Assembly (NCBI GenBank): GCA_016748015.1
Contig: JAAOMT010000591.1
Span: 385,532 to 449,531, forward strand
DNA: 64,000 nt
Reading direction: 5' to 3'
From: Geosiphon pyriformis uo1
Lineage: Eukaryota; Fungi; Glomeromycota
The position numbers and the translations under genes are program-made. Shown piece by piece: positions 1 through 64,000 of the stretch (position 1 is the first letter of the stretch; every line of letters starts with the position of its first letter). The notes beneath the pieces were generated by a model. It was not told where the DNA came from. It was given only the letters and a program-made list of their open reading frames with translations, and made no database searches.

Positions 1-2782
1 GAAAAATAGAACCACTTTGACTCATCTCAGTTTGAAATTTATTTAATAAAATAAGAATTGATTTGGTTAATTCTTTTCCAATTACATCTAAAAAAATTAT
101 TATATTGCTATAGTTGTAAACTACCTTACTAAGTGGCCAGAAGCCAGAGTAATCTAAGTAGCTAATGCTAAAACAGTAGCCAAGTTTGTACACCAAGATC
201 TAATTTGCCATTATAGATGTCCAAAAAAATTGTTATCCAATCAAAGAACACATTTTGTCAATAGTATACTAACCAAACTAAGCCAATAGTTTGGAATAAA
301 ACAACTTTTATTATTATTCTATTACCCACAAACAAATAGACTGGTAAAATAATTTAACCTAATACTGTATAAAACATTAGCAAAAATAAGTTACAAAAAT
401 GCACAAAAATAAAACTTATTTATATTTTCTGTATTATTTGCATACTAAACATTAAAGCAAAATACTACTCAGTTTACACCATTTGAACTAGTCTATAAAA
501 GAAAAACTATCTTATCTATTGAACAAGAAATACTTTTTTTTCCAACAAAAAAAATCACTAAAGAAAATTTTGAAACTACCTTATATCAAAGAACATACCA
601 ACTTATGAAAACATTAGAAAACAATTGTGGAACAGCAGCTAACAATATTAGTAAAGCTTAAAAACAACAAAAAAAAAGATATGATAATTGTCTATTTGAC
701 CAACCAATCAAATTCAAGATTGAAAACCAAGTACTATTACATTATATAAAGGCTAAAAAACAGTAAAATAAAAAGTTTGATCTGAAGTGAAATAGTTTAT
801 TTCATATACACAAAGTTTTAGACAATAGAGCTTACAAATTAAGATTGAAAAACAAAATTTTAAAGAAAGTAGTACATAAAAATCAGTTGAAAATTTATTA
901 TACAAACCAAGAAACATTGTTATCTGTACTGTAACTAGAAATACAGATTTCATTAATCAAACCAAAAAATATATCATAAGATTTGAAACCAATTATTGTT
1001 ATCAAAACATAATCAACATACAACTATTTAATTAAAAAATTTAAGTATATATAATAGCCAAAACAGCAAAAAAAATGGTAGAACTCTCAACATAAACCTC
1101 TTAAATAAAATTTTAAAACTCTTAAAACAACTATTTGAGATAATTCAACAATTTACAATTCAAATAAAAATCACAATTAATAGAAAAGATATATAATACA
1201 AAGACAGAAGCAAAAAAAAATGAGTAAAAGTTTAACTAAAACTGAATATTCTTACAATTAAAAAAAAAAGATATGTTGAACCAAACTTGAAAAAATAAAA
1301 AAAGCTTTGAACAGTCTAGTATTAGAATCAGTAATAAGAGAATAGACACTTAAAAACTCCAGAATATGGAAAAAAAAACTTTTATTAGTCTACTGGTTCT
1401 ATAAAATTGGTAAACAAATAGGATTAAGAACACTATATAAAGATCTTAATTGACAAACATTCAACAAAAAAGCTCTTAAATAAGTAGAAGTATTTATAAG
1501 AAAAAACAACTTAATACTATACTATAAAGCAACATACTAATTATATGTGATATTCAAATACTGTTTAGCTATACTACTAAACAGCTCTCTAGAAACTATT
1601 ACAATCAACAACATAAGACAAATAATGAATAAACAGTTTAAAGACTTACAAAAAACAATATTTAACACAACAATCAAATACTACACAAAAAATACAAATA
1701 TTACAGATACATATAATTTTACAAAAACTTAATTCTAAAATAGAGAGATAATATTACTTAAGTAGAAAAACCAATTCAAGTTATGAAAAAACATAATCAA
1801 AATATAATAACATAAAATAATATAAAATAATATGAAAGAACACAAAATAACATGTAATAACTTAAGATAACACAATATAAAATGCAAAAATACAATATAG
1901 CACAAAAAAACTAATTAAACTTAAGATAACTAATAATAATATAAAAAAATAAAGCAATAACAGAAATAGTAAATAATAATTAGCAATAATAAAATAATTA
2001 AAAGCAGTCTTGTAAAATTAAGAAAAATATATAAAAAAAAGTAGTTGTAAAAGATAAAAAAAGAGATATAAACAAGAATCAATTTTTTTCTACTTATATC
2101 TATTATATATTCTTTATTATATCTTATATTTTATATTATTAAAATAAAAAAAATATTAAGAAAACCAAAATTCATATCTATATAATTCTTGTATTTATAT
2201 ATTTTAGCTAAAATAATCTTGTTCTTATTTTTATTCTTAGCCAAATGTTTTTAGCATAAAACTGTCTCAAACCATTATGACTTGAACCAATTGCTTTTAA
2301 TCATGATAATTAATGATACTAATTTTTCCTTTTTTATTTTATTTTTATTTTATTTTTTATTTTTATTTTTTATTTTTATTTTCATTTGTGAAGTAATAAC
2401 ATAAGAAAATTAACTGTCTAAAAATAGACTTCATAATATCCTAGTAAAAAAGAAAAGCTTTTCTTAAAATTAAATATTAATATTATCTTATTAGCTTACT
2501 AAAAAAGCAAAAAGACATTACTGAATTCTAGCAACTGCACTTAACTAGCTCAGAAAAGATAGCTTACATACATAAAGTTATAATACCACAAAACCAGTTT
2601 TTTGTGTTTTATAACCAAAGAACTTCACAGGTAAATTCACATTAATTAAAAAAAACTTTCAGAGACTGATAATATTAATACACTAAACAAATTTACCAAA
2701 AAAAATCTTCAACAGTTCTCTAGAAACCCAAATTTTAAGCACCAAATATTACCACTATCTACCTTTAAGTTTAATTGTAACA
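1..2782 (+). mobile_element. Degenerate Ty3/Gypsy LTR retrotransposon, 3' part (integrase core and C-terminus, extra ORF, polypurine tract, 3' LTR)
   Basis: From ~101 it translates as YIAIVVNYLTKWPEARVI*..LLSNQRTHF..YYPQTNRLVK*FN, an integrase core (DYLTKWPEA, SDQGTHF, YHPQTNGLVERFN) with D->N, G->R, E->K and R->stop changes. A purine tract at ~1737-1751 precedes the LTR. A homologous copy lies inverted at 35026-38270. Confidence 0.9.
1752..2782 (+). repeat. 3' LTR of the Gypsy element (~1.03 kb)
   Basis: Starts TATTAC (mutated TGTTAC) right after the purine tract and ends TGTAACA. Aligns with 35026-35945 (minus strand) and shares motifs with 5126-6031. Contains a (TTTTTA)n tract at ~2331-2383. 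Confidence 0.75.
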
Positions 2783-3487
2783 ACATACTTTTTATTAAAT
2801 TAAAAAATTTCAAAATATCTGTAAGATTCTTCATGTTTAGCAATAGAAATAAATTAGTCACTAATATGTAATAAAACAATTATAATTCTTTGGTTAATAA
2901 AAATTATAACTGTCTTTTTATTATTGATCCAAATATTATTAATTATAAAAAACTGATTGGCCAAATCCAAAATATACTGTGTTGAAGTTTAATCATTTTT
3001 TACTTAAATAATATTATCTACAAAAACATCTGTTACAAAAAAAGAAGTTTTTCTTTTACTAATCTCTATTTTGTCTATCTTAGCTATTAAATTAGTATTG
3101 ATTTAATATTTATATAAGTGTTTTTGTTTCTTAAACTTACACAATATAAAATCATAAAAAATTCTTCAAAGAAATGATAAAATGACTTTATTTTAATCTA
3201 ATCTATTATGTACTCTGTAATTATTTGAAAACCCAAAATTTATTATCATTTTATTGACTCTGTTTTTGTATATATTACTGAAAAAGTTAATAAATCTGTT
3301 ATATATTTTGAAACACTTTAAACTAGTTTCTAAATAGTGCTATCTAACTGAATTATAAGCTTTATGCATGTTTTATAGAACTAATCATAACTTTTGGCTC
3401 TTTTTTAATCTTTTTTTACAATAGAACCAACAACAAACATTAAAGATTGAGTTAAAATATTTTTTAATACTAAAAAATTGTTACCAT

Positions 3488-4460
3488 TGTTACTAGTAGA
3501 ATTTTAGCTATTAATTAGCATAAAATTACCTTCATAATTCCTATTATTAATTAGCATATATTATTATTATTTCGATTATCACTTATTATTTAATTAAATT
3601 ATCAAATATTATTACTCAATCAATAATCCGATTTGTACCATAGAAATTAAGATGATCAAATTACACAATACCCTGAACCATTTAATATAGTCAAAATTCG
3701 CCGAAATTGATGAAAATTGGCCGAAATAATCAATAGTTTGTAGAAATAACTTGTAGTTTACCAAAATGTATCTTTAATTTACTGAAATTAGAGCAAAAAG
3801 GAAAGTGCAAGTTCAAAGACTAGTACTACAATAAGTTGTATAAAAGAAAAGCTTCTCTCTTCAAAAAAATGTATTCTTTCATAGTATTTTACCATAGTAT
3901 CTTACTTTAGATATCTTAATTAGAATAAATCATCTTTTACACATTCAAATAAAAATTAAATATTCGAAAACCAAATCCTTTGATTATTGCACTTGAAATT
4001 CTCTCAATACAACTACCATTTTGAAATTGATTAGCTACCAATTTCAGTAATCTGTTAGTGACTCCAGGTCTGGATAGAAAACGTTTCCCTTGTTAGAATT
4101 CTATTTTTTTTACATTTTTTTTTATTTTTTCTTTCTTTTTTTATTATAATCATTAGAGTAGTCTACAGACGAAATTCCTGTAGAAGAGTTGACTTTTACA
4201 GCAAAGTAACTACACATTTTTAGTGAGCTTTCGAATGAGCAATTCCTGGAAAAGAGTTGACATTTACTACAATGTAACTACATAAAGTAACTGGCAAGGA
4301 ATTGGCCATTCTATTTATAAGCTTAGCAGTTCAAATTATAGAAGATAATTTGAAGATAAATTCAGTTATTGGAGGTTCAACTGCTTCCAAAAAACGTGAA
4401 ATCAGCAACAGACAAATATTAACAACATTTAAGAAAAGAGACCAAAAACCTCCAGTAACA
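3488..4460 (+). mobile_element. Solo LTR (family A, 973 bp) inserted in the LINE RT
   Basis: Termini TGTTAC...GTAACA; 4-bp TSD CCAT (3484-3487) / CTAT (4461-4464). Full-length homolog at 36486-37463. TATA-like GTATAAAA near 3838 and AATAAA downstream. Confidence 0.92.
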
Positions 4461-5125
4461 CTATAGAGAATATTAAACTTGTTATAAACAAATAAGATAT
4501 AATCTAACCAAATTTTGAACAAAATTTTCTTAGTCATCTTAATTAAAGCTATAGATTATGTGTTCATTAAAATGTTATCTTAATCATATAATTTGGAGAT
4601 CATTAAAACTTATGCTCTTTTTTAGAGAATTGGAACATCACTAATAGATTTAATAAACAAATTACTATCATATTATCATAATGTTTTCAAAGTTTATTAG
4701 TTATACCAGATAAACTAACAGCTTTGCTATTGAACAGATCACTGATTATTAAAATCAAATTTTTTAAGTTGATGGTTTTTATTATACCAGAAAAAATATT
4801 TTTACTTATATATGCCAAAAGCACATATTAACTAGTTTATAAATCAAGCAGATCTAAAAAATTTTACATTTTTTTGTTTAATCTTCTATAATTATATTAA
4901 TTCTAAGTTTTATCTTATTTGGCTTCAAAACCAATTCTTTTTTATTTATTAGATAGTTCAAAATCATTTCTGAAATAATCATTTTAAGACACTTTTAATT
5001 ATGCTACTTTTATTAGAATTAAAATTTTTTATGTGTTTTTTAATTGTATTTCTAATAGCTGTATTTTTAGCTGTTTTAAACTCATAGTACTTGAACTTAT
5101 AATAATTCTTTTTGATTTTTGACAG

Positions 5126-6031
5126 TATTATTTATAGAAAAAGTATGAAAAAAAAAACAGAAAAAACAAATAAAAAATAAACCAATAAGAGAATAGTACT
5201 TAACAAGTAAACACAATGTCAAAAAATTATAACATATTGCTTAACAATATGCATATTGTCAGTAAATTATAGCATACTGTTTAGCAATAAACATATTGTC
5301 AAAAAATTATAATACATTGCTTAGCAATAAGCACATTGTCAGAAAAAATAGGGCATATTGCTTCAGAAAATATGAGATTTCATATAATTAGAATTATGTG
5401 TATATAGTGAAAGTATTAAAAGCAAAAAAAACAAAATCAATACCAATAATTAGTTAAAACTTATTAATTAATTAATATTTCTTTCTTTAAAAGATAGTTT
5501 TTTATAACTTAAAATAAAATCAAATCACTTCTCAATAAAATATTAATTATTATTTGAATTTATGTTATCATTGCTTGATTAAGAAATATTAATTAATTTT
5601 ACTCTATCAACACTCCATATTAATAGAATCCAACACTTAAATATACTAAACCAATAGCTTTTGATCATGGCTATTAATAGAATACTAATTTTTTATTTTG
5701 TTTTATTTTGTTTTGTTTTGTTTTTTTGTTGTTTACTAATTAATTAAAAAAATTAAGTGCTAAGTAATTAATGTCAAAAATAGCCTGGTAAAAAACCCAG
5801 AAATAAAGATAAAAATTTAAGAATAGCTTATTAAAAAAGCATAACTGTCAAATTAAACCAGTTATTATGCTGAAGAAAAAAATTCACAAAAGAAATCATC
5901 AATTGAATTTCTGTTTATTATACAAAAAACTTAACAAAAAACCTTCAGATATTACCAATATTATCAAGCTATTAAGCACTTAGTTATAAGTTTGTTATTT
6001 GTATTAACACCCCAAATAATCATCTGTAATA
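5126..6031 (+). mobile_element. Solo LTR (906 bp), related to the LTR at 1752-2782, inserted in LINE ORF2
   Basis: Termini TATTA...TGTAATA (mutated TGTTA...TGTAACA). TSD ACAG/ATAA differs only by C->T and G->A. Removing it restores the LINE frame ...IKHL/SKIKK. It shares the CCAATnGCTTTTRATCATG..ATACTAATTTT + poly-T motif with ~2287 and ~35430. Confidence 0.8.
5195..5363. repeat. ~39-bp tandem repeat (about 4 units) inside the solo LTR
   Basis: Units of the form RCATATTGCTTAGCAATAAGCATATTGTCAGAAAATTATA that differ mostly by transitions. Confidence 0.8.
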
Positions 6032-9000
6032 ATAAATGTTTAATCATATTTATAAAATTTGTACTATTACAAATTAAGCTGTTAATTTTAGAAAATTTTA
6101 TTTTATCAACAAATAACCACACTTTAATAAGACAATTAAATTCCACCTTATTGTCTAAACTCAATATTTTAAACAACTTAAAGACCAACAATTTTAGCTT
6201 GTGAAATTTTAAAGACTGTCTGTTTTTTGAATAATTAAATTTACTATATCAATATTTAAAGAATATTTTATCAGCTATATCTATTATTATTCTACTTAAG
6301 ACTTCTTATATTACACTTAAGTTCTGAAGATTTTTAACTTTAGAAAACTCATATTGTACTATTGAAAGCTTAGTAGAAAAACAATCCTTAAATTTTGTTT
6401 ATTTGACATTATTTGCATTTTTTGTTTTGAATTTCTAGTAATTTTTATTAGTATGTTTGTAAGCAATGTTTAGATAAATGTTTAATAAGTCTCTTAAACT
6501 AATTCGAATTAAAACTGCTTTGTAATTAGTATTAAAAAAATCAAAAACAAAACTAATATTATGAGTTATAATAGTTAATAATAAATTTTTACTTAAAAAA
6601 ATATAATTAATAATTTTCTTAATTCTTCTTAAATTGTGCCAAGTAAAACATTTAACCAAAAAATATTTACTTAAAAAATTTACCAAATTTATATTTAGAC
6701 ATTTGTTAAGACTTGCATACTTTCTAAAACTATCTTTATTAAAGTTATTACTTAAGGTTGTAAATAAGCTAAAATTAATTACTTTAAAAATAAAAAAGTT
6801 AACATTAAAAGCTTGTATAAATCTAGTTCTAATTAATGCCCCAGCATACAAATCCAAAATTACAATTAACAATTTGCTTTTAAATAGAAAATAAATTAAA
6901 ATCATTTAATCAGAATTTTTTTCTACTTTTATAATATAATAAGTTAAAAAATTGTTCATAATAATAGCCACACCAGTTCTGAAAAAGCCATTTTTTAAGC
7001 TGAATATAAATATTCAGATCCCATTAAATCTGCTCATTATCTATGACTTGGCACTAGATTTAAGTTTTGTTTTAATTACAATAGATATTATGTTCTCAGA
7101 ATTTATATATTATTGAATAATATCTTCTTGTTTTGCCAAATTATTTATATTTTTAATATTATATGTTGTTATTTTCCAAATAAACACACTTATTAAGGTA
7201 AAAATACACCAAAAAACTTAAGCCAACATACAACTGATCTAACTTCTCTAGAATTGAGCCAACAGAAATCTTAAAAGCCACTATTTTTAACTTTAAACTA
7301 TCTATTTTGGTAGTTAAAATCTTAAAACTACTTGAATCTAATATTGAAGCTTTAGTATTTGCTAAAAGAAGAAAAGAGAATGATGTTTATAAGTTATCTA
7401 AAACCATATCTGAAACCAAGTTTAGATTTGTAATCATTGAATTAACTAAGATAAAAGCAAGAAAAGATAAAACCAATAATGTCAAATCTATATTACTAAA
7501 TCTACACACAATATTGAACATCTAATTAGCCAAAAACTTCAAAAAACATTTCAGAAAAGCCAACCAATTACCAATTACAAACATATTTTAAAAATCAAAA
7601 ACCTTATTACCAGAAAATAAAGTATTAAAAAAAAAATCCAGAAAAAAAACAGAATAAATATTAATAGAAACTGCTATTAAAGACACTATCTAAGCCCAAA
7701 ACTTGTTACCAAAAACAGCAGATTAGGAAATAAGCATATTTTTTTGGTATAAAAGTGAGCAAATTAAAAACAATTCTAATATAAACAAACTTTTTATAAA
7801 CTTTTTTCTGAACTAAAGCAAAGAAATCAGAAAAATCACATTCAAGAAAAAAATATTCAAAATGCTCACACTTTTCATATTAAATCAGATTCAATTTAGT
7901 TCAAAAAAACTTAATATCATTTAAAATAAACACTGTATAAAAAACAGATTCTAGTTTCTTATTAGATTTAAAACCAATAACAATACAGCAAACTCTATTA
8001 TCAGTGTTGAATAATCAATTAATAATATAAGTTTTTCTACTAGTTTTTTTTAATAAATTACCAAGATTATGAGTAATTATTTCTATAAAAAAAGTAAACA
8101 AAAATGTTTTAAATTGATCAATAAATATCTAAGTATTATAATTTTCTATAGTTTTTATTATACACACTAAATTTTTTCCAATTAAATATTATTATTTTGA
8201 TGTCAACAAATCAGTTTAACTTGATTCAGTAAATTTTACTACACTCTTTTGCTACAGTTCAATTAGTTGTAATAGATTAATACAATTTGACCAAACTCAA
8301 AAATTGCAGCAATAATCATCTTTTTTGGTATGTTTATAAAAATTTTCTTAATTACTACAGTCTAATTTAATCTAATTTTTTGTTTTTTAATATTATTGTT
8401 TATAATAATTCTTTTTTCTTGAACCAATGATACAGTCTTATTTATACTTTTTTCTAATATAAATATTGATTTGATAATTTTTTTAAATTTTAAAAGAGTA
8501 GTAGTTTTTTTAAATTTATTGATTAATGAAAATAATTTTCTAATTATCTAAGTTTTGGTTATTGTCAATTTGTCTTCTACTACTAAAAAATTAATATTTA
8601 AGGCAAAGAATTTTTTTATTTATATCAAAGTTGAGTAAACCAAGAAGAGCACTATGAACTATATTAGTACTTGTTTTATTGGCTTTAAAAATAATTACTG
8701 TTGAGTTTAAAAGAGACCTACTATTAACATCTTCTATAATATAATTATTTTTACAACTAATAGACTTATTGTTCAAATGTGAATACACACTTTCAAGATC
8801 CAATTTAATTAATAATATATTATTTTTATTACTTAAATGGTTAATATTATCAAAAATAATTCTTTTCTTTTAAGCAAAAAAGCTATTGGCTAGATCATAA
8901 AAAGTTCTTTTGAGCATCTTTTTTTTAAACATGCTGTTGTCTAAAACAGCCTTTAAGTTTACAATAAAAAGATATTAGATTGAAAAATATTAATAGTAAA

Positions 9001-10420
9001 CAACAAAAAAATAAAAATAAAAAAACTTTTTTTTTTGAAAATATGTTCTTTAAGAAATTTGAAACATAAGAAAAAAAAAACTTTTTTTTTTTTTTTTATA
9101 TTATTATAATAAATTTTTATTATTATTAAATTTTTAAGATTATTAAATTTTTAAGATTATTAATATTAAATATTTTATTAATACTACTGGTTTTATTATT
9201 TATTTTGTTGCTTTAAAATTTAAATACACCAAGAATATTAAATTTTAAAACATTTTTAAATAAAAATTAACAAATAAGTTTATTATATTAGTATTTATAA
9301 TTTGTTTTTTTATTAGTATAATCAAAGTTAATAATCAGAAAAAACTAATTTTTTTTTGTATTCAAGTAAGTTTTCATATTTATTTTGTTTGTATTTGCTA
9401 TTAACTAAAGAGTTTGCCAATTTTATAGTTATTAAAAAAAATTATTGACAAAAATAGTTAATAAAAAATAAGATATAAAAGAAAAAAAAGTAAAAATATC
9501 TTAACTAATTCTTTTGGCTTTTATTATAGTTAGAAAATCAATAAGAGAAAGAGTTTTTTAAAATTTTAAAATTTATTTGTATATTTTTTATGTTATTTTT
9601 TAAAATTATATTTAATTATTTATGTTTATAGTATTGTTTTTAATATCTAAATTTTGTTATAAAATTTTTAATCAATTTTATTATTTTTGTTTATTTATTA
9701 TTTTTAAACTTTTTTACAATTTTTTATTATTTTTTTAATAATTTTTTATTTTATTTAATACTTAATAACTAATTGGTCTATCTTTTTTTCTAATACATTT
9801 TTCAATATGTCTAGATACACTAGTAACCAAATTTATATAGATATTTCATGGAATTGCTTGCCATTTTTCTTGTAATACGAAGAATAATTTGTGATTATTT
9901 TCGGACACAGATTTCGTTTTTTGAGTTGTTTTTGTAAATAATCTCATAAATGCTCTATTGAATACAAATCGAGTGATTGTGTTAGCCATTTAGAAAGTAA
10001 ATTAAAATGTTTTTGAGCCATTTAAGTCTTAACATTAAACTTTAGATTTTTGAATATTCATGTTTATCAAAAAAAATCCCGAAAAATTTTATATTGATAA
10101 AAAAAACGCGAATTAAATATTGTTAATTATATCTTTGTTTTGATTAATTAATTGTTATTTTAATACATTCTTTATTATTTATAGATAGCTAATATAGTTA
10201 TAAATAAATTTTTATAAATATTTTTATTATTTATGGAACACAAAATAATATATTTACATATTAATATTTGTATATAAACTCTTTATTTTATAAATATTTC
10301 CATTTTTTTTATTGTTGTTTTTTAGTATTTATTAAATATATTAAAACCAAATTTATCTTAGTTTTGGTTATATTAGATTTATTTAAAATATTTACAAATT
10401 TTAACAATTTTCAGTTTTTA

Positions 10421-10470
<50 letters not shown>
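10421..10470. repeat. (ATT)n microsatellite
   Basis: About 16 perfect ATT units; explains the poly-Ile ORF in the track. Confidence 0.95.
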
Positions 10471-10471
<1 letters not shown>

Positions 10472-10979
10472 CTCAAACATATAAATTAAAATTTTAATAT
10501 TATTATAATTGAAATATTTTATATTTAAATAATACTTGTTATATATATTTTTTACTGTTGTTAAAAATACATTGTAAATTGTTTTTATTAAATAAAATTA
10601 CAAAAAAGTTGTGTATTTGTTAGTTAAATCAAACTTTAAATTGTTGTTTAGTTGCCAAATTTTAAAGTTTTTTTTCAGTTTATTTTATTAATATTAACAT
10701 TTCCAAAAATTTCTACTTTACACAAAATGTTTTCAAACATAAGTTTTTACAATTTTTTTAATATTATAAGATATTGTTATTGTTAAACACTTTTTTGCTT
10801 TGGTTAAATAACATTTCATATTGATAAACTAGGTCCACCAACTTATTTGCTTTTTCATTATTTGTTATTTTATCATAATTGTTAAAACTCCTGATTTAAC
10901 ACCATTTTGGAGAATTCTTGAAAATCTCAAATCCTAAAATTGCCATAAAATATTAAGATAATAAACTCATCTACTATAT

Positions 10980-11978
10980 TCAGAAATCAAGTTGATCGAC
11001 TAGCCATTTTTTGAAATAAAGACAAGATTTAGGTGATACGACCCCATCCTCTGAGCAATAATTAAATATTGGACATCTTCCACAAGGCATGTCAGTCCAC
11101 GCATTTCCTACATAATAATCATCCCCTTGAGGTTCACGCAATGCCTTGTAGACGACTTGAGAATCATCATCCTCTTCATCCTCCTCATCCTTTTCTTCCT
11201 CATTCTCAGTTTCATTTTCAGAATCGTTTCCTTGTTTGCCACCATGCGTAGCAATAACTTTTCTTTCTATTTTTCCATCAAAAATTAATAGATCAAGGAG
11301 AGAATCGATATCTGATGGTTCTAAACGAGTATCTGTGATTTTACTTTCAATGACGAAATTATGAATTTGTTTGGCGTTAGGATAATTAGGATGAGAAGCG
11401 GAATATATTGCAGTCGCACTGTTTTTCGGGTAACTTCTGGACAGAATGTATCTATAAGCAACTAAAGTCAATTGTTCTACGAAATCAGAATCTAGTGTTT
11501 GATCTGTAAACCATGGACCCCCAGTAATCTCTTGCGAAGGTTCTAATTCAAAGAGCATATAGGTTTTACGTGTAGGATTCTGAACTGGCTTGACAGCCTT
11601 TATTAAATTTTTGCTTTCCAAACTCTTATAAACACGGGTAAGAGCTGTTTGGTGTAAATTGGTCTTCATTTTGATGTATTTCGTCCAAATTCCTTGGGTA
11701 CCAGAGTGCCTAATAACCTTTAAGACCATCATTTCTTCTTCATTTAACTTGTTATGTTCTGGCAAAAGCTCCAGTGCATGATAGGTAAGCTCAGTATCCT
11801 CATCGATTCGCATTTCGACCAAACTGGTTCTAAGGAGTTTATTAATAATGGTTACTAGCTGCTGCACCGGTATAACGAGTTCCTCGGCAATTGTTTGCGC
11901 CGAGGCACCATCCTCCCCTTTCCTCCTAAGCAATTGGTAGACTTTGAGTTCCTGGGGTTGCATTGTCTTGGTCGACAT
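10980..11978 (-). CDS. RPC34: RNA polymerase III subunit C34/RPC6, intronless, 332 aa
   Basis: Winged-helix region GIWTK..KTNLHQ..KSLESKNLIKAVK..PTRKTYMLFELEPS.EITGGPWF, and a C-terminal Cys motif PCGRCP..CS...SPKSC (Fe-S ligands in human RPC6). First ATG at 11978. Confidence 0.96.
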   Translation of the reverse strand: MSTKTMQPQELKVYQLLRRKGEDGASAQTIAEELVIPVQQLVTIINKLLRTSLVEMRIDEDTELTYHALELLPEHNKLNEEEMMVLKVIRHSGTQGIWTKYIKMKTNLHQTALTRVYKSLESKNLIKAVKPVQNPTRKTYMLFELEPSQEITGGPWFTDQTLDSDFVEQLTLVAYRYILSRSYPKNSATAIYSASHPNYPNAKQIHNFVIESKITDTRLEPSDIDSLLDLLIFDGKIERKVIATHGGKQGNDSENETENEEEKDEEDEEDDDSQVVYKALREPQGDDYYVGNAWTDMPCGRCPIFNYCSEDGVVSPKSCLYFKKWLVDQLDF

Positions 11979-12226
11979 TTTGGGAAGAGTAAGTTGAATG
12001 GCAGGCAAATTAGCTTAAACTGCAGTTTAAAATATCGGATCAACACATGATTCAGTGAGTAATATTTATTATCATGATATCAAAAAGTTTTAATTAATGA
12101 TTTTTTTAATTCCGAATTTTTGGTTTATATTTTTATTTTCATTTACAAAATTAAATTAAAAATTAAAGAATCTTATTCTAATGAACATATTTTACAATCT
12201 ATGAAGTAAAATTTACTAAAAAACAA

Positions 12227-16129
<3,903 letters not shown>

Positions 16130-16418
16130 TTTGATTGGGACTTTGCTCAAACAGGTGAAATATAATGTGACACCAAATAATGTTAAAACAATCAACAGGA
16201 GTTTATTCCTCGACCGAAAACTATGGAAAATGACTAAAGAAATTTTGCGGGAGTTTTTGAAATTTTTAAAGCACTATCCTAAACTAGATACGATCTCTAG
16301 TCAGCCACTGAAGGCTCTGCTATATGACATCATTCTTGCGATTCTCCGATTCAATGAATAAACATCCTATTGCTGAATATCATGAACCTTATTAGTACAC
16401 ACTTCCCATTTCAACGTA

Positions 16419-18375
16419 ATGTTTAGTTGTCAACGTTGTGAGCAGCCGATCAGACTCGACGAATCTCTTGGAGATCTCAGCACTGCTTCAGTTGACCTTC
16501 TATTGGGTTGGTGATTTGTGTTTTCGAACTTGTGAGGAAGCTTTGCAGAAGTTTTTGCAAGAGCTCATCTTTAGTAACTCCCACGATTAGCACCACTCCC
16601 TGACGACAATGTTCCTGAGTCGACTACTCAAATCCAAATTCGACCCGGAAGGACGCTGAACAAAAGTTCAAAGCAAACCTCTTTTAAACCAGAAACCGAT
16701 GTTAGCTCACTCGCAAAACGTTCAGTAGCTTCACCTCAAATTTCGAACTCTTCACGATCATCTGCAAGCAACAATAAGGAATCCTTCCTTGGACCCTCGG
16801 AATCATATGTAATGTTACCCCGTTCCCACATAACAGTTCCCCCCAATCATTCAACTGAAAACTCAATAGATGGAGCAAATCCTGACGATCAACAAAGGGC
16901 TAGTCTAAGTTATCGACTTAAACTCGCGAGCCGCTTATTCGATCTTATGTCATCGCGGTCTGAAATTGATCATCCCTTATGTCAAGAATGCACGGATATG
17001 CTTTTAGACAGTTTGTCTAAGCAGTTGTCAGACGCCTCAAGAGAACGAGATTGCTACTTGGATTTTGTCAAGAAAGTAAATTCTAGAGTAATTAGTGACA
17101 CTAAACAGGACGATTTGAGAAAAGAGATTCAAGAGGCAAGAGGAAATATTTTTGGAGTTCTTTCAATAGTAATTTAACTAATCTTTGTACTTTACTTTTT
17201 TTTATAGATAAAAATCCGTGAATCGCGTGCTATCGCAACTCTAAAAGAAATAGAGCGTGAAAGGGATAATATGAAGTTGGAACTAGCTGATTTAGAAAAA
17301 GAAGCGAAGGAATTGGATCAATTAGAAGAAAGGTGATGCAAAAAAAAGTGTTGTTGCCGATTGCATCAATGTTATTAATTACTCGACTTTATAGCTACTG
17401 GCAAGAATTCAACGACTTTCATATTCTGCTACAAACATTTCAGAACGAGAGGGACAGTGTCAATCTAAAATACGATCATGATGCAAGACAACTAGAGAAA
17501 CTGCAAAAAACAAATGTTTATAATGACACTTTTTGTATCAGTCAAGATGGAAATTTCGGCACAATAAACGGTTTTCGATTGGGTCGTTTACAAACTCAAC
17601 CGGTAAGATGATAAGGTAATGAAATAAGTATTTTATAATTTTAAGGTTCTGATTATTGATTAGGTCGAATGGAGTGAAATAAACGCTGCTTGGGGACAAG
17701 CTCTTCTTTTATTGGCAACCATTGCCAATAAACTTAATTTCACTTTTAAAAAGTATGTATCGTTTATCTTTTTTCAATTTCATTATTTATAATCAAATAT
17801 ATTTAATTCTGGACCACAGCTACCGTCTTGTTCCTCTAGGATCTTTTTCCCGGATTGAAAAAATTGGCGATGACAACGCAGTTTACGGATTGTAAGAATA
17901 AACATCTCGAAAACTTTCTTATCAGAATTTTATATAAATCTAAACCTCTCTATTAGATATGGATCTGGTGATATAGCGATTAGTCGATTGTTTCACAATA
18001 GTCGTTTCGACAATGCCATGGTCGCATTTTTGAATTGCGTACAGCAATTGGGAGAATATGCGGAACGACAAGATCCAAACCTGAAGCTACCATACAGGTA
18101 ATTTTTTTTATATCCGAGGCTTGTACTTAATTGAAGTCCTAGAATTTTCAAGTCGACAAAAATTACCCATTTTTTTTTGACGGATGAATAGCATAAACAA
18201 AGATAAAATTGGGGATAGATCGGGAGAAGCATCGATTCGTCGACAATTCAATCAAGATGAATCGTGGACGCGTGCCCTCAAATATACTTTGACACATCTC
18301 AAGTGGATATTGGCCTATGCATCTTCTTCAAATCATGATTGGGTGAAACAGAAATCCAATTTGTTGTCAAGATAA
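16419..18375 (+). CDS. ATG6: Beclin 1 / Vps30 / Atg6, 8 exons
   Basis: MFSCQRC N-terminus, IDHPLCQEC, coiled coil, [59 protein letters not shown]. One GC-AG intron (17136-17207). Confidence 0.96.
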
Positions 18376-18431
18376 ATCTTGCTTTTTAAGATTGACATGC
18401 CCAAAATTTTCCCAGGGTTTTCAATATCTTT

Positions 18432-20009
18432 TTAGATGTTTAAACTTTCTGCTTCAAATTTTCTGAGCAGTCGCATTGATAACTCATATACAGTAAATGT
18501 AGAACCAGCAGCAGGCAAGCTGTAATCAAAGGCAAAAATGATGTGCGTTAACGTTTTGGAAATCAGATAAAAGAATAGAATCACAGAAATTAGATTAATC
18601 ACCTTCGTAAAACTTTTCAAATAATTTGGGGTACCCGCATAATAAATTAATTGTTAATTCAACGTTGGTGATAGCAAGAGAATTTATCATTAATTTTCAA
18701 AAAAAAAACTTACGAGTTGGAGTGATGCCGCGTGTAAGTGCTTTCCAACCTTCATTTCGATAGATTGATGCCAAAGTATTGAATACGTAAAAGCTACCCT
18801 TTGGAGGGTTGGTTTGGTTTTGAATCTGAGCCAATGTATTAATTTTATTGAGGTCAATAATATCTATTATATTGAAGAGATAAAATTGAATGACATGTGC
18901 ACCTTTGATTTAACTACATCTAATGGGTAGCAACACAGCCAATAACAGACACCACCAAAAGCTCCCGCAGCCATCAATCGTGATGGGGGAAGATTGTCTG
19001 GATTGCTTCCATAAAGAGTCAATTTCCTTTTGGCGAATTCAAATCCACTATAAAATCCAGCGTATCCCGGAATTTCACGAAAGACTGTTGCCCAAAATCC
19101 ACGGAAAAGACCATTTCTAATACCGTGTTCCTGGAGCAGTTTTTGCGCGCAATCAATTGGCCCTTTATACAGTAAAACATCTTTCGCGGTTGGTCCAGTT
19201 TTAACACTTCCATATTGCGCTTGCATCTTAATTTTTAGAAGTTCAACGGGAGAAGCTAATATACTATTAACTACACCTTTAACCCAAAGATATATCAATT
19301 CATTTGCACAAATCTTGGGAGAAAATTTATTTGAAAATAACATGTTTGGAAATATATGGCTTGCCTGCTCCTGCACCGGCAATGGCTATTTTTGAAAGTG
19401 AAAGTTGATTATTGCTAGGATCTATTGTTTGTATTGATTTAAACCGGGAATACGTAGCAAAAAGTAGTGCGTTCACAGCCCCAATTCCAACAAGGGGACT
19501 TGCCATTCCTTTATATAAAAAAAGTGTTGTTAGCATTAATGTAAATATTCAGACATAAATATGTAAACCTACCTTTATAAAGGGCGAAAAATCCTTCATT
19601 CTTCAAGGTTTGAAAAAAACAATCCATTGGACCTTTAAACCGTGAGTTCTCAATTTGAAGTCGAACCTATTCAGAAATATCCACTTAGAAATGAGACATA
19701 AATTTCAAAGAAAGAGGTCCAAAATAAATAAAACTAATACACACTTTTATTGTATCTAAGGGCTGCCCAATAGCAACTTGTGCCTGAGAGAAAATTCTGA
19801 AGAAATAAGTTACATGAATTGAAGGAAAAAGAATTAGGTTCCCGAAAGACTTACCATGCCGGCAAAGCTGACATATACCCAAAGTGTGATAGTGGGAGAA
19901 TGTTAGATTGGAAAAACACGCGATGGGGAATATTTGGTACAAACCTGCCTGCCACAAAATCATGCCAGCCATTATTTGATGAAGGGGAAGGAGTAGAGCT
20001 TTTAGTCAT
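18432..20009 (-). CDS. Mitochondrial carrier, carnitine/acylcarnitine-ornithine (CRC1/YMC/ORT1-like) group, 9 exons
   Basis: Three carrier signatures ([34 protein letters not shown]) plus GMASPLVG and REIPG. Needs 13-nt (19856-19868) and 10-nt (18603-18612) microexons and a GC-AG intron (19277-19364). Confidence 0.93.
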
Positions 20010-20391
20010 AAGAAGTTTTTCCACGTCAAATATAGAGCTAAGAATGAAAACATTCTCGGCGCACGATTCGGAGGTTTTATTTTTTTTGTTTGTACTGCAG
20101 TTATTGGACGCGATTAATCAATAGAAATCGTAACTAGCCCTAATAGGCAAATGCCAATTGTCAATGCTAATTAAAATTCGGGGAATTTTGAAAAGGTAAA
20201 AAAATCGCAGTTTATTGTAAAAATTGATGATACGACATGCATCCCCTCATTGTTCCAACTTCTACTAGGTAAATAGTTGTGAATGTTGCACAATTGTCGT
20301 ACACTATCAACAGAACAAGGTACGTTCACTACTGAATTGGGAACCAAATACACTCAAATCCGAAAAAAGACCTTTCCATATTCTGTTTTAG

Positions 20392-21339
20392 ATGTCAAAC
20401 AGCGCCTCGACAAACGAGTTCTCCAAGCAAACTTCAAAAAATAACGCTGGGCAATCTCCTGCCGCGAAAAATACTGCCTCACGTACTTATCATCTTATCC
20501 AGTGTGCGTCTTTTGTATTTGTGAATTCCGATAAATAGAGCATGAACTTCTCATTTTTTTTCTTTGCCTCCTTTATTCTAAATATTTGAAAAATTAAAAA
20601 ATAGAAAATAAGAAAAAAGCTGCTGCGATTCAGGCTACTGCAGGTATTTTTATTTTTATTTGGTGGTTATTGCTTTTTCTAAGAATGTAGGTTAATAATT
20701 TTCACATTTCGCAAAAATTGCTCGGATGCTCCGTACTCTTAGATTGGTAAGAAGACTATGAAATTAAGAAGTTTCTATTTTTGACGCGCTTGTTTTTAGG
20801 CGGTCAAAAAACAATTTTTATTTGATGTCCTATACTATCCTGCAATAGGAATAGCTTGTTAATATGGGCAAGAAAACAACGGGGCCCTTATTATGACCCG
20901 ACGACACGTATGTATCATGTCGACAGAAATTCACGACGGTATTTTTCCGGATATACCCTAGAAGATGCCGAAGCGTAAGTGATACAATAATAACCAACAT
21001 TTGGTAAAATATGATATATAAAGATCAAATTTAAATTATTATCACTTTTTAACCAGTGAAAATCTTAGCGTCGCATCTGGTCAGAAAAATCTCCATGATA
21101 CTACCACAAGTGTTAGTATCGAGAAGGAAGTAATCAATCTTCATCATCCAAATCGCCATATATCACCTCCTCGGCCTTCGCGACATGCAAGTCCAAGCGG
21201 TGGTCGTCGTCCGGGCCGTCCAAAGTAATAAATCCATGATTTTTGTTAATTGTTAAAACGTTTCATTTGGAAATTTCTAACCATTCTGTTCTTTTATAGA
21301 AAATCCGAAATTGGAAAGACTAGCCTTAATGTTTCATAA
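20392..21339 (+). CDS. Small (~155 aa) Requiem-N/SAY-like motif plus AT-hook protein; candidate SWI/SNF-family subunit
   Basis: Exons 20392-20482, 20605-20643, 20743-20746, 20849-20974, 21057-21224 and 21300-21339, all GT-AG, give an open 468-nt frame containing AIQATADWNSLLIWARKQRGPYYDPTT and RRPGRPKK. Absent from the ORF track because the exons are short. Confidence 0.75.
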
Positions 21340-21709
21340 ATCAAACTTGTAATACATCCCTAAAATCCATCTAACCTCCTATTGTATTTCTATTTCCTGA
21401 TATAGGCAAAGCAGCAAAATAATTCCTGGGAAAATTCATTGCGAGGTATGTAATAGCGGCAATAAATTCGTGTTCCATGTTCTCATACCTTCGAATTATT
21501 CAAGTGATGTCAGAAATATTCATATAGATTTGTATACCTTTTGTATTAACGATAGAAACATGACAAATCATTTTTAGTTAATTCCAATTAGAATAAAAAA
21601 TAAACTAGAATTTCTCTTTAAGGTTCAACAAGTTCAGTTTTGAATTAAATTTTTGAAACGCGAAAGATTATTCATACAAAAACTCTATTTATGGCCCTTG
21701 AAAGTTTTC

Positions 21710-23153
21710 TTAAACGTTTTTTTTTACAGAAAAAGCGTCCAGAAGGGAAATCACCTGTTCATATACGGTAAATATAATACCACCAGAGAGCTATCGAAAT
21801 ATGAAATATTAGCAAACGAAAGGAGACTTTCAATACCAAAAATATAAGATTATAAACATACCAATAATCTACTTAATCTTGGGGTAGCGCCTTTCCACAA
21901 AGCTAATACTCCATCATTTCTTATGACTGTCCATAAACAATGAAAAGAACTTCGATACAACTCTTTGGCGTGTAATCCCTGCATCTTAGTCTTCACAACG
22001 TCTAAGGGCATCGTGGTATAAACGGTGACAATCCCGGCGATCGATCCTATACCAAAAGTTACAATCCATGGCAAAGGTTGTCCTGGTCCATTTCTTTTTT
22101 GAAACTCTTGTTTAAGAGTTGAATATGTGGAAAATCGTACCGCTTGATTGGCCCCTTGTCTCATCATTACAGGAAAAACACCACGATATATACCCCCAAG
22201 CCCTTCTTGATTCACAATCCTAGTTATACCTGGCGATAATGGATAATTTTAGTTAAACCAATAAAAAGTAAATTTCAAACTTTTCATTTCGGCTAATGCT
22301 ATAGTTCACCCGTACCATGTATGAGGCCTTTGTATTGGGGGTGGGGCTGAATATGATCATGAATTAATTTTGTCCTTTTTAAATGGAAGATAGTTATGAG
22401 GAACTTCAATGAATATAAATCAAAATAAATGAAAAGATTTTATCCATACTTTATTGTTTCCGTTGGAGTTACAACCGTAACTGCCTCTGTCATACCGGCT
22501 CCCAATCCAGCTTGAACGGATTTTAAAGGTTAATAGATAATATCTCGAGACTCTTAAAAATTCATTCTAGAAGCATCTTACCGAGCATTGATTTCGGCCC
22601 AGAAATATTTCCTTTTTCATCGGATAGCAGTTTTTTAAGCTCATCATAAGTCAAAAACCGAACCCCAGCTTTGGCAGCGGTTCCTATAACCAACGCTGAC
22701 AAACCCTTATAAAGTGCAAAAAATCCTCGAGTCCGTATAGTGGTAACCCCGCAATCTATTGGGCCTTTATAAAGCTGGAGAGATGATCAAAAGATATTAT
22801 CTCATCACTATCAATCGATTATTACTATATGGAAAATATAGCATTTTAAACATGCCTTTTCACCGCTCTTTGTATCCTGCAATTGTAACTGTGTTTTAAT
22901 AAATTCGGTAGGATACTTGACAAGGCAAAAAAAAAGATAAATCGGGGTTACAAGCATTGAGAGCAAACATTTGAGATAGAATCCAATAATCAACACACTG
23001 TAATAGTTGCTTCGACCCCACCGGCTACAAGTCCAGCGAAAAGTGACTGAAGCGGACGGTCTTTCTAAGAATACTCCAGGAGATTGTCAACTGGGATAAT
23101 ATGTGGTAGCAAGTGAAGCATGGCAGGTTGCTAAATACCTTTTGAGGTGACAT
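21710..23153 (-). CDS. CTP1: Mitochondrial citrate/tricarboxylate carrier, 8 exons
   Basis: TYPTEFIKTQLQL, GTAAKAGVRF, VTPTETIKTKLIHD, RQGANQAVRF, TMPLDVVKTKMQ, KGATPRLSRL. One GC-AG intron (22775-22855). Confidence 0.95.
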
Positions 23154-23355
23154 GGCTAAGAGTTTAAAGCCAAAATTTTATATATTACAGAAAACCCTAG
23201 CTGTTATCGAGAAACGGCTCGGGTTACTCTAACGTCTAAATATTTATTTTGACAATCACAAATACCCAATCAAACATAGATCGACAAACTTTAAAAACCT
23301 GTCAAGACTTTTAAGCCTAATCATTGTTGCCCCTGGTACATTCCTTGATATTAAT

Positions 23356-24705
23356 ATGGACTTGGCTAGTTCACTTAAATTAATTTTACAGGCAAAAGCC
23401 TCAGAGCCATCAGACGGAGATCTTTCCTGGCCTTTATTATGCCAGTTACTTTTAGCCGAAGAACCAAAAGTGTGTTTTTGATCATTATTATTATAATTAC
23501 ATTAGTGGATTTGAACTTTCGTTTGAAATGTTAACCATTTCAATTCATATCTTGTTAAAGACGACAGTGCCTCATGATGAAACTACAATTCACCTTCACA
23601 AGTGTATATCCAATTGCCTGGCCGAAAAAGCACAAAAACCTTCACAATTTGAAAAAGGATGTCTTCAACGTCCCTTCTATCTTGCGTTGGCTGAAATGCT
23701 TCAGAAATCTATTGAAAATTATGGCCAGTTTCCTGTTGAAATAAAAGCTAGTAAAGTTTTTATGCTTGAAATTAAAAATCTGCAAAGGTTAGTTGATCAA
23801 GGGCTTTCGAAACAGAATTCATGACCTACATATTTCCCATTTTTAATACATGATTGGCTTCTCAACAAAGTCCAGATTGGAAGAAATCGAAAATGAATTA
23901 AAAAAGCTGCGTTCCTTTTTAACCAATACATCTTATCCGTTGTGTAATTTGGATCAGAAAAAGCTCTCTAGGTTTCTTTTTGAGGTACTATTAAGAAAAA
24001 TCTTGCAGCTAATGTATCAAATTTATAATCTATTTTTACTTTGCTCAATATATCCACAGTTTTTGACTCCAAATGATCTTAATACATTTCTGGGACTTCG
24101 AACTACTGTTGGATCCTCCCCTCGACTTCCTCCTTCTTTATCAGAGTGCATCAAATCATTTACGAGGGTGTATGTGAAAAATTCTGCAAAAGACCCATCG
24201 AAAAGTACAAAAACTAATACACTCACAGTCGGCGCCAAAGCCTTTTCTAAGCATTGCCATCGTGATATATCTGCTTCTTTTTGGGGAAAATGTACTGGAA
24301 GTAAGTTACCTCAAGATTGTCTAGTGAGGTTTGCTTTTATACTCACATTGATGAATTTTTACAGCCGAGAAGCAAAAAAATGAACAAGCTAATTATCTTT
24401 TAGCCAATATATTGACAAATGCCGCTTGGATAAACTTACATTCATTGCCGGTAATTGAATTTATCTCGAGAAATTTTCAAGAACTTACAAATTAATATCT
24501 CATTTTGTAGCATGATACTCGCGTATACGAAATTCGCAATGAACAAGGATATGGAGCACGCTGGGAAATATATGAACCTAAGATTCAAGATATTGGTAGC
24601 GCTTCCACTGCTCAAGGCGAGACCAATAAAGATGCTATTATCATTTTCCGTGGGTTTTTGGAGCCACAAATGGAAGACGGCCACTCCAAAGGATGGGTTC
24701 ATTAA
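23356..24705 (+). CDS. Conserved protein resembling plant ASCH-domain RNA-binding proteins but without the ASCH domain; toxin-like C-terminal domain; 6 exons
   Basis: Spliced frame contains FLGLRTTVGS..LPP, LTVGAKAFSKHCHR...FWGKCTG, WINLHSLP, YEIRNEQGYGARW and FRGFLEPQMEDGHSKGWVH*. Splice sites are canonical. The family link is from recalled sequence similarity. Confidence 0.8.
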
Positions 24706-24927
24706 TTGATGAGATATTGTTCGTCCATATTTATTCATGAAATTGATAATAAATCAATTAATATACATATTGAATCTCAATATTATGATAAATGCTCAAA
24801 AACCAGAACTTTTTTGAAATAGCGCTTTCAACTCTAATGTTACCCTGTTGTCCCTGATGGGAAGTTGAAATTAAACAGGTATAGTTTTGAAAATCTGGAA
24901 AAGTACCCTAAATTTACAAAATAAAAC

Positions 24928-25670
24928 TTAGATTTGGTCGAGTTGTCTCAAAGTTTCCTCAAGTTCCGCTTTAGACTGCTGATATTGTTCCAGAAGCTTT
25001 TCATATTTTTCTTCCGATTGAGCACGTTCTCCATCAAGCTGGTGCACTTTTCTTTCAAAATGCTCTGCTTTGACATCGGTTTGGCGGAGTCTTGTATCAT
25101 TAAAATTGATTAATCGGTTATTAAAATTTTGATTATGTCAAAGTAATTCAAAAATTCAAAAATTAGATTTAGATACTTTTCAGTAGTTTCCCTCAAGTTT
25201 TTTTCGGTACTATCCAACTCACTCTCAAGCAAGGCAATCTTTCGCTGGAGACCCTCGATGTTACTCTTAGAGGATTCCTCCTCCTCTTGCAAATGTTTTG
25301 AATCGGCTAGTTTTTTTTCGGCACGGTCGACCTGTGCTTCCAAAAGAATTAACTTATTTTGGAGAGAGAGGATTTCTTGGTCTTTGCTGGCAGATTCTTG
25401 CTTCTCTTTCTTTAGTGCGGCTTCCGCATCTTCTGCACGCTGACTAGCGGCATCAGCTTCGGCACGTAAAGCGGTAAGTCTCTAGAAAAGTGAAAAATAA
25501 GGGCGCTCGTGCTAAATAACCTTATCTGCAATTACAGAAATGACCAAGCAGATTATAAAAGTTTGCCCCCTTCAAACATGGCCAAACTTGAGTTTTAATG
25601 CAACCACTCCGTCTCAAAAGAAATGCTAGCATTAATTCAAAAGAAGACACACCTCCTTGAACCTTTCCAT
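24928..25670 (-). CDS. TPM1: Fungal tropomyosin, 3 exons
   Basis: MERFKE/RLTALRAEAD, LQRKIALLESELD..EKNLRETTEKLRQTDVKAEHFERKV; continuous coiled coil of ~160 aa. Confidence 0.96.
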
Positions 25671-25890
25671 CGGAAGCTATAGGTTTCAAAACAAACGTTG
25701 ATTAAGAGGAGGTTAGGAAAGAAGTAAGCGTTTGCTGATGCTACAATAGACAACTCATATCTGTCTCAGCTATATCCCAAAGCGTAGTACAAAGTGGATA
25801 AACACGATTTGCAGATTTTCAATCTGCATTGATTAAATTTCCAGCGTCCAAGACATTTGTATAATTGAAAAAACGAATCCATCAAATTGG

Positions 25891-27153
25891 TCATTCTTTA
25901 TTCACCCAAATCCATGAAGTACCACATCCTGCACCAATTTTACCAACTCGAAAAGGTTCCTTTGTAACAGAATCGACTATATTTTTTGGGATCAAAACAT
26001 CGTATCCATCTTCTGTTGCACAATTACCATGTTCATTCCAACCCCAAGCCAGACATTGACCGAATGACGTTCTTATTAAAGAGTGTTCAGAGCCAGAAAC
26101 TACATTGATGACTTGAATATCAGGTTTGAATGGTATTATTTTGGGAAGATAACAAAGAAGAATTGGTTTTTCAATCCAATAATCATCATTTTTTTCCGGT
26201 AGAATTCCTAATTGCCCATGATCATTTCTGCCCCAAATAGCAATTTTTTTTGATTTAAGCAATATTATGGTGTGATGCCAACCGCAAGATATTTCCTCGG
26301 CATTTTCGCCCAACATTACAACCCTCTTTGGGATTGCCCTAGAAGGAATGTCTAAAGGAGAAGCATAACCAAGTTGCCCGTATTTATTCTGTCCAAATGT
26401 ATAAACTTGACCTTGTTTTGTAAGAACAGCAGTGTGATACTGACCACATCCCACATCAACGATTATTTCATGGCTATATGGGAGCTGAATCTGAACCGGA
26501 TAAAAATAATTGGTTTTATTGATATTTGTTTTTCCGATTGGATTCTGGGCTGGAATTCCTCTCATTTCATCGTCATATTCATTCAAGCTCAATTGACCAT
26601 ATCGATTATTACCCCACCCATAACACTTTCCATCAACAGTTAGTGCAATAGAATATCGCAATCCACAAGCGACTTTTTGCACATTAGAAATTCCTTCAAT
26701 CTTCATAATTTTCCCTTCAGTTGAAAGAAGAGAGTGTCCCAACCCCAATTCACCAAAAGACCCTTTGCCAAAAACATAAAGTTCTCCTCTTTGTGTGGTC
26801 ACAAGAGTGTGAGACCAACCACAAGCGACACTACGGAAACGCGTACAATTTGAATCTTTTGTGTTAGGTTCAGAAAGTTGAACTTTATGGAAAATATTAT
26901 AATGAGTTGAACTGCTTTTCAAACCGCATTGCCCGTACACGTTTTGTCCACTCATCCATAATTCTTCGTCACATGTAATAACTGCCGAATGATTGCCTCC
27001 ACCACTCATCACCAGCGGTGGCCTACTCAAATTGGGAGAAGTTTTTGAAGAAAATAAACAGATACGTGGGGTACGTGAATCTTCTTCACTTCCAATTCCT
27101 AGTTGCCCTTGCCCATTTGAGCCAAATGCATAAAGGCCCCCTTCAAGCGACAT
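25891..27153 (-). CDS. ATS1: RCC1-repeat protein, Ats1/Kti13 (SERGEF-like), intronless, 420 aa
   Basis: LYAFGSNGQGQLGIG, GGGNHS, repeated ACGxxH/GxNxYGQLG blades, AWGWNEHGNC and terminal GAGCGTSW match the Ats1/Kti13 pattern. First ATG at 27153. Confidence 0.8.
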   Translation of the reverse strand: MSLEGGLYAFGSNGQGQLGIGSEEDSRTPRICLFSSKTSPNLSRPPLVMSGGGNHSAVITCDEELWMSGQNVYGQCGLKSSSTHYNIFHKVQLSEPNTKDSNCTRFRSVACGWSHTLVTTQRGELYVFGKGSFGELGLGHSLLSTEGKIMKIEGISNVQKVACGLRYSIALTVDGKCYGWGNNRYGQLSLNEYDDEMRGIPAQNPIGKTNINKTNYFYPVQIQLPYSHEIIVDVGCGQYHTAVLTKQGQVYTFGQNKYGQLGYASPLDIPSRAIPKRVVMLGENAEEISCGWHHTIILLKSKKIAIWGRNDHGQLGILPEKNDDYWIEKPILLCYLPKIIPFKPDIQVINVVSGSEHSLIRTSFGQCLAWGWNEHGNCATEDGYDVLIPKNIVDSVTKEPFRVGKIGAGCGTSWIWVNKE

Positions 27154-30100
27154 AATATCTTTCACGAATCAGCTTAGAAGATATGATTATAAGTTATTAT
27201 AACATTTTACCAGCTTCACTTTCTAGGTTTACAAATTGCCATTGAAATAATCCAGGTTCATTTTGTGAATTGAATTTGGTCAAAAATAGATAATCTTAAA
27301 TTTCAGTGATTGAATATTCAATTATTTAATTGTATCATTAAAAATCTTAAAATTCGATTCCTTAAAAATGTTTTTTTTTATTTATTTATTATTAAGTATA
27401 AAAATTTCTTTTTGATAACAATTGCTAATAACTATAACAAAATTGGTTAAAATATCAGATTAAAGCAAAAAATTTAAAAATAAATTTATAAATATAATAA
27501 TAATTAAAACAAGTAATATTTGTTAAATATAATGTTTAATTAAAATTTATAAAATTAAAAAATTAACACATATAATATTATATATTTCAAATTTAATTGG
27601 CTTAAATGGCTAATTATGTATGACAAATACATAAACTGTATTTGTTATAAAATATATATATATTGTATATTGCGTTTAAAGCAGTAAAAAATTAAATAAT
27701 TTTTTTGAAATACTTAAAAAAAAAATTATTAATGTTTTTAAACCATATTAACTATCTTAAATTTTGATTTTTTAAAAATAAGACTTTGGTTTTTTTGATG
27801 TTTTACTAATTTTCCATTATTAATATTAATTATAATGCTTAATTTTATTTTAATTATAAACAATAATTTGTTTTAAATAATAATAATAATAACATATTTG
27901 CCAAATTTAATTTAATATTGTTAATATAATAAATTTGATTGGTTTTAAAATTTAAACAAGTTATATTTTAATATGCAATTTTATTTAATTATAAAAATTG
28001 GGTTAATAAAATAAAAACTAAAGCATTTTTTTTTGTTTTTTAAAAACACTATTGGTTTTAAAAGCAATTAAAAAATAATTATTAATTATTAAAATTTTTT
28101 AAATAAATGCTTTTTTTAATATTTAATATTATCATAAAAATTAAAATAATTTATATTAAGATTATAATTTAGTTTTTATATGATTTTATTAATATAAAAT
28201 TGGTTATTAAAAATTATTTTAAGTTTTTTTGTATTTTAAATTTTTTTAACTATTGTTATTAATATTAAACTTGTTAAATTTTTATTATTATTTTTACATT
28301 ATAAATTTGGTTTTGTTTTTTTTTTTAGTTTTTATAATGTTTTTTGGAATATTTTACTAATAATATTAAAATACTTTTGAAATTTTTAGTAAAATTATTG
28401 ATATTAAAGTTTATTAATTTGTAATAATATATTATTGTTTATTTTAAAATTATTCTTGTTTGTTAATTAATTTAAAAATAGTTAAAAGTAATACATATAA
28501 CAAATTAATAATTTAACAGTTATAAAAAGTAATTTAATATTATAATAGCTTAATAAAAAAAGAAAATATCTTTTAAAATTAATTTTATTAAAAATTATTA
28601 ACTTATTAGAAGAATAAAAAATAATATTAAACTTTATAAATTATAATTAAATAATATAAATTAAACCAAATACAGTTAAAAACAATTTATGCTATACAAA
28701 TAAAAAACCATAAATAAAAATATTAATATTAATATTAATATTTAATAAGCTTTAATATTTCTGTTTTTTATAAAAAAAGCTTTTTACAAGTAAACTGCTT
28801 AAAAAAAACTAGCAAAAAAATTTTAGATATTGTAAAAACTTTTAAAATTAATAAAAATTTTTAAAAACTAATATTTTATAATAAATACTAAAAGTTATAT
28901 TGTTTTAAATTATTTATTATAATATTTAAATTTATTGTTATATTTAATATAAAAAAATACTAATAATTAAATTAGTTTGATAATTATTGATTATATTATT
29001 ATTAAATAATTAATCTAAAAAAAGTATTAATGTTTTAATAAATAACTTTATAATATTGTATTTTTATAGTCATATTTATTTAAATAAAATATTTAATAAG
29101 TTATTTTTTTATGTTTCGGTTTTTTTATTGTATAATTAAATTAATACTTAATAATTTGTTATTAAGAATTTGATATATTAAAATAAAATTAATTATACTA
29201 TTTTTTTAATAATTATATAATAATTATATAATTTTTTTTGGTTAAATTAAGAATTGTATTATCAACTATTTTTATTTTTTTGGTATAAAATAAAATTAAG
29301 TATTATATTAATATATATTAATATAAAAGATAAATAATTTATTTAAATCAAATTATTTAAAAAGTAGTTTAATAATAAGTTTTTTAAGATTTTAAAAACT
29401 TTTTTGCTAATAAGTATATTAATAATAATTGATATTTTTTTAAAAAATAATAAAATAAAAAAACAATTTTGGAAAGATTTTGGAAAAATTTCTTATAATA
29501 AATAATTAAATTAAAAAAAATATAACTATATTTATTATTTGCTTAATTAATTAAATTTTTTTGATTTTGGCTAAATTAAAAATACTATTTTTTATAATAA
29601 AATATCTAAATAATTAAATAAAATTAATTTTGAGATTTATTTTGAAATTTGTATTTCTTAAAAGAATAAAAAAATTTTATAAATATTTATTAATTCAAAA
29701 AACATAACTGTAAATTTATATGTATTATATTAAATAATAAAAGTAGTTTATAACGATTTTTAAAATCTATTTATACTTATTAAAATTTAGTAATTAAAAG
29801 AAAAATATCATTTTTAAATTTGTTTAAACTATTTTCAATTATTAAAAAAAGATATAAACTTTTTTAATAATAGTAATTAATTCATAATAATTAATATAAA
29901 AATATAAAATTTATTTTTAAAAATTATTATTATTAAAAAAGTTAATTTATTCTTGGTTTTTTAAATAAACTCTAATTTTTTTTGATTTTTTTTTTGATTA
30001 ATTTATTATTATAATAATAAAACCAATATATTTTTAAATAAATAAAATCTTTTTTTTTATGGTTTTAATAAAATATTTAATTAGATTTTTTTATGTATTA

Positions 30101-32779
30101 ATAAAATATAATTCTATTATTAATTATAATATAAAATTTAAAATTTTCAAAATAATTGTAATTTATATATTTTTTATAGTATTTTAAAAACTAAATTAAA
30201 TTAAATTTATACAAAAAAACTTATTCAAAAAAAATATTTGTGTAAAGTTATAGTTAAAATATTATTAAAAAAATAAATTGGTTTATTTATAAAACAATAT
30301 TATTAATTTATTAATAATTTTATTATTTACAAAAAAATTTAATAATATATTAAATATATTATTTTTAAGCAAAAAATTTAATTCATATTTTATTTTAAGA
30401 TTTATTATTTTTTTATATAAATTACTAATTATATAATTAAATAGATTAATATTTTGGTTAATTACAAGAATTTTATTATTAAACTCGATTTTTAAAAAAG
30501 TAAAAACACCAATTAACTTAATAATTAAAGTAATTAAAACATTAATAGATTTAACAACAAACTTAATTAATAAAATTAATTCAAATTTTAAGAAAATTAA
30601 CTTAAAATTAATTAAAAAATTTATAATAGCAATAATAACAAAAACAGCCAAAAAAACAACAACAAAAAAAGCAATAAAACAAAAACTTAACATAGAATTT
30701 GGTATTAATAAAACAAAATTTAAAAACTTTAAAATTATTTGTAAACTTAAAAAAATTTTATAATTAATAGCCAAATAATTTAAACTCTAATACTTAAAAC
30801 ATTGCTAATAGTCAAAGTTTTTTTATTAAATACAATACTTTTTTAAAATACTAGTTTTTATAATTATAGCTTTCAAATTATTACAAATACCAAAATAATA
30901 ATAATATATTGTAGTTACTAAACAAAATTAAAAAATAAAAAATAAAACAAATATAATTACTAATTTAAAAAACCAAATTATTAATTTCAAAAGCAATACA
31001 GCCAAAAAAAAATTAATCAATTTGGTTTTAAACATATTATAAAAAAAATTTTTTTTTAATTTGTAAAAAGATAATTTTTATGTTGTTTTTATTATTAAAT
31101 TAATTAACAAACAAAAACGGCTATAATTACACCAAAAAATTTAAAATACATAATAACATATTATAAATACTAAAAAATTTTAAAACAATTTAAATAACTT
31201 TATTAAAAACATTAAAAACTATTTTAATATTAGCAACAAACATATTTTAAAACATATTATACAGAATAATAATAACAAAAAAAATGTAAATTCAGAAATC
31301 ATCATAAATTTAATAATTTTAAAAATAAAAAAAATAAAATCAACAAGTTTAATTTATAATTTTTTAAAAAGTAATAGCAATATATTTTTTTTATATATAA
31401 TAATTTTTGTTTAAATTTTAATATTTAATAAATATATAAATAAAGAATATATATACAAAAATTTAATATTTAGTATGTCTTTTTTTTATATTAATACAAT
31501 CTTAAATTTGATTTTATATATTAGTAATACAGTTAAAAATAGTCTTATTAAACAAATTATTCTGTTTTTTTTTCGATTATTGTAATAAAAATTATCTAAA
31601 AAATATTTTTTTTTGTGTATTATTATTATTTTAACGTTTTTTTAATATTTTGTTTAAGAATAATTCAAATATTCTTAATTAAATTAAGATTTAAACTATA
31701 TAATAACTAAGATAAAATGTAATTTGGCAATTGTATCTTAAAATCTGTGTAAATGGTTTTTAAAGTATGTTTTAAATTATTATCATATTTGAAAATTCAA
31801 TATTATTATCTATATATACTAATTGTATTATAATATAAATTTTTATTAAAAATTTTATAATAAAAATATTAGTTTATATTTTCTATAAAAATATATATTT
31901 CAATTTTTCTATATACACAAATGTTTTTTATATATAAAGTTAAATAAATGTTTTACTATTAATATAATAGATTTATTTAAATAAAATTAAGCCAATATTT
32001 CGAAATATTTATAAAATTATTTTATTTAAAAATACTATTTTTGCACTAATTATTATTAAAATATTTTTAAGTTCATATTAATTGGTTTTGTTTAACTTGT
32101 ATAGTATATAAAAATATATATTTTGATAAAACAACTATATAATTAAGCCTAAAAAGTTTATTATAAATAGTCTATTTACTTATTTTAATCTTAAGATATG
32201 TTTTTGTAAGTTATGTCTTAATTTTAATTGTTGTAGTAAAATGATTTTAATTTACAATTTTTTTAATTTGGTAACACATTTTTAGTAAAGTTTTTTGTGA
32301 ATGATTTGAATAATAAATTACTCGAATTTGACTATTTTAATAATATTGTCTTATATATTATTTACAAAAGCAAAGAAAAATATTAGTTTTTCGAAATATT
32401 TTAATTAAAGTTTAATAATTTTATTGTTAAAATCTCTTAATAACTTTATAATTAAATTTTACAGAAATATTTTTTATTATAAAAAATAAAATATGTTATT
32501 GATTAAAACAATTTTGTTTTAAAAAATAAAAACAATAGTATTAAATATATATACATATAAATTATAACTTAAAATATCTTAACAATAGCTAATTAAATAA
32601 TAATAAAAATTATATACTGCAAAAATTACTTTACTATTGTTTTTCAAAAGTACTGTAAAAAACAATATTTTTTTATCTTTTTTTAAACCATTAATTTTAT
32701 TACTAGAAAAATTTAATCTTGAAGTAACTGTACTATATTTTATTAGACAGAAAAATTTTTTAAAAAAAAAATAATATAA

Positions 32780-35025
32780 CATATATATATGGCTTAAAAA
32801 AGTAGAAAAAATTGTTCAAGTAAATAATTAAAACATACAAAAAACAATCTAAGCACTACTTTTTTTTTGAAAAAAATTATTAGTATTAGAGTTTAAAAAA
32901 AACCTATTGGTTTTATTTAATTTAAAAACTTAATTTTAAAATATTTTATTAATTCAAATACTATAATACAATTCTAAATAATATTATTAAGTAAAGCATA
33001 AATAAAATAGTTACCTAATATTTTAATTTAACCGAATTTATTATTAAATTAAAGTTATAAAAATAAAATATTATACTAATGTTTAGATTTTAAATCAATT
33101 TATTAGAAAATTAAAAAACAGTATTCTAAAAAAAATATGCTTTATTTATCTTAATTTGTTAATAAAAGCTATTATATTTTCTAGAACTTTTAAATCAACT
33201 AAAAAAAATTAATTATAGCCAAATAATTAACATAATAATAAAACAAAATAAAAATATTAGAAAAAAAATAGTTTAATTAAAAAAACAACTCTTTAAAAAA
33301 ATAAAAAGTTATTTTATCTTATATTTAAAAAGAAACAATATATACTAAACATCATAAAAATACAATTAAAGATTTAATGACAACCAATAAAATTAATTAA
33401 TATAACAAAAATATAAAATGAAAATATATGTTTGCTATTATTATAAATATGTAAAATATTTAATTAGCCAATTTTAAGCCAGATAATATTATTAATTATT
33501 ATTATAAAAGATAATAGTTTTACAACTATTTTTTCTTTTAAGTTAAAAAAATAAAACTATTTTTAATAGAGCAGTATTAGACAAAAAATATTTAATTACT
33601 GCTATATATATAGAAATAATAGTAAACAATATCTTAATTAAATTTATTTTAAATAATAAATATACTAAAAGCATTATAATATTTTAATTAATAAACCAAT
33701 TAAGTTTTATAGTTAATTATATCACAATATCTTAAATTATAATAGTTAATAAAAGTATTAAACTATTTTATAATAAAATTAATTTGTTTTTTTTTAAATT
33801 AAATAATATAATAATAATTACAAAAGTATTAATAATAAATATTATACAATATTAAATATTAATAAGCAATAATTAATTGATAAAAGCAAATATTATTTTA
33901 AATTAAACTATTCAAAAAAATTTTATTAATTATAATAATTATTATACAGCTATTTGTAACTGTTTTCAAAAATTTAACAATATTTAAAAATTTACTTTTA
34001 AATACAAAAAAACTCAGTATTGTTAGCAATTAAAACTTATTAATTCTTATAAATTAATAATAATAAAACAAAACTATTAATTATATTAACTTAAATAAGC
34101 AAAAAAAAATTGAATAGAGCTAAATAACCAATTAAAAAAATAATTAACAATCCAGACCAAAGCTAGAATACTCAATATACTATAAAAACGTTTATTTATA
34201 ATAATATATAATACATTAAATAAAAATTCCAGAAGTTTAATTTACTATTATTATAACTATTACATTAAAAAAAAATTATTTAAAAAAACATGATAAATAG
34301 AATTAACAAAAATAAAAACAATATTTTACTTAAATTAACATTTATCTTTACAAAAATTGGCTTATTTTATGCTAAAATCAATATTATAAAAAGTATTAAT
34401 ACAAAAAAAACCTTAAAATTTAAAATTTAACAATACTAAAATTAATTAATAAGTTAATAAAACTTATTTAATAAACTTAAGTTAAAAAATTTGTACCCTA
34501 TACTAACTTAGAACAAAAAATTAATATTTGATACTTTGATAATAAGCACTTAAAAATAAGATTTAAAAGAACTTATTTAACTAATATTAAATTTAATTTA
34601 TAATATCCAAAAAATTAATTCATAATATTATTATTTAGAAGTATTATTAAAATTAATTTAAAAATAATAATTGAAATTTTACCAAAAATAATAGTTTAAA
34701 TAATATTATAATCAAGCTTTGCAAAAAAAAGAAATAAATGTTTAAAGAAAAATAATTAACTTTAAATATACAAAAAATTTAATGGTTTTATTACAAAACA
34801 ATTTAGAAAAACTATATATTATTAAACCTAAAAAAAAAATTACACAAACAATTTTTTTACTATTAATAAAAATTACAAAATTCATATTAATAAAAAATCA
34901 AAAAAAATAATATAAATAATAATAAAAACTTTATAGTTTTGGATCAATAAAAAAAAAATTAAAACAAATTTAATTAAAACAACAAAAAAAATATTAATTA
35001 ATTAAAATTAAACAGCTTATTATGC
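32780..35025 (+). mobile_element. Heavily mutated Gypsy element: gag, aspartic protease, dUTPase; truncated by a later insertion
   Basis: gag: IWLKKVEKIVQVNN*N and *ILNQFIRKLK (WL...EKA..ANxW; QILDQFIRGL). Protease near 33595-33760: ITAIY...IKFILNNKYTKSII (LILDSGSAGSII). dUTPase motifs at ~34520-34960. Reconstructed by reversing C->T/G->A changes. Confidence 0.7.
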
Positions 35026-38000
35026 TATTACAGATAAGGTTAATGAGACATTGTAGTAATATTTAGTGTTCTAAATTTAGATAATAAAAGCTTAAAAGTC
35101 TCTATTTTAAATACTTAAAATAAGTTGTTTAATATTAGTCTTTGAAAGTTTTTTGCTAATTTTACTCATAAAGTTCTTTAGTTATAAGCACAAAAAAGTA
35201 TTCAGCTATTTATAGTTTAAGTGTGTAAGCTATTTTTTTCAAGCTAGTTGAGTATAGTCACTAAAATCTAATAATGTCTTTTTACTCTTTTGGTAAGTTA
35301 ACAAAATAATGTTAATATCTAATTCTAAAAAGAGCTTCCTTTTTTTACCAGACTATTACAAAGTCTATTTTTAGATAGTTAATTTTGCAATGTTGTCATT
35401 CCACAAAAAAAAAAAAAGAAATAAAAGAAATTAGTATTGTTAATTACTGTAATCAAGAGCAATTGGTTTAAGTTGTTATTTGTTCAAGACATTTTATGCT
35501 AAGAACATCTGGCCAAGAACAAAAGTAAAAGAATAAATAATTTGGTTTAAATATAAGATTCAGAAATTATAAATAAATGATTTTTGGTTTTAATAATTTC
35601 TTTATTTAAGATAATGTAAATATATAAATAAGATAGATCTAATAGATATAAGTAAAAAATATATTTTTTATCTGATTATTTTTTGTTGTTCTTTTTTTAC
35701 TGTTAAATTTACTTATTTTTATATATATTTTTAGTTTTACAAACTTGTTTTTTGATTGTTTGTTATTATTAGTTATTGTTTGTTATTTCTGTTGTTGCTT
35801 TGTTTTTTTATACTGTAACTAATTATTTTATATTATAGTTAATTATTTTGTGTTATTTTGTATTATTACATTTTTTTATGTTATTATGTTTTTTAATCAC
35901 GTTTTTTTAATATCTTTTGAATTTGTTTTTTCTACTTAGGTAATATTATCTTTTTTTTTAGAATTGAGCTTTTGCAAAATTATATATATTTGCAAAAATT
36001 GTTTTTTAGTATAGTGTTCAATTATTGTATTAAGTATTGCTTTTTGTAGATCTTTAAACTGTGTATTAGTTATTTGTTTTATACTGTTAACTATAATAGT
36101 TTTTAGTATATTATCTAACAGTATAGCTGAACAGTATTTAAAGACTGTATACAATTAGTAGTTGCTTTATAGTGTAATGTTAAGTTGTTTTTTTTTATGA
36201 ATTCTTTTACTTATTTGATAACTTCTTTGTTGAAGATTTGTCTGTTGAGATTTTTATATAGTGTCTTTAATTTTAGTTGTCCACCAATTTTAAAAAACCA
36301 GTAGACTAGTAAAAGTTTTTTTTTCTATTCTCTAATATTTTTTGGTGTCTATTCTTTTATGTTAAGTAGTTTAATTTTCTAAAAAAAACCTTGTTGGATT
36401 TTTTTTTATATTAGAGACCACATATCTTTTTTTTTAAATTATTTATAGGAATAAAAACACTTAATTTAGTTGAACTTTTGCCCATTGTTACCAGACAAAA
36501 TTAGAGATATTATTTAGCATGAAATTATCTTTATAATTCCTATCATTAATTAGCATATATTATTATTCAAATTATCACTTATTACATTAGCAAAATGTCC
36601 AAAATTATCATTTAATTAATAACCCAATTTGCACATAACATAAATGTAACCTAATTACAATGATCAATCATGCAATACCCCGAACTATGTAACATTCAAA
36701 AAGTTTGCTGAAATTTGTAGAAATTTGCCAAAATAATTAATAGTTTACTGAAATATCTAATAGTTTGCAGAAATAACTTGTAGTTTGCCAAAATATATCT
36801 TTAGTTCAGCGAAATTGTAGAAAAGAGCAAAGTTCAAGTTCATAAAATAGTGTTATGACAAGTTGTATAAAAAAAAAGCTTCTCTCTTCGAGAAAATGTA
36901 TCTTACTTTAGATTTATCACTTAGAACTATTCCTACACACACAAAAAGAAATAAATATCAAATAATTCAAAAAACCAAATTTTTTAAATATTACACTTGG
37001 AAAATCTCCAAAACCCAACTAACATTTCGAAATTAATTAGCTACCAATTTCAGTAAACTGTTAGTGACTTCAGGCCTGGATAGAAAACACTTCTCTTGAT
37101 AAAATTCTATTTCTTTTACATTTCTTTTATTTTTTTTTTCTTTTCTTATTACAATCATTAAGGTAGTCTACAGACAAGATTCCTGTAGAAGAGTTGACTT
37201 TCACAGTAAAGTAACTACACATTTTTAGTAAGCTTCCAGACGAGCAATTCCTGGGAAAGAGTTGACATTTACTACAACGTAACTACACAAGTAACTGGCA
37301 TGGAATTGGCTATTCCACTTATAAACCCAGCAGTTCAAATTATAGGAGATAATTTGAAGATAAATTCAGTTATCGGAGGTTCAAACACTTCCTATAGTTG
37401 TGAATTAACAGCATTACAATGAACATACAAGAGCTAAGAAGAGACCAAAAACCTCTGATAATACCATTCTTTTTTTGCATAAATTTCTGTATCATATTTT
37501 TTTATTATTAATTGTAATTTCTATTGGTATTGTGAATTGTTGAATGGTTTTAAATAATTGTTTTAAAAGTTTTAAAATTTGATTTAAAAAGTCTATGTTG
37601 AAAGTTCTATTGTCTTTTTTTTTGCTGTTTTGGTTTTTATATATACTTAAATTTGTGATTTAATTTATTATTAATAAACTATATTTTAATAACAATAATT
37701 GGTTTTAGATCTTGTGATATATTTTTTGGTCTGATTAATATAATTTGTATTTCTAGTTAAGATACAAATAATGATGACTCTTGATTGATATGATAAATTT
37801 TTAGTCGATTTTTATGCACTATTTTTTTTAAAATTTTGTTCTCTGATTATAATTTGTATACTTTATTGCCTAAAACTTTGTGTATATAAAATGATTCATC
37901 TCATTTTGGATCAAATTTTCAATTTTATTGTTTTTTAGCTTTAGTATGATGTAATAATACTCTGTTTTTAATCTTAAATTTAGCTAGTTGGTTGGATAAG

Positions 38001-38270
38001 CAATTATTATGTATCTTTTTTTGTTATTTCTGAGTATTATTAATATTGTTAGCTGTTATTCTATAATTGTTTTCTAATGTTTCTATTAGTTGGTATGTTT
38101 TTTGATATAAAGTAGCTTCAAAATTCTCTTTAGTAATTAATTTTGTTGAAAAAGAAGATATTTTTTATTCAATAAGTAGAATGGCTTATCTTTTATAAAC
38201 TAGTTCAAATAGTATAAACTGATTAGTATTTTGCTTTAGTATTTAATATACAAATAATACAGAAGGTATG
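35026..38270 (-). mobile_element. Second copy of the Gypsy 3' region seen at 418-2782 (integrase C-terminus, extra ORF, 3' LTR at 35026-35945)
   Basis: The reverse complement aligns colinearly with 418-2782. ORF 35936-36154 (VFKYCSAILLD..FKDLQKAILNT) matches ORF 1547-1732. Interrupted by the solo LTR at 36486-37463. Confidence 0.92.
36486..37463 (+). mobile_element. Solo LTR (family A, 978 bp)
   Basis: Termini TGTTACCAGA...TCTGATAATA; perfect TSD CCAT (36482-36485 / 37464-37467). The empty site is visible in the paralog near 1220. Confidence 0.93.
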
Positions 38271-39146
38271 AATAAAAAAACAATAAAATAAAAAATATAA
38301 TTATAAATAAAATAGACTATTTTATATATATAGACTTTTAAAAAATAAATATATAAGTTAAAACTAAATAATAAAGTTTTAAAAAAAGTTATACATAATA
38401 ATAAACCAATTTTAAATTTTTAATTTCACAAATTAGTATATAATTTTTTTTAATTAATTCAAAAAATAATTCTTAAAACTTAAAATTTTTATATTTTTTT
38501 AGAAAAATAAAAAAAATTATTAAAATTATTTCTTAACTTATTTATAATAATTATTAAAAATTAAATTAATTATATTTAAAAAAATTTATTATAACTTTAA
38601 TAATAAATTTACAAAATTATTACTTTTATAAAAGAAACACAAAAAATTATTTTGAAATTTACTTATTAAAAATTTTAAAACAAGCTTTAAAAAAAACTTA
38701 TTATTTATTTGTATTAATATTTCTCCAATATTACAATTTAATAAAAACTTTAATTGTATTTTAATAAACAAAACAATAAATATACACTAATTTATAAATA
38801 TTTTATATAAAAAAAGCATTTTATAAAAAAAACTGGAATTTAAAACAACAAATTTTATTTTAAAAGTTATTTAAAAGCAAATACATAACAAATTCAAAAT
38901 AATAATTAGATTAACATTTATTACAAAATTAAAGTTACTTAAAGACTTTATAATCTATTTTATATTTGTAAAAATATTTTATAAAATTTAGTTTTATAAT
39001 TTTTAAAGATTTAATATATTAAAAAGCTTATAAAATTAAAATTTTAACAATTTTTAAACCAAATTGTTTTAATAATCTTAGATAATTATTTAGAATTACA
39101 GATAATATTTGGATTTTAATAAAATTTAGTTTTAAAAAAAAGATTA

Positions 39147-39870
39147 TATTATTAATAAAAATTTTAAATTATTTATTATTACAAAATTATTCTTATAATT
39201 TTTAACATATATTATTATTTTAATTTATTATTTATTATTTTATTAAATTATTAAATATTATTATTTAATTAATAATTTAATTTGTACAATATACAAATAT
39301 AACTAATTGTAATAATAAAATTATGTAATACTTTAAACTATATAATATTCAAAAATTTGCCAAAATATTTAAAAATTTAATAAAAAATTTAATAGTTTAT
39401 TAAAATAATTAATGATTTATAAAAATAATTTGTAATTTGCCAAAATATATTTTTAATTTACCAAAATATTAACAAAAAAAAGTGCTAAATTATAAAATAA
39501 TATTACAATAAATTGTATAAAAAAAAGCTTTTTTTTTAAAAAAAAAAAATTTTTAAAATTTTAATTTAGAATAACCAATTAATTACTGCAAATTAATTCA
39601 AATAAATTTATGTTTTGAAAACCAATAAATTTTTTTATAATTATTATTGTTTAAAACTCAAAATTTTAATTAATATTTTAAAATTAATTAATTACCAATT
39701 TTAATAATTACTTAATTAATTTTAAATTTAAATTAAAAACATTTTTTTATTTTTTATATTTAAGTAGCTTATAATTAAGACATTTTGTAAAAATATTGAT
39801 TTTTATAGCAAAATAACTATATATTATTAAAAAGTTTACAAACAAGAATTTTTGTAAAAAAGTTGAATTA
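39147..39870 (+). mobile_element. Third, near-saturated copy of the family A LTR (3'-truncated)
   Basis: Colinear with 36486-37265 (TTTGCCAAAATATAT, GTATAAAAAAAAGCTT, TACCAATTT, AGTTGA), with nearly all other C/G converted to T/A. Confidence 0.8.
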
Positions 39871-42519
39871 GTTTTAATAATTATGTTAAAGAAAATAAAA
39901 TAAATTGTTTTTAAAATCTAATTTTAAATTAATAAAATCATATAAAAATTAAAACACAGTTTTAATGTAATATAATTTTTGTAATAATATTAAATACTAA
40001 AATAAAAAACTATTTATTCAAAAAAATTTAATAAATAATTTTTTTTTTAAATATTATTAAAACCAATAATGTTTTTTAAAAATAAAAAAAAGTATTCTAG
40101 TTTTTATCTTATTAATTTAATTATTATAATTAAATATTTTATTTTTAAAACTGGTAATAATTAATTAAAATTTATATTAAACAATATAATTAAATATTAA
40201 TTCAAGTTAAATTTAACCAATATATCATTGTTATTAATCTTTAAAACAAAAAAAAACTTAATATTTTAAAAACAAAAATAACAAAAAAAAAATTAATAGC
40301 AGTTTAATAACCAGTTTGTAATTAAAAACTCTGAAACTCTTTACATAATAATAATTATATTAAGACTATTTTTAACATGTTACTTTGAAAAAACTTTTAC
40401 TTAAAACTAAAAATAGTGTTTTTTTTAACAACTAAAAGCTGCTTAGTTTTATTATTGTTTTAATAGTGGTCAAAAAATTGTAAAAGAATTGTTTTTTTTT
40501 GCTTTTTTATAATTTTTATAAATTCAATAATCATATTCAAACTTGAAAAACTGTGCCCCAACCACAATATGCTTTAATAACTCGCTACACTGCTCTGACG
40601 ATTGTTTAATTTTAATAGATACACCCAAGGCTTTCAGAGCTTCCATGCACCTCTTGAACCCCAAAATAAACTTTGAAATCATAAAGACTACATTGGTCAA
40701 GATGTTAACTTATAATGCATGGAAATGCTATTGTTTTTAGAAGAATAGTGGAATACCGAATTCTCTAACTTTTTATTTCAGAAAGAGCAACAAAAAAAGC
40801 TTTAGCTTTTATACCAGCAAACAGCAAACATATGAAGACAGCTCCTTCATTTCACTAGAATCAATTCTCTTTTCAGCCCAGTTCTCAAAACGTTTCGCAC
40901 TTTTTTTCGGTGGATGTGACTCCAGCCAGCCAGCCAGCATGATCAATTATTTTAGACGACGAGAAATCCTTGGTTTGAGAGTTTGTGCTTTCTTCAAGTT
41001 GCCTGCATAGTTACTGAGATTTTCTGTCATCAGCCCAGCGGAATTCTCAGTTTTGCCAATGTGCTCGTAGTTGCTAATATACTACCGAGAAGGTTAGGAT
41101 TCTTTAATATGCGCATACATAATGCACGTATGTTATTACCCTTAAATTCCAGAATAGTTACAATGATTGGTGACTCCAAAAGTTTTTATCATGGCTATGT
41201 ACAAAGGATTGTACTTGACATATGATATTATAATCACCAGCGACGAAGCCGGCTCCATAGTGGTGGGGTTGATGATGTCTCATATACAAAAACCTACGGG
41301 CGTGATCCCTTATGTATTGTGTGAAATAGATCTCCCCACATTTCGACGACTCCTAACTTGGTGCCCCTAGCACAAACACCCCTTCCACTTTTTGTCCTAA
41401 CGAACGATCCGCCAGTTTCGGGCGTCGGGACAAAATCCGTTAAGCAGCGGGCACGAATGCACCTCCCACTGTTGAAGACGGTAATACTTCATTTGTTACA
41501 ACATACATTATGTAAACAGGTAGCTATAAACAGCACATACGGATAATACTCGGGATTCGCCAATTAGATTCATGATGAAATGGAGAAGCAATGACCCAAA
41601 GGTCGATTCCTGGACACTATGCAACAACGGATGAGTGACCTCCTTGCTCTTGGGAAATACCCATAGAGCTGCTGGTGGCTTTTATCACCACGAAAACAAG
41701 TCATCTGTTTTATCGACAGGTGAGTAGAGATCCCCGTATCACGTGGGAAGTTCCTTATTTTCTTCTCTAAACGATAAATATCTTCGCATGACCAAGTTTC
41801 CTGGCTTCATCTATCAGCGACGTTCAATTCGGCTCGGTCCTGGAAATTTCGGGCTTTTGGAACATCGTTCAATCCTGCTGTGAAATCGACTAGCACTTGA
41901 TGTTTGATAAATTCTTGTCGCAATTTTCCCGTGTAAGTTAAGAAACATAATGATTTCCACTCAAAGGTGTCACTTGAGCGAAATAATCCACCGCATCGAG
42001 TCTTGTGTCATGGATGTTGTTTCCTGCAAACATGAACAGATTGGACGCTTTATTCAAACCATAGCAAAAGTTGAGAGTGTGAAAAAATCAAAATACAGGA
42101 AATGGAGGAAACGGAGCATATTCTTACAAGCAAGAACGGAAACCAGGCAAATGAAGTGCGAAAAACGTCAAATAAAGGCAACAGGGACGAGCGAAGCAAA
42201 TGGGGTGGTCGACGAAAGGAGCAAAAAACAGAATTACGTGCGTGTGTTGACCACACCGCATGATCACTTTGTCTGGTTTTGTTGTATGTCCCATAAATAC
42301 AGGTTGTTCACTATTAGACTAATTTAAAACTTTGATTTCCTTGAATCCGTTAATGATTAAACTACATTGGAACTTTGACGTATACCGTAAATACCAAAAT
42401 ATTATAAAATACAATTTTCTTGATCTTTTTCGCAATGGAGTGCAAGTTGAACCGATTTGTAAAATTTCCCAAACAAAAATATTATGTCTTGGTGCTTTTG
42501 AACTGTATGAACATCGACG

Positions 42520-45153
42520 TTATCCCTGAGATACAACATTACAGAATGAATATATGGATTTGCACTTAATAGAGAAAAATGGCAAACGTAATAAAAACTT
42601 ACTATATTTTCCGTGCGCGCGTATTTTTTCCTCCATCCTTGAGCTACAAGATGTACTCTCTCTGTGTAATTTAACATATTTAATATGTTTATTTCTATAA
42701 CTTCGTCTTATTAACTACGATTAGCCTTGAAAATGGTTTGCTTACCTTCATAATCACCCAAATTTATGCCTCTTTTTTTTAGAGGTGATTTCGTTTCTTC
42801 CGATTGCTGAAAATGATCAAAAACCGATTAATGAACCTAGAAATTGTGATAAGAGGCGAGGCCCTAACAACATACCTCTCGATCTTCCTTGTCCAAATCC
42901 TGGATTTCCTTGGGTGTTCTTTCGGCAAGTTTAGGCTTCATTTAGGGTTGTTTAAGAAATGTGATTATCTTCACATCTTTTCTGATAGACGAGAAATTGT
43001 TAAAGTAACTCACCGTTATGTTTTCTTTGTCTGCATCTCTATTTTTTTTGAATCCGGATTTCCATTTCGAAAAATTTATAGTGCTTTTAGAAGTTATTGT
43101 TGGCTTGAATAATTTATGACGTGCGTCAGTTTCTCTTTGCCTGGACTAAAAGAGAAAACTTCAACAAAACTCACCTCTTGAATTTTTCCTTTATCTAAAA
43201 CGCGCAATTTCTTGATAAATCGTTTTTCATTAAAATCCTCGTTTTTTGTTTGACTCATTTCATGCGTCTGTTCTATCGCTTGTTCGCATGGAAAATTGGT
43301 CGATTCTAAACTCTCTAAACAAAGTGGCACTGTCTCCGGGGCATCAGACGTGATGCTTTGGTCTGTCTTCTGAGTTTGGGTGAGAACACTTTCTTCCGTT
43401 ATTACTTTGGGAGATGTTTTAGGAGCAAAAAATTTTGATATGGTTTCTGAGTTCTCAGGTGATGGACCTTTATTCGAGGCAAAACTGGTGCGTAGCGGAA
43501 GCCGTTTATCTTGATAGTTCGTCTTTAATCGTTCAAGAAAAAAAAATTCCAATGAGATTTTGGGCGATTCCAATCATAAAGCTCCATAGTACAAAATTAC
43601 CTTGCTCTTGATCGAAAATAACCTTTGATTTTCGCATTTTATCGGTTTTTTCGTTATCGGATCGAGTTCCCCAAGTGCAATACCTTGAGCAACATTTGGA
43701 CTAATATCACTGAAAATAATGGTTGATCGTGTTTAAGGTTATCAATAGCAAATTTCGTATAGCGTGAGTAGATTCGAATTCAAGATTAAAATCCGATTTG
43801 AAAGGATACGCTCCAATGAAATCAAGTTTCTCAAAATCTAATTGCTCGGGTACGGGGTTGAAGGTAACCACACGTTGAGTAGTTAAATCAAAGACCTTTT
43901 GATGTAGGAAGGTCAATTCTGCACGAATAAAGTTCTCTTCATAGTCTGAAGGAACGTGATATTTATCATGCAATTGCAAAAATTTTATCACCTGAATCGA
44001 TTCAAAATTTCAGATTTAATTATTATAACTCAATAATTAAAGAAAACGGCATGAAAAAAAACGCCCCACCTTCTCTGCGGTGCGATATTTTTTTATAAAT
44101 TGATAAGCCTTTTTAATGCCAATTCCATGAATAGATCGTAGATAATCACAACCAGACAATATTGCCATCTGACGAAAATTTCTATCCGTCCAACCGACCA
44201 TAGAAAATTCATGGGAGGCACCAAAATTATCTCGACTTATTTCCTCTCCATTACCATATTGATCCATCTTGAAAATGACCTTTTTTTGCAACAAATAAGT
44301 AAGATTATCAGATTGATTCAAAGAATTAGATTGAAAAAGTTACAATTACGTTCTGACAGCCAAAAACCAATAGATCAGAATCTTCGGTGATAACAGCGGC
44401 AACCATATGGTTTTTTTCAAGGTAGGCTAATTGCGCATCAGCTTCATACGGAGCAACGACGTATTGAACTTGCTCAGCCTTTAAAGCCTAATTTAACGTG
44501 ATTAGAATTTTCCAATTAAGGAATTCGAAAGGAAAAATATAACTGAAGTTAAACATCCTCTTACCAAAATTAATTGATAAACCATCTCTGAAGTGACCTC
44601 AATGGCTTTTGAGAAACAGTCACGGGCCTTATCTTTCAATCCTTTTTTCAAAAATTCCATCCCTTGACGATAATGTTCTGCACGTTGCCTTGTTATTTAG
44701 AAAAGTTTAAAAACTCGGATAGGTTTTTCATAGATTATTGATCGGAATGCACAATCTAACACATACGCCTTTCGCTCTTCTTTAGTACGAGCCTTAGCCG
44801 GCAAATTTCCACCATCGAACACAATTAAAGGGCAAACATTGTAGAATTTGAGCATACGAACACGGTGCATGAAAAAGTCAATATATCTTTATTGGTGATA
44901 AATACAGACATAGGGATTTATTATTGATTGTAAAAATTCAAAGTTTTATTCACTCTATTAAAGCTTGAATATGGAAAAAGAACCAAACACACCTTTTTGT
45001 TGGCTGGTTGGTAGCTAGCTCCAAGGCACAAGAATGAGCACCTTTGTGAAGCCAGCAATGCCCGTCAACCCCAACAGTGCACCATGCATATTTTTCTATA
45101 GATATTTCTTGTTTTATTGGTTTCAGAATTTGAAGAAGACCTTGAACACCCAT
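42520..45153 (-). CDS. EXO1: Exonuclease 1 (XPG/Rad2 family), ~13 exons; 3' exons less certain
   Basis: [77 protein letters not shown]. Confidence 0.93.
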
Positions 45154-45812
45154 GGTAAGATTGTTGAAGCGTCGAGAAGGACAAAAATAGCAAAAATCTT
45201 AAACGCCTAACATTTTATCTATGTTTGATCTTATTAAGATTTTCTATCCCTATTTGCTATCAACTCTTAAAACCTATTTTACCGTTAGAGAATAGGTCAC
45301 GGCGCGTCTTTAAAGGAAATGATAAATGTTGAAAAGACGCGTTATTTTTATGATCACTGAATCGGCAATACGGCAGCCACGCCGAACTAAATGCTATACC
45401 GAATCTGCAATTTTTGATCATGCATGCATAGACAATCAACGCATATTAAAAATAGCCATCAAGATGACTCGGAGCATTTTGACCTCCTATTTTCCCGGCA
45501 GTGAATCCTAAAAGTCTCATCATTCAATGAGTTTTAAAAAATAGTATTCACAGGAAATTTTTGATTTTTTCATTAAGTTTTACGAATACTACAAAATGCA
45601 TTACCCTTTGATTTTGAACTAATTTTACAAACGATCAAGATTTTTTATACCCTTCTATTCACATAAAGAAAGAAAAGCAATAAATAAATAACCAGTTGTA
45701 ATTACCCAGAAAAAATGATTCAAAATTTTTTTTGACAATTCTTACTGTTGGTCAAGTAGGAGTAAATCGTTCATGCTTCAAAATATAGCACTAATAGAAA
45801 ATTTTAACATGA

Positions 45813-47085
45813 TTATTGCCTTACAGGGTCCCCATTAGATCTCGTATTATCGGCTTTATAAGGAACAATCACCAGTTCACCACGATGTCGAGCAATTTCA
45901 GTAGACATACTTGACACAGGAGGATCTTCAAGACGTGTCAAACCTGTGTCAATCACAGATCCGTGATTGTTGTCCCCTCTTCGTTGTGTACCATTTACAT
46001 TGTTTTTTTTTGTCGGTGGTGACTCAAATTCAAACTGCCGATTATGAATTTCGATTTCATGATGATGATTATGATTAAAAGAATTAAAGTTCTTTTTTGT
46101 CGATACAAACAAATCTCCCACTCGATTTGAGGTATCATCCAACGGATCAGAATTTTCAACCAAGGATAAAAATCTCGCCAATGTTGATGCTCCTGCTTTT
46201 AAAGGAGGAAGTGGAGGTGTAGAAGGCTTTGGTAAAAGTCGTGATTCCAACGTGTTAGATAATCCAGAAGTTCCATTTGTAAATAGTGGAGGTTTTGAAT
46301 TTTGTGATGGATGATTTTCGGTCTTCTGGGTTCCATGATTTCCGGGTATATTGTTTTCGGAAAAAAATGAAATCTGACATGCAGCATAGCCCCCAGAAGT
46401 TAGAAGTTTTTCAAGTTGATTTTCCATTTTTGCCAATTCTTCAAGGAGTTTCTTATAATGCTGCAGCGCCTCTAAAGTTATGATATACTTATCTTCTGGC
46501 AATGCTATGAATTGTTGTTGGAGAATATACTTCTGCAATTATTATATTCGTGATTGGGATGATGAATAGAAGAAAATAGAAGGGTTTCAAGAAAACCAGG
46601 AGCCCTTCGCACAAAGTAAAGAATTGCAACAATCAAAAAGTAATCTATTACCATTGTTAAGAGGTCACGAGCTGCTTTATCACTATTTTTCGACACCAAA
46701 TAGTAAAAAGGAACAAGCTTATTGATTTTTGCGTAAAAAGGGGTCAACTGTTCCATTGCTGAAGGATAACGCTTTTTTTGTTCTTCCGAGAGCCCACTTT
46801 CAATTAACCGAATTTTGACTATTAAACGAGTGAATAACAATTCTTTCTTAATAAAGTTTGAATCGGTTCAAAGTTCACATGCAGGTTTAGTAAGCAATAT
46901 AGCAAACCTCCAGCACTTCGAACCTCTTGGTCAATTTGTATCACTCTTTGTTGAGCTTGTTGATGTTGGGCTGCGCTGATAACTAATACCGAGGGAAAGG
47001 GTTGAGGAAGTATTGTAAAAGAAGTCGATTCTACTGATAGTTTAGCAGAAAACACTGGGGTTTTCGGCGTGTGAAAATTAGACAT
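45813..47085 (-). CDS. Hypothetical protein, 3 exons, with a helical segment reminiscent of the fungal Med15/Gal11 middle region and a disordered tail
   Basis: Three overlapping track ORFs join through two GT-AG introns (..EVRSAG/VKIRL.. and ..RDLLTM/KYILQQQF..). The Med15 resemblance is by eye only. Confidence 0.7.
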
Positions 47086-48436
47086 TTGTGAAATTATTGG
47101 AGCCAAAACTCTTAATGAAAGATTACAGATTGCACGTTTTTTGAACTGTCAGAGTAAAGAATTTCGAAGTTGTGAAGATGTTGTGTTTGTTGACATTTGG
47201 ATTTTAGGTGAACTATCAGTGCATTATCAGTGATCATGCGATAAATTGGTGTAAGATCCAATGATCAAAAATAGTTAGCCCAGCGTATCTTTAAAAATGA
47301 ATTAGCTGGATTAGCGTTAGAAACTTTACGGGTAATAGGAGCCTTGATAAGAGGATAAACCTGCCAGATAAGAAGACGGGGAAATTGAGACTTTCCTCGC
47401 AGGATATTTTTTCACTCGTCTTAGCAGATCCACGTTTTCCCACGTGCAGAAATTAGAGACAAACATATAATGGGAATTAATTTTCGTTTTTAATCAATAA
47501 ACTTCTTTTCACTTGAAACAGAAACAATTTTTCATGAATTTTTTTAAAAGAAACCTGGATACATAATTTTATTGAATTCTAAAAAAAACAAAAACCAAAA
47601 GGATAAATTAAATTCATTTAATTTGGAATTTTATATGCAATATTATTTGTCAAACTTAATTTAAAAGCTGACTTTAATAATAATAATAAAAGAATGACTT
47701 TTATTATTTGTATTATTTTTTACACTGGTTTTTAATTAATTATTTTTTAATTGCTTAAGTGAGCGTAGTTCTTTTACTATCTACTTTTATAGTACATGTA
47801 ACTAGCCACCTTATTTTATATATTTTATTTTAATAATAAAAATGAATTTTAATTATTAATAATATAAATTTTTAATTTTAACATCACAAAAGTATTATTA
47901 TTATTATTATTATTATTAGTATGATTTGGTCCTAAAAAGTTGATACAACATATTAACAAAATAAAACTTTTTTTTATAATTAAATTTATTTATTATAACT
48001 TGTTTTTTACATAATAATTATACTTAAAACTGCTTAAAATATTCATTGTTTTTAAAATAATAAAAAGTAAAAAAAGCCATATCATTTTGTTTCAAATTAT
48101 TTTAAAATGAAAAAATCATATTTAAACATATTAATAAACATTATAAAAATAAATTTTATAATCAATTAATACTTTGTTATAATGAATTATATTGGTTCAT
48201 CTCATCATTCATGTGACACAGTGTACTATAGCCTAAAATGATTGGTTACAGGCAAAACGCGTCTCGAATTTTCGGCCTCACAATTTGACTCCATCATAAT
48301 CTATCAACCAATAAGCGACGGATTGTGGAAGGAGTCACCAGTCAGGTGACACAAAAATCCCATAAGCAGACATATCCGGGGCTTTTTGACTCCTTCACTC
48401 TCTTTATTTTCCTTCTTACTAAAAGCACAGATAACT

Positions 48437-49277
48437 ATGTTTGACGACCGCGTTCTTCATTATAACCAACAATACCATTATTTCGAATCAGAACAACCTG
48501 TATCTAATCCTATTTTCGAGGGAGGCTGTTTTCTTTTCGTTGTATTAGGCATGATTTACGTGTTGTATGCTTATTTTATCCAACCACGCGGGTCTCCTCT
48601 GGTAAGTAAAACCTTATTTAATATATTTCTGATGCAAAGAATTCATAACTGTCGTGTTTTTTTCAGTATATCTAACAAACACATAATCAAAATTTACTCT
48701 GGTTAGGATACGAATCACGTAACAGGAACCGAGCCTTGGGCTCGTAACTACATTTATCCGAATCACTGGCGTGCAGGAACGATAACTGGGGTTTCGGAAA
48801 AGGTTGGAACACAATAATTATTCTGATTATCTTTATTTCCCGTCCATTCGGGTTTTTTGTCTCGTTCTTATTAATTTATGATATGATTATTATATACCCA
48901 AAAATCTGATTTCGTGAATTGCAAATCCTCTTACAATAAACCTACTTTAGACAAGTCTTAGACAACATAAACTAACACCGCACCCCACCGCACCGGCTAC
49001 TCCAATATTCTCATGCACCATAATCACTTATATTATTATCTATTGGGTTATACTGATCTGCCTATCATGGGTTTGGGGATTGCTATTTATGCCACCTCCA
49101 ACACCAACAGCTACTACGACAGTTGTAATTTTACCAACATCAACCACTACCTACTCACCTGCTAAGGCTGTGACAAAATCTTTCATTAGACCACAGTACG
49201 GTACTGGAATTGGGTGGTTAACTCCTACGACTACTTATTCTCGGATACCTCCTGAAAAGCTTCCAGTTTTTTATTGA
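48437..49277 (+). CDS. Hypothetical membrane protein (~195 aa), two hydrophobic helices and a Pro/Thr-rich tail, 3 exons
   Basis: Exons 48437-48601, 48707-48802 and 48951-49277 with phase-0 GT-AG introns. TM-like segments CFLFVVLGMIYVLYAYFI and IITYIIIYWVILICLSWVWGLLF. Confidence 0.7.
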
Positions 49278-49783
49278 AATAATAATTGTCGGTTTAAGGG
49301 AAAAATATCGAGAAATTCCCGCGATTTGGAAATTTATGTCTCAATAAAATCCTTAATTAAAATAATAGATAATACATCATATTTGTGAATTTCTATCGGG
49401 GGCCGTATTAACAAATAATGTACTTATGTAACAAACCTGGATTTCGAATGAGATAGTAAAGCAAATTAGCCCACCAAATTGCGTTTTGTTCTTCAAGGCT
49501 AGTCACCATCAGTTTTCAAATACTAGGTTGCTCGCTGGGAATGTTATTGCAAATGTGGTAATTAAAATCCTAAAGGAAAAGAGTTTGAGCGGTATCAAGA
49601 CCAAATTTTGAACAGCTTAAAGGATCTGTGTGATAAATTGATATATTAATGAAATTATCACTTTCATACCAAACTTTATTGCATCCAAAATTGAGCACAT
49701 TTTTATTCGAAAAATTTATTGCTACATCCAAAGTACATCTTATTATCCTTAAAGTAAAATAAAAAGTTTGATCGACAAGGAAT

Positions 49784-51653
49784 CTAAAATTTATAAAATA
49801 TTCCTTGCTGGACGAACTCGAACCGGTCAATACCAGTCGAGCCGTTTAGGAGCAAGGAAGGAATTGAACTCAGCTCGCAACAGCCAGGAAGATCAGCGAA
49901 TTCGGGTGCAAGCAATGTGTAAAAGAATGTATGTTGAGGGCGGGGAAAATGCTCCTCAGGGATTTGTTGAAGGGGCTGATGGCACCCTTTTATTTTGGTA
50001 GGAAGAATAGTAAAGCGGACCTGCTTTGCTGTTAATTCACAGGCGGGAACGAGTGGTGCAAGCAGTACCTCTTGTGGAGATACATAATTCAGTTGGGAAG
50101 GCTGATTGAGGGTGATGGGTGGCATCAAGGGAGAGGTAGACGGAGAAAAAGGTGATGAAGGAGCTTTGATCACGGGAACGGGAAGTGATGGTGTGGTGTT
50201 GACAATAGTAGCCGGAATTGAAGGAGTGACAATAGTTGGATTTGGTACCGGCATGCAAAGTGAGAATTGAGTTGATGCTGCCGGGACCGGAATTGAGGAT
50301 TCAATCGTTGATTTATTTAACACCAACGAATCGGACTCCAAGATACCTCTTGATTTCTTGGCTGCCCTCCGCTCTTTCAGACAGCTAACCTCCATCACCG
50401 CTTGTTGCTCTTCAGCGATAGTCCAGAGGCATCCTTTTCCAGGATGATCATCAGGGCGAGGCAATTTCACAAACGCCTTGTTTAATGATAGGTTATGTCG
50501 GATTGAATTCTAATTGCATATTTCAAGAATTTTGATTTATTAGTGGCTTTTTTCTAAAATAATATATCATACCAAAAAAGACGTAAATTTTAATCAATCA
50601 TGTGTCTCATTCAAATTGGCTAAATGAATTACTAAAAACACTCCTCACCATCCACCCAGTACCGGATTTGATTTCCCGGGTATAAAATGGGTATGTTGAA
50701 GAGATCCAGCTATAGATCTCGTTCAGCGTGAGCATCTTGTTTGAAACATTTAAGATCGCTTGCGCGATCAGACTAGCGTAGGAGTAAGGTGGCTTTTGGC
50801 TAGGATCCTGAATTTCATTAAATCTGACGAGATTATCTTCAAACCCTTCAGGACGGACACGTTTTCTGGAGGATTGTACATTAGAATTTGTGGGGTTTTC
50901 AGATCGTACACGTTTTTTAGATGATTGTGGATTGGAACCTGTAGGCAGACGATTGCTCACTTCAGGCAAAATCTGAACTAAATTTGATGAAATAATCGGG
51001 GTTTCTTGAACAGATGCTCTCATCTGAAAATATTAAAATTTATTATCAAACTACTTTCATTTTTTATGTCAACAATTTCACGAAGATCTTAATAAGCGAG
51101 TACAAACCTTCCCCTTTTCTCTTTGGCGTTGTAAATTTTGTTCCATTATATCGACTTTTTGTTCGTATACAGGGAGCGACCGCTCGGTATGAAAGTCTAG
51201 CAGTTGCAAGATCGAACGGGACTGCTCTTTGGCAACGTTTGGCACGTCTACACCTTCGCTAACCGATAGCTGTTCAGTATGAAGGTCTGTCAGTTGGAAT
51301 TTGGGACGTGACTCCTCGTTAACAGCTTTTGGAAGTTGTGTATAGTCATTAGCCAAAAGGGTCCGCTCAGTATGGACATCTGGGAACTGCGAATGCACTA
51401 CTTGCTTGACTAAATTCTGGGAAGAGTGAAAAAAGGAAGCAGGCTGGATAGGCGATGGTGTTTTAAGAACGACGAGAGGTTGAATAGAAGAGGCTTCGTC
51501 TTCTATTTGGGAAAAGTCGACGAAGTCTTCGATGTTGAAACCCATATTCACAATTTCGCTCATTGTAAAATCAGAAGTCGAGCCTTTGTCTTTCAATTTG
51601 AAAAAGTCAACAAAATCTTCATAAGTTAAAGCCATGTTTGCAACCTCCGACAT
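49784..51653 (-). CDS. Forkhead transcription factor without an FHA domain, 3 exons
   Basis: [56 protein letters not shown] across a phase-0 intron; duplicated basic NLS-like KRVR motifs. Confidence 0.92.
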
Positions 51654-51831
51654 AATAAAAATAGTGGTAAAGAATTTAAAAGCCTAAGAAGATTGAAAAG
51701 TTCAACGGAACTAGTAATGCCTCAAGAGCAGCGGTAATTGGAGTCAAGTTAGTCAAGAGAGAAAGCAGAGAGCTATTATGAAAGATTGATTCGATTACAC
51801 GCCTTTCCATTTCAGTCTTTTTTCCCCAAAG

Positions 51832-51849
51832 ACGCGTCAATTCACGCGT
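51832..51849. promoter_or_regulatory. Tandem MCB (ACGCGT) boxes upstream of the forkhead gene
   Basis: ACGCGT at 51832-51837 and 51844-51849, ~180 bp upstream of the ATG. Confidence 0.55.
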
Positions 51850-52433
51850 CGCATTTGATCAATTGAGATTCTCCTCTAATTTTCGCCACCATCCGCAGTT
51901 TTAAATACGCACTCAATTTCCATCTTGAGCGCGTTTTATGATCTGTAGAGAGTTACTCTATCGAAGAAGTCAAAACCTTTGCCATTCAATTTTCCAAAAC
52001 ATGCATTAATTTCAAAGTTTTTATCTGATCAGCACCTTCCAATCTCGTTTTTACCAAATAATGCGTCTAGTGACAAATAAGCATCACCTTTATTATCACG
52101 CCAGTTACAATCCCTTTGAGTAACCATCTTTAATGGGTAAGCGTCATAATTTTGGCTCCCAACTTGAACATTACTTAGGAGGATTCGACACACGCAACAA
52201 CTTGCCAAAGACAAAGACGGCCTCTTTCCTTATTACGGGCTGTAACTGTCTGACTTATTGGTACCCTGTCCCACTAAGCTTATACTTTGAATCACCCATA
52301 TGAGGTGATATAGTGTTTAAAAGAATCGGTGACCAAGTTACAGAATTTGTAATTTCTATTATTAGGAAAGAAAATCTAAAGTAAATAGCATCTATAATTT
52401 TCAGAGATTATCAGCCCTTCGGTCAAAACCTAT

Positions 52434-54969
52434 TCAATTCTTAAAGCGTTTGGCCAATGTTGTATCGGGAATTGCTTTCAACTGATCTTCAATTCGCCCA
52501 TTTTCTTTTTCTTCCAATAACTCCTCACTTCCTCGAAAACCAGGTACCTCTACAGTAATTGAGTTCATATCATCCAATGTAATTTCTTCACAATCCTCCA
52601 GGGAAACACCGGATTCATAGGTAAAGCACGCAAAATTCGTTGTCTATATTATAAAGCAAAAATCGCGTTACAGATGTCCTATTTAAATCAAAGAGACTTG
52701 TAATTTGTTTAATTGATTACCTCTTCGAGTGGTATCATGGGATGATGCCAGACCCCAGGATTGTAATTAATACCTTGAGTCCGAGAGGCGACGAAGGCTC
52801 TTAGTGTACTCAGATTTGGTTTATCGTCTTGATTGAATACAAAAAAATGAAAAAAGAAACTTTGGTACAAATGAACACAGAAATTTATATATTACCATTA
52901 CCATTTCCATTCAAACAAACGATCACCAAATATCCTCTAAAATTTTCCTCACCCATCGGAATAAATGATTGAGAAGAATATGGGTGCCGTTCCAATAATT
53001 TAACTTCAATTGGCAATTTAGTCGCGGGTCTGCAGCGGAAAATTGACAAATTGGGTTCAGCCCGTGCAAGTAATCTTCCTTCCTTGTCTGTAGAGATGTT
53101 TTGACGGAAATTGATCAGACGAGCCACATGATTGAATTTGCGGGCAGTTCCTTGATTTGCTGGAGTCACTTTAATTCCATTAGTAATTGAGACACTGTTT
53201 GGGGAATAAAGGTTAGCCTCAATGAAGGATGATATTATTTGACCATAGGCGGCATAGGCATGATTTGTCAATGGCTCAGCGATCAATTTATAAAGCGAGA
53301 TATCGGAAACAGGCAGTTGATTGGTAAAAGGAATGCTGATGAATGACGCTGGCTCAGTTTTTAAATGCTCTAATAATTCACGCCGACCAAAAACGCGAAG
53401 TCGCTTAACGCCACCATCTAAAGTAATTTGATATTGGGTTGATTTAGTAGGAGCTTCTTTACTTCTTTCAAAACGGAACTTCTCTTTTTGCGTCTTAAAC
53501 CTAAAATATTAAGTCGGAGCCTAACCTGGAAAAATGGTCATTCGTACATGAGTGAACTTCGTTAAAGGGGATTTTAATGTGAATACGTGCTGTTTATGTG
53601 CCTCAAGTTTTGATTTACTGAGAATTAGATCCCATTCTATGTTGTCATCTGGGATTTCCTGTATGAGTTGTTTTTGAATAGATCAGTTTCTTGAGAATTA
53701 TTTTGGAAATCTCCAAGTTTTTAGGCGATTAGCATTACCGCTTCAGAGAAACATCCATCTAATGTAACGGTTTGTGGAAAATTTCCTTTGAAATGTGCGG
53801 TATCAATTTCCGCAGTTTCTAGATAGCCAGGATGTCCAAGTTTTATAATCACCCAATCACTATGATTCGATTCTCTCGACCTTTTAGTTTCCCAACCATC
53901 CCCCATGTCTTTACCACGTCCAGGTAATAAAAGATTATCTTTGACCCCATAATGCTGATCGCTGCAAGCGACGGCACGTCCTTCGTTACCAACGTAAGCC
54001 AAGTCAACCCGTGCTGTAAAATCTGCGGGCCAAATAGCTCTTACTCTCCCGTATACCCGTAATCTAGCCTATGAAAATCAATTCAGTGAACACATCTGCA
54101 GATTCAATTTAACTTGATAAATCTCAGTAAAATATTTGACATCAACATACCACACCCCCGTCAGGGTAAATGTATAAGCGGACATGGGTGTAAGTAAGCC
54201 CTGCTGCCTCGATTTCGAAAAAGTGTCGCGAACTGGGGTTGAGATTTACTTTGGGCAAAATTTCGCACCACTGCCAAAAAATTTATTAAAATGGTTTAAT
54301 TCGAGAAGAACCCCAGTTCTGTTTAATTTCAATACCTTTGTAGAATCCTCTGCTAAAGGATCAACATCAGGCGAGTAGCAAGCCTCAAATGACGCAGCGG
54401 GAGCATGATTGCCGTTAAAATGGGCGGTGTCAATATCGAGCCCGACAATTTCCCCAGCGAATCCTAACTTGATGATCACCCTGGTATTATGAAATCAACA
54501 GAATTCTCAATTAGTGGAATTCCCACGCTACCATAAAAGGTGATAGTACAAAGTTCTTACCAATCAAAAAACGGGTTATGTCGTCGGGTTTCCCAGCCGT
54601 CCATCCACGAACCATTCTCTAAAAGGGGCCAACCTTTTTAGAGACTGTATAACCACAGCAATAATTTGAACTTGTACCTGTATAGAGTCCAAGTTTTCGC
54701 ACAGGCTTCTCAGGTTTAAGTAAATTTTCTGCTTCAGCAAAGAATTCATCACTGCAAGAATATATTTTCGCGCCAAGTGATGAACTTGCGAGATCTAAGG
54801 GAATCAGATTTTACGCGTCATGGTGGTGGTTTCTATTTTAGTTCCTTTGCTTCATGATTTTAATTCCTTTGCTTCATGCTTTCGTTTACCTACCAACATA
54901 TCTCTTAACAAGTTTTTCTTCAGCTTCATCTTTATTGATTTGGTAATATTTGAGGTTAGATGTAGGCAT
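52434..54969 (-). CDS. DAL2: Allantoicase fused to ureidoglycolate lyase, 10 exons
   Basis: Two allantoicase repeats ([36 protein letters not shown]; [22 protein letters not shown]). The second repeat continues in the same exon into [33 protein letters not shown] and GVWHHPM (Dal3/AllA). Confidence 0.94.
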
Positions 54970-56682
54970 GGCAGAAAAAGTCAGTTTAAAGAATAGCTAG
55001 ATATTTAAGAGACTATTGCAGCAAAGAAGATTGGGGATTTATTGAAAGGTAATCTAATTCCAATATGGATCTGTTAAGAAGGCCCTTTGTCTTTCATAAT
55101 TTACGTATGCGGTTTCCAATTTGGCTGCCATTTGAACTGTTCTTTTTAAAGAATTCAAATCTCTCCGTCTAGCGGATCAGTCATCAAAAGCTTATCAATT
55201 GGATCAAAATAAATAAATTCTTTAAAGTTTCAAAAGTCTCTTTTTTTAAACGCAATCAGTTAATGACATATATTCAAGCAACTTGGAGATGTGCAGTGGG
55301 TATTTGTTGACAGACAAACAAAAACGTTTTGTGTATCAGCTAGTTTACCTCGTGTCGCGCGTGACTGAAAACAAGGTTCACCTTCCTAAATGAAGACATT
55401 ATCACCACGCCACCTCCGCTACCAAAAAAGGTTATGTCTATGCTCACATAAAAAGAGGATAGTCAGCCTTAAAACGACGAGACTCAACGCCCAATTGGTC
55501 TCAAAGATTGTGTTACCCATCTGCAAGGACGATGAGCAGAAGAGAGTGCCAGAACAAACAAAAAGCACAAGACAGTGGTATCACGCAACAAGCGAAAATG
55601 TTCAGGAGAAACTCTCCCTCGGAAGCAGTTATAGAAACGATGGATGGGCTTGGCGAGATTTTTCTTTAATCCTGTAGTGAAGTGGAACAAAGGTGTTGTG
55701 TTGCTTTAGAGAAGCAAAATGGCAATACGGAAAAGAAATAACTGAAGCCTATGACGATTCAAAAAAAAAACGTCTTTTGGTGTTGTTTCGGTTTTCTTGG
55801 GCGACCGACAGTTTGGTGGAAATATCGCCCATTTCGGCAAGCTATTTAGATTCGGCTCCTGCTAATATCATTGCTGAAGTCATTAATCAGGCGCTGTGCT
55901 AGAAATCGTCATTTTGGAATTGTTTATGTTACGTATTCCAATGCATGCCTATGCAAATCGACGAGGTAAAAATGTCAGTTTTTTGGAAAATTCTAAACTA
56001 CATTTTTTAATTTAAGCTTTTTTTTTTAAATAAGGATAAACTTGTGATATGGCAGAAATAATAAGTGGGTCTGTACGCAAAACAATACATCTTATGGCGA
56101 ACCTACATATTCTATATTGATCCTGCCATTTGCACACCCTTTCCTCTTAAAGGCAGCTCTGATGACATTTGTTTGTGCAAGTACATGGATGGCTTCATTT
56201 TACAAAAAGTCTCTACTTCAAAGTGTAATAAACGCACGACTTGGGAAAAAATCTCGCACATAAAACGATGAAATCTAGAGAAAAAAAATTGTGTTCTTCA
56301 CCCCGAGTTTGACGTAATCGCCATCCGGTATCAGATAAGACAAATTATGAAAATGCTCTTGTGGGCACATTACCGTTTCACCAACGACTGACCCCAAGGC
56401 CGAGGAGTGTTGTCATCCAAAATGAGATCACCAAGAATCGTAACATAAAAACCATTGGAGGGTCCCGAAGTATAAAACTGCCGAAATTGTGGGGCTTTGA
56501 TGTAGAGATGAAAATGGCGCTCCTGAGGGTTATGCAATCCCTACCTACTATTGATGTAATATAATTCATTCGGCTATTCATTAATTTCCAAAAAAATTCC
56601 TCAAAGTATTTAAAATTAGGGTCCTTCTACCGATAATATATTTACACTATGATAATATTTACATTTTAACCTCTAATAAATT

Positions 56683-59154
56683 TCAAGGTATTCGACTCTT
56701 GAAAATCATATATCGCTCAATATTTTTCAGCGAAACATTAGGCATAGATTGTCCAGCAAAGTTATCTTTGGGATCGCTTAACAAGTCCCGCTAAAAATTT
56801 TGATGGAGGTAAGGTTAAAATAATACCATATTACTGTGTAATCATTAGATTTCTTCTCTCACCCTTTGAGCTTTTTCAGCTGCAATTCGGTCATCAATGC
56901 AATGATCTGAGACTTGCTCACGACTTAGTATTCTGGAATTTCGGTAATGACTAAATCTCAATAACTTTATCCCAATCACCACTTTGAAAAATAAAATACT
57001 ACAAAAATGGATCAAGATCAGGCATTAATATGTGACTTCAATCTCACAATATATATTCCTGAAAAACCTTACATGAAAAATAAAATAACGCCATAAACTA
57101 GCCAAGCCCGATATGACCATGATGCAATATTAGCAATTGGGTCATGATTGAGATCTTCATCCATATCGTTGTCTATACTCCAGTCCCTTATCATGGAGAT
57201 AGTTTGAGTCACGAAAAGAATCATCTATACAAAGAAACGTATTGAATTTACTCCGCACTCTAAAAACCCAAAATTCGAGCAATAAGATTTAGAGTCCATT
57301 TTACCAAACATGCCAGCGGTAGCGGGGCAAATCCAATTCGCCGTGGAACATCAGGAGATCGATCAACAACATTCTATTGATTAAAAGCGTAATTAGAGAT
57401 TTGTTATATAATTTAAGTAAAATTTCCAAATGTATATTTACCCGCCCAGAAACTTTTCCAGCAATAAGATCCCGGCAAAGAACATCGACAAATTTATCAT
57501 AAACACTTGGTCGAATCTGGTTAAACTTAGTAATAAAGGCATGTTTTAGCCAATCAACAAGAGATTCAGAAGCCATAACTATAAAAACGGGTGTCAATAA
57601 AGTTTCCAATATTGTCATTTTCGGAAACAGAGGAAAAAAGGATGTAGGCAAAATCGACGATGGAGAGGGCGGTGACCCAGACAGTTCAATTAAATTTCGG
57701 ACGGTTATAATTGTCAAGAAAAGTGCAAGTTGAAACCTTTCAACAATATCTAAAATAGAGGAAATAAATCAAAAACCCTTATAGCACATTATCAAGTAAT
57801 CAATTTGTATAAGGCTCGGTACCTGCACAACTCAGCTGAAATAAGTTTTCTTTTTCAAATTTTTTGAAAACAGAGCCTTTTATTTCAATAAATTGATTCG
57901 AGAGCAATAGAGTGAGCAAGGCGTTTGAATATGAATTGATGGCAACGTTTAAGGTAACAACTTGATATGACATTATCATGGTATGTGCAACTATTGTTGT
58001 AAAATGAAAATTTGAGTTAAATATTAATAAAGTTGATGTTTGCTTATAAAACTTCAATAATAAAAGGATACGAATATAGAGAAAAGCTAAGCCAAAAAAC
58101 ATGAGCAATCGCATCTGCTTTATCGGATGTCCATCATATATTAATCCACCCAAAGTTGATTTGCAAAATAGTGAATCCATAATGTCGCAACCGAAAGAAC
58201 AGCATAAACGATCAAGAATCTTAAAGGGTTAGAATAAATTAGATCATTAAAGAATTTAAAATGCTTAGCGGAGGGAAGCAGAATAATGTAAAGACCGAGT
58301 AAATACCTCAAGAACATTAAAAATAACATACAACTTTATGACAGCTTGTCCACGAATTGAATGGTACATTTGGGATGCGTCAATTCGCTGGAGAAATATA
58401 CAGACTAACAAGACAAGCAAGCCCTTTAACAAATCACACTGCTGCGATAAACTTAGCCTGAAATATTGAGAAATTAATAAAAAAGGGAACCTTATGAAAA
58501 TAATCTTGATTTCTTATATTATGATTAGCTACCTTTTCTTGCTCTCATCTTTCAGCTTCAAAAAGTGCAATATAATCGAGTATATTGCATGAAGAAACCT
58601 CAAAGGAAGAAAGGTAAAGGTATATAGAAAAGAATCAAGACATAAAAAGAAACCAAAAGACACGAGCTATAAATTTAGGAAAAGGTTAACACGCAATCGG
58701 GGAGGAGCTCCAAATCAGGTCGATTATCTCTTGCCTTTTCTATTGCCAACGGTATCGTTAAGAAGTTGATGACACGTTCGGTGGTAATCCCTTCGGAAGG
58801 CTCAGAGTCCGGGGCAGTAAGTTCATCTTTCAAGTATTGCCAAAAACTAAAATTAGGTTTGGAAGTTGATTCATTCCGTACAGAAGCCACAGTCGATAAG
58901 CCCCCTTTTTGCTCTTCAGAAGAGATTAAAGTAGGAATTGGTTTTTCTATGTATGAGTCAAAATCGAGATAAGGAAACTGATTTACATCACTTTTTGGCT
59001 TGGTTTCTGTTTCTTTTGCAGGTATAAGAGAAGGGGACGGTATAGGTGTGAGCGGAGATGCTACGCAACCAGAATCAGTGGTAAATGTAGGATCTTTGTG
59101 TGGAGGAGGAGTAATTGATCCATCAACGATATGAGCTATTTCGGAAGGTTGCAT
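56683..59154 (-). CDS. EMP65: TAPT1/Emp65 (DUF747) ER membrane protein, 10 exons
   Basis: CLDSFLYTFTFLPLR, YHSIRGQAVIKLYVIFNVLE, TLNVAINSYSNALLTLLLSNQFIEIKGSVFKKF, DIVERFQL, VDWLKHAFITKFN. First intron is GC-AG (58667-58734). Confidence 0.93.
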
Positions 59155-59339
59155 AGCGAAAACGGCAAAATTGTAAGGAGAATGGGGTAAATAAACTTTT
59201 TTTTGAATCAGGTACAGTGATTGATCCGGATGACGTTTGACAAATAATTTTATGCTTCTATGACGCAAAATTCGCTAATGTTTACAAAAAGAATTGTTAG
59301 GTTTTTGAGTTCCAATCACGAATGTAGAATTTTGACATG

Positions 59340-61690
59340 ATATTTGTCTTAAAGTCAAATCATATTAAATTTTGCAAGATTTTTTTATTTTTTCTGCAAT
59401 TATCATAATTACTGCGATTAATTAATAATTCTTATTATATTATTTTTGTTTTCGATTTTTAATAATATAATTGTTTAAAAAATAATAATAAATTATACTT
59501 AATAATAAAAAACATTTTGACAAAAAAGCCAAATATTTAAATATATAATAATAATTATTATTTTTTAAGTTAATAAACCAGTAATAAAAATATTAAAAAA
59601 ATATATTATGTAATTTAACAATTTATAATAATTTAAATAATGCAATATTAAAATAGTTTTTATTTAAAAATTATGTATTTATATTAAAAAATAGTTGTAA
59701 ACAAAATATAAAAAATTTATTAACTGTTTTATTAACAATATTTTTATTAAATTATTATTTAGCAAAAATAAAAAACATATTTATTAATTAAAAATTAAAA
59801 AACTTTGTTTTTTTTTGTATTTTTATAATTTCATTTTAAATAAAAAGTAAAAAAGAAACAATTTTTTTCTATTGTTTTTAATAGTTTTAATGCTTTAAAA
59901 AATTTACAAATCTTTTTTTAAACCAGTTTTTTTAAGTTAAAAAACATTATTTGGCTTTAAATAAGAGATTTTTTTTTATTTAAGTTTTTTTTAATTAACT
60001 AATTAATTTTTATTATCACAAAAAATTCTAAAAAGCACAAAAAAAAAGTTGTCTTTTTTATAAAAAATCAGTAGTAAATCTATTTTTTTTTAATAATTCT
60101 TTTTATTATTGTTTAAAATAATTATAAAAAACTTTTTTCTTGAAAGCACTATTTTTAATCTCTCTAAACTATTTGAAAAAATAGTTTTTTGGTGTTTTTT
60201 AAAATTATATTTTTAATTTAAAATCTATTTTTATTTATTTATTAGTATTTTTACTAGTTTTATTACAATGGTACTAATTATAATACTTGATTTTAATTTA
60301 ATTATAAAAAACAATTTTTATTCTATTTAATATATTAACTTTTAATTAATATTTGCTAATTTTAAAACAAAACATGTTATGTTTTTATATATAATTTTAA
60401 CTAATTAATTTATTAAAATACTTAATTTTAAAAATTAAACTAATAAAATAAAAACTATTAAGTTAAATTAGCTTATATTAAAACTATATTTTAATTTTTA
60501 CATAAAATTGAATATTAAAAACAATATTAAATTTTTAATATAAAATTTGCTTTTTAGGTTTTTTAAATGCTATTACCAAAATTAAATTTGTTAAAAAAAA
60601 ATTATAAAATTATAAAATTATAAAATCTTTTATAATATTTGTTTTTGCTTTAATTATTATAATTTTATATAATTTAAGTTTTTAAAGCTATTAAAATTAT
60701 TTTTGCTTATTAATTAATATTAATATTTAAAAATAATATAAAATATAATATAAAATATATTATTATCTATTATAATATGTTTAAGATTAAATTAATTGTT
60801 TTTTTTTTGGTTATACAGTTTTTAAAATCAATAAATTGGTTTTTTAAATTAAAAATTAGACTTGTTTATTTTTTGTTTTTTTAATAATTGTTATTAAAAT
60901 ATGTTATTGTTATTTTTAAATCCAAAAAACTTTAAATAATATTATTCTAAAAACTGATATGTTATAAAAAAATTATGATTAATAAAAACTTTTGAATATT
61001 AATATTGTTATAAATATTTAATTTCTGATTATAAATTTATTTTTTTGGTTTTTTAAAATTTTATTTAAGCAATTTATTAATTTAAAATTTTAATTTTTTT
61101 TGGTTTTATATTCAATAATATTTAATAATATAATAATTATAAAAATTAAATTTTTAAAATTTTAATTACTTAAGTTTTTTAATTAATTAAATTAGTTGTT
61201 TAATTTACAAATATATTAATCAATTTAATTATATTTTTATTAATAATAATAAATTTAATTTTATAATTAAGACTTAAATTAATTTTAAAAAAAAGCAAAT
61301 TGGTAATATTATTAGATTAATAACCAATATATATTAACTTTACAAAAAAATATATAAAAATAATATTAATTTTAATTAATTTAATAATAATAATAATAAT
61401 AATAATAATATAATAATATATAATTTTTTTTGTAAGTAAAAATCTTTTGATAAATTAATAATATTTTAAAATTTTTATTAAAAATAACAAAAAAATAAGC
61501 TGTTTGCAATTAAATAAGTTTATTAAAAACATTAATTATCATATTAACAAAATAAAAATATAGTATTTGTTTTTTATGTCTAATTTAAAATAATTTAAAT
61601 TGGTTTAAATAATTAATTATATATTGTTTTTAATATAATTTATATATAATATTAGTATTATATAAATTAATTAATAATTAAACAATATAT
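59340..61690. repeat. AT-rich hypermutated block of unresolved origin, including (AAT)n at ~61383-61416
   Basis: Same composition and surviving CCA/TGG pattern as the other repeat blocks. No motif could be reconstructed with confidence. Confidence 0.7.
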
Positions 61691-62391
61691 TGTTATGGTT
61701 AAAACTTATATTTCTTATTAATTATCACATGTATTAGCCACTGATATTATATAAATTAGCCACTCTATTTTTAGTAAGTGATCATTGACCTGATCATTGA
61801 CCTGATTATTGACCTAATTATTGACCTAGTCATTGATCTGATCATTGACTACTTTTAATAGCTATATAAGCGATGAATTTCTTAACTGTAAAAAAGCATG
61901 AAGAAATAAAGAAATCAAGAAAATCAAATAAATAAAAATAACAACTTTTATCTCAATTCTTCTCTTATCGCTAATTTCCCTTTCCCTACTTTTAAGTATC
62001 TGAACATCTTAAAAGATAAAAGATTATTTGTTGGTTATTCTTTACCCTTTTCCTGAAATGTGTAATTGCAACATTTGAAGATTATTGAATAAAATGTAAC
62101 TAAAAAGCACATCTGATACTTAATATTGAATTCTAAGAGTGCTGATGTGAAGCATAGAATTATACCAAGTGTGATCATTTGTTGACAGTACAGACTATTT
62201 CTCTACCTTCAGATTCCCCAGTTATCTTTGAAAAGTATAGTGACTGAAATATTTTATGAAACTAATCTTGCACATTGAATTCATACTTATTCAATTCGCT
62301 CTTTAAAGTTGAATTCCCTTTGATTCCTTTCATCACTCTACAATCCTGTTCTCTCTTGCTATCTGTTAGCTTGTTACTCCAATCCGTAACA
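61691..62391 (+). repeat. 5' LTR (701 bp) of a younger Gypsy element
   Basis: Termini TGTTATGG...CCGTAACA (inverted repeat with one C->T). Six 12-bp TGATCATTGACC-like tandem units at 61779-61850, TATA box TATATAAG near 61863, followed by a PBS. Confidence 0.9.
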
Positions 62392-62397
62392 TAAAAG

Positions 62398-62414
62398 TGG
62401 TGCTTTCTGTGAGG
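62398..62414 (+). other. Primer-binding site TGGTGCTTTCTGTGAGG
   Basis: Begins TGG (complement of tRNA CCA) 6 nt after the LTR end. The complement CCTCACAGAAAGCACCA has tRNA T-stem/acceptor architecture. Confidence 0.75.
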
Positions 62415-62443
62415 TTGTCAAAATCCACTTTGTTTTTTATTGT

Positions 62444-64000
62444 ATGGGTGATTATTTATACCTGCCACAACAATCAGAAAAACACTTTAAAGCACACAAC
62501 AAAAATGATCTAGACTTTATTGAACTTAATCTTTTGCCTTCCTACTTGATTTGCTTTCCCATTAAAAAACAATCCAGCAGATAATTCCAAGACTTTTAGA
62601 ACTGGTTCCTAAATGAGCATTCAGCTGAAACCTACACAACTTATACAACCTATTACTTTGACCAAGCTTATTTTGAAAATGACTTTGAAGAAAAAAACAA
62701 CAGTATCAATCAGCTCTTATATTCTACAATCTTTGAACAACAGCCCCCTGATCTTGAATATCTGAATCATCAAATCCACATTTGGATTGCTGCTCATTAA
62801 TCAACAAAAACTTCTCTTGAAACAGAAGAAAAAAGCTATCAAATCACTTCTGTTTTTGATTTCTTTTCAAGTGAATCAGAACACTCTACACAAACAATTA
62901 CACCTAAACCAATGGCTCAAGACCCTCTGCAACAAAACATTTGGATTGCCCTCCAAGGTATACAGACTGCTTTAGGGTAAAGAAACAACACCCTATTACT
63001 ATTATTCAGAGGTAATACCCAAGATCCAATTGAATGGTTGAATGATTTTAAAAGAGCTGCCACAGCAAACTAATATGATAATGAATACAAGTTCCAAATC
63101 GTTGGTGGCTACCTCCAAGGCTCTTCTGCTACTTGGTTCTCACAAGAAACCAATGCCAATGCTCAGCAAAGAATTATTAGATGGGCACTGGCAAATGCTG
63201 GAGAAGACAACACCTCTTTTACTACCCAGTTTAAAACTAGAACTCCCATCTTAATCTCAAAATGGCATATGAAATTAGAAAGAAGAACTCAAGGCCCTGG
63301 TAAGGTTGTAACAGAATATGCCAAAACAATAAGAAAACTCATTAAATGAGTAGATTCTGGAAGAAATTGAACAGAAGAGCAGAAAATACATTTCTTTACA
63401 AAAGAACTGAGAACTGATCTACCATATGCTCTTTGGCCTCTCCTGGCCTTGAAAGATAATTCCACAATAGACATGGTCATTGAACTTGCTCAGAAAATAG
63501 AAAATAATCAAAGGATGCACCTAAAATTCACACTTCCAGTTTTTGCTCCTGTTTCTGTTATGGCTCCTGCTCCCCAAATGGCTGCTACTTCTTTTGCTGT
63601 CCAAACTCAAGACCCAAATGAACAGTTAATAGATAGACTTACTGTTAATCTTGCCTGGCTATTAGAACCATTGGCCCAAGCAATTAGAGAGAATCAACAA
63701 CCTTAAAGACCCAGATTTGAACCCCATTTCAGTTAGCCCCAACAACCACCATATCAAAGACAGCAAAATCATGGCCCACCTGTGTGCTATTATTGTGGAC
63801 TAACTGGACACTTCTTAAGAGACTGCAACAATCCTCTATTGCTCCTTCCAGTTTCTAAAAACAATGACAATTAAAACAACAGAACCATTAACAATAATGT
63901 TTCCAACCAAAGAACCAATCATGCCAACATCAATTACTTTGAAGAGGATCTCCTAGTTGAAGCCACTGTTTATCAGCCTTTAAACTGGTAGGTGCACCTC
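62444..64000 (+). pseudogene. Gypsy gag, moderately mutated with several stops; element continues past the window end
   Basis: FRGNTQDPIEWLNDFKRAATAN*..YLQGSSATWF, TQGPGKVVTEYAK (major homology region), and zinc knuckle CYYCGLTGHFLRDC near 63785-63826. Confidence 0.9.

Follow-up and report, generated by a model that had tools for sequence, protein, structure and literature searches.

Transition-only cytosine loss in retrotransposon copies between intact genes of Geosiphon pyriformis, a fungus outside Dikarya

The AT-rich block and its neighboring genes

The stretch of DNA analyzed here, a 64-kb window with an overall GC content of 28%, comes from Geosiphon pyriformis (Glomeromycotina), an early-diverging fungus; the initial annotation had placed the process outside Dikarya, and the identity of the host bears this out. 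Between 27.3 and 40.5 kb the window contains AT-rich retroelement relics flanked by intact genes (~36% GC). The GC content of the block is 9–13% at ~27.3–35 kb and 38–40.5 kb, compared to 33–43% in genic DNA. The left border is sharp, with a fall from 38–44% to 13% GC within ~200 bp (27.1–27.3 kb), and at the right border GC rises from 19% to 35% (40.4–40.6 kb). The RCC1-like gene adjoining the block (24931–27153, minus strand) matches the annotated protein at 100% identity, with ~100–150 bp between its start codon and the AT border, and the intact Rpc34 gene (10980–12008, minus strand) gives a Pfam score of 272 bits. Genic DNA, including introns and spacers, has a GC content of 26–47% and a CpG observed/expected ratio of ~0.9 (0.88–0.95 versus 0.43 in the block), in agreement with the earlier claim that the neighboring genes are intact and keep CpG. 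Among 100-bp windows in 36 kb of genic DNA, 1.7% have less than 20% GC, mainly in one 600-bp island.

These data bear on the simplest explanation, namely that there is no targeting and genome-wide AT-biased mutation erodes all unconstrained DNA, selection alone keeping genes GC-richer. The genome is indeed AT-rich overall, as is the window, and older copies are more eroded (see below). However, with transitions per site at 30:1 (C:G to A:T), GC content would settle at ~3%, whereas genic DNA seldom falls below 20%, genic CpG is retained, and the borders are sharp within ~200 bp. As judged from the base composition of single-copy DNA, we consider this explanation improbable.

The left part of the block (27250–35000, GC 8–13%) is heavily eroded; at 27.4–33.5 kb no transposon family is recognizable, the LINE of the initial annotation being a putative one, and the 163-aa open reading frame at 30283–30774 has no Pfam match. 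All protein-level relics detected in the block by tblastn are of the Gypsy type. A heavily mutated aspartyl protease (33559–33972, plus strand; E 2e-16, 34% identity) was found with a natural ORF piece of a light, that is, little mutated, copy carrying the Pfam domain Asp_protease_2, and a dUTPase relic from an element of this type (34481–34907, plus strand; E 3e-15) with a query carrying the Pfam dUTPase domain (L062:3771–4754). The third relic is an inverted, partly mutated integrase fragment (37685–38275, minus strand), supported by a tblastn match (E 2e-40) and a nucleotide match. The arms of an inverted repeat lie at opposite ends of the block: the left arm of ~265 bp (27867–28130, plus strand) is ~78% identical to the reverse complement of the right arm (40000–40250, minus strand).

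The same block holds two long terminal repeats (LTRs) that differ strongly in mutation load. LTR A (36484–37461, plus strand, 28% GC), which is preceded by repeat DNA of intermediate GC content (19–23%) without a family name (35000–36483), is a light copy in which 16% of the C and 20% of the G residues are converted, and is ~92% identical to the best 40 scored of 3654 first-look candidate copies in the genome. In LTR B (39147–40150, plus strand, 9% GC), a heavy copy, the losses amount to 72% for C and 76% for G, as counted at sites common to light copies; dense C→T and G→A changes on one copy, noticed in the initial annotation, are thus confirmed. In the well-aligned part of the two LTRs, C→T changes occupy 54 of 81 sites and G→A changes 35 of 53, and all six sequence strings quoted in that annotation are found at their positions (36878, 39527, 37039, 39690, 37066, and 39718). 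LTR B is preceded by the 3' internal end of a heavy copy of the same Gypsy-type family (38443–39146, plus strand), with 71% of C/G converted and 89.7% identity to L062 8209–8920 in purine/pyrimidine space. A third LTR copy, outside the range originally noted (3486–4460, plus strand), is intermediate, with 33% of the C and 27% of the G residues converted, so that loads within one window are graded (16–20%, 27–33%, and 72–76%).

Spectrum, timing, and distribution of mutations

The mutation process was characterized using 42 light and 35 heavy natural copies of one Gypsy-type family, on which all quantitative context figures rest; the heavy-copy data comprise the LTRs and at most 1.5 kb of the internal region. 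Changes were polarised solely by column-agreement masks among natural copies. Nucleotide BLAST of 9% GC DNA produced long matches of ~58% identity on both strands, which are AT-versus-AT noise; copies were instead aligned in purine/pyrimidine space, where transitions leave no trace, with a local-identity filter.

In light copies, C>T (6.0%) and G>A (7.1%) far exceed A>G (0.7%) and T>C (1.5%), and in heavy copies C>T and G>A reach 60% and 61%; C:G transitions are 10–30-fold above all other changes. In the LTR pairs of five elements, 1390 C:G sites carry 247 unique transitions (17.8%) and 2906 A:T sites carry 17 (0.6%), with 1 and 6 unique transversions. As the two LTRs of single elements diverge mostly at C:G, the changes arise after integration. 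Both strands are affected equally in the family copies, which, together with the post-integration divergence of LTRs, excludes editing of cDNA by a deaminase during reverse transcription. The initial description of a transposon-confined, transition-only hypermutation of both strands is upheld by the spectrum, the LTR pairs, and the intact neighbors, and that of AT-rich blocks as its product by copies with GC content down to ~9%.

Strand clustering, proposed earlier as a check, was absent within copies (same-strand adjacency 0.50–0.52 versus 0.52 expected), as was positional clustering (variance/mean per 200 bp equal to the permutation value). Neither the position within the element (15–18% per kb) nor the local GC content, taken in bins, influences the rate; the latter result rules out breathing of AT-rich DNA as a driver. 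In light copies the load rises with divergence at A:T sites (rho 0.56), but not with AT-rich flanks (rho −0.15; AT-flanked copies are equally light), and heavy copies can directly adjoin DNA of 34–43% GC. Thus the load depends on the insertion itself and not on its surroundings. A single uniform clock fits imperfectly, since for a given divergence at A:T sites the C>T load is ~2.3 times higher in heavy than in light copies, and loads of just 25–33% occur in some copies that are strongly diverged at A:T; subfamily structure or alignment error could be the source of this misfit. Transposition outpaces the mutation process, since the family was able to burst to thousands of candidate copies of ~92% identity.

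Sequence context and known hypermutation systems

In the initial annotation the process was said to hit TpC and CpG and to spare RpC and RCCA/TGGY. The first half of this statement stands: the CpG/CpH rate ratio is 3.25, and the TpC/RpC ratio of rate constants is 1.6 (95% CI 1.41–1.84) in light and 2.0 (1.77–2.30) in heavy copies. The second half fails, as heavy copies show conversion at about half of the supposedly spared sites (53% of non-CpG RpC and 47–58% of RCCA cytosines), which rules out a protected RCCA/TGGY motif; the rate at RCCA relative to other RpC/CpC is 0.76 (0.61–0.91) in light and 0.88 (0.71–1.09) in heavy copies. The survivor counts behind the claim are reproducible. A recount at 28.0–29.2 kb gave 4.3 RpC survivors per TpC, close to the reported value of about 4, the RpC/TpC ratio is 2.7 in the AT block overall versus 1.3 in genic DNA, surviving CC is mostly within CCA (72 of 84 cases in the AT block are followed by A), and the most enriched 6-mers in the block are AGCCAA and AACCAA. 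These striking survivors result from small rate differences amplified near saturation. The sequence preference amounts to a modest bias (1.6- to 3-fold) with no strict rule, and a sharp new specificity was an overstatement.

The fastest trinucleotide is TCG (0.402 in light and 0.86 in heavy copies), followed in light copies by ACG (0.365), CCG (0.337), and GCG (0.264), for a TCG/VCG ratio of 1.27. Non-CpG sites have rates of 0.10–0.18 and contribute ~71% of light-copy mutations; the fraction of CpH cytosines converted is 13% in light and 63% in heavy copies. A pyrimidine at position −1, −2, or +2 raises the rate 1.3–2-fold in each case. CpA is the slowest 3' context and is not favored (CpA/CpY 0.82 (0.71–0.92) in light and 1.02 in heavy copies). 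The earlier conclusion that this is neither CpA-type RIP, nor a strict TpCpG process, nor CpG-only decay agrees with these ratios.

RIP of the Neurospora type converts C:G to T:A in repeats with a preference for CpA, generating stop codons and AT-rich blocks; it requires RID/Masc1, is triggered by duplication, and acts premeiotically. RIP and RIP-like hypermutation are regarded as traits of Dikarya. A true RIP-like machine in Geosiphon would recognize homologous duplicates, act in bursts through a dedicated enzyme with weak TpC/CpG preference, and need a cryptic sexual or parasexual stage. As in Neurospora and other Pezizomycotina, the changes are transitions only, affect both strands of one copy, are confined to transposons, which they disable by stop codons, and produce AT blocks beside intact genes. 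The coverage of whole elements with their LTRs, the sharp stop at element borders, and the imperfect proportionality of load and A:T-site divergence also speak for such a machine. The block also satisfies the RIP index cut-offs (TpA/ApT >0.89, (CpA+TpG)/(ApC+GpT) <1.03), with values of 1.09 and 0.87 versus 0.76 and 1.3 in genic DNA, but these indices are unspecific at ~90% A+T. Unlike RIP, the Geosiphon process does not favor CpA, lacks strand and position clustering within copies, and is slow enough to let thousands of ~92%-identity candidate copies accumulate. Moreover, reviews confine RID to Ascomycota (PMC13297926), an orthologue in Geosiphon being a candidate at most, and according to Dallaire et al. 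(2021) no RIP signatures were detected in Gigaspora margarita or in Mucoromycotina. A RIP-like machine is therefore an unlikely, though not negligible, explanation; its homology-triggered premeiotic form, the narrower sense of the repeat targeting put forward in the initial annotation, seems less likely than a slow process on single insertions, which fits the data at least as well.

The RIP-like hypermutation of Pucciniomycotina is reported to have a strict TpCpG target, with no rise in mutation at partial matches (Hood et al. 2005; Horns et al. 2012, PMC3318451). Geosiphon resembles these fungi in that TCG is fastest and Gypsy elements have expanded massively despite the process, but VCG is nearly as fast and most mutations are outside CpG. 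Passive decay of 5mCpG would account for the CpG excess, the CpG depletion of transposons, and the retention of genic CpG, but not for the CpH loss, especially in heavy copies, so that CpG decay alone cannot bring GC content from 33% to 9%. Similarly, CpG-maintenance methylation, as reported for Rhizophagus (Dallaire et al. 2021), is insufficient, given the share of non-CpG mutations in light copies.

The TpC bias could also be read as the signature of a cytidine deaminase other than a methyltransferase (AID/APOBEC-like or another superfamily member) that edits genomic transposon DNA, in line with the 5'-T preference, the pyrimidine effects at −2 and +2, and the activity in all contexts. This seems rather improbable: the 5'-T preference is just 1.6–2.0-fold, no strand-coordinated clusters expected of such editing are seen, the 3-fold CpG excess suggests involvement of 5mC, and no match to the APOBEC_N domain was found in the genome. 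A search for OTT_1508 deaminases was also empty, but its control was equally silent, making this search uninformative.

Candidate enzymes and the favored mechanism

The genome encodes a DNMT1-type protein (C371:420027–423692) that combines an RFD, a pair of BAH domains, and a methylase domain, and several further C5-methylase loci, all typed solely by co-located domains. Four loci with PF00145 lack an RFD, BAH, or SNF2 domain in their vicinity (C657:788280–789372, C657:820713–821336, C646:684535–685894, and C692:422414–422635), and a further methylase locus lies at C666:681025–681548. The candidate for a DIM-2 orthologue, at C702:1326200–1327926, combines weak BAH and methylase matches with in-frame stops. 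The loci without such neighboring domains speak for a RIP-like machine, whose enzyme could be among the untyped stand-alone C5-methylase-like genes.

As the best explanation, held with moderate confidence, we propose a slow cumulative deamination of cytosines in individual insertions after integration, probably linked to methylation and distinct from classical RIP. In an integrated copy, cytosines would be converted to uracil or thymine slowly and cumulatively, over the whole element, on both strands, at independent sites and in every context, with an intrinsic moderate bias (CpG ~3-fold, flanking pyrimidines 1.3–2-fold), while the neighboring genes would stay unaffected; over time, copies would pass from ~33% to ~20% and then ~9% GC. 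The driver, acting during ordinary nuclear divisions, is most likely either silencing-associated CpG and non-CpG methylation of transposon DNA or a DNA methyltransferase working as a deaminase, the link to 5mC being one that we infer.

The closest analogue of the favored mechanism is known from Zymoseptoria tritici, where Dim2-dependent C>T mutation occurs mitotically at CpA in methylated transposons and the CpG rate is not high (Moller et al. 2021, PMC8016269). There too C>T changes confined to transposons accumulate without a sexual cycle and are linked to non-CpG methylation, whereas in Geosiphon CpG is fastest and CpA slowest; the resemblance is in the mode of action, not in membership. 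In Rhizophagus irregularis, transposons carry CG methylation (Dallaire et al. 2021). The sampling of relatives covered just the surroundings of the RCC1 orthologue. In these small samples, an Ambispora contig has ends of 10–16% GC with no TpC depletion, and no blocks below 15% GC were seen in Rhizophagus, Diversispora, and Gigaspora. Recent transposon surveys that include Geosiphon make no mention of such erosion (PMC11952901), and our literature search found no published account of such hypermutation for this fungal group.

Geosiphon belongs to an ancient, putatively asexual lineage for which, to our knowledge, no sexual cycle has been described. It is conceivable, and we suggest it only tentatively, that this lineage has a dedicated enzymatic defence that deaminates transposon cytosines independently of RID in vegetative nuclei, with its own pyrimidine-flank and CpG specificity, as a separate counterpart of RIP outside Dikarya. 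Heavily eroded copies are missed by homology-based annotation, and both the transposon ages (Kimura landscapes) and the repeat content of the Geosiphon genome need a different reading. The candidate enzymes become testable, and Geosiphon offers a natural system for asking whether methylation-linked mutation alone can replace RIP.

The Gypsy-type family and the AT-rich blocks

In the 64-kb window, genic DNA of 33-43% GC is interleaved with blocks of 9-25% GC. The block at approximately 27.25-40.55 kb is mostly 8-13% GC, with an intermediate core (19-25% GC) at 35-38.4 kb. Its left border lies upstream of an intact RCC1-like gene (24931-27153, minus strand), some 100-150 bp from the start codon, and there the GC content falls from 38-44% to 13% in approximately 200 bp; at the right border, between 40.4 and 40.6 kb, GC climbs from 19% to 35%. 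The exon of the RCC1-like gene is 100% identical to the Geosiphon pyriformis protein G9A89_011636, and the next matches are from other Glomeromycotina; hence the source is a non-Dikarya fungus, as the initial annotation had supposed, and not a Dikarya species with known RIP.

The block contains protease and dUTPase remnants of a Gypsy-type element (33559-34907), a light, that is, lightly mutated, LTR copy (LTR A, 36484-37461), an inverted integrase fragment (37685-38275), and, at 38443-40150, the 3' internal end of a heavily mutated copy together with its LTR (LTR B). No transposon family is recognizable at 27.4-33.5 kb, so that the LINE of the initial annotation is a putative assignment. The block ends (27867-28130 and 40000-40250) form mutual inverted repeats of approximately 265 bp and approximately 78% identity. 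They may be the termini of a large DNA transposon into which other elements nested later, or two copies of a single element in opposite orientations. A second repeat block (1-10900, 14-25% GC), at an intermediate erosion stage, includes an integrase relic (9-1033) and a third LTR with an intermediate load of converted cytosines and guanines (3486-4460), and adjoins the intact RNA polymerase III gene for Rpc34 (10980-12008, minus strand). A small AT island at 47500-48200 (11-21% GC), amid genic DNA of 33-42% GC, probably represents a solo LTR or a short, eroded piece of a transposon.

The reference natural copy, L062, encodes gag, an aspartyl protease, dUTPase, and an integrase with a Tf2-type SH3 domain, and thus the family is Ty3/Gypsy-like. 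The dUTPase domain lies between protease and integrase (L062:3771-4754; Pfam PF00692, 46.6 bits) and has left a relic at window positions 34481-34907; the occurrence of this uracil-metabolism enzyme on an element destroyed by cytosine deamination may merit a look. A genome search with the family LTR yielded 3654 first-look candidates. The best-scoring 40 of them are 91-93% identical to the window LTR, and several of these 40 are paired approximately 8.9 kb apart as full-length elements. Even the "intact-looking" copies are dead, with reading frames in pieces of at most 471 amino acids.

Mutation spectrum and mode of action

Ordinary alignment scoring is unreliable for heavy copies. All natural copies were aligned to L062 after purine/pyrimidine recoding, so that the aligner could not see transitions, and columns with a local identity of at least 85% were retained. 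Mutations were polarized by agreement among light natural copies rather than by a built consensus, either strictly (80% agreement) or inclusively (C in two or more copies that make up at least 20% of the total, T in the rest). The data set covered 59 loci, with 42 instances classed as light and 35 as heavy.

The transposon hypermutation in Geosiphon is real and robust. Light copies show 6.0% C>T and 7.1% G>A compared to 0.7% A>G and 1.5% T>C, with transversions at or below 0.5%, and in heavy copies C>T and G>A reach 60% and 61%. That both changes occur within one copy, as initially noted, is seen in the alignment of LTR A and LTR B (54 of 81 C to T, 35 of 53 G to A); all six strings quoted in that annotation are found at its positions. 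A<>T transversions stand at 4-5% in the heavy copies L032-L060 versus 0.3% in light ones, a 10-15-fold increase, and C>A/G>T reach approximately 5%; these changes could be real secondary mutation in AT-rich DNA or residual misalignment.

The two LTRs of one element are identical when integrated. In the LTR pairs of five full-length elements, 247 unique transitions were found at 1390 C:G sites and 17 at 2906 A:T sites, an approximately 30-fold excess per site, with unique transversions numbering one and six, respectively. Hence integrated DNA is the target of the hypermutation, and editing of the cDNA is excluded, since LTRs of single elements diverged after integration. Within each element the C>T and G>A frequencies are similar (13.5-19.7% and 14.6-21.4%). 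Adjacent mutations are not grouped by strand (0.50-0.52, with 0.52 expected by chance) and their counts per 200 bp show no over-dispersion, which rules out processive single-strand tracts. The rate is flat over the element, at 15-18% per kb in LTRs as in coding parts, and also over local GC bins, the latter ruling out DNA breathing as a driver. The mutations are thus numerous independent hits on single sites, spread over the entire insertion.

Sequence context and load

Context effects were compared as rate-constant ratios with site-bootstrap 95% intervals. In light copies, CpG mutates faster than non-CpG cytosines (CpH) by a factor of 3.25 (2.90-3.65), and in heavy copies, where it is saturated, by 1.29. 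Among non-CpG sites, TpC exceeds cytosines after a purine (RpC) 1.60-fold (1.41-1.84) in light and 2.01-fold (1.77-2.30) in heavy copies. The corresponding light and heavy ratios are 1.37 and 1.54 for CpC versus RpC, 1.31 and 1.37 for T at -2, 1.49 and 1.46 for a pyrimidine at +2, 1.27 and 2.05 for TCG versus VCG, 0.82 (0.71-0.92) and 1.02 for CpA versus CpY, and 0.76 (0.61-0.91) and 0.88 (0.71-1.09) for RCCA cytosines versus other RpC/CpC. The initial annotation was right on the direction, TpC and CpG being faster and RpC and CCA slower; nothing, however, is spared: in heavy copies, conversion has reached 53% of the RpC cytosines outside CpG and 47-58% of those in RCCA. A sharp non-classical specificity was an overstatement of a bias of only 1.3-3.3-fold.

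The survivors it described are nevertheless there: RpC exceeds TpC 2.7:1 in the block and 4.3:1 at 28.0-29.2 kb versus 1.3:1 in genic DNA, and 72 of 84 surviving CC are in CCA, with AGCCAA and AACCAA as the most enriched 6-mers. The summed rate constants of CCA and CCT differ by approximately 0.6, which under exponential survival gives a 4-6-fold survivor excess at the degree of saturation of the 9% GC block, near the observed 10:1.

Three LTR copies of one family in the window carry three loads, 16-20%, 27-33%, and 72-76%. In light copies the load increases with A:T-site divergence (rho 0.56), and between light and heavy copies A:T transitions rise 2.6-fold and the C>T rate constant approximately sixfold; age accounts for part of the load, but perhaps not for all. 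In the intermediate LTR, as in a few further copies, high A:T divergence goes with a load of only 25-33%, which could reflect subfamily structure. Among light copies, loads are as low next to flanks of 10-20% GC as in DNA of 30-40% GC (rho -0.15). Several heavy copies sit right beside DNA of 34-43% GC, although 73% of heavy-copy flanks are AT-rich. The load is thus independent of the surroundings and belongs to the individual insertion and its history, and the best reading of LTR A, which lies inside the eroded block, is that it inserted later.

A 30:1 ratio of C:G to A:T transitions would bring any unconstrained DNA to approximately 3% GC. In 36 kb of genic DNA, including introns and spacers, only 1.7% of 100-bp windows are below 20% GC, mainly within a single 600-bp island (47.5-48.1 kb), and genes keep their CpG, as first reported (observed/expected 0.88-0.95 versus 0.43 in the block). 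This retention, a matter of composition rather than of polarized single-copy substitutions, argues against a genome-wide neutral bias.

Candidate machinery and related systems

Methylase loci were typed by co-located domains only. A DNMT1-type gene on contig C371 combines an RFD domain (at 420027), two BAH domains (420765-421790), and a methylase domain (423510). A locus with a weak BAH and a methylase domain on C702 has in-frame stops, and the methylase-domain loci on C657 (two), C646, C666, and C692 have no RFD, BAH, or SNF2 nearby. No SNF2-methylase (DNMT5-type) pairing was found among the methylase-domain loci of the genome, and the genome search gave no match to APOBEC_N.

In Ambispora gerdemannii, a relative in the same order, contig CAJVPL010001803.1 has DNA of 10-16% GC (1-2400 and 9400-11675) beside genes of 34-38% GC; the survivor signature of Geosiphon is absent there (RpC/TpC 1.21, CCA equal to CCT). 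In Rhizophagus, Diversispora, and Gigaspora, no 21-kb sample around the RCC1 orthologue contains a block with a GC content under 15%.

Dallaire et al. (2021) report that they detected no RIP signatures in Gigaspora margarita or in Mucoromycotina, and they describe CG methylation of Rhizophagus transposons. A 2025 transposon survey including Geosiphon (PMC11952901) describes a striking LTR expansion and mentions neither RIP nor AT-rich erosion, and a 2026 review (PMC13297926) lists RID as restricted to Ascomycota. Our literature search brought up no description of RIP-like mutation for Glomeromycotina, and the phenomenon is apparently unpublished for the Geosiphon lineage.

Unlike Neurospora-type RIP, the Geosiphon signature does not prefer CpA, and it is not strictly TpCpG, the target reported for Pucciniomycotina (PMC3318451). 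It is not CpG-only decay either, because approximately 71% of light-copy mutations are at CpH. Mechanistically, its closest counterpart is the mitotic, Dim2-dependent C>T mutation seen in methylated Zymoseptoria transposons (PMC8016269), which, in contrast to Geosiphon, is CpA-specific. The best description of the process in Geosiphon, whose mechanism we infer, is a variant of RIP-like or methylation-linked transposon hypermutation.
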